Positions 1-64,000 of a stretch of DNA of 64,000 bases are shown piece by piece. The stretch covers positions 496,001-560,000 of the forward strand of contig OZ218960.1 in assembly GCA_965112735.1 (NCBI GenBank). Reading direction: 5' to 3'. How positions within the stretch are numbered: position 1 is the first letter of the stretch; each line of letters opens with the position of its first letter. This DNA is from Phaeosaccion multiseriatum. Its lineage: Eukaryota; Protista; Ochrophyta, other classes. Position numbers and translations under genes: made by a program. The notes beneath the pieces were generated by a model, which was given only the letters and a program-made list of their open reading frames with translations, was not told where the DNA came from and ran no database searches.

Positions 1-697
1 TCAGCGCTCTAACCATATGCCTCTACGATTTTCCTCCGGAACGGCTCCCCACTGCCTTTTCCTGTAGTACAGGCTCCCCGGTACCTCGTCCAGCACGCTG
101 GGCGCCCCCTTCGTGCGGGAAAATCCGCTTGAAGATGACTTTTCACCCGCTGGCACTTTCTGGCCAGTACCCACGCTGTGCCTATTTTCTTTTTTGTAGC
201 TTCTCTGTCCCCCCCCCTTTCTCTTCGTCTGTCTTCTCTCCTACAGCCACCTCTTCTCCTTCCCATCCTCTATCTTCTCTCCTGCAGACTTCGAGTCTTT
301 CGCCTTCCCACCCATTTCCTCCACGCGGCAGCCGATTTCCTGCATGGATTACCTGCAGGCCCACAAGCTCAAGTCCGGAGACGCATCGCAGCCAGCCAGA
401 CCGTTATCTGGAGACGCATCGCATCGCAGCCAGACTAACCTCCTCCCCCCCCCCCCCTTGCTCCTTCCACATCCTGCACTCGCCATTTGTGAGTCCCTCC
501 TACTTTTGCTCCTCCTGCGCGCCTCCCCTCCCCCTTTCACCTTCCTATCCTCCACTCTCCCTTCTCCCACTTCTTGCCAACTCCAACCCTCTTCTCTCCT
601 CCTCCTCCCTGCCGAGGGCGCAGCCCGAAGCAACACCTTGTAAGGGTGTAATATAAAAACAACGTACTACATACACCAAGTAGGACCAGTGTTTGTG

Positions 698-3600
698 ATG
701 TCTAACGTTCTAGAGGGACAGCGTAGAATGCTCACGGCCTTCTTCCACGCCACGGGAGGACCCGACTGGTCTAACATCGCAGGATGGAACACGAAAGCAC
801 CAGTAGAAAACTGGGCCGGAGTGACGGTAGAGAATGACTATGTTGTGAAGCTCAATCTGTGGGCGAACCGCCTCAAAGGTGAGAGAGACGTGATTATGGT
901 TGTTCCGCCTGAGGTCCTGAAGAGTATTCTGAAGTATTTCCAGAATGTTCGGAAGTTTTCTCTCTGTTCATGCATCTAGATGTGTTGGGTCTAGAATATT
1001 CGGGAAGGACAATCAAAGCGGGACAAGAGAAGGCACGAGGCGCGGCATGGTGTGGTAGTTCAGCGACCCGTTCGCGTCCCTTTCACTTGATATTAGTGTG
1101 ACCAAAGAACTTTCCTTGCTCCGCAGGGACCATTCCGTTGGAGTTGGGGAAGCTGACAGAGCTTCGAGAACTCCACCTGTCAAAGAACAATCTAGAAGGT
1201 AGGTGGTACGCGTACCTGTTCGCGTCCCATTCACTTGATATTAGTGTGACTCAAGAACTTTCCTCCGCTCCGCAGGGAGCATTCCGAAGGAGTTGGGGAA
1301 GCTTTCAAACCTTCGAGAACTTAAACTGTCATGGAACTCTCTAGAAGGTGAGTGGTACGCGAACCCGTTCGCGTCCCTTTCACTTGATGTAAGTATGGCT
1401 GAAGAACTTTCCTCCGCTCCGCAGGGAACATTCCGCCCGAGCTTGGAAGTCTTGAGAACCTGGCGGTGCTCAACCTGCGGGCCAACGAGCTCACTGGTAA
1501 GTGGTACGCACACCCGTTCGCGTCCCTTTGACTTGATATTAGTGTGACCAAAGAACTTTCCCCCGCTCCATAGGGAGCATTCCAGCTGAGCTTGGAGGTC
1601 TGGAGAAGCTTGAGAAGTTGGGCCTCGCCGACAACAAGCTCACTGGTGAGTGGTACGCACACCCGTCGGCGTCCCTTTCACTTGATTTGAGTATGACCAA
1701 AGAACTGTCCTCCGCTTCGCAGGGAACATTCCACCCGAGCTTAGACGTCTGGGAAATCTTACGGTTTTAAGCCTCTTCTCCAACAAGATCACTGGTGAGT
1801 GGTACGCACACCCGTTCGCGTCCTCTTGACTTGATATTTGTATGACTGAAGAACTATCCTCACATCTCAGGGAGGATTCCGCCGCAATTTGGACAGCTTT
1901 CCAACCTTCGAGAACTTTGGCTCTCCGGGAACCGTCTAGAAGGTGAGTGGTACGCACACCCGTTCGCGTCCCTTTCACCTGATGTTAGTGTGACCAAAGA
2001 TCTTTCCTCCCATCCGCAGGGGACATTCCACCCGAGCTTGGAGGGCTTCAGAACCTTGAGAATCTACACCTCCACAGCAACAAGCTCACTGGTAAGTGGT
2101 ACGCACACCCGTTCGCGTCCCTTTGACTTGATATGAGTATGACCAAAGAACTCCCCTCCGCTCCGCAGAGGGCATTCCAAAGGAGCTTGGAAGTCTGACG
2201 AAGCTTGAGCAATTGTCCCTCTTCCGCAACCAGCTCTCCGGTGAGTGGTACGCACACCCGTTCGCGTCCCTTTGACTTCACTTGATTAGTAGGGTTGAAG
2301 AATTTTCCCCACATCTCAGGGAGCATTCCAGAGGAGCTTGGACAGCTTACGAACCTTCGAGGACTTCGGCTCAACGAGAACAATCTAGATGGTGAGTGGT
2401 ACGCACACCCGTTCGCGTCCCTTTCACTTGATATGAGTATGACCAAAGAACTCTTTTCTCCCACTGCAGGGAGCATTCCACCCGAACTTGGAGGTCTGGA
2501 GAAGCTTGAGGAATGGAACCTCTGCGAGAACAAGCTCAGTGGTAGGTGGTACGCGTACCCGTTCGCGTCCCTTTCACTTGATGTTAGTGTGACCAAAGAA
2601 CTTTCCTTCGCTCCGCAGGGAGCATTCCACCCGAGCTTGGAAGTCTGGAGAAGCTTGAGAAATTGCACCTCTCCCGAAACAAGCTCACTGGTGAGTGGTA
2701 CGCACACCCGTTCGCGTCCCTTTGACTTGATATCAGTATGGCTGAAGAACTTTCCCCGCATCTCAGGGAACATTCCGCCAGAACTAGGACACCTTTCGAA
2801 CCTTCGAGAACTTCAGCTCTACCAGAACAGTCTAGAAGGTAGGTGGTACGCACACCCGTCGGCGTCCCTTTCACTTGATTTGAGTATGACCAAAGAACTT
2901 TCCTTCGCTCCGCAGGGAGCATTCCACCCGAGCTTGGAAGTCTTCGGAACCTGAGGGTGCTCAGCCTCTGGGACAACAAGCTCACTGGTAAGTGGTACGC
3001 ATACCCGTTCGCGTCCCTTTCACTTGATATATGTATGGCTGAAGAACGTTCCCCACATCTCAGGGAATATTCCACCGCAACTAGGACAGCTTTCGAACCT
3101 TCGAGAACTTTGGCTCAACTGGAACAGTCTAGAAGGTAAGTGGTACGCACACCCGTTCGCGTCCCTTTCGCTTGATAGTCGTGTGACAAGAACGTACCTC
3201 CGCTCTGTAGGGAGTATTCCCTTTCACTTGATTGAGTATGACCAAAGAACTCTCCTCCATCTACAGGGAGCATTCCACCCGAGCTTGGACGTCTCGTCAA
3301 GCTCACCCATCTGTTCCTCCATGAAAACCAGCTCTCCGGTGAGTGGTACGCACACCCGTTCGCGTCCCTTTCACTTGATATCAGTGTGACCAAAGAACTT
3401 CCCACCCATCCGCAGGGAGCATTCCAAGAGAGCTTGGACGTCTTCAGAACCTTAAGCGACTGAACCTCAGCAAAAATAACCTCACTGGTGAGTGGTACGC
3501 ACACCCGTTCGCGTCCCTTTGACTTGATGTAAGTATGACCAAAGAACTTTCCTCCGCTCCGCAGGGGAAATTCCGCCCGAGCTTGGAGCTCTGCAGAACC

Positions 3601-6600
3601 TTCAGGATCTGTACCTCTCCAACAATGAGCTCACTGGTGAGTGGTACGCACACCCGTTCGCGTCCCTTTGACTTGATGTTAGTGTGACCAAAGAACTTTC
3701 CTCCGCTCCACAGGGAACATTCCCAAGGAGTTGGGGAAGCTGGCAGAGCTTCGAGGACTTTGGCTCCAAGATAACAATCTAGAAGGTAGGTGGTACGCGA
3801 ACCCCCGCCGCAGCCGCAGCAGTTGGTTGACCCGTTCGCGTCCCTTTCACTTTCTGTTAGTGTGGCCAAAGAACTTTCCTCCACTTCGCAGGGAACACTC
3901 CGCCAGAGCTGGGGCAGCTGATCAACTCAAAGAACTTTCCCCCGCTGCGCAGGCAACACTCCCAAAGAGCTCGGACGTCTCAGCCAGCTGACCGAATTTT
4001 GCCTTCACAGCAACCGGCCTGGTAAGTGGAGCGCATACCCGCTCTTGTCCGCCTCCTTTGGGCTCGTATGTGTATACTGACGCGGGCTCCATTACTGTTT
4101 GAATACGGCAGAGGACGGCACAGCCATGAAGACCTTACGAGAGAGATGGCTTAGTCATGCTGCCCTCGCATCTGCTCCTACTGCGGGCAATTTGACAAGT
4201 GATTCTTCGAGGCAAATTGACGCATTGGACTACAAAACGTATGCAGAGGCGATTTTGTACGGCATTAACCAAGTAGAGGCTCCGATTGCAGTGGGGATTT
4301 ACGGAGAGTGGGGTTGCGGGAAGTCCTTTTTGCTACATGCCATTCGCGAGCAGATATTGCAGCAGCAGAACAAGACGAAGGTTGAGGCAGGAGGGAGTGA
4401 CAAGGGTGCGCAACTACTTGCGCGACGCCTTAAGGGTGCGCGACGCCTCATTGCTTGGCTCGGTCAGTGGTATATGTGGCTGGTGATGGTCTGGTGCTTC
4501 GTGGGGTGGGGGGGCATCAGTGATACAGCCCCATACGGCCACTTCCGCAATGTGCCAGGGATAGTGGACGGAGCCGCTACACAGAGACCGGTCAAGTACA
4601 TCAACGTCGAGTTCAACGCATGTACGTTTACGATTGGCTGTGGGCGATGACTCACTCTCTCCTCCGATGCAATGCCTCCTCTTCTATTCGGCTGTGGCCC
4701 TGATCAGCATCGCGCCCCACCCCGTCTTCCTCCTGTCGTGCTCGCTGACGCTCAGGGCTGTATGCCGGCAGCGATAAGCTCTGGGCAGGCGTGATTCAAG
4801 CAATGTTTAAGGCCGTGGAGGAGCACTCTGACTACGGTGACGAGCTTCGGCTGAGCAGGCTTATCGAGGCGGTGAAGGAGCAGGGCTGGAGGAACTTCGC
4901 TTTCCCGCTGGGCGTGCTCGTAGTGGTAGTGCTGAGCGTACTGACTAGCCTTTCAAAGCTCGATTGGGTAGTGTCGCAACTGAGCGCGGTGTCCGCGGCA
5001 GTGCCTACCCTGCTCGGACTCGTCGGACTGACAGGCGTAGCGCTTCAGACAGGTAAAGTGATTTGTGTTTTATGCGCAAGTCTGAGCGTGTGGTCTCTCT
5101 CTCTACTCTCTCTTAGCTGCCGCCGCTCCCTATTCTCGTTTGCTATGCAGGCGTCTTAGTGTATAGAAATGCCCGGAAGCAAGGCGATATCATCGTTAAA
5201 GAGGCTCAAGACCTTGGAATGGGTGAACAACTCGGTGAGGCAGTATGCTTTGACCTCCGTAAGATTTTTAGCATCAGAGAGGTGCCTCTAACGTCCTTCG
5301 CTCCTGTGTTGTATGTGTCCAGGCTTCATGGCAAGTGTTAGCGATAGGCTTGAATTCCTGTATAAATTCCTAAAGGCCAGTGGCATCAGGCTCTCCGTGG
5401 AGGTGGATGATCTCGACAGGTCAGGAGTCAAGATGGTGTGTTTTTTTCAAGATGTGTGTTTTTATCTCGTGACATGCGTGGGACTTTGGCTTTAAATGTC
5501 CTTCCCCTCTCTGTTGTGCGCTGACTGTTTCAGGTGTGGTGCAAGTCAGGTGATGGCCGTGCTAGAAGCCACTATGCTCCTCCTCTGCAAACACGATGCT
5601 CCCGTGGTTGCCTTCCTCGCGGTCGACCCTCGTGTTGTGGTGACCTCCATCGAGGAGAGTTTTGGCCCTGTCATGCGTGAGGCGGGCATCAGCGGGTCCG
5701 AATACTTGGACAAGATCATCAACTTGCCCTTTTTTCTCCCCGAGGTAGATAAAGAGGCCCAGCGTCTCTTCATGACTGGCCTGCTTTGTGGAAACAATGA
5801 CGACTCAGTCAGGGAGAATCTCAGTGTGCTGGAGTCGTCTGTTTTGAACAGGGAAGGCTACGCATGGGCGAAGTCAAAGGCACCTAAGGAGAGCAGAGAT
5901 GCATCCAAACCGAGGCCGGTGGCTTCCACAGCGTTGAAGCGCGCTCTGTGCAGCTGGGACAAGTGGGATGTCGATGACGTGGAAAGTGGAGGGCCGGGCG
6001 GTGAGGAGGAGGAATGCTGGACAGAATTTGATCGCCTCTTGCCGGCGGTGAACGACGTCACCCCTACTGCAAGCAGTGCTGGCTTGGCTGCCAGAGTGGG
6101 AAAGGACGGACTTGCAGACGTGTGTGTATTTATGAACTGCATGATCATGGCGGGCTTGAAAGCCTGCTCCAAGCCCCAGGAGGCAAAAGGGACAGGAGAA
6201 GAGGCAGCAGACACAGGCGGAGGGGTGGGGTTTGAAGCAACTTCCGGGGGGGGAAGCAGCAACGGCGTGTCGTCAAACGCCGGCAACGACAGCGCGCTGC
6301 CTTCGCCCCATAGGCCCTCCAGCGGCAACGCTGAGGGGGGCGCGGTAAACGAGGGCAACGGCAGCGCGCCGTCTCCACCCGCCGTTAACGGCGACGCTGA
6401 GGGGGGCGCCCCACCGCCGAAGAGAGTGGTTGTAGGAGGAGTTGGAGTGCTGCGGTGCCAATGGGATGAGCTGGAAACCTTCAAGTCCCTCGAGCACTGC
6501 CTGGACAACAACCCGCGGAGGCTTAAACGCATCATCAACATCTTCAACGTGTTGCGAAGGTTGCTTCAGGCCAGGGGCGAGGAGGAATGGCACACCAACC

Positions 6601-7316
6601 CAGTTTTCCGGAAGAAGTTCATTAAATGGGTCATCCTCTGTGAGCAATGGCCGTACCGAACATCTGTGATAGTGACGCTGTTGGATCATCGCATCTTTGA
6701 GGGTGGCTCAGTAAAGCAGCGTAAGCAGAGCGCATGGCTGAAGCCACTCGTGGCTATGGAAGATGACATGAAGGACAACTTCGAGGTGGTGGAGCAGCTC
6801 GCGCACCTCCACCCCAAAGCCGGCAAGCTGCTGCAGATGGACATGGACCCAGAGCGTTTCTGGATGCTCATGCACACCGTGCCCCATCTGACGACCTCCG
6901 ACCTGAAGAGGGGCAGCCCCCTCTTGAGGAACAGTTTCAACCTGAGTCGGTCTGTGCGTGCGCAGGTGGCGACCGGATTCAACGAGCACTTCGTCTTCTC
7001 CGCCGTACAGCATCCGGAGTGCTTGAGAAAGTATGCAGGTGTCGGCCTTCTGAGCTTCCCCAAGGCGAGCGTGGTACAAGATCTTTTGACTTTTGATCAC
7101 CCTGTGTCCTCAGCGGGGGGGGGAGGAGGAACAAGAAGAGGGGGGGAAGGAGGAGAGGAGGATGGGGTTGAGGAGAAGAAACACTCAGAACCTCCCGCGA
7201 AGGAGGAGGATGGGGAGGAGAAGGAGGAACAAGAAGAGGAGGAGGAGGATAACGCCCCACTCAACTGGAGCTTTTTGGTAGAGCATCGAGACTTGATCCC
7301 TCCCTCCATCGTATAG
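698..7316 (+). CDS. LRR-cassette / KAP-family P-loop NTPase (LRRNT cap + ~19 LRR + TM-containing KAP NTPase), multi-exon
   Basis: Exon 1 698-878 encodes an LRRNT cap (LTAFFHATGGPDW..GW..W.GVTV..VVKLNL..NRLKG). 72-nt exons start at 1127,1276,1425,1574,1723,1871,2020,2169,2320,2470,2619,2767,2916,3064,3267,3416,3565,3714, followed by a 69-nt exon 3953-4021, then 4112-4621, 4756-5052, 5151-5234, 5323-5419 and 5534-7316. All are GT-AG and frame-consistent. KAP motifs: SD..DALDYKTYA, Walker A GIYGEWGCGKS, spliced FNAWLY, Walker B spliced DDLDRC, EYLDKII.LPF, NPRRLKRIIN, WVILCEQWPYRTS. Confidence 0.9.
1066..4040 (+). repeat. ~149-bp tandem array: conserved intron + variable 72-nt LRR exon (~21 units including 2 truncated)
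   Basis: Recurrent intron consensus GTRRGTGGTACGCACACCCGTTCGCGTCCCTTTSACTTGAT..AGTRTGACCAAAGAACTTTCCTCCGCTCCGCAG. Exons follow GxIPxELGxLxxLxxLxLxxNxLxG. Confidence 0.95.
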
Positions 7317-7367
7317 ATTGGTTGAGCCGCGCACTGATTATACATTAGACAGTAGAGTTCAGTTTAT

Positions 7368-7456
7368 GGAGTCGCCAAAGGAGTCGCCAATGGAGAGTCG
7401 CGAAAGGAATCGCGAATGAAGTCGCCAATGGAATCGCGAATGTGGTCGCCAAAGGA
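7368..7456. repeat. ~12-bp degenerate tandem repeat (GGAGTCGCCAAW), ~7 copies
   Basis: Directly visible just downstream of the LRR-KAP stop codon. Confidence 0.8.
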
Positions 7457-8204
7457 GGTCACTGTTCGCTGTTGGTGCATGTGTACCCCACGAGCCACAT
7501 AGCAGCTCACGGTTTTGTCATTCTATGAAACTGTCATAATGCTTTTGTCATTCTATGAAAATGTCATAGAAGATTGCGACCCTAAGCGACCGGGCTGCCC
7601 CACAGGAGCCCGTTCTCACCATATCTGCCTGGGCCTGGGCCATTGACATATGGACCATCTAATCTGAGGCCTTCCAACAGCATCGCCCGCCTCTTCTATC
7701 TCCTGCCGCTGTCCGGCCCTACCCAGTCTTCTTGTGGAAGACCGGGCCTTCGCCCTCCTCTCCCTCCTCCGCCCAAAGCATAGACTTGTCGGCCCGTTCG
7801 ACGCATTCTGCTTCTTCCGCTTCTTCGCCGCACCCTCACTTCGCTCCTCTTCTCCTTCCCCCCTGCGCCCTTCCCCTCCGTCCCAGCTTCCAATGGATGG
7901 ATGCGTATGCCAGGTGGGTCAAGCGGAAAAGCAACCTCGTTCACGTAGAAGAGGGCAAGTGACATGTGTCAACATGCTCTATTTCTTATAGTAACACCTA
8001 CACCTTCGCGTCTAATACCATAGCACAAGTCTCGTCTATGTGTGCGATAAAGCAGTAGGAAATGTAGAAGGCGCTAATGTCACCTTGTGCGACCACCACC
8101 ACTCTTACTGGTACCACGGTTGCTACTATCACTGCTGGCACATGTAGTACCTACATAGACCCCATCGCGTTGCTCGGCGGTGAGGGGCATACTCCACGTC
8201 CCCC

Positions 8205-8796
8205 TCAAGGCCCTCTTCCCGTACTCACCAGCCTTGAACTTCCTCTCCACTCTGTCGAACGTCTCCACGAGGGGGTGGTGCCACCATGTACAGAAGTTTT
8301 GATGTGCTGGGAGAAGTCCAGATCGCCGGTCCAATATGACTTGCTTCTCGTATACATGCGCCCCCACCACATGTCGTTGTCGGACTGACCCAAACTCGCG
8401 CCTACACCTCCATCATGGTGTGCGCCGACTTTCGCCAAGAACCCCCGCGGACAAGAGTCCCTCCATACCAGACCGCCCCCTTTCTCTCTGGCACGAGGAC
8501 TTACCAATAGGGTCAATGGAAAACATGAGATCATAGACGGACTGTGACGAGAAAACCTCTGCCCGAAGTCTGCGGAGCCTCGACAAAAGAATATTGGTAT
8601 CGTCGCCAGATAGCAGAGCGTGTCTCGCATCCCCAAGATCAAGCCCCCGATGACACGCCCATTAGTCTTCACGTCAGCGATAAACTTGTCCATAGACGCT
8701 CCATTGAGTAGAAGAACCTTGGTGACATCAACGTCTTCATTCCTTATGGCGAAGGTGAGCGGTGTGCAGGTGTTGGTGCCCCCTGGCCCTGGACAC
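8205..8796 (-). pseudogene. 3' part of ankyrin-repeat gene disrupted by LTR retrotransposon (true 3' end uncertain)
   Basis: Removing the element plus one ACAC copy restores the frame FVDTPC-PGPGGTNTCTPLTFAIRNEDVDVTKVLLLNGA, which is an ankyrin repeat. Confidence 0.7.
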
Positions 8797-8972
8797 TGTG
8801 GAGTAGGCCACTCTTTCATGCCAAATCGGAAACCCGAGGCAATTGTTTAATATATTCTACTCTCGTTCTATCAATAAGGTTTTGACGTCTTATCTCTCCC
8901 ACCAAGGAGTGGGGAGTCCACAGACAAAGAGTGTGAGTTACAGTTAGTTAGCGCAAGTTCACCGACGCTACT
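8797..8972 (+). repeat. 5' LTR (176 bp)
   Basis: Starts TGTGGAG. Differs from the 3' LTR only at 8939 (T vs C at 14206) and at the last base. Confidence 0.95.
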
Positions 8973-9043
8973 ATAATCGATTATTACTCAGTATTGGTGA
9001 TACCAGAACTGAAGAAAGATTCAAGAAGACCGGAGAGGCCAGG

Positions 9044-12000
9044 ATGGCGGATTCGGCACCAATGGCGCAGTCTGCGGAGAAGCTACATGCGCCACACCTT
9101 ACGCAGGTGGACACCAAGAGCGCGGGTGCGTGGCTGGATAGCCGCAAGTGGTATGAGCAACAGCATAAGGCTCTCGCGAGAAATTTGACACCAGAGCAGG
9201 CCCGGCGCAACCCGGAGGCTACTGTGCAATCGTGCCTAAAGCGCTCGGTAAGAATGCACATCATTAAGGAGATGTTCAGCGATGATGAGAGGACAGCCTT
9301 AACGGCCGACGATGCAGCAACGAGTGCAGCAGTGGAAGCCTCTTTCCTGGCAGCGATTAAACAGCTTGCGGGAAGGACAGCGGAGGCCTCACAGCGCAAC
9401 CCCGTGGAGCTGCAAGATGCTATAAGGAAGAGCCTAGTCATGTCCATGCTGGACAAGGAAGGTAACCACATCGACGTAGAGGAAAGGGTACAGAATCAGC
9501 TCCTTCCCCTGTATGATCTACTCGACAAAAGGGGGTTGGAAGCGGAGTTCATTAACCTCGACACCTACGCGTTCTTACCAACGCATGCCGTTCTGTTGAC
9601 GGAAAGCATTCTGGCCGGCCTAAGGCCCAATGAATTCAAACAGCACGTACAGAGCGCGGCAAGGATGAAGGGCTGGGACCAGCTGAAGAAGAACCCAGAT
9701 GCCTTTAAAAGACTCGTGAAGGAGGAGGCAAAGCTTTTCAGGTCTGCAGACCAGCTGATGGCTAAGCAGGCCAAACAGAAGAAAGACGGCAAGCAAAAGG
9801 AAACCAAGAAGGGTGACCAAAAGAACAATGGCAAGAAGAGCGACGGGAAAGATGGAGGCGGCAAGCAGGGCGGTGGCAAAGGCGACGGCAGTAAGGGAGA
9901 TGGCAAAGCTGAGGGAAATCGTGACGGAAAGAAAGACAAAGACAAGAAACTCACGCATGACCCCAACAAGCCAGGCCCATGTGACCACTGCGGGAGGCCC
10001 AACCACGACAAGGAGCACTGCTGGAAGCTACACCCGGAGCAGAAGCCTGCCAGCCTGTCCCAAGGACACCGGAGAGTTACTTTCGAGGAGGAGCTCACCG
10101 AGGACGCAGCAGCAGACGCAGCGGCGGAGGAAGCAGTCAAGAAGGGAGTGGCAGCAAACCAAGACGCAGGTATGCACCAGCTGTTCCTTAGAGATGATGG
10201 GATGGCGGAGCTCTCTCTCTCGGAGGAGGGACCGGTGGTTAAGATCCCCATCTTGATTGACAGTGGGTCAAGCACCACCAGCCTTAACCTCCCAGCTTTT
10301 CGCCAACTGCGTCACCATTATGGTACCAAGGCCATGGCGCTTGAGCCCATGCCTAGTGCGGTCCAAATGGACACAGCAAATGGCGCAGCAGAGATGACGG
10401 AGATGACTCCTCCACTTACACTGCGTTTCAGCACACCACAGGGGCCTGTCGAGTTGACGGGGCTCCGCCTGGGTTACGAGAGCAGCGATCAGCCTGCTCC
10501 TCTCGTGATCATAGGACGGCAGACAATCAAGGAGCATTTGCCGGACTTGGACCTGAGCAGCCTCAGCAGCAGTGCGGCCAGCGTCCATAACAATCTACAG
10601 CAGCGACGAGCAGCGGTGGTGGAGCAGGTGCCCCTGTCTGAGGACCTGCCCTACATGTTCATGGAGGTGCAAGTGCTGACGGAGGACGAGATCTTGTTTG
10701 ATTCAATTCCCCTCTCTTTCTCTTCCTTCGATCAGGAGGACCACAAGGAGAGAGAGCTGGACAAGCGCTACTCTGATTTGGCCCATGTTTTCGAGAACGC
10801 CAAGGCCAACGGCCTCCCCAGTGACCAGCAACGTAAGTACCACGACTGGTTGTGGTCTCATAAGGATCAGTTTCGTTCTGAACTGATAGACGACCCTCCG
10901 GCTGAGGTGGAGCCGATGAAGCCTCGCTGGAAGCAGAATTTTGTGTGCCCCAAAATCCCCTTTCGTCGCATGAAGCCTAACATGAGGGAGTGGCTTGGAG
11001 CTTTCCTGTGCTTGCTGGCAACTTTTGGCCTTGTGTACAAGAACGCTCAGGCTTGCGCAGCATCACCAGCGCTCGTCACCCCTAAGGCTTCGGGAAGCTT
11101 TCGTGCTACTGTGGACTACCGAGTGGTCAACGAAGGACTCCACCCACAGCACTGGCCCATGGAGACCATCATTCCCCAGCTGCAGCAGATACTGTCCAAG
11201 GCGAGGCGCCTTGCAGTAGCAGACATGAACAAGGGCTATTGGCAATTCCCTGTTGACAAGGCAAGTCAGGAGATGTTCACCATCGCCACCCCGGACGGCC
11301 TTTTCACCCCGACGCGAGTCCCTCAAGGCCTGAGCATCAGCGTCGAGTACTACCAGAGCACCATGCAGACAATCCTCGGAGATCTTTTCGGTAAATGTTG
11401 TGTGGTGTGGCTCGATGATGTGCTGATTTGGGGCGAGGACGATGATGACTTGCTGAACAATTTGACTTTGGTTTTCGATCGATTCGAGAAGGCCAAGCTT
11501 TTTTGCAGCGCACCCAAGTTTGTACTGTATGCTTTGGAACAGACTTACTGCGGTGTGACTTGTGGAGAAAATGGCGTGGGGCAGGACCCTGCACGCCTTC
11601 AGGGGCTGGTGGATTTGGCTGCCCCCACAGACGGAGGGCAATTGATGCAGTTCCTTGCCTCTCTCAACTGGTACCGCAGCCACCTCCCAGACCTCGCTCG
11701 TGTCTCTCTCCCTCTCCAGCAGCTTCTCAATCAGACTCTGGACGGACTGGAGGTGCGCAGCTAAGCACGGGCTGCGAAGCGGCCCATCACAGCAGAGGCG
11801 TGGACGCCCGAGTGTGCAGCGGCGTTTGCAGCGACGAAGGAGCTCTTGTGCTCTGCGGTCACGCTCACGACTCTGAAGGAGGGCTACGCCGTGTGCCTGT
11901 ACACAGATGCATCGCATTTTGGGTGGGGCACCATGATCACGACTTTCCCCAAGGAGCTGTACTCCCCCGGCAAGTCTTTGGGGGACATCCCTCATGAGCC

Positions 12001-13936
12001 ACTGGCCTTTGGCAGTGGCCTTTTCAGCGGCAGTCAGCTCAACTGGCCTACATTGGACAAGGAAGGGTATCCAGTGGTACAAGCATTTCTGCGGTATGAT
12101 TACCTCCTCTGGGGCCCTGACGTTATTGTCAATACGGACCACGCCAACGTGTGCTACATTTTTTATCCGAAGCAGCATGTTACGGCCCTCAGCAAGGCTA
12201 CTGCACAGCGCCTTCAAGGCTGGGCAGTCATCCTCGGCCAATTTCGGTTTCTTTTGCAGCACCTCCCGGGCGAGAAGAATGTGTGGGGAGACATGATCTC
12301 CCGCTTTCTCGCATTGCCTCCAGTGGCAATGCGGCAGCGACACACTCTCTCCCTCCCTCCCCCCCCTCCCCCTGCGTGTCCCACTCTCGTGTCCCTTGAT
12401 GCTCTCAGGTTAAGCCAACAGGAGCATGCCCCACTCTCTCAAAAGGGGGAAGGGGTAGATGGGACTGACAAGATTGTGGAGCCCGTTTCAGATATTGCTC
12501 TCGTGTGGCATGCAGATATGGAGCTCTACAAGACAGCAGCGGGAGAGGTGTGGGTTCCGGCAGCGGACAAGCAGCTTCAGCTACGGTTGTGTACAGAGGC
12601 GCACGCAGGAGGAGCATGCCATAGGCTCAAGACAGCAACCATGGAGCAGCTGCGTTTGATACATTGGCACGGCAAGGCAGATGACGTCAGCGCTTTCATC
12701 AAGCACTGCCTTCACTGCGTGGACTCTAGGGCAGGTGACAAGATACCCCGCCCCCTTGGTGAGACCCTCCACGGCAGCAAGCCTGGAGAGGTGCATCACA
12801 TGGACTGGCTCAGCATTGGAGAGTCGGACTCTGAGTTTGACAAGGGTATGAACAAATACCTCTTTGTGCAGATGGACGACCTCAGCGGCCTTTGCCTACT
12901 CACGGCTCACCCGAGTGTGCACGCTAATCTGGCAGCACGCGACCTTCTTCTGTTTGCCTCTCAGCATGGCATGCCGAGTATATGGGTGAGTGATCAGCCT
13001 ACTCACTTCAAGAATCAGCTCTTGCGGGAGATGGCGGACATTTATAAGGTGAATCATCACTTTTCAGTCGCTAACGTAGCGCACAGCAACGGCACGGTGG
13101 AGCAGCTAATGCGGCAGATCATTGTGGCTTTTCGAGCAGTTCTCTCTGAGCACAAGCTCCCGCCGACGGAGTGGGAGTCAGTCTTGCCCTTGGTCATGTA
13201 TGGTCTCAACTCAGCAGTGCGCAAGCGGACTGGCTTGTCTCCATTGGAGATCATCACAGGGCGGAAACCAGAGGCATTGCTTTCAGCGGAGCTTATCAAG
13301 CTTGGAGAGCAGTGGCACGTCGAGCCCATCAGCACGGAGAAGCTTCAAGCCATCTTGGCTGATACGCGGCAAGCTTTGGACCAGATGCACAAGACGGTGG
13401 CAGGCTCTCGTCAGACGCAGCGAGCTGCGGGGCGTAAGTCAGCCTCCAAGGGCAAGTTGCCCAACTTCATGGTCGGAGAGTTTGTTCTGGCAGCTCGTGT
13501 ACGCAAGAAAGGACGCATGCACAAGCTCACGGCCACCTGGCGCGGGCCCTACAGAGTGCTTGATGCCTCTCATGCCCACGTCTACCTCATTCAGCACCTC
13601 CTCAGCGGCGAGCGGCTTACGGTACATGCCGAGCGGCTCATGTTCTACCACGACGCCACTTTGGACATCACGACGGAGCTGAAGACCCACATCGAGTCGT
13701 CGGATAACCTGGCAAGGTATCAGATTGACTCCTTCGTTTCGCTTCGCAAGGAGCAAGGCGAGTATGAGGTGTTCGTTCACTGGCTTGGCTTTGAAGCCGA
13801 TGAGCGCACCTGGGAGCCTCTTCATCAGCTTATGGAAGACATGACTGTTGCTACCCTGCAGCGGTTTCTCCGACAGATGAAGCTCTCGACAGCGGTCAAG
13901 CGTGACCTGCTGCACATGCACAAGCTGCGTGTGTGA
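9044..13936 (+). pseudogene. gag-pol polyprotein with one in-frame TAA at 11762-11764
   Basis: ORFs 9044-11764 and 11846-13936 share a frame. Motifs: CCHC knuckle CDHCGRPNHDKEHC, protease LIDSGS, RT VDYR/DMNKGYWQ/WLDD, RNase H YTDAS, integrase H..H..CLHC, MDW/SDQ/NGTVE, WRGPY, chromodomain YEVFVHWLGFEADERTWEP. Confidence 0.92.
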
Positions 13937-14053
13937 ATGTTTTGTGTGAAGTTTTTTTCCTTTCAAAAGGTTTTTCTCAATTTGGCTACTCACTCGTTTT
14001 GTTCCTCCTTCTTTTCCCTTTAGCTCAACAGGATAGTTTCCTATCAAGCTTCT

Positions 14054-14062
14054 AAGGGGGGA
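14054..14062 (+). other. polypurine tract of the retrotransposon
   Basis: AAGGGGGGA located 1 nt upstream of the 3' LTR. Confidence 0.8.
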
Positions 14063-14063
14063 C

Positions 14064-14239
14064 TGTGGAGTAGGCCACTCTTTCATGCCAAATCGGAAAC
14101 CCGAGGCAATTGTTTAATATATTCTACTCTCGTTCTATCAATAAGGTTTTGACGTCTTATCTCTCCCACCAAGGAGTGGGGAGTCCACAGACAAAGAGTG
14201 TGAGTCACAGTTAGTTAGCGCAAGTTCACCGACGCTACA
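14064..14239 (+). repeat. 3' LTR (176 bp)
   Basis: TG...CA termini, followed by the ACAC TSD. Confidence 0.95.
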
Positions 14240-14243
14240 ACAC

Positions 14244-14714
14244 GGTGTGTCCACAAATTCACCTGTCGAGAGCAATGCCTCCATCATGTCCCAAGTACCC
14301 GCGGCGGCACAGGAATGCAACACTGTAGCCGTCGCGATCCCTGGGACAAACGTCAGCACCATGCTCAAGGAGGGCTTGGAGAATAGGCAGTCTACCGGGA
14401 CGCCTACTCTCACACAAGAGATGGAGAGCACGGCGCCCGTCGCTGCAGGCCAGCTCCGTATCAGCACCCCTCTTCAGAAGAACATTGAGTACTCCCATGT
14501 ACGACCCGTCTACTGCCTGCATGAGTGGTGTGACCCCTACACGATCGACTGTGTCAATGTCCGCCCCGTGGGCGAGTAGGCGCTCCACGATGGCAACGTT
14601 TCCCTGCTCAGCAGCGATCGCCAGTGCAGTCGCCTTAGTAGAGGGGTGACCATACTCCAGAAGCCTCTTCCGAGAGGACATAGATTTCCCTCGTAGACCG
14701 TCCAGTAGCCCCAT
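14244..14714 (-). pseudogene. 5' part of ankyrin-repeat gene (frameshift near 14325, then LTR insertion)
   Basis: Ankyrin repeats TALAIAAEQGNVAIVERLLAHGADID, TPLMQAV..VLNVLLKRGADTE and ALHLL..LQALLEHGADV. The next repeat (TVLHSCAAAGTWDMMEALL) is in a different frame. Start is ATG 14714 or 14681. Confidence 0.8.
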
Positions 14715-14868
14715 CGTTTCCTCCACACTTCCATTCAAAGCCGCATCCCATGTGGGGTACACTTGGGGTACAGAGAGAGAGGAGGAGGAATTTTTACTTT
14801 TGGTCAGGATGGCACTAAACGGTCTCCCCTCCCCTTCGACTACTCGTATCCTCGCCCCCTCCTTGCTG

Positions 14869-17680
<2,812 letters not shown>

Positions 17681-18838
17681 GCAAGCAGGACGGGTTGGCC
17701 CCATGGTAGTGGCGATGGCGGGGGAGGGGGAGGGGGGAGGGGGGAGGGCGGGTTGAAAGCCTTTTGAGAAAGTACACACTACGCACCACCACACGACATG
17801 GTACACGATACGTGACGTCACGTGAAAATAAAGTTAACTTTTAAAAAAAAGAAGTTAATGCACGCTACACGTTCGGAGAAAGGCATCGGGTGAAGTAGTC
17901 ATGGTAATCATAGCCCTCATCAAGCGCCTCTCTGTGGCTCATCCCCTCTCTCTCTCTCTGCCCACTGCCGAAATTGAGTTCCACACCGCGTCTCCGAGGT
18001 GCGCTCTGGAGCGTCTCGGCGTAGAGCTTCAAAGCTGACGTCAGACAGCTACCCACTTGCTCAAGAAGAGCAGGCACCCTCGAGAATGGTGTCGCCTCCA
18101 GCCAGGAGTAGCAATAATGAATAATGAAGTTTCCAGCCAGGAGTAGTTTCCCTCAGCGATTGGGAAGAGGCATGCTCTCTCTTCATCGCCTTGTCTTGAA
18201 GCATAAGCTGGAGGAGGAGGAGGAGGAGGGGGACAATGTCCATGTCCATCTCGTACTCTACGGCGCCCTCCACATCCTCGCAAGAAAGCATGGTCCGGGT
18301 GTGTGAGGCACGAGCCAGGCCCATAGCTAGTTAGCTATAACTTAGCTAGCTAAACTTCACCCGAGGCTTCGGGGAGTAACTCCGATGGGGAAGGCCTCGT
18401 TGCAGCCACTCCAGCCATCACGAAGGTCGACGCAAGGAGGGGAGGAAGGAAAGAAGGGGCGGAGTGTCCGCCGCGGCTAAGAAGAAGAAGGAGCGATTTT
18501 TTTTTTGCCGTGGTTTTGTCATGTCCTGTCATTTGTTTTATAGGTATACACAGCAAACACAGTGCTGCACAGTAAAATAGAAATATATCATAGTCAAAAG
18601 CCCCATCAATGCCCCAATCACATTTGGTACGGATGCATCGAGTTTCCCAACCAACCATTCGTCAGTCAGTCAGTCCTGTCCCTCGCCCTCTCCCCTGAGC
18701 CTTGCCTGCCACCCCCCCCACAGTCAACCCCTGCCCCCCCCCCTCCCCTCGGCTCCTTGGCTGGTAGTGATGGTGTGTGATGGATTACTAAAGGGGCGGG
18801 CGATAAAAAAGGCGCCGCGCCCCTCTTGTCTCTCTCTC

Positions 18839-18893
<55 letters not shown>

Positions 18894-18991
18894 CTCTCTC
18901 TCTCTGCCCAGGTAGGTGGTGTGTGATGACTAAAGGCCAGAGCCGATCCGATTCCGGTCAAATGGCACTGGGCGGGAGGGGTCCAACAGAA

Positions 18992-19096
18992 CTGTGCTGT
19001 TGTAAGTCAATGATTAAGAGTGGCATCGAGATTGCCCCCAAACAGTGTGTATTTCGCCCTCGAGAACCCCCAAATCATTGACTTACGACAGCACAG
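18992..19096. other. 24-bp inverted repeat / stem-loop with 57-nt loop
   Basis: CTGTGCTGTTGTAAGTCAATGATT (18992-19015) vs AATCATTGACTTACGACAGCACAG (19073-19096): 23/24 Watson-Crick pairs plus one G-U on the + strand. Confidence 0.85.
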
Positions 19097-19347
19097 ACAA
19101 CAGCGGGGGCCTCGCTGGGTTGGGCCTCCCCGGGGGGCGAGTTGAGGCTCTGTAGAGGTGGCCGTGGAGCAGTCTACTGACTGCCCATATGCCTGGCGGT
19201 AGGGGGGCCGTCTCCGGCTCCTCCACGAAGCTCCAAAGCCAGTGTGAGTTTCAGGTACAGCTCTTCCCCCCGCCATCCCTCCTTCCCCCTTTTCCCTCCC
19301 TTCCCTTCCCTTCCCTTCCCTTCCCTCTCGTCCGTCCAAGGTCGGCG

Positions 19348-22689
<3,342 letters not shown>

Positions 22690-23355
22690 GATGCCCGCGC
22701 GACGCTGAGTTGTGCCTCGCTGCTGCTGCCAATCTCGTGCCTCAGAAGGCCAAGCAGGTTAAAAAATTGAAAGTTTCGACTTTTTCTTTTGACGGCCTAT
22801 TGTAGGGAGGGGAAAGATGGGACCTTGGCCTCAGAGGAAGAAGAAGGAGAGGTGGTGTATAAAATGGCTATAATCTCTTGCTATTGTTTTGTAATGTGCT
22901 TCTCGCCGTCTTCTCTGGATGGTTATATGCTGGTGGCATATGGGCCAGATACCCACTTCCCCCCGGGGTTTCAGGGATTCATGGGTGGGCTCACAGCCGA
23001 AGTGTAAGGTGCGTGAGGAGAGGGACGGGGTTGTCAGATGGGGGAGAGAAGCAGAAGAGGTGGAAGAGAAGGACGAGAAGGTGGGGATGGATGGGAAGGA
23101 GGGAGGAGCGGTCTTCTTGGGTGGAAATTTGCTCTACCAAGACGGGAAGGAGGAGCAAGGAGAGAGAGAGAGAGAGAGAGAGAGAAAAAACAAAGGGGGT
23201 GGGGCTTGGAGCGCTTGGCAGAAGCTTGAGAAGCGGCGAACGCCATGCCGACGATACGTTCGCTGCTCTTGCTGGTGTTTTGGTGCAAATGCGAAGTCCT
23301 CCCTCCCTTAACACCCTCCTTTCGTCTTTCTCCCGACAGATCGCAGCGTCGCACC

Positions 23356-25904
<2,549 letters not shown>

Positions 25905-26021
25905 GTCATTCCCGATCGATTCTCATTTGTTTTAATCCAATAAATGAGAGCCTTCACTGCGCTGTAAGAAAAAACAAAAGCAACAAAAATCGAGGAGCGA
26001 GTGTATCTACACTCTCTCCCT

Positions 26022-26066
<45 letters not shown>

Positions 26067-26762
26067 TCTGTCTCTCCCTTCCTCCCCTGTCTTGTGGACG
26101 GGTGGGGCGTGGGGAGGCAAGCACTTAAAGCCCCCGACTCGGAGTCCGTCAGGCTGTCGCTGCCGATTGCGCTCGCGAAGGACATGCAAGAGGGCAGCAC
26201 AGGCAATCAATCGGGTGTGGGAGCTGTCGTCCCCTTATCACTCACTCACTCAATGCTATGCAGGGTGTGGCATCTCTCTGTCTCTCTCCTTACATGTACT
26301 CACTCTTTCTCTTTTCTATTCAGTGCTACATGATACCCATCCCGAAGGGTACGCAGATGAGAGGAGAGGGTGTGCAGAGGCGTGGGTGGTCACTCATCAA
26401 GGGGACTAGTGGGGGATGCTCACCACCACACACACCACAACCGCAATGCATAGGGGATGAATGTACGTATGTACGTGAGTATGTGTACTGTATCTAGGTG
26501 TTTCTTTTTTTTGGGCGGTATAACTCCCCATTACAGTAGAAATGGGTGAGCCACGCTCCCCTGCCTCTCCCCGTACGGTATGACCGTATGATGCTGCTGC
26601 GTCCATCCGCCCCGTTCGTATCGCAAGTCAGGCAAGCTAAGCGCAAGAGGTCCATCTAACGGAACTACACAACACGTCACTCCATGCCCATATCGAGCAG
26701 GCAAGCAAAAGGAAGTAAAAGTCAAGCAAAGTTAAGTAAAAGAAGCAAATAAACCAAATACT

Positions 26763-27650
26763 CTACACGTCCATCTGATCGTCCATGTCGAGTAGCACGA
26801 CTTTCTCGCGGCCCTTGTCGAAGGCGGGCTTGCCCAGGAAGGGGCACGTGGCACAGCGGAACGCATCTCCCTTGTGGCAAGAACCGCAGGCAGAGGTTGG
26901 CACGTCCACGTCACTTACGTCAAGGCCGGCCTCCTTGGCCATGTCTATCTTAGCTTCGATCTCCGCCCTCCCGCAGGAGCAGTCCTTGCACGCCCTCTTC
27001 TTCGTTGCACAGCCTGCGTCACTAACTGCTGCTGATCCTGCTGGGAGGCCCGAGGGGGGAAGCACGCCGTCCTCTGCGAGCAGGTCCTCATCCGCCACCA
27101 AGTCGTCCTCCGCCATGTTGTCCGCCATGAGCTTCCATGCCGACTTATTGCTGCTGCTGCTGTTGCCATTGGGTAATACTGCAGCAGCGGTGCCGTTGCC
27201 CTTGAGACTCAGCTGAGCCGCGTCTCCCATCTGCCAGCTCGGTTTGCGGGCTTGGACGCAACTGGCGCTGCTCCCCTCTCTGCGCTCCCCATCGGCAAAT
27301 CCCGCGAAGAGCAGCGCAGTGAGCAGCGCGGCCACCTCCTCCTTTTGCGCCTCTGCCTCTGCCTCGGCGGGCAGAACGAGCGCCAACGTGCCGCCCGGCC
27401 GCAGCGCCGAGAGCAAATCCTTCAGCAGCCCTCCTCCTACCGTCAGCTGTGCGGCGTCCCACATCTCGACAACTACCACATCATAGCCCCCCTTCCTCTC
27501 GCTGGCGCTGGCGCTGGCGCCACTTGCGGCTGCCACCACTTGTCCCTTGCCCGCCTCCAGCCACGTCTCCACCGCCCCGCCCGCCTTGTTGCTTCTGCCC
27601 ACCACGAGGCAGGACTCCCTCTCCGACAAGGGGCCTATCCCGAAGCTCAT
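26763..27650 (-). CDS. DRE2: Anamorsin / Dre2 (cytosolic Fe-S assembly), intronless
   Basis: Methyltransferase-like N-terminus (LRPGG) and C-terminal Fe-S motifs [12 protein letters not shown] and [25 protein letters not shown]. Confidence 0.93.
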
Positions 27651-27971
27651 CTCTCTACCGTGTCCTCGCTCCTTCTGCCCCCGAGAGCCACAAGGAAAGC
27701 TAGAAGGCAAGTAGCTTCAGCGTGCAAAAAGGAAAAAAGGGGAAAAGACACAGAGAGAGACAGACAGCAAAATGGATAGAGTCGAAGAGTGGAAGAGAAG
27801 AGATAGAAGACAGAGAGAGAGGAAGAGAGAGAGAGAGAGAGAGAGGCAGAAGCGGAGGGTTGATTTTTGTTCCAGAAGTAGCGAGACATGCTAGAGGCGT
27901 ATGGGGAGATCGACTTTCTGTATCGTCGATTTGAAAATCGACCCGATTGTGTAACAGGCCAAATGCGGGAA

Positions 27972-32563
<4,592 letters not shown>

Positions 32564-34142
32564 TCATTCATTCAGGTCAAGAGGGAGGAGAGTCGGAGAG
32601 CGAGGAGCACTACGTGAACAATCAAGTGAGGCAGCAGTGGAGCAGCAGCACGTTAAACAAGAAGCAAGTGAACAAAGCATGAGGGAGTTGAGTAAGTGCG
32701 TGAGTGTTCCTTCCGTGGGCGGGCGGGTGCGTGGATCGTTCGGGTGCACGCTCGGGGGACAACTGTCGCAGCAGCTCGCAGTGAATGAGCGGAGAGTCTG
32801 GAGAGTCTGGAAGGAAGCAAGGGGTGCGGGAGCCTCGTCAGGACCCAACTAGGCGTGGAGGACCCAACAAGGCGTGGAGCCTTGCTGGTGCCCGTCCTTG
32901 TGATTCAATTCAATGTCTAGGGAGACGGGGACATGTAGCGGGCACAAATCAAACGACACCCGTGTTGAAAATGTCTTCTCTCTCTATTTATCATCCCTTT
33001 ACTGAGCCCCTGATGGCCGAAGCCCTACCCCGCCTACTTACACCTCGTCCCCCGAGGGGAGCAATATTGTTTCCTATAATTCTCCTTCTTGCCAGATCCG
33101 ATTCATATACGAATGGTTGTCCAGAGATCGCTATCGTACTGTAGCACTCGTCGCCGACAAAAAATATCAATGTATCATCCAACGCGCACCGCACCGCCTC
33201 TGATAGTTGATGATTTTGAGTCGTCTTGGAGCGCCGCCTGCACGGTGCAGTGTCGTCTGTCGTTCATCATACTACATCATCCTCGTCATCCGCTGCCATC
33301 CGCTCTTCTCGTCTGTTTCGTTTGCCCCTCCGCCCTCGATGCATGAGTGACTGACCGGCTGTGACGGTGGGACAAACAAGACAGCAGACAGACGGACCAC
33401 TCACTGCCTCGCCCCTGGCCTTGCTCGCTTTGCATCGACCTTCCCCCTAACCCCCCCCCCCCCCCAAAGGCCTTTGGCCGCTCAAACGTTATGGCCGGAA
33501 TTCACCGCCAAAAGACTCGAACGACCCCTCCCCTTCCCCTTCCCATCCCCTCCCCATCCCTCTTGCTCCTCCCCCGCTAGCCCCACCTCCCTCTGCCGTA
33601 CCACCAACGGCTGCAGAGAGCGCTGCTCCAGAGACTGCCCCTCCCTCCAGCTGTTGGCCCGTCTGCCCCCTCTACCCCGCCCGCCAACTCCCTTCCTCTT
33701 CACCCCCCTCTGAGCGAGGGGGAGCCTCTCTCCGTCGTGCACAGAGCTCTGACCCTCCGTTGGTGTGGAGATGGGGCCACTCGCTGCTCAGATATGAAGC
33801 CTAAACTGAAACTGAACGATACCGATGCTTGATGGATGGGCGCTGTGCCGTCGTGGGTACATATCCGTCATGCTTTGTTGAGTGTATGCAGCCGCTGGAA
33901 AGAGCAGAGCCGTGGTAGGTCGTGCCGTCGGGCCAGAGGAGGCGATGAGAAGCAGCCATGCAAGCCTCCCCTCGTCGCCCCCTCGTCGCCCGCTGCCCGG
34001 ACAGAGGACCAGAGGACCGACCGCTGCTGTAGCTCCGTCCTGCTCCATTCTGCTCCGCTCTGCTCCGTCCGGTCTCCGGTCTGGGCTATCATTGTAGGTT
34101 GGGAGCTCCGACCCCCCCCCCCCTCTTCAAAGCCTCCTCAAC

Positions 34143-35528
34143 TCAAACGCGGTCAATCTTGCTGAACTGGCCCCCTCCCCCCCTGAGGCTAGACTCAATC
34201 TCCGCCCTCCCTTGGGTCTTGTAGTCGAAGTCGCACTGGTGCGCGTCAGGGTAGCGGCACACGCCGCAAAAGACGAGCTTGCAGCGGCACTCAATGCCCG
34301 TGTAGCCCACCTTCTTGTTGCAGGCAAAGCACCGCTTCTTGTTCTTCTGCCTGGGCTCCACGTCCTTCTCCTTCTCGGGTGGAGGTGGCGGCGACACGCT
34401 GGCCACCTTCTCGGTCGAGGTGGTCTCCTCGCCATCGCCGGATGCCGCCGCTGCTGCCGAGTCATCATCTGGTGATGCTTGTGCGGCGGGGAGTGACGAG
34501 GACACGGTGTCGGGAGATACCTCCATCGCATTGGGGGCTGATGCTGCCTCCTCCCCTCCTGCTGCTTCCGTCGATGATGCTGCTGCCCCGCTGGTTCCAC
34601 CGGCGGTGCTCTCCGCGACAGCGGCGGCGACAACGGCCATCTTCGCAGCCGCTTCTGCGGAGGACGGAGGAGGAAGGCACAGAAGCACAAACGGGTAAGA
34701 CGAGCCGAGCGAGAAGCACGAGCAGAGATGGACAGGTGCGCGTGGCGTACGCACGCCATCACTCATTTTCGGGCCTGAAAAAAAAAAAGGGGTGCGGCAC
34801 GGGAGGGGATGGGGCGCTGTCGGGACTTACTTTGCTCCTTGGCCAGGTCCTCCATCTGCTGGTTCTTCTTGCTCAGAGCGTCTCGCCAGCACTTGGAGCA
34901 CATACCCGAGGTAGCCGGACTCCTAAGGCGTGCACACGAGAGGGCACAGCGGAGAGGCAAGGGGGGCGAGAGCACGCAATGGGGCGGCGGAAGGATAGAG
35001 GCCGGTCAGAGTCAGGTGGACGGTACATTTGCACAGTGCCCGCTGGTGCCGCTGGTTGCTCGCGGCCTTTGTGCCCCTCTCCTTGCTTCGCTCCACTGAG
35101 GAGACTTGAAGAAAAGAATGAGGGCCGCGCAGCACGAGCAGCCACCGAAGTAGCCGCACCGACACCGCACGAGGCCCCACCATACTCTACTTCATCGAAA
35201 AACCCTCCCTATCCCGCCGCCGCAGCTGCGCCGCGGCCTCCCCGCCGGCACGAGGTCTTTCCCCCCAGCGGACCGGGAGAAACTCCCGCGCTGCAAAAGG
35301 AGCCAGCACGTTCCGCTCCGACCGACCGACCGCCACCCGCACCCCTCGGCACAGCAAGGCCCTCCCCCCGTCCCCTGTTTTCCGCCCCTGCCGCCCCCGC
35401 CGCCCCTCCTGCCTACTCTTCTCGGCGCATTCAGCGGCCGCGACGGTCAGGTCCGCGTCAAAAAAAGGGGCGCTGCGTACTACTCACCCGAAGAACCCAC
35501 AGCCCCCGCCGCAGAGCTGCTGCTCCAT
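34143..35528 (-). CDS. A20/AN1 zinc-finger (SAP/ZFAND5-like) protein, 3 exons
   Basis: Spliced A20 finger LCGGGCGFFGSPATSGMCSKCW and AN1 finger RCFACNKKVGYTGIECRCKLVFCGVCRYPDAHQCDFDYK. Confidence 0.92.
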
Positions 35529-36224
35529 GGTGTTCTGCTGGTCCGTTGACTCCGACATGGTGGCTGAAGCTGGTAGACTTGCGCACTTGGCTGCCCAAAC
35601 TCCTTCCTACGTCCCTGTTCCTTTCAGGCCTCAACTCCGTTCCAGAACTGTTCTGAGCTGTCTTTCGCAGCACTCCCGCCGCACCCGGTAGCTCTCCTCG
35701 CTAGTCGATGTGGGAGGGGAGAGAAGCGGGTCGTGGGGATCCTGAGGCGAAAGGGCGTGGAGCTTGGACCTTGTTTCCTCGGAGAAAGGTGGAATTAATG
35801 TCTCGATGATGCAAGAGAGGCCTTGAGAAATCATGCTCCATTGCATACGTAAGGTTACGTAACTAAGTGGGGCTGTGATGTTTTCCCCTTTCTCACCTTC
35901 TTTACGCTGGTGCTACTGCAACGTGTGTTGGTACAGCAGAAGTGTGGGGAGAGCAGAAGGAGTAGGAGGAGAAGAGCAGGGAGGGAGAACAGGGCAGGGA
36001 GGAGCAGTAGATTGGGGAGGAAAGAGGGTTTGGAAATTTATTCCCAACTGCCCCCTGCTCTGGGGCCAGCCCTCCTCGAGGCCAAGCTAATGAGTAGCGC
36101 CGCTCGGCGAGAGGACACTCACTGAGGAGAAGGTTCAGTGCAGCAGCAGTGTAGCCCCACCCGGGTAGAAGGGCCGCGGGCAAAGAGAGGAGGAGGGAAG
36201 GCGCAGGAGGGAGTTTGGCCCCCA

Positions 36225-38093
36225 ATGTCATCCTTCGGCATCCGGGCCGACGATGCAGTGGCGGGCGCGGGGGCCGCGAGGGGGCTGATGAGCCCGCGCG
36301 CCGGCCTCGGGAATGTCAAAGGTGGAGGCAGCAGAGCCAGCAGCGAGAGCGAGAACACGGCGGCGGCCATGGGCAAGGCCCCCGTGAATCCGCTCTCTCC
36401 CGGGGACAAGAAGGCGCGCCGCAGAGGCAGAGCGCTGGGGGACATTTCCAACAGAGACAAGAACGCCAAGGGGCAGCAGCAAGGAAGCAACAAGGGGGGG
36501 CTGGGAGAGGCGAAAGGCGGCAGCAGTAGCACCAAGGCCCAGCACAAGGGCAAGACTGCAGTGTCGAGTCCTCTTGCCGTGTGGACGGATCCGGAGAGTG
36601 CAGCGCCCATTGAGAAAGTGGCCGAGACGCAGAGCAAACGGAAGACGCGTAGCCGCAAGCCCTTCGCGGTACCGGAGATCGACCCCATTGAGTTCTGCCT
36701 AGGCAGGACGGGCGACGAGGAGGATGCCATCATGGAGGTGAGAAGATGGGGGCTGCGCTTTGTTTCCTCCTTATGCTCACCTCTCCCTCTCGAGGAGTTG
36801 GAGAGTATGTGTCCTTCTCGGAGCCCCTCTGTTCTACCCTGTCTGTCTCATCGGCCGGCCTCTGGCTCCTTCCTCGTCCGTGTCGTCCTTGGCTCTTGGC
36901 TCTGCCCTTGGTGGACAACCGCCGCAACCCCACAGAAACAACCACCCTCTGTATTATGCACCGCCTTCTAACGAACTGGCTGCCCCTCTTTGCTTATCCA
37001 TCCATCGATCCTCACAGGCCAGGCTGGTGGCACTGGCGCGGGCAGAGGCCAGCATGCAATGGGTAGACCCCAGCACCAGCACCAGAAGCAGGAGCAGCAG
37101 CAGCAGCAGCAAGAGGAGGAGCGCCAAAAGCCGCAGCACCAGCACCAGCAGTATCAGCCGCAGCAGCAGCAAACAAAAGCCGCCACGGCCAGATGTGCAC
37201 CCCAAGCTGACGGCCAAAGACAAAGCCAAGGAAAGAGCCTCCGAGAAGCTCAACAAGGAAATGGAGGACCTCTGCGCTCGGGATATGGAATGTGAGGCAG
37301 CGGATGGCAGCGGATGGCAGTGGGTGGTGCTAGTACATGGCAGAGGGATGGCGAGGAGCCCTTGAGTGTGCTTGCTTGGCTGTAGGTGAACTGACTGCTG
37401 AGCCCCCCGGGAGGAGGAGGGCGGGACACAAGGTTGAGTTTGAGATGGAGGTATCGAATGCTTCATTCCCTGCTGGGGCTTGCAGCGGCTTGCAGGAGCG
37501 GCTACCCCAGGGGAGCCGGGTGGAAGAATTCATACCAGACGCCCTATGCGCTAACTCTGCATCTTTTTTTGTGTGTGTGTATTCCTCTCTCTTTCTCCTT
37601 TTCATCCCCCCCCCCCCTCTCTCTCTCTCCAGTTATGCGCAGCCGAGGGTTGTCGTCTCCTTCGCCTTCGTGGGGCGGCGTGGATGCCTTTGCCTTCCCC
37701 CCCGATGATGAGGTCGGGCCTGGGCCTCTATACGAAGAGGAGGATGACCTCTCTCTGCTGCCTCCCGGCCTTGAGGCGTGGCGCTCCGAACTCGATGATG
37801 ATGTTGACAACGCGATCGCCTGTCTGGAGCAGCAGCAGCAGCTGCAGTTGGTGATACAGCAGGAGCGGGAGGAGGAGAAGGGGAGGAAGCAACAGGAAGC
37901 GCAAGGGCAGGCGCAAGGGGCGGGGGGTGCCGTCCCAGAGGAGATTTCGTCATCATCATCAGCAGCAGCAGCAGCAGGGCATGCGGCGGCGGTTCAGTCT
38001 GCCAGCACTGGAGGCGGGGAAAAGGCGAGTGCTGCTGCTCCCCTGCAAGGAGCAGGACCCGATGTACCCGCTGGCGAAGAGGGGCTAGCGTAA
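36225..38093 (+). CDS. Disordered protein with destruction box (securin-like candidate), 3 exons
   Basis: Exons ~36225-36737, 37018-37291, 37633-38093 splice in frame. D-box RGRALGDISN, a PEIDPIEF motif and an acidic C-terminus. Confidence 0.6.
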
Positions 38094-38625
38094 GCCGGAG
38101 CTGCTTGAGAGAGAGGGCTGCGTGGTGCGTGGTGCTCGACTTGGTTGGCGGGGGGAGGGGGGAGGCACGTGTGTGCACGCGGTGCTCCTCCTCTGGCTGG
38201 GGTTGTCGTCCTTTTCTGGGGTCCGTACTGTAGATACTTGTGGTGGTGGCCACTGGGTGGTTGCAAGCAGGCCGTGAAGGCGGCCGTCGCATCGACTCAA
38301 AAATAATAGGGAGGATCCGTCACCGAAACTGCCCGGCCCCGAAAACGATCATCCGAAAACGCCACGTAGGAACCGATTTTGAAGGTGCATTCCGTCAAAG
38401 CTCCCCTGGATCCAGGGAAAAAAGGGACGGGATCTCTCTCTCTCTTTGCTGAGCTGTTCGCAGCTGAAATCGCACTGCTGGTTTGGTGCCTTGGAGTGGT
38501 TATCTCTCTGTCTCCCCCTCCCCATCCCTCGCCCTTCCTTCAATCTCTATTGCGCAGTAGGTCTTTGGGAGTGTGGGCGGGGGCTTCCTCCGCTTCAGCA
38601 GCCCGCCCGCTTGAGGCGGGGCTTC

Positions 38626-39563
38626 ATGTCTTCACTCCTCTCTTCCGTGCGAAAGGGCTCTAACAAGAAGCTTTGGCGCAAGGGAAGCAGAAGTAGCAAC
38701 AGTACGGCCGACGCGGAATCCTCAGGCGGTACCCCCAGAGACGAGGATGAAGAGGGTTGTTGCACTGCTGCTGGGGAGGGGGGGGAGGAAGAGGACGAGG
38801 AGGAGGACGAGGAGGAGGACGTGGAGGCGGATGTGGAGGCGGACGAGAGCTGGGGGAAGAACCAGCCCGTGACCCATAGGCATCGGTCCAGCATCACAGA
38901 GGAGGTGGTTCTCTCAGATCCGGGCTCTCTGCGGGTACGTGCTGTCTGTTTGGTTGCGTGTTTTTCCACGTGGGTAGGTAGTAGGTGGGCTGATACGGTA
39001 GGTAGGGAAGGAAGGAGAGAAGGAAGGAAGGCAGGGCAAGGATGGTCTCCCCCTTCCTCCACTTCAAACCGCCGTCGGTTCTTCTGAGGCAAGCAGGCCT
39101 GGATCCCCCCCCCCCTAACCATCTCTCTCCGCGCTCATGTTTCATGCCTCTCTGTCCCTGAGGCAAGCAGCCAAGCCAAGCTTCGGCCTTTGACACCCCC
39201 CCCCACCATCTCTCTCCGCACTGATATTTCATGTCTCTCTGTCTCTGAGTAGGCCCTCTTCAAGGACATCTCCATCAGCTTGGATCAGGCCGGGTCGGAC
39301 GACGAGAACGAGGAGTTCATAAGGAACTTGGAACAGGCCGAGTCGGACGACGAGGACGAGGAGTTCATAATCCACTGTGGGAACAACAGGGGGGCAGAAG
39401 CAGCAGCAGAAGCAGCAGCAGGAGCAGCAGGAGAAGCAGCGGGAGGCGTAGTACCAGCAGGACCAGCCCCTGCAGAAGAGCCGCCAGGCGCAGCAGAAGC
39501 AGAGCTGGAGGAAGCGTTGGAAGCAGTGGCATTGGGGGAGCCTGTCGCAGCCTCAGCCTCAGT

Positions 39564-39598
<35 letters not shown>

Positions 39599-42500
39599 CA
39601 GTGGTAGCAACGGTGGCCGCCGCCCCGCAAGGAAGGGAGGGACACGACGTTACAGACTCGGGCTCTGACGTTTCTGATTTGGAGAATGCCATGGAGGACA
39701 GGGGAAGGTCAGGCACAGACACAAGCCCCATCATCCCCTTTCAGTGTATACTGGTCTCCTTCCTTCCCTCTCTGCACTAGTGCCGTACCCCGAGCCTGAT
39801 CCTGAGCCTGAGCCTGAGCCTGATCCTGAGCCTAATCCTGAGCCTGATCCTGAGCCTGATCCTGAGCCTGATCCTGAGCCTGATCCTGAGCCTGATCCTG
39901 AGCCCGGGACCCACTGACGTCGCCACTCACCCTCAGCCCTGATCATGGCCCTGAACCTACCGCCCTACCCAACCCGGACACTGCTTAACTCTGTCCCTCA
40001 CCCCTCCCCTTGGCCCTGCTTGTCCCTGACCCCGTCGCTGCTGCTCAGTCTGCTCATTCGAGCGAGCATGGGCGAGAGCCTGCGCGGGCGGCGCATTAGC
40101 AATTACACGCTGCGCGAGACGGGAGAGGCCCTCAATCTGGACCTCAGACTGAAAGACTTTGACGACGTTGCGTACCTCGCTCAGGGGGTGAGTAGAGACT
40201 TAGAGGCGTATGGGAGAGAGAGAGAGGGGGGGGGGGGGCGAAGTGGTAGTAGTAGGGGCAGCTGCCTCGTCTTGTCCATCCAAAGGAAGGCCATGAAAGA
40301 AAGGCTGCCTCGTCTTGTCCATCCAAAGGAAGGCCATGAAAGAAAGGCTCTCACCTGTCCATCCAAAGGAAGGCCATGAAAGAAAGAAAAGCTCTCACCG
40401 CGGTGCAACTCTCTCCCCCTCTCTCTGCGCTCCTCCGTGTGTGTGCGCGCGTGCATGTGTGTGTGTGTGTGTGTGTGTGCGTGTGTGTGTGTGTGCGTGT
40501 GTGTTTGTGTGTGTATGTGTATGTGTGTGCGTGTGTGTGTGTGTGTGTGCGTGCGTGCGCCCTCCCCAGGCCATGTGTGCGGTGTACTCGTGCTGCCTCA
40601 AGGGCCGCCCCGTGGTATTTAAGACGCCCCTTCCCGAGTCCAACAACCTCGACATGGCGAGCAACGATCTCGAGGTCGAGATGCTCATGCTGCAGCAGGT
40701 ACGTGTAGTATGTCATTGGGTGGGTGCGTGCGTGGATGGACCAACCCCCCTGGGGAGGGGGAGGGCGGCGGTGGACATGGAGGGGGGGGTGGGGGGGGTA
40801 TGGTCGAAGTGATGTAAGCCGAGGCCTGACTTGTGCTGCCTGTACACCCTCAAATGTCCTCATGCGCTCCCTGATGCCTTCCCTCATTCCCTTCTCCTGT
40901 CCTCCTTATACCCTCCCTCCCTCCCTCCCTCCCTCCCTCCCTTACTCACTCACTCACTCACTCACTCACTCACTCACTCACTCACTCACTCACTCACTCA
41001 CTCAACTCCCTCCCTCCCTCCCTCCCCTCAGCTGCGGCATGAGAACATTGTTGCTATTCGTGGGGCAGGCATTCTGTCGGATATGCGGCGCTTCATCGCT
41101 TTGGACTTTGTGTCCTTCGGGACCCTCAGCGATCTCCTCAGAGGGCCCAAGTCAGTGCAGCTGGAGGTGAGGGACTGAGTGAGTTGAGTGAGTGAGTGAG
41201 TGAGTGAGTTGAGTGAGTGAGTGAGTGAGGGCCTAAGTCAGTGCAGCTGGAGGTGAGGGAGGGACGGAGTTGGGTGAGTGGGTGGGGGAGGGAGGGAGCG
41301 AGGGTGTGAGTGAGTGAGTGAGGGAGGGAGGGAGGGAGGGAGTGAATGGGTGAGTGAGTGAGTGAGGGAGGGAGTGAATGGGTGAGTGAGTGAGTGAGTG
41401 AGTGAGGGAGGGAGGGAGGGAGGGAGTGAATGGGTGAGTGAGTGAGTGAGGGAGGGAGTGAATGGGTGAGTGAGTGAGTGAGTGAGTGAGGGAGGGAGGG
41501 AGGGAGGGAGTGAATGAGTGAGTGAGTGAGTGAGGGAGTGAGGGAGGGAGTGAATGGGTGAGTGAGTTAGTTGAGTGAGTGAATAAATTTGAGCTCCCTT
41601 CCGTGGAACTCGAACTTTAGTAGTGCGAGTCCCCGCCTAAAGACGAAGAGCGCAGGACCCTGCCTCCTCCCTCATTGATCGGTATCTTCTGCCGCTTTCC
41701 CCTGCCATCATCATCTTCTGCTGCCCTCCACTGCCCTCTACCTCCCTATTCTACAGATGGCGCAGGTGCTAAAGTTGGCTCTGCAAGTTTGTAACGCTCT
41801 TCAGTACCTGCACGACTTTGCCGTACCGGGCTGCATGCTCCTTCACAGGGACCTCAAGCCCGACAACATCGGCATCACCTTAGAAGGAACCGTCAAGCTG
41901 CTGGACTTTGGTCTTGGCAAGGTAGGGAGGGGCAGGGGGGGATGGCAGTGGAGGGGGCCCTCGTGTTGTTAACGGCTGACTCTCGACCGCCCTACCCGAG
42001 TAATTGTGCTACCTACCTCCTGCCTTCCTTATGTACCTTTCCAGCTACCTACCTCCTGCCTTCCTTATGTACCTTTCCAGCTACCTACCTGCCCACTGTG
42101 CTCTACGCTGACCTGACCTCTCCCCCTCTTCCTACCTACCTACCTACCATCCTACCTACCTACCCACCTACCTACCTACCCACCTACCTACCTACCTACC
42201 TACTTACCTACCTACCTACCTACCTACCTACCTACCTACCTACCCACCTACCTACCTACCTACCTACCTACCTACCTACCTACCTACCTACCTACCCACC
42301 TACCTACCTACCCACCTACCTACCTACCTACCTACCTACCTTCCTTTCCGCCCCCTCTCCCTCGCTCGCTCCCCTCCACCCCCCCCCACCTCTCAGCTCA
42401 TCTCCCGCAAGTACCGCACCAAAACGGCTTCTTACGTATTGACGGGCGGCACAGGCTCTCTGCGCTACATGGCCCCCGAGGTAGCCCTGCACAAGGTGTA

Positions 42501-44112
42501 TAACGAAAAGGCGAGTACTGGAGCGGCAGGGGCAGGTATATGGGCCGACGGTTTCACGGTTTCGTCTCTCTGTCTCTCTTTCTCTGCGGAGTGTAGAACG
42601 GGAGGGCGAGCAGGTTCTCCCTCCCCTCCACCCCCTCCCTCACTCCCTCCCCTTCGCTCCTCCCTCACCCCCCTCAGGTGGACGTCTACAGCTTTAGCCT
42701 GGTTTTCTGGGACATGCTCACAGGCGTCAAGCCCTTCAGCAAACTCACCAGGGAGCAGTTCTACTCACAGGTCAGTCAGTCAGATGTCCCAGGGCGCGTG
42801 AACAGATGTCCCTCCCTCCCTGACTCACTCTCTCAGCCCAAGCTGGACCTGGACCGCAACCTGAACCTTCGTACCTACCTACTTTTCTCTCAATACCCTT
42901 CATCTCCTCCCTCCCCCCCTCCCCTCCCCTCCCCTCTCCTCCGTCCCTCCCTCCCTTCCCTCCTCCTTAGGTGGTGGACAGAGGCTTACGACCGCGTGTG
43001 CAAAGCAAGTGGCCTGGCGAGGTGAAGAAAGTCCTAACTCGATGTTGGGACACTAACCCCGCCGTTCGCTTTAGCATTCGAGAGACACGCGCCATACTGC
43101 AGGTGGGTGCGTATACGCGTTAGTTGCGGTTGCAGTTTGAGTTTGAGGACCGCGATGAATATCGAACATATTGATGTCGATGCGCGTAGTGGTGCTTCAG
43201 CCGTCGTCGTCGCCATCGGTGGGGCTTGTTTTAACGAGGGATGGGGGGGACGAGAGCAGAGGAAGCAGTAGCGCAGTCAAGAGACGCCGACTCTCCTCTC
43301 TTATCCCCTCCTCGCTTCTCCTCTCCTCTCCCCTTTTCGCTTCTCCTCTCGTCTCCTCTCCTCTACTCTCCTCTCCTCTCCCCTCCTCGCTTCTCCTCTC
43401 TTATCCCCTCCTCGCTTCTCCTCTCCTCTCCTCTCCCCTACTTCCTTTCCCCTTCTCTCTCTCTCCATTCCTCGACTTCTGATCTGTGACATGAATGACC
43501 AACACGTGACTCACAGGTGGCGGCCGAGGAGGAGAACAAGCGCGTTTTCGACCTCGGTTGCCAGAAGCGGGCCTCCCTGGATTTATCGAGTAAGTCAAGT
43601 AGGAGAGGAGGGTGGGGGTTTGCTTGGGACAGGGGAGAGGGAGAAGAAGAGGTTTGAGGGGTGGAGCTTGGGGATTTGCCAGAGGCCTCCTTCACGACCC
43701 GCCCCGCTTCCGCACGTCTCCCCCCCCCCCGAGGAGCCGGAGTTGCCACTCCCACACCGCCCCCTTGCTCTACCCCCACCCCCCACCCCCCCTCTTTCTC
43801 TCTCTCAGTGTCTGCTCTCTCTCTCGTTCTCCCTTGTCTTTCCACGTACTGACTCACTCACTCACCCACTCCCTCCCCCCCTCCCTCCCTCCTTGCCTCA
43901 CTCCCGCAGACCATGAGGAGTACACCCCAAAGTACCGCATTTCTTCGCTCAAGAAGGACCGAGGAGGAGGGCATAAGGCAGGGAAGGCCAAGGAGGGCAC
44001 CAAGGAGGGCGCTAAGAGGGAGAGGGAGGCCAAGAAGAAGAAGGCCTTGAAGCGAGGGGCGAAGGAGGGCAGCGCCAGAGACTTGCGCAGCCTCGATCGG
44101 ATGCCCGCCTAA
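38626..44112 (+). CDS. Protein kinase (TKL-like), multi-exon
   Basis: AQGAMCAVY loop, [43 protein letters not shown] and [15 protein letters not shown] on successive exons. Confidence 0.88.
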
Positions 44113-45237
44113 GATTAGGCCCAAGGAGGCCCAAAGAGGTCCACCATTACTTGGGTGCCCAACGAGGCCCAATCGGAGGTAGTGTTGCAGGGCCACCGTT
44201 CCATCCCCTCACATCCCCCTCCGCTTTGCTCCGTATTATAACCTCTCTCAGTCACCGAGCTTGAAGTAGAGGCGCAGTTCAGCGGGGGGGTTGTTTGATG
44301 GGGAGCCCATTCCACAGAGAGAGAGAGAGAGAGAAAAGTGCAAGTCTTCCACTTCCACTCTTCTCTTCCATCTTTATTTTAGTTTAGTAAATCCACTTCC
44401 ACTCTTCTCTTCCATCTTTATTTTTAGTTTATGAATGAATTGAGAGAAGGGGCCCTTCCCTTTGCCAACGGGGTTTGGCAGCAAGGGTGCTGGCGAGGAG
44501 GTGCGAAAGTAACCCCAGAAGGAGCTCGGCACCATTGACCATTGGGGGCAGCCTACGAAATGTTTCTTTCACGTGAAACGTTTTCACCGAAGGATGGAAG
44601 AATCGATGGAAGAGAAGAGAAGGAATCGAAATCGAAAGGAAGTTAGAGAATGTCGAAATCGAAATTCTATGTAGAGTTCCGAACTTTTTGTTTGACCTCT
44701 TCGAGAACGTTCCTCGTGACCTTTTGGCCTTCACAACCCAAGTTCATCTTGCACAACCTCCCGAGAGCATCGGCGAAGCGGAGGAAAAGAGGGAAAAGCC
44801 TCCATAACACCCCTTCGCTCTCTATAGACACACACAAGCACTCTGCGAGGGACCAAAGGAGCTCTCGCTCTCATAATCGAAGAGGGTCCCTGCTTTACTT
44901 CCAAAAAGTCTTCCATCTGAGACTATTAAATTGAGAGGAGGTGAGTTGACACGTGGTGAACACCGACTTCCCAGATCCCCCTCCCTCTCCCCCACCCATC
45001 CCCCCCCCCCTCACCTTCCCCTATCGATACCCTTCCCTCTTCTCCACACTCCCCCATACCCTCCTTCCCCCTCATCCCCCTCCAAACCCTTTCCCCTCTC
45101 CCCTCCCCTCCCCTCTCCTCACTCACTTACTCGCTCACTCGCTCGCCCACTCGCTCGCTCACTCACCAACTCACTCATACTAACCAGCTCACACGAACTG
45201 ACTCGCTCACACCCCCTTCCGTCTCAGAGTCAAGAGC

Positions 45238-46692
45238 ATGGCGGGCGCTAAGCGCAGCAGCAGCAAAGGCGAGCCACAGAGACGCGCGTGCGACTTCTGC
45301 AGGAGGCAGAAGCGTGGCTGCGACCACAAGGTTCAGTGTGGCCAGTGTAAGAAGCGCGGCATCACCTGCACGTACTCATTCAGGCGCCCCGAAGATGAAG
45401 GGCAATCCCAAGCCCCAGCCCCTGCGTCTGTCATCGCCGAGCCTCTCAAGGTGACAAAGAAGAAGCCCATAGTGAGCCCCGTACCCAAGTCTCAGCTGCC
45501 CGTCGGGGGCGTGCGCTTCACCTCGGCAGCAAGGCCCAAGAAGCGGCCACTGGTCTCCGACGTGGAGGACTCTATCGAGGAGGGGGAGGAGGACTGGGTA
45601 CCCAACGGCACCACCAGCAGCAGTGCCGCCCCAAGCCGACCCAAGCGATCTCGGCGCAGGAGCGTAAGAGTACCATCGACCCCCATCAGAGATGACGAGT
45701 CGTCATCCTCCTCGGAGGCGGAGCAAGATAGGGACACAGGCAGGTCGGGGGAAGGAGAAGGAGAGCAACAAGAGGCAGGATGGGGCGGCCAACGGCCGAG
45801 TCGGCTCGCAGACGTCCTCGATGATGAGAGTCTCAACAGCAGCATGACTGTGCTCCCCCCGCCCGTGAGGAGGAGGGGCAGCAGTAGCTGCAGCAGCAGC
45901 ACCACCAGCAACATCGTCATCCCCCCCTCCACAGCCCGCCCCCCCATGGCGGTGCTGATCCCGCCCAACACGGCGCACGACTTCAACCCACCCACCGCGC
46001 CGGAGGGGGGCTGGGGAGGCACGGGGGCCGGGGAGTTGGGAACGGGCTGGGGAAGGACGCCGCTGGGTGAGTTGCGTAGGGATGGCAACCCGCCGCCCGT
46101 CGGGAGTCCCACACGCAAGGGGCGCAAGGTCGGTCTGATGGCCAAGAACACGGCAGGCAGCAGCAGCAGCAGCAGCGGCAGCATCGGAAGCACAAGTGTT
46201 GGAAACGGCCATTTGTTCGCACCCTCCTATCCCGCCTTATCGGACGCGGCGCTGGAGGCGTTGGTCATGTGGGTGCCCCCTGTGGAGGGCGGTATGCAGA
46301 GGAGCACGAGTACCAGCAGCAGCAGCAGCAGCAGCGTGAGCAGTGCAGGGGGAGGAGGAGGAGGAGGAGGAGGAGGAGGAGGAGGAGGAGGAAGGTCCTT
46401 CCCTTCGGTGACGTCTTGGGCGAACTACAACGGAGTCAGCACGGGCAGCAACGCCGGTAGCCTGCACGCGGGCATTCCAGGCCGGGGCATGTCCATCGGA
46501 GGTGACGGTGGGGGCAGCGGGGCAGACGCAATGCTCAGCCTGGGAAGCGCTGGCTCCTGCCTTCCGCCCCCCATCCCTACCCCAAGAGGAGGCCTGCCCA
46601 TCACGAGGCAGAACTCTCTGGCCGAGGCGGTGGGCAAGCTGGACGAGGATTTACACTCCTCTATGGACGACTCGGTGCTGGACCTGTTCTAG
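45238..46692 (+). CDS. Zn(II)2Cys6 binuclear-cluster transcription factor, intronless
   Basis: ACDFCRRQKRGCDHKVQCGQCKKRGITCTYS at the N-terminus of a 484-aa ORF. Confidence 0.88.
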   Translation: MAGAKRSSSKGEPQRRACDFCRRQKRGCDHKVQCGQCKKRGITCTYSFRRPEDEGQSQAPAPASVIAEPLKVTKKKPIVSPVPKSQLPVGGVRFTSAARPKKRPLVSDVEDSIEEGEEDWVPNGTTSSSAAPSRPKRSRRRSVRVPSTPIRDDESSSSSEAEQDRDTGRSGEGEGEQQEAGWGGQRPSRLADVLDDESLNSSMTVLPPPVRRRGSSSCSSSTTSNIVIPPSTARPPMAVLIPPNTAHDFNPPTAPEGGWGGTGAGELGTGWGRTPLGELRRDGNPPPVGSPTRKGRKVGLMAKNTAGSSSSSSGSIGSTSVGNGHLFAPSYPALSDAALEALVMWVPPVEGGMQRSTSTSSSSSSSVSSAGGGGGGGGGGGGGGGRSFPSVTSWANYNGVSTGSNAGSLHAGIPGRGMSIGGDGGGSGADAMLSLGSAGSCLPPPIPTPRGGLPITRQNSLAEAVGKLDEDLHSSMDDSVLDLF

Positions 46693-47945
46693 AGACAAAA
46701 AGAGAGTGGGCGGGGTAGGGCCTGTTCTGGTATCGTATGTACACTACCTAGTACGTTCGAAGCGGAGGGAGGGGGGGGGGGAGAGGAGACGGGATGATCG
46801 AGCCCGAGGGAGGAACGGCGGCGCCTGGGGATGTGGCGCAGGGGGAGGGAGGGAGGGAGGGAGGGAGGGAGGGAAGGACACAACAAACAAACACAGCACG
46901 GGCCCAGTTTTGAGTTTTTGATAGAGGGGCCGAGCGAAGCAGGGAGGGATAGGGAGGGTATGGGGTGTGGGGTATGGGGAAGGTGTGTGTGGATGTGTGT
47001 GGTGTAGTGTGTAGTGCAGTGGTGCTGTCGAAATGACAATGACAGACGAGTGAGACCGACAAGTGTGTGTCCACAAGGGTCGGAAGGGTGGCGTGCGACG
47101 GGAGGGAAGAGGAGGAGGAGGAGGAGGAGGTGGTGGTGTGGTGTGTGTGGGGCGTTCGGTGACCACAGCGAGGCCACCGCTTCAAGCAGCTTTGTTTTTT
47201 TGTTTCTTATATTCTTGGTATTATTTGTGTCGGGTATTTGTTGAACTATATGTGGGTGGTACAATAGGGAATGAAAAAGGAAAAGAGGGAGAGAGAGAAC
47301 AAAAAGTGAAAAGTTGGTTGTACATACGATCGATCGACCGACCGGGTTGGTGCGGGGTGCAAGCTTGGTGGCACGAGCAGCACGGCCGCGTGTGGTGTGT
47401 GGGTGGGTGGGTGGGTGTGTCGTGTCAGCAGGGGCAGGGGCGAGAGAGAGATTGTCGCTCTGCCATCGCCCAAACGAACAAAGAGGACACACTGTACATA
47501 GAGGATAAATAGTGCCAAAAAAAAATAGAAGAAACCACACAAAAAGAAAAGAATTTTTCCCCCTTCAATTTTTTGGACACTTGTAGCAAAATGACGCTGG
47601 GAGAAGGAGAAGCGCTATATCTCTTCGTGTAGCTCTTTGAGATGCCTATCGATCCATTCCATAGTCTTTCGGGTTTCTGGTGCGAGAGAGAGGGAAAAAA
47701 AACGGGCAACGCAAAAATACTAAGTAATAATGAAGCTGCGAGAGAGTAATACGAGAAAGAGAAAAGCCTTCCTGCAGGCCCCCGCACAGCGTAACGTAAC
47801 GGGAAGGAGAAGCGTCCCCCCCCTCCTCCTCCTCCTCCTCCTCCTCCTCACTCACTCACCATCTACCAACCTCATCTAAAAAAAAATAAAAATAAAATTA
47901 AATTAGTAAAATATAAAATATTAAGACCCCCCCCTTCCTGCCCTC

Positions 47946-49217
47946 TCACCCCTCCCTCTCCTTCGCCACCAGAGCCTTCTTGTCTGCGGCCGAGAGAGAG
48001 TCCCACGTGTCCGCATGCTTCCTCTTGGCCTCCGTGAGGGCTCGAATCTGCGCCGCCATTTCCGCGTCATCCTCATCGTCCTCCGAGTCTTCCTCGGGGG
48101 AGGGGAGGGGTGAGCGAGGGCGCGGCGGCGGCGGGGGGGGGGGTTGACGAGGGGGCGGGGTACCACCTCCACCTCCACCTTCACCTCCACCACCTTCACC
48201 TCCACCTGGTGCTGCTGTATCACCAACTGCTGCTGCTCCTCCTCCTCCAGTACCACCACCACCACCACCACCCTCACCCCCTGCCCCACTCCCGCTGCTG
48301 AGCAGCTTCCAGCGCAGGGTGTAGCTTGGCGTGTTTGCATCTGGTGACCCCTCGGGAGAGAGCGGGCAGCAACGCGGCTCGTACTCCAGCGGTGGCGGGG
48401 AGGGCGGAATCTCTCCCGTCCAGCCGGGGGGGGGGTGCGGCGGAGTGAGGGGCAGGTGGAGGGGCTGCTGCCCATATGACTGCTGCTGCTGTCCATGCTG
48501 CTGTGGGGGCGCCCCGGGGGCGGGAATGATGGGAGAGCCGGGGCGGCCCGGGGGGACATTCCCAGGGGGGGGTGGTGTCCCGGGGGGGGAGGACGGCGCG
48601 AAGGACGCTCCTGTTCCTCCTCCTGTGCCCTCCTCCTCCGGCGGCGGCGAGTGAGGAGAGAAAGTGCCCCCCGGGGGAGGTGAAGGAGAGCGCGGTGCGT
48701 ACGGACCTGCGGCGGTGTGTGGTGGTCGTGGGACAAAGACGGGAGAGGGGAGAGAGAGAGGGGGGTGGGGGGGGTGAGGGGTGAGGGGGGAGAAGGGGGA
48801 GAGGGGAGATTGTAGCGTACCCGGAGGCAGACCCTGTGATCCTCTCTGAGTGCTACTCGACCGACCTGCTGATGTACCACCAACTGCTGCGGCTGCTGTA
48901 CCACCAACTGCTGTATCACCAACTGCTGTTTCATCGCTCCCCTCCTCCTTGACGAACACGAGGGCCATGTACATGCCCGCAATCTTCCACTCGGGCTCGG
49001 ACATGGAGCCGCGGATGTTCAGCGCATTCAGCTTGCCTGGGGCAGTTGGTGATACAGGAGGGGCAGGGGCAGAGGGGCAAGGGTAGACAAGTGGAGGCAT
49101 ATAGGTAGGGAGGGAGGGAGGGAGGGAAGGAGGGAGAGAGAAGAGGCGTATGGGCAGGCCGTGAGGGTGGGGCTCTCTCTCCAGCCCTCTCTCTCTCCCT
49201 CTCTCCCTCTCTCTCTC

Positions 49218-49252
<35 letters not shown>

Positions 49253-52200
49253 ATCTGTCTATCGATCTCTGCTCTCTCTTCCTGCGCTTCTCGCTGTGTG
49301 CACAGATCTGTATATGTCACTACCTGTCTGTTGTTACTGCTCTCTTTCTCCCTCCCTCCCTCCCTCCCTCCCTCACCGAGCAAGTCCTGATGCCTGGGCA
49401 TGGCGGCGTGTTTGGCGTAAAAATCGTGAAAGTTCCACGCGTCCTCTAACCGCAGTCCGCACTCGGCAGCAACGGCCTTGAGGGGCGGCAGGGGAAGCAT
49501 CCACTCCGGGGCGTCCACCGCGGCCTGGTTCTCCTCCTGTTGGTGATACAGGGGGTGCAGAGGCAGTTTGTGATGCAGTAGCAGCAGTTGATGATGCAGC
49601 CGCAGCAGTTGGTGATACAGCAGCAGCAGTTGGAAGTGAGAGGATGGAGACGGTGATGGCGATGGTGATACAGCAGCAGCGCGTAGGAGCATGGAGCATG
49701 GAGCATGGTCACATCAATCACAGCACTGCTCTCACGGACGACGACCTCAGCTCAGGCAATTAAGCTGAGCGCCACATTCGCGCGCGCGCCCTCAGCACCC
49801 ACCCACCCACCCACCCACCCACCCACCCAATCCAACGCACGTACCCACCCCAACCCACCACACCGGCACTCACAGCACTCACACAACCCACCCACGCACC
49901 CACACACCCACCCACCCACCCACCCACCCACCCACCCACCCACCCACGCACCCACGCACCCACCCACGCACCCACGCATGCACCCACCTTGAGCGTGAAC
50001 CAGTAGCGCAGGCCCCATGGGCTGCCATCGGCCCTGTTGTCTGCTCTGCTGCGAGAGAGGAGCGTGTCCCTCGCGTCTTTGTCGAAGGAGACGGAGAGGA
50101 GGTGGTGCCCCTGTCGGTCCTCCACGTCAACTGTAATCACCTCCTTCTGGAGCGTCTCGCCCGTCTCGGGGTGAGTCATATCCACCACCGCGTCTGTGGA
50201 GTGCCCCATCAGCATCTGGGGTTGTAGTATGTCAATGGGTGGGTGCGTGCGTGAGTGGGTGAGCGAGCGAAAGTCAGGACTGCGAGTGAGTGAGCATTTG
50301 TCAGCGCAGTGAGGGATTGGGTGGGGGGGTATTTAATTGACTTATAGGAATCAACCTAAGAATTACGTGGTGGGGGGTGGGGGAAGGAGGGGCAAGAGGA
50401 GTACAACATCATACAGCGCTCCTTGTATGTATGTATGTATGTATGTATGTATGTATGTATGTATGTATGTATGTATGTATGTATGCATGTATGCATGTAT
50501 GTATGCATGTATGTATGTGTGTATGTATATATGTATGTGTGTATGTATGTATGTATGTATGTATGCATGTATGAATGTATGTATGTATGCATGTATGTAT
50601 GTATGTATGTATGTATGTCGATACACAGACGTAGGCACTCACTCCATACTCCCCTTCTCACTCACTCCATAACAAACGATCTAGTGTGCTCATTCTCTCC
50701 GCTTGTCAACCCACCACCACCCCCACCACCCACCTCACTCACTCACTCACTCACTTACCCACTCACTCACCCCACACCACTCACTCACCCTCCCCCCCCC
50801 CCCCCGCACGCACGCACCTGCAGCAGCACCCGCGCGTCAACAGTGGTGGCGAGAAGCTTCCCTCCAGGCCTCAGACTGGCGCTCACCGCCGTTAAAAACG
50901 CCCTGAGTCTCTCCTCTGACTCCGCCATGTAATGAAGCGCAAACTGCACACTGGCCACATCGAACACCTCCCCCGGGGCCATCGCAGGCCCCCCTGGGCC
51001 CCCCGGCCCTGCCTCCCCAGTGATTCTCCATCCACGGCCTCTCTCCCAAACGCGCAGGCCCATCCCGTGCGTGAGGCTCTGTCTGCCCAGGTCAGCCTCT
51101 ACAAAGCGCATATTTGTGTTTCGCAGCGCCCCATTGGCTTCGGCCCGCCCCACGGCGTCTTCCAGTGACTTACGCGCAATGTCCACCCCGACGTAGAAAC
51201 CCTTGCTGAGCCCCCCCGGGTGCTTGACCCACTTGCCCATATCCCCGCCCTTGCCGCATGCAAGGTCAAGTACCCGTAGTCCTGATACCTCGGCCCCTCC
51301 TTTCCCTGTCAGGGGAGAGGCGAGGGGGAGTGAGGTGTCGGGTGTTGGGTGTCAGGACAGGGGAGGGTCAGGGCGAGGGAGAGAGGCACAGAGAGAGAGG
51401 AGAGAGCGCGAGAGAGAGAGGAGGGAGAGAGAGAGAGAGTGGAAGGGGTTGAGATGTGAGGTGTGAGGTGTGAGGTGTGAGGTGAGTAAGTGAGTGAACC
51501 ATTCCTTCCTTCCTTCCTTCCTTCCTTCCTTCCTTTCTGGGTAAGTGGTTGAGCGAGTGAGTGAGGGAGTGCGCAAGTGAGTGAGCGTGTGAGTGAGTGA
51601 GTGAGTGAGTGAGTAAGTGAGTGAGTGAGTGAGTGAGTGAGTGAGTGAGCGTGTGAGTGAGTGAGTGAGTGAGTGAGTGAGTGAGTGAGTGAGCGTGTGA
51701 GTCAGTGACTGAGTGTGCCAAGTAAGTGAGCGTGAGATTCAGTCAGTCAGCGAGGTGAGTGAGTGAGTGAGTGAGTGAGTGAGTGGGTGAGTGGGTAAGT
51801 GAGTAAGTGAGTGAGTGAGGTACCAAACCCGTACCTTTCCCCTTGTCCTGACACCGAGCCAGACTGATGAGTACACTCTTAACCCAGTTGTTGAAGCGCC
51901 GCATATGATATATCCAGCTGTCTGCCTGGTCCTCTCTGTTCCGCACCAGCGTATTATAATGGTCTGCGGCCGCCGCCTGGTCCACCAGCCCCCCTGGGCC
52001 TCCCTCTTTGTTGTCCTGACCCCAGGCATCCTCCTCTCTACGCCGCTTGACGCCCCTGCCACCACCACCGGAGGGCCGAGCGCCGTCGCTGAAGGGGTCC
52101 GGGGAGCCTAGACCTGTTGGTGATCCATTTGGTTGGTTGGTTGGTTGGTTTGTTGGGCGGGGGGGGGGGGGGGGGGGTGAGGATGACAGAGGAGAGATGT

Positions 52201-54532
52201 CGTGTGCGATCTCATACTCATACTCACACTCAGCCTCACACTCACCCTCACCCTCACACTCACCCTGTTGCCCCGCGGCACCATGCTTGCGTGCAGAGGC
52301 GGCGACAGGGCGCGCAAAGGGGTCAGCCCCTTCCCCTGCCCCTAGCAATGCCCCTGCTGCTGCTGCCTTTGCTTTCGCCTTGGCCGCTGCTGCTCTCGCC
52401 GCCGCCGCGGTGGCTGCTGCCTCCGCCGCCGCCGCCTCCGCCTCCAGCTGCAGCTGCAGGGCAGTCTTGCCTTCCGTTTGCGACCCTCCTCCCTCTGTTC
52501 CTCCCTCCTGACTTCCCGCTCCAAAGGCGGCTCTGACTTGCCCTACGAGGGGGATGCTTCGTGTCCAAGGCTCTCCCCAGGAGGGGTCTTCTGTAACGTC
52601 ATCGGCGGCAGGGTCGTAGCGCGGGCCCTCGGGGGAGGAGGGTTTCTGCTCCTTCATGGGCTGACAGGGATGGAGAGAGGAGGCGGTGGGAGGGGTGGAG
52701 GGAAGAGAGAGGGTGGGGGGGGGGGTGGGGGCGGGGGCAGAGCAGAGAGAGAAAAGAAGTCAGCAGCGCCGCGCAGGGGACAAGCACATAGAGGGAGAGA
52801 GAGGAGAGAGGAGAGAGAGAAGAGAGATAGAGAGAGGAGATAGAGAAAGGAGAGACAGATCGCAAGAGAGAGAGGAGAGAGAGAGAAAGGAGAGATAGAT
52901 CGCAAGAGAGAGAGGAGAGAGGAGAGAGAGGAGATAGAGAAAGGAGAGACAGATCGCAAGAGAGAGAGGAAAGAGACAGAGACAGCGGAGAGAGAGAGAA
53001 AGGAACGAGAAAGATACCGAGATAGAGGGAGATAGAGAACAGCGCACGCATACACGCACGCACGCACGCACGCACCACATGTGGCACGATGTAATAACAG
53101 CGGATCTCGTTGGTGCTGGCAGGGTTGCCTCGCGGGAAGAGGAAGCCCGTCGCGCCCTCGGCATTGAGACTGACTTTGCACATCTTTCTGCGGTCAGTGA
53201 GGTACTTTAGCCAGCGAGTAAGGGCTTGCTGGCTCTTGGGCCTGGATGGCAGTGGATGGGGTGGGTGGGGGGGGGGGTCGGGAGGAAGGAGAGGGAGGGA
53301 GAGAGGGAGACAGAAGGGATCGAGTTAGTAGAGAGAGGATGGTGGGACGTGAGCAAGTCACTAGAACAGTAGTGCCACCACCTGAACCTCAAGGAGGGAA
53401 CGTGGGAGGAATGGGAGACTTACGACTTCTCACCACCTGAAACCGACTGAAACCGACTGAAACCGAAACCTGCCTCTCTGCCGAGCATGCGGTCCAGACG
53501 GCAGGGTAGGACATAATCCGGTCCAATCCCTCTCTCTCTCTCTCTCTCTCTCGTTGCTTCCCCATCTTGCTCCCTCCCTCCCTCCCCCCCCTCTCTTCCC
53601 TCCCTCCCTGCCTCCCCACCTCTCTTCCCTCCCTCCCTTCCTTCCTCCCTCCCTGCCTTCCTCCCTCCCTCCCCCCCCCCCCTCCCTCACTGCCTTACTC
53701 GGTCTTTGACTTGCTGACGAAGAGGGTGAAGTGTGGAAGCTTCTGTAGGCGCACAAGGTCCTTGTCGTACTCCTTTGGATCCGATACAGGCATATAGTTC
53801 CATGGATAGAGGCATATGGGAAGGGAACAGGGGTCGTGTCGTGTCATGTCCAGCGGCGTTGTCCCTGCCCTCCGTAGAGTCTCTCCCTCTGCCCCCTCCT
53901 GCCGTCTGCTGCCATCTCCTCCACTCAGCCTCCCTTCCTTCCTCATTTGCCCTGCCCAGCCTCTACGCGGCTCCATCTACTCCACAAAGCCCAATATATA
54001 TATATATATATCCGTGAAAGAGAGAGTGAAAGTGAAGGGCACGCTTTGCAGGTGCAAAGCGAAAATGCATCCAGGGCAGGACGAGAAAGGAAAAAGACAG
54101 CAAGAAAGAGCAGAGCAAGCAAAACTCTCGCTGCCTACCACCTAGATAAGCAGGATACTACCACACACCCTCCTCTTTCCGTCCTTAGTACCAACCATCA
54201 TCCAAAAACATCTGCGCCTCCTTCCCTCCATACCTCCGTGAGCTGAATGTCATCGCTGAGGTTGGCGACGGGCCTGCTGTCCTCCGCGGAGTTGGCGAAG
54301 GCCTCGAAGTGGGCCGTGCGCAGCCGGTGCTTTTTGCGCCACTGAGAGAGAGGCGGACAGGAGAGAGAAGGGCGGCGGCTCAGCGCGGAGATCAGCAGGG
54401 TGGCGAAGCCCTCCGAAGCATCTCCAGACCGGGAATCTCTCTCGCGTGCCCTCTCTCTGCTCTCCCTCTCTCTCTCTCTTTGTGTCTCTCTCTGTGTCTC
54501 TGTCTCTCTCTCTGTGTCTCTGTCTCTCTCTC

Positions 54533-54586
<54 letters not shown>

Positions 54587-54728
54587 TCTCTCTTGTCTCT
54601 CTCCACCCCTCCCTCTTGCTCTCTCTCTGTTACTCTCTCTCCCTCTGTCTGACAGAATACATATCCTTTCCATAAAGCGAGGCCACAAGAAGGGAGGGAC
54701 CTCCCACACGTACCTTTGGAGCAGACAT
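47946..54728 (-). CDS. RNMT: mRNA cap guanine-N7 methyltransferase with extra N-terminal domain and Pro/Gly-rich tail; 5' exons tentative
   Basis: HYN..S.IYHMRRFNNWVKSVLI, VLDLACGKGGDMGKW, YVGVDIA, FDVASVQFALHY, LRPGG, WGLRYWFTL..AVDAPEW, NFHDFY, MSEPEW...MY..FVK. Confidence 0.85.
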
Positions 54729-55492
54729 AGGCGCAGCAGATCGGCACCTAAGGCCCAGCTGCCGCTGCTCCTCCTATTGCTCCTTTGGCTGCTGGTGCTG
54801 GACCTGCGGGTCGTGGTGCAGAGCCATTCTTTCCTGCTCTTAGCGCTGTTTGTTTAAACGGGTGGGACTGGGACTTGACTTGGATAGACAAGCTTATAAT
54901 AGACAGAAAAAAAAAAAAAGGAAACTGAAATTGAAAATTCTCTTTCTCCCCTCCCTCCTCCTCCTAGAGAAGGTCGGCCCCTGACATCCCCCAGAACCTT
55001 GAAAACTTATTACATGGATTCCCCCAACCTGCCTGACAGCGCTGGCGCCGGCCAGAAGCAGGAAGCAGGGTCGCTTCAGAAGCATGTCAGGGGCCGAAGA
55101 AGGGAGAGTCTCTGAAGGAGGCCCTGGATGCCAAACTGAGAAGCCCTGATGCCAAACTGAGAGGCCCTGGCTGCCAAACTGAGTGGAGCGGCGGGGATGC
55201 TAGCCTTAGCTAGTTTGCCTCCGTCTTGAAACGTCACGAAGGAAGCGACTCAGCGATTGATCAATGGATATTGAACACACCGATATCTCTTGTCGAACAC
55301 ACCGATATCTCTTGCCGATGTCGACAGCGCGCCCTCCCTAATGACTGGTGAGGGGCCTCCTCATGGCTAATGCCCTCCTCTGTCTCCTCTGTCTCTGGGC
55401 CCTGACCAGCCTGCTCACACGACATCGATAGAATCGATATGATCGACATTGGTCCATATCGAGACCATCGACATAGACATCGACATCGACAC

Positions 55493-57795
55493 TCATGACA
55501 CGATGCCCTCCTCCGCCTCTATCCTGAGCAACCTATCCACCACCTCCAGCAGCTGAGCCGCCCTGCGTGTGTGTGCCTCTCCCCCGTGCGTAGAGGAGGG
55601 CGTAACTGCCGTAAGTGGTGTACGGACAGTGGTGCCATCATTCACTGCCTTCGGCGGGTCTGAAGCAGTGCCGTGCGGGTCCTCCACCTTGGAGAGAAGC
55701 ATGCGGCTCACCTCATCCCGTACGTACTTGATGACCACGGCCACTGCACACGTAAGTGCGTATGTAAGTAAGTTGCCGCCAGTTGGAGGGGGGCAAGCGG
55801 GCAGGGAGGGAGGGAGGAAGGAAGGCACGAGGGAGGGAGAGAGGGGGAGGGAGGGAAGGGAGGGGAGGGAAGAGGCGGGTAGGAGGAGAGGGGGGGAGGA
55901 GGGGAGGGAGGGAGGGAGGGGGGGGGGGAGAGAGAGAGGGAGGGAGGGAGGGAGGGAGGGAGGGAGGGAGGGAGGGAGGGAGGGAGGGAGGGAGGGAGGG
56001 AGGGGGGGCAAGTAGAGGCACATGAGGAGGCAGAGGCAGACACCACCGAGGGAGACGAAGGCCTCAGCACATGTAGAGACCGAGAAAGCTCAGCGACAAG
56101 AAACAGATGGTACAGAGATGTGCACTGTAGTTGCACTGTAGTTGCACTGTAGTTGCACTGTAGTTGCACTGCATTTGCACTGTAGTTGCACTGCATTTGC
56201 ACTGTAGTTGCACTGTAGTTGCACTGCATTTGCACTGTAGTTGCACTGCATTTGCACTGTAGTTGCACTGTAGTTGCACTGTAGTTGCACTGTAGTTGCA
56301 CTGCATTTGCACTGTAGTTGCACTGCATTTGCACTGTAGTTACACTGTAGTTGGACTGCACTTGCCTTTCTCCTTGACGGAGAAGCGCAGCCACCCATCC
56401 ACCACCACCTCCAGACTCGCGCGTGTGTCTCTGCTGGCCTGGGATGGATGGCAGTGGATGGCAGTGGTTGACAGCGGATGGTGGTGGATGGCAGTGGACG
56501 GCAGTGGATGGCAGTGGATGGCAGTGGATGGCAGTGGTTGGCAGTGGATGGCGGTGGACGGGGGAGGAGGGGGCGGGAGGCGCGCGGGGGGAGAGAGATG
56601 TGACTGACTGTCTTTGTGTGTGCCTGGAAGTGCGTGTGTGTGCAGTGGTAGAGAAGTGTGCGAGCAGCCCTTGCTTCGAACCTCTTTGAACTCTATGATG
56701 ATTGCTGACAAGCTAAGACTAGTGACGTCACTAGTGACGTCAGTCATGACTTGCCCTCTTCCTCTCACCTGCGGTCCCCCCGAAGGGCGGCAGTGCCTCA
56801 CGCTACTGCCGAAGAGCAGCAGCATGAAGGGAGTCACGAACGTGCAGTCCTATGGGGGATGGCAGTAGATGGACAGGGCGGGGGAGGGGAGGGGAGGGAA
56901 GAGGGAAGAGAAGAGGGAAGGATGAGTGAGTCAAGTGACACCGAAACAGGAAGCTGGAAACTGCACTCACTCACTAACTCCCTCCCTCCCTCCCTTCCTC
57001 CCTCCCTCCCTTCCTCCCTCCCTCCCTCCTTCCTTCCTTCCTTCCCTCCCTCCCTCCCTCCCTGCCTCCCTCCCTCCCTCCCTCGACCTGCATACCTGAA
57101 CGAAGATCTGCTTAGTCTTGACCTTGCTGTGATAGAGAATCCAGCGCTTCCCTCCCCCCTTGGAGGCGGCCTCACTCACTCGGCGGTGGTTGATGGAGTT
57201 GGGGTGCAGATGAACTGTCTCTCTGGGGGGGGGGGGAGGGGACCCAAACACACAAAGGGAAGGGCAGGGACGGGCAGGGGAAGGGCAGGGAGGGAGGGAG
57301 GGAGGGAGGGGGGGGTTCAGAAACGACAAGACAGGCTTTGTCATTCACTCCCGCACTCACTCTCTCACCCCCTCCCTCCCTTCCTCCCTCCCTTCCTCCC
57401 TCCCTCACTCCCTCCCTCCCTCACTCACTCACTCACTCACTCACTCACTCACTCACTCACTCCCTCACTCACTCCCTCACTCACTCACTCACTCACTCAC
57501 TCACTCACCGGTCGTCCCTAGTCATGAAGTGTGGTCTGTTGTCAGCTGCCGATGCCCCCGGCCTGACAAAGTACCCCACGTGAGGGCCCAGGCCCATGCA
57601 AAGCGCACAGCGTAGCAGGGAGGGGTTGCCGGCCTGAAGGCTGTGGCTCTCCCGTGGGGTGGGGGTCTGTTGCCCATACGACTGTTGCTGCTGCTGGCGC
57701 CCCTGTAGACTGGTTGGCCCGCCGCCTCCTCCTCCTCCTCCTCCTCTTCCCTGGCCTCCTCTTCCTCCCCCTCCTCTCCCCGCCCACGCAGACTG

Positions 57796-57838
<43 letters not shown>

Positions 57839-57893
57839 GGCTGGCGAGAGGCCTTGGGAATGAATCCTGCGTCCATGAGGCAGTCCAGAAACT

Positions 57894-57940
<47 letters not shown>

Positions 57941-59556
57941 AGGCAGGGAAGGCAGCAGATGGACGGGTGGGGGGGGAGGAGGGAGGCTGTTGGGGATGGG
58001 CACGAAAGCTTTCACGTGGGCAGAGTAGGCAGGCAGACAGACAGACAGACAGACATACAGGCATGTAGACAGGTAGGTAGACAGGTAAGCCGCCAGACAG
58101 GTAGGCAGGCAGACAGGCAGGCAGGTTGGCAGGCAGGCAGGTAGACGCACAGACAGGCAAGCAGGTAGCCAGGTAGACAGGCAGACAGGCAGGCAGACAG
58201 GCAGGCAGAAAGAGGGAAATCTCTCTCTCTCTCTCTCTCTCCAGCGTACGCACGCACACAATACGTACGCACACGTTCAGACGAGCATGCATGCCATCCC
58301 CTGCCATCCCCTGCCATTCCCTGCCATCCAGTGCCATCCAGTGCTATCCACTGCCACCCCTATCCACTGCCATCCACCGCCACCCACCCACCATCCACTG
58401 CCATCCACTACCCCCCCCCCCCCCCCACCATCCACTGCCATCCACTGCCATCCACCCCTTCAACTCAAGTCACCCACCTGCTCGCGCATCTTGTCCATCA
58501 TCTCGAGGCTGGGCAGTGCGAGAAAGTTCTCTTTGAGCCATCGCCGCATCTCCTGGAAGGGGAGCTCCCTCCTCTTGCGTCGGTAGGCGTTGTAAGCCTC
58601 CACCACGGCAAGGTGGTCGGACCTACTCTGGCCGAACTGTGGAGGGGTCAGGGAGGGGAGGGGAGGGAGGGGAGGGGAGGGGAGGGAGGGGAGGGGAGGG
58701 AAGGGGAGGGGAGGGGAGGGGCGGGGAGGGGAGGGGAGGGGAGGGGGGGGGGGATAAGGGTATTTCAGCCCCCCCCCCGTAGAAAGGAAAGCCTCTTTCT
58801 GTCCTGACACTCTCCATCTGTCCTGACACTCTCCATCTGTCCTGACACTCTCCATCTGTCCTCACACTCTCCATCTGTCCTGACACTCTCCATCTGTCCT
58901 CATACTCTCCATCTGTCCTCACACTCCCTGTCACCTGCTGCATGGCGGCTTGGCTCTTGGCAGCATCTTGGCCAAAGCCCCGGATGAATGGCGAGCGGTG
59001 ACTCAGGGCAGCTGCGGTGGTCAAGATTGGGTCCAGACACTGCAGGATGGACCCAACTATGAGCAGCTTGCCTGGGTGGGTGGGTGGGTGGGGTTATAGG
59101 TCAGTGGGTGAGGTGGGTGGGTGGTGAGAGAGAGGATAAGTCAATGCAAAATACACACGTAAGCACACGTAAGCACCACGTAAGCACCACGTAAGCACCA
59201 CGTAATGGTCCCCACCTATCCTGGCGTCGAGGGGCAGGTGCGCCAGATGGTAGCCAAGGGGCGTGAGGAGAGGCTGAGGCCGAGAGACGGACCCCTCCCG
59301 CTCCACGCTGCTGCCTCCTCCGGGTCTGTCCCCCCTGGGCCTTTCTCCCCTGGGCCTGTCTGCCCCCCTGGAGACGGTGATGGCCTTGAGCTCATAGAGG
59401 TTGCTCAGAGCGGCGTAGAGCAGCTTGGCCGGGGGGGGGTCCACAGCCCTAGGGATGGCAGTGGATGGGCGGAGGGGAGGGGGGATGGCAGTGGATGAGA
59501 CAAAAGGGCTGTATTTCAGATCTTCAACTCGGGTCGACATGGAGCAAGAGTGTGTG

Positions 59557-59617
<61 letters not shown>

Positions 59618-62600
59618 CGGCGTCACTGACCTGTTCAGAAAGGCCTCCGGGGAGCCGAGCTCAAGCAGCAGTACCTGCTCACGACGATGCAGCAGTTGGT
59701 GATACAGCAGTTGGTGATACAGGAGTCGGTGGTACGGCACCACGGCACTGCATGGGTCAACAGGCCCTGCAGGGGAAGACCACTGGCATAAAAAAATCAA
59801 AGGATCACCCAAGCATTAACCTACCCACCCACCCACCCACCCACCCACCCACCACCCCACTCCATCTACTGCCATCCCCACTTGCTTACCTGCAGCACGA
59901 GTTCCTCCAGGGGGGTGCGCAGCATCTCAGGAAGCGTATGGGCAGGCATGAAACCGTCATGGAAGGAGGATGGGTACAGACGCCAGCAGGTCCCCTCCTG
60001 AGGAGAGGAGAGGAGAGGAGGGAGGGAGGGAGGGAGGGGATGGTGGGAGAGATATTAGAGGCACATGGAAATAGAGAGAGATTATTAGAGGCATATGGAG
60101 AGGAGGGAAGACAGCTCTCGGGTGTGAGGCGTGTGGTACACACGGGACAGGTCGGCGCGTTAAGCTTGCTTTCCAGTGGAGCTCCTGCCTGCCGAGAAGT
60201 TTCAGTTTCAGTTTTGTAGACCCTACGCGCTCACAGACACGCACCACACGCATACACACACATATACACATACGCACGCACGCACACACCCACACACCCG
60301 CACACACGAACACACGCGCGCACACACACGCACGCACACACACCCACACATCCACACACACACACACACACATGCACGTACACACGCGCATACACACACA
60401 AGTTGTGCGCCACTTGCCTGCACTCTGCCCGCCCTGCCTGCCCTCTGCTTGGCGCTGGCCTGACTGACCCACACCTCTACTAAGCTACTCATACGAGACA
60501 CAGGGTCGTATCTGGCGGATGGCAGTGGATGGAAGGGGGGGAAGGGAGGAGAGGAGAGGGGAGGAGAGGAGAGGGGAGACGGCTCAGCTCAAGCAAGCAA
60601 GCAAGCACACAAACCCTTTCCTCACTCCCCTACTTCGCTCCCATCCACTGCCATCAACACTCCCTCCTTCCCTCCCTCCCTTCCCTCCCATCCGCTGCCA
60701 TCCCACGCACCTCATCTCACGCACCCTCCCGGCGTCAATCACGTGCGTGCAGTCTTCTATGGTGATGCTCGTCTCGGCGATGTTGGTGCCCACCACCACC
60801 TTGCGCACTCCCGAGGGCATGCGTTTGAACACTGACCGTTGAGCCGCTTGGGGGAGGGAGGAGTGCAAGGGGAAGAACTGTGTGGGGCATAGGGAGGGAG
60901 GGAGAGGGAGGGAGGGAGGGAGGGAGGGAGGGAGGGAGGGAGGGAGGGAGGGAGGGAGGGAGGGAGGGAGGGAGGGAGGGAGGGAGGGAGGGAGGGAGGG
61001 AGGGAGGGAGGGAGGGAGGGAGGGAGGGAGGGAGGGAGGGAGGGAGGGAGGGAGGGAGGGAGGGAGGGAGGGAGGGAGGGAGGGAGGGAGGGAGGGAGGG
61101 AGGGAGGGAGGGAGGGAAAGAAGGAAGGAAGGAAGATAAATGTCATGTACCCAACGCTTGAGTAGCCTCATGAAAGCTTACGTACCTCGCATTTGCCGTG
61201 TATGGCGGAACTCTTGCGCAGCGCTCGAATTGCGGCGTCGATCTCCTGGAAGCCCGGCATGAACACCAGGATGGCTGAGCGTACGTACGTAAGGGCACGT
61301 AAGGGCACAACAAAAGGGGAAAATAAAACGTTACGAAGGGTCCAACCAGTGAGACAAGCGCAGAGCAGTGGAGCCAAAGCAGGGCAGTTGGTGATACAGG
61401 GGCAGGGCAGGGCAGGGCAGGGCAGTGCAGTTGGTGGCACAGAGGCAGTACATGTACTTGACTTGGTGATACAGAGGCAGTACGTGTCGTTGAATAGAAG
61501 GGTACAAGCCTCCTAAGCGCTCCAAAGCCGTGTAGGCCCACTCACCTCCGCCCAGCCGTGGCCGCTGTGTGTCTTTGTCGTTACGCTGCTGTATCACCAA
61601 CTGCTGCTCCTGCGCAATGATGTGCTCCACCACATCCACGATGAGATCAATGTCCACCTTCTCCTCACAGCGGGGACTGATGCGCACAGCTGAGGGAGTT
61701 GTGCCTCCGTCGTCGTCACTACCAAGCTCCTCCCCGGTGATGGGGTCGAAGGAGCGCCTCCCCTCCTCCCCCTCCCCCCCCTCCTCCCGCTGTCCCTGGC
61801 GACGCTGTTGTTGCTGCTGCTGTATCACCAACCGCTGTGCCGCGGAGGGTGAGGGCGCCGCTGCCTTCGACCCCCTGACACCCGGCATTTGCATGCCCCT
61901 GCTTCCCCCTCTACCCCCCCTTACTCGACGATGGATGTCTTCCAGATACCTGGTGTCTACAGGGAAGGTCCTGCCTGGCACGCTGATGGAGGGGCAGTCG
62001 CCGAAGTAGGAGGTGAAGAGCTTAGCTTGGAGAGTGGCGCTCATCAGCACCACCTGAGGAGGATGGCAGTGGATGGGCCAGGAGAGTGAGGAGGGGGGGG
62101 GGGGTGCACACCCACGCACGCCCATGCGGGGAACGGCAGAGGAGAGGAGAGGAGAGCAGAGCAGAGCAGAGGAGAGGGGAGGAGAGGAGAGGAGAAAAGA
62201 CTTCAGTCCTGTGCGCTGCTACTGACAGAGCCACAAAGACACATATAGACACAAACCCTTGTTCTTGTTCTTCCTTCGCCTCTGTCTCTGCTGGCCCCAC
62301 CCAAAGCTCTTCACACCCTCACGCTAATCCCCGCCCCTGCCACTGCGCCTTTGCCTGTGTGTGCCTGTGTGTACCTCTGTATACCTCGGTATGCCTCTGT
62401 ATACCTCGGCATGCCTCTATATGCCTCTATATGCCTCTATATGCCTCTGTCTGCCTCGGCATTCCTCTATATGCCTCTGTGTGCCTCTGTCTGCCTCTGT
62501 CTGCCTCTGTATGTCTCGGCATGCTTGTAAATGCCTCTATATGCCTCTATATGCCTCTGTGTGCCTCTGTCTGCCTCTGTATGTCTCGACATGCTTGTAA

Positions 62601-63086
62601 ATGCCTCTATATGCCTCTGTATGCCTTTATATACCTCTGTATACCTCGGCATGCCTCCATATGCCTCTGTCTGCCTCGGTATGCCTCTATATGCCTCTGT
62701 GTGCCTCTGTCTGCCTCGGTATGCCTCCATATGCCTCTATATGCCTGACCTTGAGCTCTGGCCTGCTGGGTAGGAGGTCCCTAAGCAGCACAAGGAGAAA
62801 GTCCGTGTCCAGCCCACGCTCGTGCACCTGAGACGGGGGTGGATGGCAGTGGATGGGGCAAGAGGGGGTTAGGGCAATAGAAGGGGATCCATTCACTCAC
62901 CTCACCCACGCTGCCACTGACCCCATCTACTGCCATCCCCCTTACCCCATCCACTGCCATCCCCCTTCCCCCTTTTCTCCTCCATCCCCATTTACTGCCA
63001 TCCCCCTTACCTCGTCCACAATGACGTGCGATACGCCGTCCAGAAGGGGGTCTGTGGACAGCCTCCGCAGGAGAATACCTGACACA

Positions 63087-63138
<52 letters not shown>

Positions 63139-64000
63139 AGACAATGCTGGATTTTTACGTGCGTGTGACTGAAACGTCTGAAACGCCTTCTTGCCTGTGG
63201 TCATGAAGGTGAGCCTGGTGGCCCTACTGACGCGACTCTCCAGGCGGATCTGATACCCCACAGTCTGCCCCACGGCCTCGCAGCGCTCCTGAGACACGCG
63301 CTCGGCCTGACAGCAGGTAGGGGTGGATGAGGAGGTATATAGGGAGGGAAGGGCGATCAAACTCAAACTAAAACAAGAAAACGTCCCTTCAAGGGCAGTG
63401 CGTAGAGGTTAGAGTTGGAGGGTGGGGTAGGGAGGTAGATGGGTGGGTAGGTAGGCACCCCCCTCCCACCCTCCATTCTGCTTTCCCCTCCTGAACTCGC
63501 TCACTTACTCACCACCCCGACCGCAGAGATCCTCCTCGGCTGTGTGCAGAGGATGCTCATCTGCCCCCCCCTGCCTTGCTCAATAGCCTCATCAAGTAGT
63601 AGCTGGGGTACCTGTTGAGAATAGTGAAGAGAGACACACTGTTGCTCAGCTGTTGCTTAGCTGTTGCACAGCGCTCTTGTTTCGACTGAACTGATACCTC
63701 TCCAAGTACATGCAGTCGTAAGAGTCTTTACGCACCACACACCTACCTGCGTGGTCTTGCCGCACCCGGTCTCTCCTGTATTGTGCCAAGCCATCGACAC
63801 ATCGACAAGAGAGAAGGAGCAGAGCAGGTGGTGATACAGCAGAGCGGTTGGTAATCCATAGTAGACCAGAACCCCCATCCATTGCTCCCCTCCCTCTCCT
63901 CTCCTCCCCTCCTCGCTCCTCCCCTCTCCCTCCCCCCCGCCACCCCCTTCCCCTCTCCCTCCCCTCCCCTTCCTCTCCCCCCTCCTTCACCTGAGAGTAC
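55493..64000 (-). CDS. DEAH-box RNA helicase (DHX57/DHX36/DHX29-like), 5' end outside window
   Basis: [69 protein letters not shown]2 ([14 protein letters not shown]) and OB-fold exons. Confidence 0.93.
56141..56352. repeat. 11-bp minisatellite (GTTGCACTGTA)n with variants, intronic
   Basis: Tandem copies directly visible. Confidence 0.9.
58798..58925. repeat. 20-bp minisatellite (CTGTCCTGACACTCTCCAT-like), intronic
   Basis: About 6 tandem copies. Confidence 0.85.
62360..62745. repeat. 10-bp degenerate minisatellite (ATGCCTCTAT)n, intronic
   Basis: Tandem copies directly visible. Confidence 0.85.

Follow-up and report, generated by a model that had tools for sequence, protein, structure and literature searches.

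An expressed gene of Phaeosaccion multiseriatum combines an array of single-LRR exons and near-constant introns with a predicted KAP-family NTPase

The stretch of Phaeosaccion multiseriatum DNA analysed here (64,000 nucleotides, referred to as the window) contains an expressed gene in which a tandem array of exons, each coding for one leucine-rich repeat (LRR), precedes a predicted KAP-family NTPase module. The account that we consider probable is that of a germline-encoded, receptor-like LRR-KAP gene whose cassettes have been reassorted in the course of evolution and whose introns are constrained, without programmed diversification. The novel features of the locus are its KAP partner and the compact intron with a near-invariant 41-nt block at its 5' end. 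The ideas of exon shuffling, alternative splicing and somatic recombination are not new, as they were published for brown-alga arrays in 2012 and 2024 (PMC3341825, PMC11378527); the locus extends a published system and does not represent a new mechanism.

Gene structure and expression

GT/AG parsing of the + strand gives a gene with an ATG at 698, a stop codon at 7316 and 25 exons, with a CDS of 4317 nt that has no internal stop and encodes 1438 amino acids (Table 1). A spliced RNA contig of 3126 nt (run X5) contains GT..AG joints at I18 and at all five introns 3' of it, and for these six introns (I18 to I23), including all four introns of the KAP module, RNA splicing agrees with the gene model. 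I18 is excised as a single intron (joint 3783>3951, GT..AG ends). The gene is real and expressed, and its germline ORF is complete. The exon 1 piece gave no Pfam match, and a cleavable signal peptide was not evident in it on inspection by eye. No HNH endonuclease gene or other recognisable feature was found within positions 1-697.

Table 1. Positions of the gene, its cassettes and selected array introns, counted from the first nucleotide of the window
Feature	Position	Strand	Remarks
Exon 1	698-878	+	contains the start codon; codes for the LRR N-terminal cap (60 codons and 1 further base)
Intron 0	879-1126	+	array intron sequence, from its position 16 on, makes up the final 61 nt (1066-1126)
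18 cassettes E1-E18	1127-3785	+	one 72-nt exon each; introns I1-I17 between
E1-E6	1127-1198, 1276-1347, 1425-1496, 1574-1645, 1723-1794, 1871-1942	+	72 nt each
E7-E12	2020-2091, 2169-2240, 2320-2391, 2470-2541, 2619-2690, 2767-2838	+	72 nt each
E13-E18	2916-2987, 3064-3135, 3267-3338, 3416-3487, 3565-3636, 3714-3785	+	72 nt each
I1, first regular intron	1199-1275	+	consensus GTRAGTGGTACGCACACCCGTTCGCGTCCCTTTSACTTGAT, short variable stretch, GACCAAAGAACTTTCC..YAG
Dyad ACGCGAAC-CC-GTTCGCGT	1357-1374	+	perfect 8+8 only in I2; imperfect in most other introns
I14	3136-3266	+	full intron copy, 10-nt exon stub (3211-3220), intron copy from about position 28
I18	3786-3952	+	26-nt insertion (3805-3830) at dyad centre; truncated 34-nt cassette 3892-3925 fused to intron 3' end
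Last LRR exon, 69 nt	3953-4021	+	RNA joints flank both sides
Intron 19	4022-4111	+	RNA joint 4020>4111
Predicted KAP-family NTPase module, five exons	4112-4621, 4756-5052, 5151-5234, 5323-5419, 5534-7316 incl. stop	+	Pfam PF07693

The LRR cassettes

Eighteen exons of the array measure exactly 72 nt and one measures 69 nt; intron phase 1 applies throughout, and translation yields one 24-residue plant-type LRR per exon (GxIPxELGxLxxLxxLxLxxNxLx). Parsing and translation agree in this with a preliminary description of the locus, as they do with its remark that any subset of cassettes preserves the frame: the cassettes are multiples of 3 nt and all introns are in phase 1, so that repeats can be added, removed and reassorted in frame. 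A period of 149 nt, i.e. one 72-nt exon plus an intron of ~77 nt, was detected by TRF over 1066-3723. The left edge of the array lies at 1066, where local alignment to the reference unit also starts, and the right edge within 4022-4050, as the first 29 nt of intron 19 are a diverged array-intron 5' end (22/29 identical). No cassette was found on the opposite strand or elsewhere in the 64 kb, nor were any orphan cassettes.

Two exon classes, about 50% different from each other, can be distinguished among E1-E18, in the order AABBBABBABBABABBBA. Mean pairwise identity between exons is 64% (54% at third codon positions), with a maximum of 86%, and pS is 0.47, or 0.42 in framework codons alone. 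A higher-order duplication of blocks (TRF periods 297 and 446) is not supported, exon identity being flat at 0.60-0.67 at every offset. The pN/pS ratio is 1.04 at ten variable positions, including the x residues of LxxLxLxxN, versus 0.27 at framework positions, with synonymous sites so near saturation that positive selection is not proven. The exposed residues appear to have diverged freely, and the framework to have been conserved.

In both length and register the cassettes resemble the type I LRR exons of brown algae, which code for one LRR per 72-nt exon in the register GxxPxxLxxxxxLxxLxLxxNxLx and differ in offset from type II exons (PMC3341825). This register fits all 18 peptides, bar single substitutions in E5, E6, E8 and E10 (in E8, the first G is replaced by E). 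The symmetric phase is also shared, the first 2 nt of the exon finishing a codon and the last nt starting one; nt 3-71 of the exon code for 23 residues according to Teng et al. 2024 (PMC11378527). The likeness to Ectocarpus LRR-ROCO exons that had been proposed is thus borne out by type I length, register and phase. Other common properties are variable exposed residues and signs of intragenic recombination. Inactivated cassettes inside introns are an apparent further parallel, but reverse-strand LRR exons, also present in introns of the brown-alga systems, are absent from the window array. Type I exons were found in 46 of 164 LRR loci of the non-ROCO, non-kinase kind (Zambounis et al. 2012, PMC3341825).

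A further known LRR exon-array system, with 90-nt exons, likewise consists of fixed-size tandem exon+intron units with uniform phase and repeats recognisable in the nucleotides, and its expansion is attributed to unequal crossing-over. It differs in LRR type, in phase and in intron length (122-257 nt), and is of independent origin.

Conservation of the array introns

The array introns have a mean pairwise identity of 83% (p = 0.17), but this conservation is lopsided. The first 41 nt are 92% identical on average (p = 0.08), with 30 of 41 columns invariant, compared to 74% in the 3' part; columns 1-40 are at 0.90-0.94, and columns 41-50 at 0.53, near the value for exon third positions. The introns had been described as near-identical and 76-79 nt long, which is correct for 16 of them but not for I14 (131 nt) and I18 (167 nt). 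They had also been described as unlike all other introns, and this holds for the six other introns of the gene; a 29-nt intron motif (<=3 mismatches) occurs 16 times in the 64 kb, as compared with 0 expected, and always within the array. Both the length of only 76-79 nt and the nearly constant first 41 nt set these introns apart from the brown-alga type I accounts, and neither PMC3341825 nor PMC11378527 discusses intron conservation or mentions KAP. The intron core had 0 matches in metagenome contigs.

Invariant columns amount to 42 of 76 versus 18 expected, in an over-dispersion test that is inflated by the shared ancestry of the copies, and both intron halves carry variants linked to the class of the neighbouring exon (Fisher p = 0.013 and 0.008). 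The asymmetric conservation, the excess of invariant columns and the class-linked variants argue for constraint rather than blanket homogenisation. Purifying selection on splicing cis elements, together with intron-limited sequence exchange, is the likely cause of the near-constant introns. To our knowledge, however, no role in splicing has been described for the conserved stretch of 33 nt past the 5' splice site, and since a conserved RNA fold and an Rfam match are lacking as well, the designation of the 41-nt block as a splicing element is a guess.

Two other readings of the introns were rejected. A structured intron RNA, mirtron or snoRNA is at odds with the folding z-scores (about 0 for five of the six introns tested, -2.4 for I2), the lack of covariation at positions 3/34 and the lack of an Rfam match. 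Recent insertion of the introner type was rejected by inference: the introns sit at the position known from brown-alga publications, and their 3' halves co-diverge with downstream class A exons.

The KAP NTPase partner

The signalling domain had been held to be other than ROCO, and Pfam confirms this: KAP_NTPase (PF07693) matches with the N-terminal half of its profile at 37.3 bits and with the C-terminal half at 44 bits (cutoff 20), and the C-terminal pieces show no Roc or COR and, besides KAP_NTPase, only sub-cutoff P-loop ATPase families. A Walker A motif (GEWGCGKS) is located at residue 580 and a Walker B motif (DDLDR) at 841, and between them hydropathy alone indicates hydrophobic 19-mers at 628-646, 733-751 and 764-788. 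Judged by its sequence, the C-terminal part belongs to the KAP family of P-loop NTPases, has predicted membrane segments inside the NTPase domain and stands in place of the ROC-COR of LRR-ROCO proteins, and the encoded protein would not be an LRR-ROCO GTPase.

A word-based homologue search retrieved distant KAP proteins only, and exact look-ups of three window ORFs gave no match. The sole match below 1e-30 among 1.84 billion representatives is an Ank-TPR-KAP protein of Chrysoparadoxa australica, CAM9617389.1 (E = 4e-65, 43% identity). Walker A, FNAW-LYAGSDKLWAG, DDLDRC and NPRRLKR are colinear in the two proteins, and both genes have an intron between FNA and W. The sensor differs, as CAM9617389.1 has ankyrin repeats and three 42-residue TPRs but no LRRs, and its TPRs are coded contiguously, with a 126-nt period and no introns between them. 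The Chrysoparadoxa locus is also without the intron motif of the window and has a GC content of 49%, versus 53-63% in the window; blastn between the two found nothing. Since the nearest relative of the KAP part carries TPRs, repeat sensors seem to have been swapped on the KAP chassis.

The layout resembles that of Kidins220/ARMS and other repeat+KAP proteins. In these, as Aravind et al. reportedly described in 2004, an N-terminal repeat domain precedes a KAP NTPase that encloses membrane helices. Their repeats are of the ankyrin or WD40 kind. KAP matches in the library include KAP with Ank and C2, KAP with WD40, and KAP-NACHT-LRR, and none of the ten library matches scanned after CAM9617389.1 had LRRs placed directly N-terminal to KAP. 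We know of no repeat+KAP protein with a one-repeat-per-exon array.

Cassette reassortment and its possible mechanisms

In all 16 intron pairs that are >=90% identical, the flanking exons are only 50-86% identical, and I1/I10 and I4/I12 have private variants in common despite flanking exons of different classes. Two inactivated cassettes, both truncated and on the same strand, are present in array introns, with none on the reverse strand. In I14, one cassette has been lost through a deletion of ~95 nt, with breakpoints at exon nt 10 and intron position ~28, and the corresponding deletion in I18 extends from exon nt 34 to intron position ~50. The mismatch between introns and exons and the two truncated cassettes show evolutionary reassortment and cassette loss, by a mechanism that we infer. 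To this extent the array is shuffled, as the preliminary description had it, but its further suggestion of ongoing or programmed rearrangement found no support: no sign of programmed DNA rearrangement was found, and for exon skipping there are ambiguous hints only.

The LRR domain consists of tandem 149-nt units of the brown-alga type I kind, and we propose that its repeat set changes over evolutionary time by unequal crossing-over, deletion and recombination inside introns. The 5' block of the introns would be kept constant for the splicing of numerous similar 72-nt exons across very short introns, with intron-limited exchange in addition. Diversity would then build up in the germline from generation to generation, and no programme within the individual would produce it. 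The 19 plant-type LRRs and the N-cap may form a cytosolic solenoid joined to a membrane-embedded KAP P-loop NTPase, in which, if ROCO, NLR and Kidins220-type proteins are a guide, ligand binding would fall to the repeats and the role of switch or effector to the NTPase.

The DNA (runs X1, X4 and X6) and RNA (run X5) data are short de Bruijn contigs, which cannot exclude rearranged or skipped forms because they end within the array and rare variants are lost from them. Combinatorial splicing, in which equivalent splice sites would give many in-frame cassette-skipping isoforms and thereby an LRR repertoire at the RNA level, is unlikely, even though the frame tolerates it and Ectocarpus ROCO genes, with as many as nine splice variants in their LRR exons (Teng et al. 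2024, PMC11378527), provide a precedent. Among the X5 joints listed, two GT..AG joints are skip-like (1196>1423, skipping cassette 2, and 1196>3062, from cassette 1 to 14), and X5 depth is near zero over cassettes 8-10. However, the anchors of these joints are just 25-48 nt long, in sequence common to many cassettes, and they occur alongside many joints that must stem from paralogous genes, as these have 17-31 replaced letters; a gap in contig depth proves nothing. For introns of 77 nt, splicing by intron definition is to be expected, a mode in which exon skipping is uncommon. Moreover, folding of six introns revealed no intron-intron docking or selector structure. Insect Dscam, by comparison, uses docking and selector RNA pairing, and complementary intron elements of that type were not found in the array (in five of six introns the fold is no better than that of shuffled sequence, and Rfam gave no match).

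What the array does share with Dscam and lamprey VLR is modular cassettes, from which many receptors could in principle be assembled. A VLR- or V(D)J-like rearrangement, with the 41-nt block, or a 14-nt core plus the dyad, as somatic recombination signal, is nevertheless extremely improbable. It would fit the start (1066) and end (4050) of the array within the same 14 nt, ACCCGTTCGCGTCC, the filler-like insertion of 26 nt at the I18 dyad centre, and the decoupling of introns from flanking exons, and a somatic recombination hypothesis was raised for brown algae by Zambounis et al. 2012 (PMC3341825). All observed features are, however, also predicted by ordinary meiotic or mitotic unequal exchange. 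Both cassette-killing deletions break outside the 14-nt core, the dyad is perfect in a single intron, and opposite-strand or distant cassettes are absent from the 64 kb. None of the array joints listed occurs in the DNA contigs of the three runs; a lone, unexplained back-joint (3201>2912) is present in X1. Finally, the lamprey VLR germline gene is incomplete and its donor cassettes have no splice sites; neither feature was found here, where the germline ORF is complete and the gene is expressed, its constant part as modelled.

Simple recent tandem duplication, with young copies whose exons and introns drift neutrally, has next to no chance of being correct: it would agree with the regular 149-nt period and with the about equally similar introns next to the closest exon pairs (85-86%), but it is refuted by introns that are far more alike than the exons, synonymous sites included, since the equality of intron and exon synonymous divergence that had been set as a test was not found (exon pS, also when taken from framework codons, exceeds the intron difference of 0.17, or 0.08 in the 5' block, by a factor of 2.5 to 6), exon pairs do not exceed 86% identity where intron 5' blocks reach 100%, and exon classes ~50% apart have introns that differ at a few sites.

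Implications

In brown algae, arrays with one LRR per exon are the main candidates for immune receptors, and the present locus speaks to a question dating from 2012, that of somatic variation in such arrays. The same kind of cassette is now seen on a membrane KAP NTPase; in addition to ROCO and NB-ARC, KAP would make a third NTPase chassis on which repeat sensors have been exchanged. In a very compact unit of 149 nt, the sharply bounded intron block adjoins sites as diverged as synonymous sites, and this arrangement makes it directly testable whether the block is a splicing element, a recombination substrate, or both. That the 41-nt block is a dedicated cis signal at which cassettes are reassorted within the individual, by DNA exchange or controlled splicing, into a somatic LRR repertoire on ROCO as well as KAP, is in our view very unlikely. 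If this somatic reading were true, the alga would have a variable LRR receptor repertoire on at least two NTPase chassis.

Array structure

Parsing of splice sites, with GTRRGTGG as the donor pattern in addition to acceptors, showed that a single plus-strand gene accounts for the array region, which has a period of 149 nt across 1066-3723 (TRF; see table). Every array intron follows the first base of a codon, and each exon translates to one plant-type LRR of 24 residues (GxIPxELGxLxxLxxLxLxxNxLx). Sixteen introns have a length of 76-79 nt and can be aligned nearly without gaps, while two (I14 and I18) are longer. Every countable detail of the array in the preliminary description was borne out. 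The two long introns combine an exon stub with intron remnants, and each is therefore a cassette (one LRR exon with its intron) killed by a deletion of about 85-95 nt that took out its donor site.

Homology to the array begins at 1066, at intron position 16 within intron 0, and ends at 4050, at position 29 of the intron after the last LRR exon. As a consequence, the 14 nt ACCCGTTCGCGTCC are found at both edges (1066-1079 and 4037-4050), which is compatible with the array having arisen through exchange between short direct repeats, although the right copy has diverged. All 16 occurrences of a 29-nt intron motif lie in the array (expected 0), and no cassette-like sequence could be identified outside the array in the 64-kb window, nor on the minus strand. 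Long stop-free ORFs at 2295-2954 (plus strand, 219 aa) and 2048-2773 (minus strand, 241 aa) cross array exons and introns in shifting frames, and are probably a by-product of the repeat. On visual inspection, all three stop triplets in the intron consensus fall in the same frame.

Features of the LRR-KAP gene and of other loci in the window
Feature	Position	Strand	Basis or content
Exon 1	698-878	+	donor/acceptor parsing
18 LRR exons (E1-E18), each exactly 72 nt	between 1127 and 3785	+	donor/acceptor parsing
Intron I14	3136-3266	+	intron copy, first 10 nt of exon (3211-3220), then intron copy from about position 28
Intron I18	3786-3952	+	26-nt insertion (3805-3830) at intron dyad centre; 34-nt cut cassette (3892-3925) joined to intron 3' end
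Final LRR exon, 69 nt	3953-4021	+	donor/acceptor parsing
Five exons 3' of array	4112-4621, 4756-5052, 5151-5234, 5323-5419, 5534-7316	+	joined gene model
Ty3/gypsy-type retroelement with chromodomain	9044-13936	+	two long ORFs: RVT_1, RNase H, integrase core, Chromo
Long ORFs with C2HC zinc finger and fungal-type Zn2Cys6 cluster domain	28379-31282 and 45238-46692	both +	domain search

The KAP module and its relatives

Addition of the five downstream exons gives a CDS of 4317 nt, encoding a protein of 1438 aa. KAP_NTPase (PF07693) matches on both halves with 37 and 44 bits in Pfam, where the cutoff is 20 bits. Three hydrophobic segments lie between the Walker A motif (GEWGCGKS, residue 580) and the Walker B motif (DDLDR, residue 841), a placement that is characteristic of KAP proteins.

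When the last exon was searched exhaustively (HMMER) against 1.84 billion representatives, a single close relative emerged, the unnamed protein CAM9617389.1 of Chrysoparadoxa australica (E = 4e-65, 43% identity). The two proteins are colinear along the entire KAP module and have a common intron position at FNA|W, but the relative has an Ank-TPR-KAP architecture instead of LRR and KAP, and its three 42-residue TPRs are encoded contiguously, without introns in between. Ten further library matches that were scanned contain KAP alone, or with WD40, Ank plus C2 or a few other N-terminal domains. One of these (1857 aa) has an N-terminal KAP_NTPase followed by NACHT and C-terminal LRRs, so KAP is also found inside an NLR-like architecture. 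The variety of repeats accompanying KAP indicates that repeat-plus-KAP is a general theme, of which LRRs directly before KAP are a rare form.

The retroelement sits 1.7 kb downstream of the gene. For the two zinc-finger/Zn2Cys6 loci, exact look-up retrieved no public record.

Divergence of exons and introns

Mean pairwise identity is 64% for the exons and 54% for their third codon positions, against 83% for whole introns, 92% for their first 41 nt and 74% for the remainder. Nei-Gojobori counting puts exon pS at 0.47 (framework codons alone, 0.42) and pN at 0.33; pN/pS is 1.04 at ten variable positions, which include the x of LxxLxLxxN, versus 0.27 at framework positions. The best exon pair is at most 86% identical, and several intron 5' blocks (the first 41 nt) are identical. 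Intron divergence is thus clearly far from equal to exon synonymous divergence, the equality which the preliminary description associated with simple recent tandem duplication, and a young neutral duplication is ruled out.

Column identity in the intron alignment is 0.90-0.94 in columns 1-40, 0.53 in columns 41-50, which is near the level of exon third positions, and about 0.79 in columns 51-70. Invariant columns number 42 out of 76, versus 18 expected under an even spread, a contrast inflated because the copies have a common origin. Where free sites form an island with a conserved block on either side, site-specific constraint accounts for the pattern more readily than conversion tracts do. 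Private variants common to distant introns show that exchange between introns also occurs; we conclude that both processes act on the introns and, for the 5' block, lean towards constraint. Likely branch sites (TGAC at -25 and CTTGAT at -37) lie at or past the 3' edge of this block. Predicted RNA folding was no better than that of shuffled sequence for five of six introns, and an Rfam search with the array intron gave no match.

Reassortment of exons and introns

The exons fall into class A (..NLREL.L..N.LE; E1, E2, E6, E9, E12, E14 and E18) and class B (the remainder), in the order AABBBABBABBABABBBA, and the identity between exons does not vary periodically with their offset. In all 16 intron pairs with at least 90% identity, the flanking exons are only 50-86% identical, and private variants are common to I1 and I10 and to I4 and I12 despite flanking exons of different classes. 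Near-identical introns beside unlike exons, together with these shared variants, point to reassortment of introns and exons, or to exchange among introns alone.

Homogenisation of the introns is incomplete, as class-linked variants persist in both halves. At intron position 34, a C/G variant tracks the class to which the exon upstream belongs (Fisher p = 0.013), and 3' halves of the ..CATCTCAG subfamily (I5, I8, I11 and I13) precede class A exons in every case (p = 0.008). In this subfamily the 3' halves (74-89% identity) and their exons (76-86%) are equally diverged; the 5' blocks are 88-95% identical.

Evidence from sequencing runs

Runs X1, X4 and X6 derive from the same sample and gave unspliced DNA contigs, which fragment to pieces of 100-160 nt within the array. 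The contigs show none of the listed joints within the array, although X1 has one back-joint (3201>2912, four letters in between). In the DNA runs, two positions of unique intron-0 sequence (910 and 959) carry T>C at about half depth, which suggests two haplotypes in the sequenced sample.

Run X5, from a different sample and study, evidently consists of RNA despite its label, 'DNA?'. One contig of 3126 nt has GT..AG joints at 3783>3951, 4020>4111, 4621>4756, 5049>5148, 5233>5322 and 5416>5531, all six in exact agreement with the gene model. Expression and the gene model of the constant part are thereby shown, and from the first joint it follows that I18, including its dead cassette, is spliced out as one intron. 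The same contig carries an in-frame, tandem-duplication-like 24-nt insertion after 4426, between Walker A and the first hydrophobic segment, and G>T at 4194; either it differs by strain or allele, or it represents a very close paralogue.

Within the array, X5 mostly gave contigs from transcripts of paralogous LRR genes: they agree with a cassette over part of its length and then show 17-31 different letters ahead of the start of the next exon. Cassettes would be skipped by two GT..AG joints (1196>1423 and 1196>3062), whose anchors are only 25-48 nt long and lie in sequence common to many cassettes. Contig depth is about zero over cassettes 8-10 (2103-2603), with adjacent cassettes covered. In contig-based read data such a hole proves nothing by itself; it could reflect a three-cassette difference in copy number, skipping, or a gap left by assembly or filtering.

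Comparison with known systems

In Ectocarpus, 72-nt type I LRR exons, in the same register as the present cassettes, occur in ROCO genes, five LRR-kinases and 46 of 164 other LRR loci, accompanied by inactivated cassettes inside introns and by recombination within the LRR domain; the same study advanced somatic recombination as a hypothesis (Zambounis et al. 2012, PMC3341825). Exons of 72 nt, of the same phase as those described here, were confirmed in four brown algae, and alternative splicing of LRR exons was added as a source of diversity (Teng et al. 2024, PMC11378527). KAP does not come up in either paper, and neither takes up the conservation of introns. The 90-nt LRR exon arrays of Tetrahymena, with expansion ascribed to unequal crossing-over, are an independent analogue.

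The earlier interpretation therefore holds for the identity of the cassettes, for Ectocarpus as the closest analogue and for a signalling domain other than ROCO, namely KAP_NTPase. Its further proposal, that the array is actively rearranged to build a ligand-recognition repertoire, is an overreach. Reassorted introns and exons, dead cassettes, diverged exposed residues and a complete, expressed germline gene make up everything seen, and all are expected when cassettes of the known kind evolve in the germline. Two points are new: the use of a KAP chassis, the relative of which bears TPRs, and the 41-nt intron block, which has sharp boundaries and is apparently under constraint. That this block serves programmed reassortment is very improbable, but would be of high interest if true.

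What the first reader, a model, noticed from the sequence alone, without database searches (positions are those of the whole stretch)
698..7316. LRR sensor fused to a transmembrane KAP NTPase: NLR-like architecture built on KAP
Seen: the LRR array splices in frame (acceptor 4111) into a KAP NTPase with Walker A GEWGCGKS, DDLDRC, YLDKII and NPRRLKR, and with hydrophobic segments inserted between Walker A and B (LIAWLGQWYMWLVMVW; FPLGVLVVVVLSVL; VPTLLGLVGLTGVAL). Known: KAP NTPases include animal KIDINS220/NKPD1 and bacterial phage-exclusion PifA, and typically have TM insertions. Variable LRRs usually pair with NB-ARC, NACHT, ROCO or kinase domains. Inference: a membrane-anchored pathogen-sensing switch. 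I do not recall a characterised LRR-KAP receptor family.
Basis: partly seen in the sequence, partly recalled or inferred. Interest (0 to 1): 0.8.

Follow-up and report, generated by a model that had tools for sequence, protein, structure and literature searches.

The report
Exon-cassette LRR fused to KAP ATPase
An algal gene appears to join about twenty one-repeat-per-exon leucine-rich repeats to a membrane-anchored KAP-type ATPase, a receptor-like design I found described nowhere, but no transcript confirms the join and any immune role is only inferred.

Summary
On the + strand, 698-7316 reads as one 25-exon model. It has an N-cap exon, 18 phase-1 exons of 72 nt (one LRR each), a 69-nt last LRR exon and five KAP NTPase exons. 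All introns are GT..AG and all phases fit, including the 4021/4112 junction.

Pfam KAP_NTPase passes its cut-off on two exons. Four of the five KAP exons abut collinearly on a profile of the 52 nearest relatives.

The nearest relative, from Chrysoparadoxa australica, shares all four KAP-internal intron positions but carries ankyrin and TPR repeats where this gene has LRRs. Other relatives carry TIR, NACHT-LRR, Roc-COR or lysozyme domains. A model of the relative is closest to RdrA, the RADAR anti-phage ATPase.

It is not an NLR: there is no NB-ARC or NACHT domain, and the LRRs are N-terminal.

Caveats:
- No RNA data were available.
- A relic cassette acceptor at 3892 would, if used, put a TGA exactly on the LRR-KAP junction.
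- Pathogen sensing is inference only.

This scan had already noted another LRR-KAP gene on a different piece of the same genome (s1-360302); I could not test that. I found no paper describing LRR-KAP. Verdict: new variant of known kinds.

The parts
698..878 (+). Exon 1: start codon, cysteine-free LRR N-cap-like segment and a first LRR. No signal-peptide-like hydrophobic stretch.
   Evidence: no hydrophobic segment. Pfam gave no hit. An in-frame stop lies upstream at 641-643 (read).
879..1126 (+). First intron, a hybrid: the 5' part is unique and the last ~62 nt are the cassette-intron 3' part.
   Evidence: Alignment.
1127..3785 (+). Array of 18 exons of 72 nt, phase 1-1, one 24-aa LRR each (G-x-I-P-x-E-L-G-x-L-x-x-L-x-x-L-x-L-x-x-N-x-L-x). 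They are separated by 76-79-nt near-identical introns, plus one 131-nt intron.
   Evidence: Single exons give weak LRR_4/LRR_8/LRR_1 hits. Introns are 85% identical to each other, exons 64%.
3211..3220 (+). Relic of an LRR cassette inside the 131-nt intron. It keeps an acceptor plus 10 nt of exon, then runs into intron tail. Using this acceptor would give a 128-nt out-of-frame exon.
3892..3927 (+). Relic of an LRR cassette (acceptor plus 36 nt of exon, no donor) inside intron 3786-3952. Using this acceptor gives a 130-nt exon, a frameshift and a TGA on the 4021/4112 junction.
3953..4021 (+). Last LRR exon, 69 nt, atypical (G-N-T-P..., ends H-S-N-R-P), phase 1-1.
4022..4111 (+). Junction intron, 90 nt, GT..AG, a hybrid: the first ~50 nt derive from the cassette intron and the rest is unique.
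4112..4621 (+). KAP exon K1: linker, Walker A (4303-4326), a W-rich hydrophobic segment (4447-4515), and an end in the F-N-A|W motif.
   Evidence: Pfam KAP_NTPase E 2.5e-9. Profile E 7e-25. 44% identity to P0012 residues 392-457.
4756..5052 (+). KAP exon K2: the conserved W-L-Y-A-G-S-D-K-L-W motif and two hydrophobic helices (4896-4952, 4995-5051), a predicted membrane hairpin.
   Evidence: E 6e-15.
5151..5234 (+). KAP exon K3: a 28-codon variable linker after the hairpin.
   Evidence: It has no profile match. Its flanking intron positions are shared with the Chrysoparadoxa gene.
5323..5419 (+). KAP exon K4: the strand that ends in Walker B (V-E-V-D-D-L-D, 5397-5417).
   Evidence: 61% identity to P0012; E 2e-8.
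5534..7316 (+). KAP exon K5. It holds the rest of the P-loop domain (EYLDKII), a low-complexity spacer, the NPRRLKR motif, a conserved helical C-terminal domain (EQWPYR, DPERFW, FNL), an acidic tail (7116-7250) and the stop.
   Evidence: Pfam E 2.3e-11. Profile E 4e-78. P0012 E 4e-65. Motif coordinates.

Best explanation
SHOWN. Window 698-7316 (+) is a nuclear gene of an ochrophyte (brown-alga-like) alga. Its only fully in-frame splice model encodes a protein of roughly 1,460 residues. That protein has a cytosolic N-cap and about 20 plant-type LRRs, each encoded by its own 72-nt phase-1 exon of the 'type I' cassette kind known from Ectocarpus ROCO genes. These are joined to a KAP-family P-loop NTPase with a hydrophobic hairpin and a third hydrophobic segment inserted between Walker A and Walker B. 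A conserved helical C-terminal domain and an acidic tail follow.

The LRR array sits between two hybrid introns. The KAP chassis shares its intron positions with a Chrysoparadoxa gene that carries ankyrin and TPR repeats instead of LRRs.

INFERRED. The protein faces the cytosol, because there is no signal peptide and no membrane segment between the LRRs and Walker A. It is tethered to a membrane by the hairpin. It works as a ligand-gated NTPase switch: binding of a ligand to the variable concave face of the LRRs releases the KAP domain to bind or hydrolyse NTP and to oligomerise at the membrane. The nearest solved fold, RdrA, and the ORC/Cdc6/STAND relatives behave this way. Output would be either a membrane perturbation (as reported for PifA) or recruitment of partners (as for Kidins220).

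The most likely biological role is surveillance or defence, as a third class of exon-shuffled candidate receptor beside LRR-ROCO and NB-ARC-TPR.
For: Splice model:
- Every site is canonical and every phase fits.
- KAP exons K1, K2, K4 and K5 match a profile of the 52 nearest relatives collinearly, with abutting ends (profile positions 110-200, 203-294, 333-367, 369-686).
- They align collinearly to P0012 residues 392-1317.

Family and integrity:
- Pfam KAP_NTPase is above its cut-off on K1 and K5.
- All 10 invariant columns of the relatives' alignment are kept.

The Chrysoparadoxa relative:
- It shares 4 of 4 KAP-internal intron positions.
- Its TPRs and the linker before the P-loop lie in one exon, so a repeat-KAP fusion is a contiguous ORF there.

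Cassette origin:
- The first and junction introns are hybrids of unique and cassette sequence.
- LRR cassettes are about 10 times deeper than the KAP part in contigs of four DNA runs, so they belong to a genome-wide family.
- One contig spans 3775-7400 without a difference, so the LRR-KAP adjacency is not an assembly slip.

Repeat variability: variable LRR positions are 41% identical, with pN 0.35 against pS 0.21 in the closest pairs. Scaffold positions are 83% identical, with pN 0.04 against pS 0.22.

Defence association:
- Of the 52 relatives, 7 carry TIR_2, 3 TIR, 3 GH25 lysozyme, 2 M23 peptidase, 1 NACHT plus LRR (amphioxus), 1 Roc-COR and 1 nSTAND1.
- There are weak hits to QatA, PifA and PDC-S20.
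- The proxy model's best solved match is RdrA of RADAR (Z 17.4, 345 residues aligned, rmsd 7.8). ORC/Cdc6, BrxC and NRC NB-ARC follow.

Published precedent: type I 72-nt LRR exons, and relic exons inside introns of EST-supported genes, are described for Ectocarpus (PMC3341825).
Against: - No RNA evidence. The four runs that hold the stretch are DNA contigs without joints.
- The relic acceptor at 3891|3892 looks as good as the working cassette acceptors and comes first after the cassette intron. If it is used, the frame shifts and TG+A makes a stop on the junction. The relic acceptor at 3210|3211 would also break the frame.
- An ATG at 4126, 14 nt into K1, could start a KAP-only protein.
- Three hydrophobic segments is an odd number. 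They cannot all span the membrane if the P-loop domain is to stay whole.
- There is no recognisable effector domain.
- High variability between repeats of one protein is normal for any LRR protein. It is not evidence of diversifying selection between alleles.
- The structural evidence comes from a proxy, the Chrysoparadoxa relative, with mean pLDDT 70.9 and low confidence in the inserts.
- No immune phenotype is known for any eukaryotic KAP protein that I could find.
Confidence: 0.5

Rival explanations
1. It is a non-immune membrane scaffold. The LRR-KAP protein is real but works like animal Kidins220/ARMS. In this reading it is a stable membrane platform whose repeat domain binds fixed cellular partners, and whose NTPase governs assembly of a signalling or trafficking complex, with no role in non-self recognition.
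For: Kidins220 is the best-studied eukaryotic KAP protein. It has the same order of parts: N-terminal repeats, then a KAP domain with membrane inserts (family knowledge; Kidins220-like proteins appear as distant hits). There is no effector domain. The protein ends in S-I-V, formally a PDZ-ligand-like end (the Kidins220 parallel is from memory).
Against: The LRRs come from the genome-wide shuffling cassette family, and relic cassettes in the introns point to turnover. The nearest relative has swapped the repeat type on the same chassis. Relatives are enriched in TIR, NACHT and lysozyme partners.
Confidence: 0.2
2. The fusion is not made. Splicing uses the relic acceptor at 3892 (or 3211), so the message is frameshifted and stops at the junction. 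The locus then yields an LRR-only protein, a KAP-only protein from the ATG at 4126, or both. Alternatively it is a very young pseudogene.
For: The acceptor at 3891|3892 has a full cassette-type pyrimidine tract and is the first AG after a complete cassette intron. Using it gives a 130-nt exon and a TGA at 4020-4021 plus 4112. No RNA support exists for any junction. Many type I LRR loci in Ectocarpus are neither ROCO nor kinase genes (PMC3341825).
Against: Only 90 nt separate the last LRR exon from K1, which leaves no room for a terminator and a promoter. All five KAP exons, their splice sites and all invariant residues are intact. The K1 acceptor has the same phase as the cassettes. The linker in K1 is homologous to a linker that is contiguous with the repeats in the Chrysoparadoxa gene. 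Relic exons inside introns are reported in expressed ROCO genes.
Confidence: 0.25
3. It is an assembly artefact: a collapsed or misplaced LRR cassette array has been put next to an unrelated KAP gene.
For: The cassettes are highly repeated in the genome. Logan contigs break up inside the array.
Against: In each of four runs (one sample) a single contig runs from 3775, inside the last 72-nt LRR exon, through the relic, the last LRR exon and the junction to 7324 (one run) or 7400 (three runs), without a difference. Those runs may be the assembly's own sample.
Confidence: 0.03

Closest known systems
Chrysoparadoxa australica 'unnamed protein product' (P0012, 1371 aa, contig CAXMZZ020000663.1)
   Same: It belongs to the same KAP subfamily. 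K5 matches at E 4e-65 (43% identity over the matched stretches; 32% in one 571-column BLASTP alignment), K1 at 44% and K4 at 61%. It has the same motifs and C-terminal domain, hydrophobic inserts in the same places, and all four of this gene's KAP-internal intron positions.
   Different: Its N-terminal repeats are ankyrin plus TPR_10/TPR_12, encoded in one large exon, not LRR cassettes. It has many extra introns in the 3' half. Its first hydrophobic insert is about twice as long.
Brown-algal LRR-ROCO candidate receptors (Zambounis 2012, PMC3341825; Teng 2024, PMC11378527)
   Same: N-terminal array of 'type I' 72-nt, one-LRR exons with the G-x-x-P-x-x-L...N-x-L pattern, symmetric phases, relic exons in introns, and an NTPase immediately after the array.
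   Different: The NTPase here is a membrane-inserted KAP P-loop domain, not a Roc GTPase with COR. Neither paper mentions KAP.
Kidins220/ARMS (animal KAP protein)
   Same: N-terminal repeat domain followed by a KAP NTPase with membrane helices inserted in the P-loop domain. It is a distant sequence relative.
   Different: It has ankyrin repeats instead of LRRs, four membrane helices, and SAM and other C-terminal modules not found here. It acts as a neuronal scaffold and is not known as an immune receptor (family knowledge).
Bacterial defence KAP ATPases PifA and QatA; RdrA of RADAR
   Same: The KAP P-loop core gives weak HMM hits to QatA, PifA and PDC-S20. The proxy model's best solved match is RdrA, at Z 17.4. 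PifA acts at the membrane in T7 exclusion (cited in PMC13001434).
   Different: Scores are far below the family cut-offs (QatA 37 bits against 600). RdrA is not detectable by sequence. None of these proteins has LRRs.
Branchiostoma lanceolatum XP_066275097.1 (P0033): KAP + NACHT + LRR
   Same: A eukaryotic protein of the same KAP subfamily that combines KAP with LRRs and an immune-type NTPase.
   Different: Its LRRs are C-terminal to a NACHT domain and KAP is the N-terminal module. It is a true NLR with a KAP head, not an LRR-KAP.
Plant and animal NLRs (STAND: NB-ARC or NACHT plus LRR)
   Same: A variable LRR domain coupled to an oligomerising AAA+-like P-loop switch. NRC NB-ARC domains are among the structural matches of the proxy model (Z 11.5-11.8).
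   Different: There is no NB-ARC or NACHT signature, the LRRs are N-terminal, and membrane helices sit inside the NTPase.

Membership tests
KAP family P-loop NTPase (Pfam PF07693) | The family HMM matches above its curated cut-off | tested here: met
   K1 scores 37.3 bits and K5 44 bits against a cut-off of 20. The atlas neighbours are all KAP_NTPase clusters.
KAP family P-loop NTPase (Pfam PF07693) | Walker A G-x4-G-K-S/T and Walker B h-h-h-h-D-D-x-D-R | tested here: met
   GEWGCGKS at 4303-4326. VEVDDLD|R at 5397-5419 plus the first base of K5.
KAP family P-loop NTPase (Pfam PF07693) | Two or four membrane helices inserted inside the P-loop domain (eukaryotic members; definition from Aravind et al. 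2004, recalled from memory and as cited in PMC13001434) | tested here: inconclusive
   A hydropathy scan finds three segments between Walker A and B, one in K1 and two in K2. The hairpin in K2 is clear. The status of the single W-rich K1 segment is open. No dedicated topology predictor was available.
KAP subfamily with the NPRR-x-KR / EQWPYR C-terminal domain | Collinear match of the whole NTPase and C-terminal domain, with the invariant residues kept | tested here: met
   Profile of 52 relatives: K1, K2, K4 and K5 match in order. The ten invariant columns are kept.
NLR / STAND receptors | NB-ARC or NACHT nucleotide-binding domain | tested here: not met
   No NB-ARC or NACHT hit on any exon. 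There is only a weak AAA_16 hit (E 0.046) over the P-loop.
NLR / STAND receptors | Sensor repeats C-terminal to the NTPase | tested here: not met
   The LRR exons (698-4021) precede the NTPase exons (4112-7316).
Brown-algal LRR-ROCO | Type I 72-nt exons, each encoding one 24-aa LRR | tested here: met
   There are 18 such exons, phase 1-1, with a consensus that fits the published pattern (PMC3341825).
Brown-algal LRR-ROCO | Roc GTPase and COR domains after the LRRs | tested here: not met
   No Roc or COR hit. The domain after the LRRs is KAP_NTPase.
Kidins220/ARMS orthologues | N-terminal ankyrin repeats and a C-terminal SAM domain | tested here: not met
   Pfam finds no Ank or SAM on any exon. 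The N-terminal repeats are LRRs.
QatA / PifA anti-phage ATPases | Match at equivalog level | tested here: not met
   QatA NF041923 scores 37.1 and 25 bits against a cut-off of 600. The PADLOC PifA hit is E 2.3e-5 over the P-loop only.

The most novel reading that the evidence does not exclude
KAP NTPases are a third, membrane-embedded class of NLR-analogous immune receptors in ochrophyte algae. Interchangeable repeat sensors sit on one conserved KAP chassis: exon-shuffled LRR cassettes here, ankyrin-TPR in Chrysoparadoxa. On sensing a virus or pathogen ligand they trigger KAP oligomerisation and membrane damage or cell death. That would be the eukaryotic counterpart of bacterial KAP defences such as PifA, and would link bacterial and algal immunity through a family not so far considered.
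Probability: 0.2. Interest if true: 0.85.

Novelty: new variant of a known kind. Interest (0 to 1): 0.6.

Why it matters
Brown algae and their relatives have no clear orthologues of plant or animal immune receptors. The only published candidates are LRR-ROCO GTPases and NB-ARC-TPR proteins, both recognised by exon-shuffled repeat cassettes.

An LRR-cassette array on a membrane-inserted KAP ATPase would add a third candidate class. It would also show that the shuffling cassette system supplies more than one kind of signalling chassis.

It would extend KAP NTPases well beyond animals and bacteria. In animals they are known as the Kidins220 neuronal scaffold, and in bacteria as phage exclusion factors.

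The sensor swap on a chassis with shared introns (LRR here, ankyrin-TPR in Chrysoparadoxa) is the modular pattern that defines NLR evolution. That makes the idea of KAP as an immune switch testable in an alga.

Tried and rejected
RNA support
- The look-up of sequencing runs gave four runs of one sample, all DNA contigs. Read laying showed no joints. Expression and splice use therefore stay open.

Full-length relatives
- The search for homologous proteins with K5 found only distant KAP cores, because proteins over 1,038 aa were out of its range.
- The same tool with P0012's KAP region found P0012 itself and distant bacterial or Kidins220-like proteins.
- The exhaustive search found a single protein below 1e-30.

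Organism identity
- A 967-aa ORF from the window gave only low-complexity chance hits.
- The scan's notes gave nothing.
- The Chrysoparadoxa gene differs in GC content (49% in L001, against about 54% in this stretch of the window) and in intron load, so the window is not from that assembly.

Other collections
- Viral and metagenome collections hold no close locus.
- PDB searches by sequence, with a single protein and with a profile, gave nothing significant.
- Foldseek gave no match at E <= 0.001. Only the VIA second look gave usable Z-scores.

Papers
- Aravind et al. 2004 on the KAP family is not held. What I say of it is from memory and from its citation in PMC13001434.
- The supplementary table of Zambounis 2012, which lists the 46 other type I LRR loci, is not held. 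I cannot say whether an Ectocarpus LRR-KAP was already listed there.

Readings rejected
- A true NLR: there is no NB-ARC or NACHT domain.
- A ROCO: there is no Roc-COR.
- A secreted or extracellular LRR receptor: there is no signal peptide, and no membrane segment lies between the LRRs and Walker A.
Full report
1. WHAT IS THERE

The stretch is eukaryotic and intron-rich. On the + strand an ATG at 698 opens a 181-nt exon that ends at a GT donor (878|879). Eighteen exons of exactly 72 nt follow. Each is flanked by AG and GT, and each enters and leaves with one carried base. After them come a 69-nt exon (3953-4021) and five larger exons: 4112-4621, 4756-5052, 5151-5234, 5323-5419 and 5534-7316. 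All phases fit, and the reading frame closes at TAG 7314-7316.

The donor after 4021 and the acceptor before 4112 join G+AG into a Glu codon and run on into the KAP frame.

2. THE LRR PART

Each 72-nt exon encodes one 24-residue repeat. The Ile, Pro, three Leu and Asn positions are invariant, and eleven positions are variable.

This is the 'type I LRR exon' that Zambounis et al. described for Ectocarpus ROCO genes and 46 other loci (PMC3341825). Teng et al. described it for four brown algae (PMC11378527). Taken singly, eight of ten exons give a weak best hit to an LRR family.

Identity between cassettes:

| Compared | Identity or divergence |
|---|---|
| Introns (76-79 nt) | 85% identical |
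| Exons overall | 64% identical |
| Variable LRR positions | 41% identical |
| Scaffold LRR positions | 83% identical |
| Synonymous differences between exons | pS 0.45-0.56 |

Synonymous differences far exceed intron divergence. The introns are therefore homogenised or constrained, and the exons are not. In the 19 closest exon pairs, pN/pS is about 1.6 at variable positions and 0.2 at scaffold positions. This describes repeats of one protein, and the pairs are not independent, so it is not a test of selection between alleles.

The cassette-intron motif occurs 16 times, only on the + strand and only within 1354-3669, against 0 expected. In contigs of four DNA runs the cassette part is about ten times deeper than the KAP part, so the cassettes belong to a genome-wide family.

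Exon 1 has no hydrophobic stretch. It looks like a cysteine-free LRR N-cap, although Pfam does not call it.

3. THE KAP PART

Pfam KAP_NTPase passes its cut-off on K1 (E 2.5e-9) and on K5 (E 2.3e-11).

The exhaustive search of 1.84 billion representatives found 793 relatives with E up to 0.001, 311 of them below 1e-10 and only one below 1e-30. I built a profile from the 52 best long ones (A1). Scored exon by exon, it matches as follows:

| Exon | Profile positions | E-value |
|---|---|---|
| K1 | 110-200 | 7e-25 |
| K2 | 203-294 | 6e-15 |
| K4 | 333-367 | 2e-8 |
| K5 | 369-686 | 4e-78 |

The ends abut, which is strong support for the four KAP-internal splice sites. K3 is a variable linker and has no match.

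- Walker A at 4303-4326
- F-N-A|W across the K1/K2 junction
- Walker B at 5397-5417, followed by the split Arg and then Cys
- EYLDKII at 5700-5720
- NPRRLKR at 6510-6530
- EQWPYR, DPERFW and FNL in a C-terminal domain conserved throughout the subfamily

All ten invariant columns of A1 are kept.

The hydrophobic segments lie at 4447-4515, 4896-4952 and 4995-5051, all between Walker A and B. The last two form an obvious hairpin. The first is a single W-rich 23-residue segment. Because three segments cannot all cross the membrane without splitting the P-loop domain, I take it for an interfacial or re-entrant element.

4. THE NEAREST RELATIVE AND WHAT IT TEACHES

The one close relative is P0012, a 1371-residue 'unnamed protein product' of Chrysoparadoxa australica, an ochrophyte near the brown algae. 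Pfam finds ankyrin repeats, TPR_10/TPR_12 repeats and then KAP_NTPase.

I mapped its exons on its contig (L001). All four KAP-internal intron positions of the window's gene recur there: F-N-A|W, the end of the second hairpin helix, E-L|G|F-M-A, and D-D-L-D|R|C. It also has many further introns where the window has the single exon K5.

Its TPRs and the linker that aligns with K1 residues 23-40 lie in one exon. In that gene, therefore, the repeat-to-KAP fusion is a contiguous ORF. The two genes thus descend from one intron-bearing eukaryotic KAP gene and differ in the kind of N-terminal repeat.

In the window the swap has left marks. The first intron is unique at its 5' end and cassette-like at its 3' end. 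The junction intron is cassette-like at its 5' end and unique at its 3' end. This is what intronic recombination of phase-1 cassettes into a phase-1 intron would leave.

5. PARTNERS OF THE SUBFAMILY AND FOLD

Among the 52 relatives:
- 7 carry TIR_2 and 3 carry TIR.
- 3 carry a GH25 lysozyme and 2 an M23 peptidase.
- 2 carry ankyrin repeats.
- One each carries Roc-COR, nSTAND1, a kinase, and NACHT plus LRR. The last is amphioxus XP_066275097.1.
- One relative comes from the green alga Cymbomonas.
- None has N-terminal LRRs directly before KAP.

PADLOC and NCBIfam give only weak hits to QatA, PifA and PDC-S20.

No solved structure is detectable by sequence. I therefore folded the KAP region of P0012 with 66 relatives as its alignment. 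Mean pLDDT was 70.9. Confidence was above 90 in the P-loop core and the C-terminal helical domain, and low in the first insert and the spacer.

Foldseek gave nothing at E <= 0.001. The VIA second look ranked the matches as follows:

| Match | Z |
|---|---|
| RdrA, the ring-forming ATPase of the RADAR anti-phage system (345 residues aligned, rmsd 7.8) | 17.4 |
| Archaeal and eukaryotic ORC/Cdc6 | 12-15 |
| BrxC of BREX | 12.5 |
| NB-ARC domains of plant NRC helpers | 11.5-11.8 |

This places KAP among the oligomerising AAA+-like initiator/STAND-type switches. It is a proxy model of a relative, not of this protein.

6. HOW IT MOST LIKELY WORKS

Shown: the architecture, the family, the intactness of the motifs, and the cassette origin of the LRRs.

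Inferred:
- The LRRs and the NTPase face the cytosol, because there is no signal peptide and no membrane segment lies between them.
- The hairpin tethers the protein to a membrane.
- Ligand binding on the variable LRR face gates NTP-dependent oligomerisation of the KAP domain.
- Output is either membrane perturbation, as for PifA (described in PMC13001434), or partner recruitment, as for Kidins220.

The defence reading rests on association only.

7. WHAT COULD UNDO IT

No RNA was available. The four runs that hold the stretch are DNA contigs of one sample. They do show that one contig spans 3775-7400, so the adjacency is not an assembly slip.

More serious are two relic cassettes inside introns.
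- At 3211 an acceptor is followed by 10 nt of exon and then intron tail.
- At 3892 an acceptor with a full cassette-type tract is followed by 36 nt of exon, no donor, and a second intron tail that ends at the working acceptor 3952|3953.

If 3892 is used, the exon is 130 nt, the frame shifts, and the left-over TG meets the A of 4112 to form TGA exactly on the junction. The product would then be LRR-only. An ATG at 4126 could start a KAP-only protein.

Against this rival:
- The gap is only 90 nt.
- The KAP exons are intact.
- The linker is shared with the Chrysoparadoxa gene.
- Relic exons are published inside introns of expressed ROCO genes.
I could not test that note.

8. COMPARISON AND NOVELTY

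- It is a member of the KAP family (tests met).
- It is not an NLR: there is no NB-ARC or NACHT domain and the repeat order is reversed.
- It is not a ROCO: there is no Roc-COR.
- It is not a Kidins220 orthologue: there are no ankyrin repeats and no SAM domain.
- It resembles ROCO and Kidins220 in the order of its parts, and NLRs in its logic.

No paper in the library holds KAP NTPase terms together with 'leucine-rich repeat'. The two brown-algal receptor papers do not mention KAP. The supplementary list of the 46 other type I LRR loci of Ectocarpus was not available, so a bare listing there cannot be excluded.

I rate it a new variant of known kinds. It is interesting to algal immunity and to the KAP field, but untested.

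9. STEP LEFT OUT

The organism was not identified.

Noticed in passing
window 1199-3713: The cassette introns are much more alike (85%) than the synonymous sites of the exons they separate (pS 0.45-0.56). The introns are therefore homogenised or under constraint, while the exons diverge.
   Followed up: partly
window 3801-3833: The cassette-type intron 3786-3891 carries an insertion of about 25 nt (a C/G-rich run) relative to the other cassette introns. It shows up in the alignment.
   Followed up: no
window 9044-13936: Two long + strand ORFs of a Ty3/gypsy chromovirus-type retrotransposon (RVT_1, RT_RNaseH, rve, Chromo) lie 1.7 kb downstream of the gene.
   Followed up: partly
window 7365-7460: A short tandem repeat with a period of about 11-12 nt lies just 3' of the stop codon (read).
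   Followed up: no
window 7299-7313: The protein ends P-P-S-I-V after a long acidic tail. Formally this is a class I PDZ-ligand-like end, as Kidins220 has. The parallel is from memory only.
   Followed up: no
window 28379-31282 and 45238-46692: There is a 967-aa ORF with a C2HC zinc finger and no detectable relatives, and a 484-aa ORF with a Zn(2)Cys(6) cluster domain.
   Followed up: partly
P0033 (Branchiostoma lanceolatum XP_066275097.1): An amphioxus protein has a KAP NTPase domain of this subfamily in front of a NACHT-LRR module, that is, an NLR with a KAP head.
   Followed up: partly
L001:16-6759: The Chrysoparadoxa ANK-TPR-KAP gene starts 15 nt from the end of its contig, in the middle of an ankyrin repeat. 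Its N-terminus is probably cut off.
   Followed up: no

What the first reader, a model, noticed from the sequence alone, without database searches (positions are those of the whole stretch)
1357..1374. Conserved intronic dyad ACGCGAAC-CC-GTTCGCGT marks array boundaries: possible recombination site
Seen: every array intron carries an imperfect dyad (ACGCACAC-CC-GTTCGCGT), perfect at 1357-1374. In the first intron, clear homology begins at the dyad centre (ACCCGTTCGCG at 1066). In the last intron it decays just after ACCCG (~4040). So the duplicated unit appears to run from dyad centre to dyad centre. Inference: a site for a site-specific recombinase or nuclease, or a splicing-control element.
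Basis: partly seen in the sequence, partly recalled or inferred. Interest (0 to 1): 0.75.

Follow-up and report, generated by a model that had tools for sequence, protein, structure and literature searches.

The report
Repeated intron motif in LRR array
The 18-base "dyad" is the middle of a nearly invariant 41-base stretch at the start of an intron that was copied 18 times with its leucine-rich-repeat exon in a brown-alga-type receptor-like gene; the array's edges do fall on it, but I found no evidence that it is a dedicated recombination or splicing signal.

Summary
A 149-bp unit (72-nt LRR exon plus ~77-nt intron) is repeated 18 times (1127-3785), and every intron carries the motif at intron positions 10-27. 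It is perfect only at 1357. Array homology starts at 1061-1066 and stops at about 4041, both on ACCCG.

The interpretation mostly does not hold.
- The two edges must share a repeat phase in any tandem duplication, so they are one event: an exchange at an ACCCG microhomology that fused two different introns.
- The consensus is 6/8 complementary and no more palindromic than shuffled sequence (P=0.16).
- There are no compensatory changes and no unusual RNA stability.
- Shared segments between units mostly begin and end inside exons. Two internal deletions have junctions away from the dyad.
- A comparable Ectocarpus array lacks the motif.

Something real remains. Intron positions 1-41 differ by K~0.09 between units, against dS~0.8 in the flanking exons. 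Linkage between neighbouring exons collapses across this block. A 29-nt insertion sits exactly at the dyad centre.

Best reading: an ordinary "type I" LRR exon-shuffling array, here fused to a KAP NTPase, whose intron 5' block is kept uniform by concerted evolution and/or splicing constraint. A programmed recombination site is unlikely (about 5%).

The parts
698..878 (+). Exon 0: start codon and N-terminal LRR cap (60 aa plus 1 nt), followed by a phase-1 intron
   Evidence: ORF and translation. The frame continues into the LRR exons.
879..1126 (+). First intron. Positions 879-1065 are unique. Positions 1066-1126 equal positions 16-77 of the array intron (58/60 identical). This is the left edge of the array.
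   Evidence: Semi-global alignment. Upstream similarity is at chance level.
1127..3785 (+). Tandem array: 18 regular 72-nt 'type I' LRR exons (G.IP.ELG.L..L..L.L..N.L.), each followed by a 76-79-nt phase-1 intron. The period is 149 bp, with 297- and 446-bp higher-order periodicity.
   Evidence: TRF, exon and intron tables, LRR pattern scan.
1357..1374 (.). The only perfect copy of the dyad, ACGCGAAC-CC-GTTCGCGT (intron positions 10-27 of unit 1)
1348..1383 (.). Larger 36-nt quasi-palindrome of which the dyad is the core. It starts at the first base of the 5' splice site (GTGAGTGGTACGCGAAC / GTTCGCGTCCCTTTCAC; 17-nt arms, 82% complementary in this unit, 12/17 in the consensus by my count).
   Evidence: the repeat finder, RNA fold, pair counts.
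1506..1523 (.). Example of the consensus form ACGCACACCCGTTCGCGT (6/8). The same 18-mer occurs at 1804, 1952, 2101, 2250, 2401, 2700, 3145, 3348, 3497 and 3646. Variants occur at 1208 and 2551 (GT, which makes the palindrome GGTACGCGTACC), 2997 (AT), and 1655 and 2848 (right arm GTCGGCGT).
3136..3266 (+). Composite 131-nt intron: a full intron copy (3136-3210), a 10-nt dead exon stump (3211-3220), then the 3' part of an intron from about position 31. The deletion junction is not at the dyad.
   Evidence: Sequence reading.
3786..3952 (+). Composite 167-nt intron. The left arm ACGCGAAC is intact. A 29-nt insertion (25-nt filler at 3805-3829 plus a second ACCC) sits exactly at the dyad centre. 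A truncated dead exon (3892 to about 3926) is fused to intron position ~53.
3953..4021 (+). Last, divergent LRR exon (69 nt, GNTPKELGRLSQLTEFCLHSNRP)
4022..4111 (+). Last intron. Positions 4022-4041 equal intron positions 1-20 (4 differences from the consensus). The rest is unrelated. This is the right edge of the array.
4112..7316 (+). KAP-family P-loop NTPase part of the same gene. Exons lie at about 4112-4621, 4756-5051 and 5151-5237, then small exons, then 5496-7316. The Walker A motif GEWGCGKS and hydrophobic helices lie inside the domain. Exon borders are approximate.
   Evidence: Pfam PF07693 on two exons searched separately by reference. Frame continuity.

Best explanation
The 18-mer has no demonstrable function of its own. 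It is the centre of a 41-nt block at the 5' end of a 77-nt intron. That intron was amplified together with its 72-nt LRR exon into an 18-unit tandem array. The gene encodes an N-terminal LRR domain fused to a KAP P-loop NTPase and has the 'type I LRR exon' architecture described for brown-algal candidate immune receptors.

Shown:
- The unit structure, and the edges of homology on ACCCG.
- The lack of excess symmetry, covariation or RNA stability.
- The scattered boundaries of segments shared between units.
- The strong excess conservation of intron positions 1-41.

Inferred:
- The array was founded by an unequal exchange between the intron upstream and the intron downstream of an ancestral LRR exon, at a shared ACCCG.
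- Every array intron is therefore a chimera: positions 1-20 come from the downstream intron and positions 16-77 from the upstream intron.
- The weak dyad was produced by that fusion.
- The block has since been kept uniform by concerted evolution, meaning short-tract gene conversion or unequal exchange favoured in the longest run of identity. Purifying selection on sequence next to the 5' splice site probably adds to this.
- The exons meanwhile diverge, with diversifying selection the likely cause.
For: - Unit anatomy and reading frame.
- The type-I exon consensus and shuffling are described in PMC3341825 and PMC11378527.
- The edges are sharp, and flanking similarity is at chance level.
- By eye, the flanks are only 3/8 (first intron) and 2/8 (last intron) self-complementary, so the dyad exists only in the chimera.
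- The consensus palindrome is not above shuffles (P=0.16).
- There are 0 compensatory pairs, and the three pairs that vary are mostly unpaired.
- RNA folding z-scores are -1.0 to +0.9 for consensus-type units. There is no Rfam match.
- Divergence falls into three tiers: intron positions 1-41 K=0.09, positions 45-78 K=0.31, exon synonymous sites dS~0.81. Third codon positions 1-7 nt before the splice site are only 0.40-0.50 identical.
- The two terminal units are the two most divergent in the block (6 differences each against 0-4 elsewhere). This is the classic edge effect of concerted evolution and is not expected under pure site-by-site constraint.
- Association between sites drops to about 0 across intron positions 1-48 and recovers from position 49 into the downstream exon.
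Against: - Two independent junctions fall on the same 4-5 nt: the founding junction and the ACCC-flanked 29-nt insertion at 3805-3833. By my rough post-hoc estimate this has about a 1-2% chance, so the dyad centre may be unusually breakable.
- Concerted evolution alone does not explain why the 5' 41 nt are three times better conserved than the 3' 33 nt, or why conservation jumps abruptly at the exon border. Some function or bias of the block is implied but not identified.
- No same-genome paralogous array or orthologous array could be obtained, so conversion and selection cannot be separated.
Confidence: 0.55

Rival explanations
1. Fragile quasi-palindrome. The 36-nt inverted repeat, especially in its perfect GA form, transiently forms hairpins during replication. 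Breakage or template switching at its tip seeds unequal exchange and gene conversion. This makes the intron 5' block the preferred crossover zone for LRR exon shuffling. No dedicated enzyme is needed.
For: - The founding junction and the 29-nt filler insertion with a 4-nt ACCC duplication both lie at the dyad centre.
- Units 3 and 11 share sequence from intron position 22 into the next exon, but differ at positions 3-4 and in the upstream exon. This places one breakpoint between positions 4 and 22.
- Linkage between neighbouring exons collapses across the block.
- The perfect form is significantly palindromic (P=0.001).
- LRR introns of Ectocarpus sp. 13 carry a different, strong palindrome, and several duplication or inversion alignment ends fall inside it.
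Against: - 13 of 18 units have the 6/8 form with two central mismatches and a 2-nt spacer, which makes a poor hairpin.
- Most boundaries of shared segments are inside exons.
- Two deletions have junctions elsewhere.
- Site 34 is linked to the upstream exon across the centre.
- The known fragile palindromes I recall from general knowledge are much longer.
Confidence: 0.2
2. RNA-level splicing element. The block from the 5' splice site to the likely branch region (CACTTGAT) binds a splicing factor, or forms a weak hairpin that masks GUGAG. It would secure or modulate correct pairing of 18 equivalent splice sites and so control in-frame exon skipping.
For: - Strong conservation runs exactly from intron position 1 to 41, with an abrupt onset at the splice site.
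- Minimum-free-energy folds of 4 of 6 units pair positions 1-5 with 32-36 and 10-13 with 24-27.
- Alternative splicing of LRR exons is reported for brown-algal ROCO genes (PMC11378527).
Against: - There is no thermodynamic excess for consensus-type units.
- The consensus structure is only -7.4 kcal/mol with 0 compensatory changes.
- Pair 3:34 is broken in 9 of 13 distinct sequences.
- The Ectocarpus array uses unrelated introns, so no shared trans-factor site is evident.
- The edge effect fits homogenisation better than constraint.
Confidence: 0.17
3. Target of a site-specific recombinase or nuclease. This would be a loxP/FRT-like or RSS-like site (two inverted arms around a short spacer) used for programmed germline or somatic rearrangement of LRR cassettes.
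For: - The size and layout (36 bp, arms around a CC/ACCCG core) resemble recombinase sites.
- One copy sits in every unit.
- The edges and one insertion lie at the core.
Against: - The arms are imperfect and vary without compensation.
- The flanks hold half-sites only. That fits illegitimate fusion, not integration into a pre-existing full site.
- Shared-segment boundaries and deletion junctions lie elsewhere.
- There are no inverted LRR exons in the window.
- The only recombination-type gene found in the 64-kb window is the integrase of a Ty3/gypsy element. ORFs below 220 aa beyond 14 kb were not screened.
- The motif is absent from the one comparable array, and the metagenome and viral scans gave only one chance match each.
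- Published work reports no somatic recombinants and no recombinase (PMC11378527).
Confidence: 0.05
4. Remnant of a small mobile element (a MITE-like or introner-like hairpin) that supplied the intron's 5' end.
For: The inverted repeat starts exactly at the intron's first base.
Against: - All copies lie in the array at one phase, and there are no dispersed copies in the 64-kb window.
- The intron has no terminal inverted repeats or target-site duplication.
- The 72-nt exon layout and the position of the split codon are the same in the Ectocarpus sp. 13 array.
Confidence: 0.03

Closest known systems
Type I LRR exon arrays of brown-algal ROCO and other LRR genes (Zambounis et al. 2012, PMC3341825; PMC11378527)
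   Same: - Exon of 72 nt and 24 aa, with the consensus GxxPxxLxxxxxLxxLxLxxNxL.
- All introns are in one phase.
- Dead exon remnants sit inside introns.
- Repeat number is variable and the exons diverge rapidly.
   Different: - The partner domain is a KAP P-loop NTPase, not Roc-COR or NB-ARC.
- Introns are minimal (77 nt) and nearly uniform, instead of long and heterogeneous as in Ectocarpus sp. 13 (locus L002).
- No LRR exons lie on the opposite strand.
- The intron motif has not been described in those papers: a text search for palindrome, hairpin, inverted repeat and recombination signal found nothing (palindrome also absent).
Tetrahymena 90-bp LRR exon arrays (PMC6564038)
   Same: - Each LRR is one fixed-length exon.
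- Introns are in phase.
- Expansion is attributed to unequal crossing-over of exon plus intron units.
   Different: - The lineage, exon length and intron phase differ.
- The arrays are associated with a LINE-like element.
- No palindromic intron motif is reported; the word occurs in that paper only in the CRISPR expansion.
Homogenised introns flanking diversified exons in multigene families such as MHC genes
   Same: Introns are kept alike by recombination or conversion while adjacent exons, including their synonymous sites, stay divergent under diversifying selection.
   Different: - Here the copies are tandem units within one gene.
- The homogenised stretch is only about 41 nt, with a very abrupt border.
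loxP/FRT-type recombinase sites and V(D)J recombination signal sequences
   Same: A short site with two inverted arms around a spacer lies between cassettes that encode a binding domain.
   Different: - The arms are imperfect and not co-varying.
- There is no cognate enzyme.
- Junctions are not confined to the spacer.
- The flanks carry half-sites only.
KAP family P-loop NTPases (Pfam PF07693; the Kidins220/ARMS architecture of repeats plus a KAP domain is from general knowledge)
   Same: - The P-loop domain has inserted hydrophobic helices.
- An N-terminal repeat domain is present.
- Relatives found here carry Ank+TPR, TIR, Roc-COR, trypsin, amidase or nSTAND modules.
   Different: - The N-terminal module here is a plant-type LRR array.
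- The closest relative found (P0122, 43% identity) has Ank+TPR instead.

Membership tests
Type I LRR exon array (brown-algal exon-shuffling loci) | Each LRR is encoded by one 72-nt exon with the consensus GxxPxxLxxxxxLxxLxLxxNxLx | tested here: met
   18 exons of exactly 72 nt; translations; definition in PMC3341825.
Type I LRR exon array (brown-algal exon-shuffling loci) | All intervening introns are in the same phase, so exons can be added or removed in frame | tested here: met
   Every exon starts with 2 nt and ends with 1 nt of the Gly codon. The frame runs on into the KAP exons.
Type I LRR exon array (brown-algal exon-shuffling loci) | Inactivated LRR exons in introns, and/or LRR exons on the non-coding strand | tested here: inconclusive
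   Two truncated dead exons are present (3211-3220; 3892 to about 3926). No LRR exon lies on the minus strand anywhere in the window.
Site-specific recombination site (loxP/FRT/RSS-like) | Inverted arms conserved as a symmetric pair | tested here: not met
   The consensus is 6/8 (core) and 12/17 (extended). Best-palindrome score P=0.16 against shuffles. The variable positions 14, 15, 22, 23 and 34 lie in the arms and are uncompensated.
Site-specific recombination site (loxP/FRT/RSS-like) | Rearrangement junctions confined to the spacer | tested here: not met
   The founding junction and one insertion are at ACCC(G). Two deletions and most shared-segment boundaries lie elsewhere.
Site-specific recombination site (loxP/FRT/RSS-like) | A cognate recombinase or nuclease | not testable with these tools
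   Only a retrotransposon integrase is seen in the window. The rest of the genome is not available.
Regulatory RNA hairpin at a 5' splice site | Stability above the composition-matched expectation | tested here: not met
   z = -1.0, -0.7, -0.3, +0.1 and +0.9 for five units. Only the perfect unit reaches -2.4.
Regulatory RNA hairpin at a 5' splice site | Base pairs maintained by compensatory change | tested here: not met
   0 of 15 pairs and 0 of 9 pairs show a change on both sides. Nine pairs never vary and so are uninformative.
Introner / MITE-like mobile element | Dispersed copies with terminal inverted repeats and target-site duplications | tested here: not met
   All copies are in the array at one phase. 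The metagenome and viral scans returned only chance bacterial and phage matches.
KAP family P-loop NTPase | Match to PF07693 above the gathering score | tested here: met
   38.2 and 47.0 bits against a cut-off of 20, on two exons searched separately.

The most novel reading that the evidence does not exclude
The 36-nt quasi-palindrome at the start of every intron is a programmed break or exchange site. The cell would use it to delete, duplicate or reorder LRR cassettes in the germline or in somatic cells. That would make it the missing recombination signal for the 'adaptive immunity in brown algae' idea. The unrelated strong palindromes in Ectocarpus LRR introns would be its functional counterparts.
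Probability: 0.05. Interest if true: 0.9.

Novelty: new member of a known kind. Interest (0 to 1): 0.33.

Why it matters
If the main reading is right, this is one more exon-shuffling LRR array of the kind known since 2012. It is notable mainly for its KAP-NTPase partner and for unusually small, uniform introns.

The useful residue is quantitative. A 41-nt intron block is about nine times less diverged than the synonymous sites of the exons it separates. Linkage between neighbouring exons is lost across it. This makes the locus a compact test case for how introns serve as the scaffold for exon shuffling, and for separating gene conversion from splicing constraint.

If breaks really do cluster at ACCCG, the long-standing speculation about programmed LRR rearrangement in brown algae would become directly testable.

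Tried and rejected
- Same-genome paralogous arrays could not be reached.
  - A word search with a read-through ORF of the array returned generic, mostly unnamed LRR proteins plus one Ectocarpus protein. The named ones were mostly bacterial.
  - A word search with that Ectocarpus protein again gave mostly unnamed metagenome LRR proteins.
  - Exact look-ups of window ORFs found nothing.
- Pattern scans of public collections gave only chance hits.
  - The metagenome scan with the intron's right half returned one bacterial contig.
  - Two viral-contig scans returned one high-GC phage-like coding region and nothing else.
- Orthologues of the KAP part were sought by word search and by the full HMMER search.
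  - The Scytosiphon homologue has no LRR exons.
  - The best hit, P0122, is Ank-TPR-KAP.
  - Eight other long hits carry TIR, Roc-COR, trypsin, amidase and other modules.
  - No LRR-KAP orthologue was found.
- Rfam gave no match.
- Homology between the window's block and the Ectocarpus intron palindromes was rejected. Only a 9-mer is shared, and about one such match is expected by chance (my estimate).
- The mirtron and small-RNA idea was rejected. The intron ends do not pair and the hairpin is only about 36 nt.
- The idea that the intron block is conserved because it is coding was considered only by inspection and not formally tested. Retaining one intron shifts the frame.
- The spliced protein model was not joined or searched as one sequence.
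- The contig is not human. It looks like brown-algal nuclear DNA, but the species could not be named.
Full report
WHAT IS THERE

The window is eukaryotic nuclear DNA: 58% G+C, many microsatellites and spliceosomal introns. It is not human. The nearest named relatives of its proteins are brown algae (Scytosiphon, Ectocarpus).

On the + strand a gene starts at 698 with a 60-aa LRR N-terminal cap (exon 0, 698-878). It continues through 18 regular exons of exactly 72 nt (1127-3785) and one divergent 69-nt exon (3953-4021). Each encodes one plant-type LRR, G.IP.ELG.L..L..L.L..N.L..

The frame then runs into exons of a KAP-family P-loop NTPase. Pfam PF07693 scores 38 and 47 bits against a cut-off of 20, with Walker A motif GEWGCGKS and hydrophobic helices inside the domain.

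I searched the exons one by one by reference. I did not build or search the joined spliced protein.

Every regular exon is followed by a 76-79-nt intron in the same phase, giving the 149-bp period found by TRF. Weaker 297- and 446-bp higher-order periods are also present. This is the 'type I LRR exon' architecture described for Ectocarpus ROCO and other LRR loci (PMC3341825, PMC11378527). Here it is fused to a KAP NTPase.

CHECKING THE OBSERVATION

The 18-mer is present in all 18 array introns at intron positions 10-27.
- 15 copies have at most 3 mismatches.
- Two more have 4 mismatches, with right arm GTCGGCGT.
- One is split by an insertion.
- Only 1357-1374 is perfect. Eleven copies read ACGCACACCCGTTCGCGT, which is 6/8 complementary.

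- The last 61 nt of the first intron (1066-1126) match the consensus at 58/60.
- The first 20 nt of the last intron (4022-4041) differ from the consensus at 4 positions.
- Beyond both points similarity is at chance level (P=0.12-0.15 on the left, 0.40-0.64 on the right).

HOW MUCH IS BEYOND CHANCE

The copy number is a trivial result of tandem duplication.

The symmetry is not remarkable. The best palindrome in the consensus intron scores 5.5, against 4.55+/-0.92 in dinucleotide shuffles (P=0.16). Only the unit-1 variant stands out (P=0.001).

That variant differs from the consensus at positions 14-15, the two most variable sites of the region: AC in 13 units, GT in 2, GA in 2, AT in 1. The GT variant creates a different palindrome, GGTACGCGTACC.

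The dyad is the core of a longer 36-nt quasi-palindrome that begins at the first base of the intron (GTGAGTGGTACGC..GCGTCCCTTTCAC).

The dyad is not better conserved than its surroundings. The whole of positions 1-41 is 90-92% identical between units.

THE EDGES

In any tandem duplication the array begins and ends at the same repeat phase. The agreement of the two edges is therefore one observation, not two.

Both flanks contain ACCCG. Left of it the first intron is unique. Right of it the last intron is unique.

The simplest history is an unequal exchange at this 5-nt microhomology, between the intron upstream and the intron downstream of an ancestral LRR exon. Every array intron is then a chimera: positions 1-20 from the downstream intron and positions 16-77 from the upstream intron.

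Read by eye, neither flank is self-complementary (3/8 and 2/8). The dyad therefore exists only in the chimera and looks like a product of the junction, not its cause.

TESTS OF THE RECOMBINATION-SITE IDEA

1. Internal rearrangements. Two deletions left dead exon stumps (3211-3220; 3892 to about 3926). Their junctions join exon position 10 to intron position ~30, and exon position ~35 to intron position ~53. Neither is at the dyad.

2. Segments shared above background between non-adjacent units. Of 16 segments, most begin and end inside exons, for example u5/u13 E23-E53 and u9/u11 I52-E26 at 100% identity. Only one boundary falls near the dyad: the u3/u11 segment starts between intron positions 4 and 22.

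3. Site-to-site association.
   - Association is about 0.75-0.9 z-units within exons.
   - It drops to about 0 at the exon/intron border and stays there over intron positions 1-48.
   - It recovers from position 49 into the downstream exon.
   - So the upstream exon is uncoupled from [intron 3' third + downstream exon]. The uncoupling zone is the whole block, not a point.
   - Site 34 (C/G) is linked to the upstream exon type and to sites 14-15, across the dyad centre.

4. In favour of the idea: a 29-nt insertion (25-nt filler unique in the window, plus a second ACCC) sits exactly at the dyad centre of the last regular unit (3805-3833). So two of four visible independent rearrangements lie on the same 4-5 nt. 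My rough post-hoc estimate of the chance is 1-2%.

5. A type-I LRR array of Ectocarpus sp. 13 (locus L002) has the same 72-nt exons but long, heterogeneous introns without this motif. Their similarity tracks that of the exons.

TESTS OF THE RNA IDEA

Minimum-free-energy folds often pair intron positions 1-5 with 32-36 and 10-13 with 24-27, which would mask the 5' splice site. However:
- z-scores for consensus-type units are -1.0 to +0.9.
- The RNAalifold consensus is -7.4 kcal/mol.
- No pair shows a compensatory change.
- The three pairs that vary (3:34, 14:23, 15:22) are mostly unpaired.
- Rfam has no match.

WHAT IS UNUSUAL

Mean pairwise divergence falls into three tiers:
- K=0.09 for intron positions 1-41;
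- K=0.31 for positions 45-78;
- pS=0.50 (dS~0.81) at exon synonymous sites.

Third codon positions 1-7 nt upstream of the splice site are only 0.40-0.50 identical, so conservation switches on abruptly at the first intron base. The introns are uniform across anciently diverged exon types (...LE...LT...LS).

Either the block is homogenised or it is constrained. The two terminal units are the two most divergent in the block (6 differences each against 0-4). The chance that the two extremes are the two ends is 1/153. This is the classic edge effect of concerted evolution. I therefore favour homogenisation by short-tract conversion or unequal exchange within the longest run of identity, stopped by heterology at the exon border. 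Splicing constraint probably adds to it. These two causes cannot be separated without orthologous or paralogous arrays, which I could not obtain.

COMPARISON WITH WHAT IS KNOWN

The locus meets the defining features of type-I LRR exon arrays, except that it has no opposite-strand exons. It does not meet the tested features of a recombinase site, a regulatory hairpin or a mobile element (see the membership table).

KAP NTPase relatives show swapped N-terminal modules: Ank+TPR in the closest (P0122, 43% identity), and TIR, Roc-COR, trypsin, amidase and nSTAND in others. This fits a receptor-like modular family.

Neither brown-alga paper mentions a palindrome in these introns, and PMC3341825 also has no mention of a hairpin, inverted repeat or recombination signal. 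PMC11378527 states that no somatic recombinants or recombinases have been reported.

VERDICT

This is a real, correctly described motif in an otherwise ordinary member of a known class of exon-shuffling LRR arrays. The dyad as such is most likely a junction by-product riding in a homogenised or constrained intron block. A programmed recombination site is not excluded, but I put it at about 5%.

Noticed in passing
L002:15300-19900 (Ectocarpus sp. 13, GCA_964200085.2 CAXNAK020000739.1): The long introns of this type-I LRR array, which has exons on both strands, carry a strong palindrome GTCCCGCC-N8-GGCGGGAC. The best copy is at 15902-15942 with 19-nt arms. There are five copies, all inside the LRR region, and none in the window. 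Several ends of inverted or direct self-alignments (15911, 15489, 17785-17789) fall inside these palindromes.
   Followed up: partly
window:8205-14086: A chromovirus-type Ty3/gypsy retrotransposon lies directly downstream of the LRR-KAP gene. ORFs at 9044-11764 and 11846-13936 hit RVT_1, RNase H, integrase and a weak chromodomain. Similar minus-strand ORF starts at 8205-8819 and 13439-14086 suggest its LTRs.
   Followed up: partly
window:1127-3785: Exon-internal mosaicism. Patches of 19-56 nt at 95-100% identity, including synonymous sites, are shared between non-adjacent LRR exons, for example the GQLSNLREL-coding patch in units 1, 5, 11 and 13. This suggests short-tract conversion inside exons.
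   Followed up: partly
window:4112-7316: The partner domain is a KAP P-loop NTPase with hydrophobic helices inside the domain and a long low-complexity C-terminal exon. The closest relative found has Ank+TPR repeats instead of LRRs. Other relatives carry TIR, Roc-COR, trypsin or amidase modules.
   Followed up: partly
window:20380-21108, 41163-41582, 56121-56358 and many others: The window is very rich in simple and short-period tandem repeats. One example is a 65-nt unit repeated 11 times at 95% identity at 20380-21108. TRF reports 187 rows in 64 kb.
   Followed up: no
window:26766-27710(-), 51746-52657(-), 45238-46689(+), 28379-31279(+): Other gene fragments: CIAPIN1/anamorsin-like, mRNA cap N7-methyltransferase-like, a Zn2Cys6 cluster domain, and a C2HC zinc finger. 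These are Pfam hits on single ORFs.
   Followed up: no
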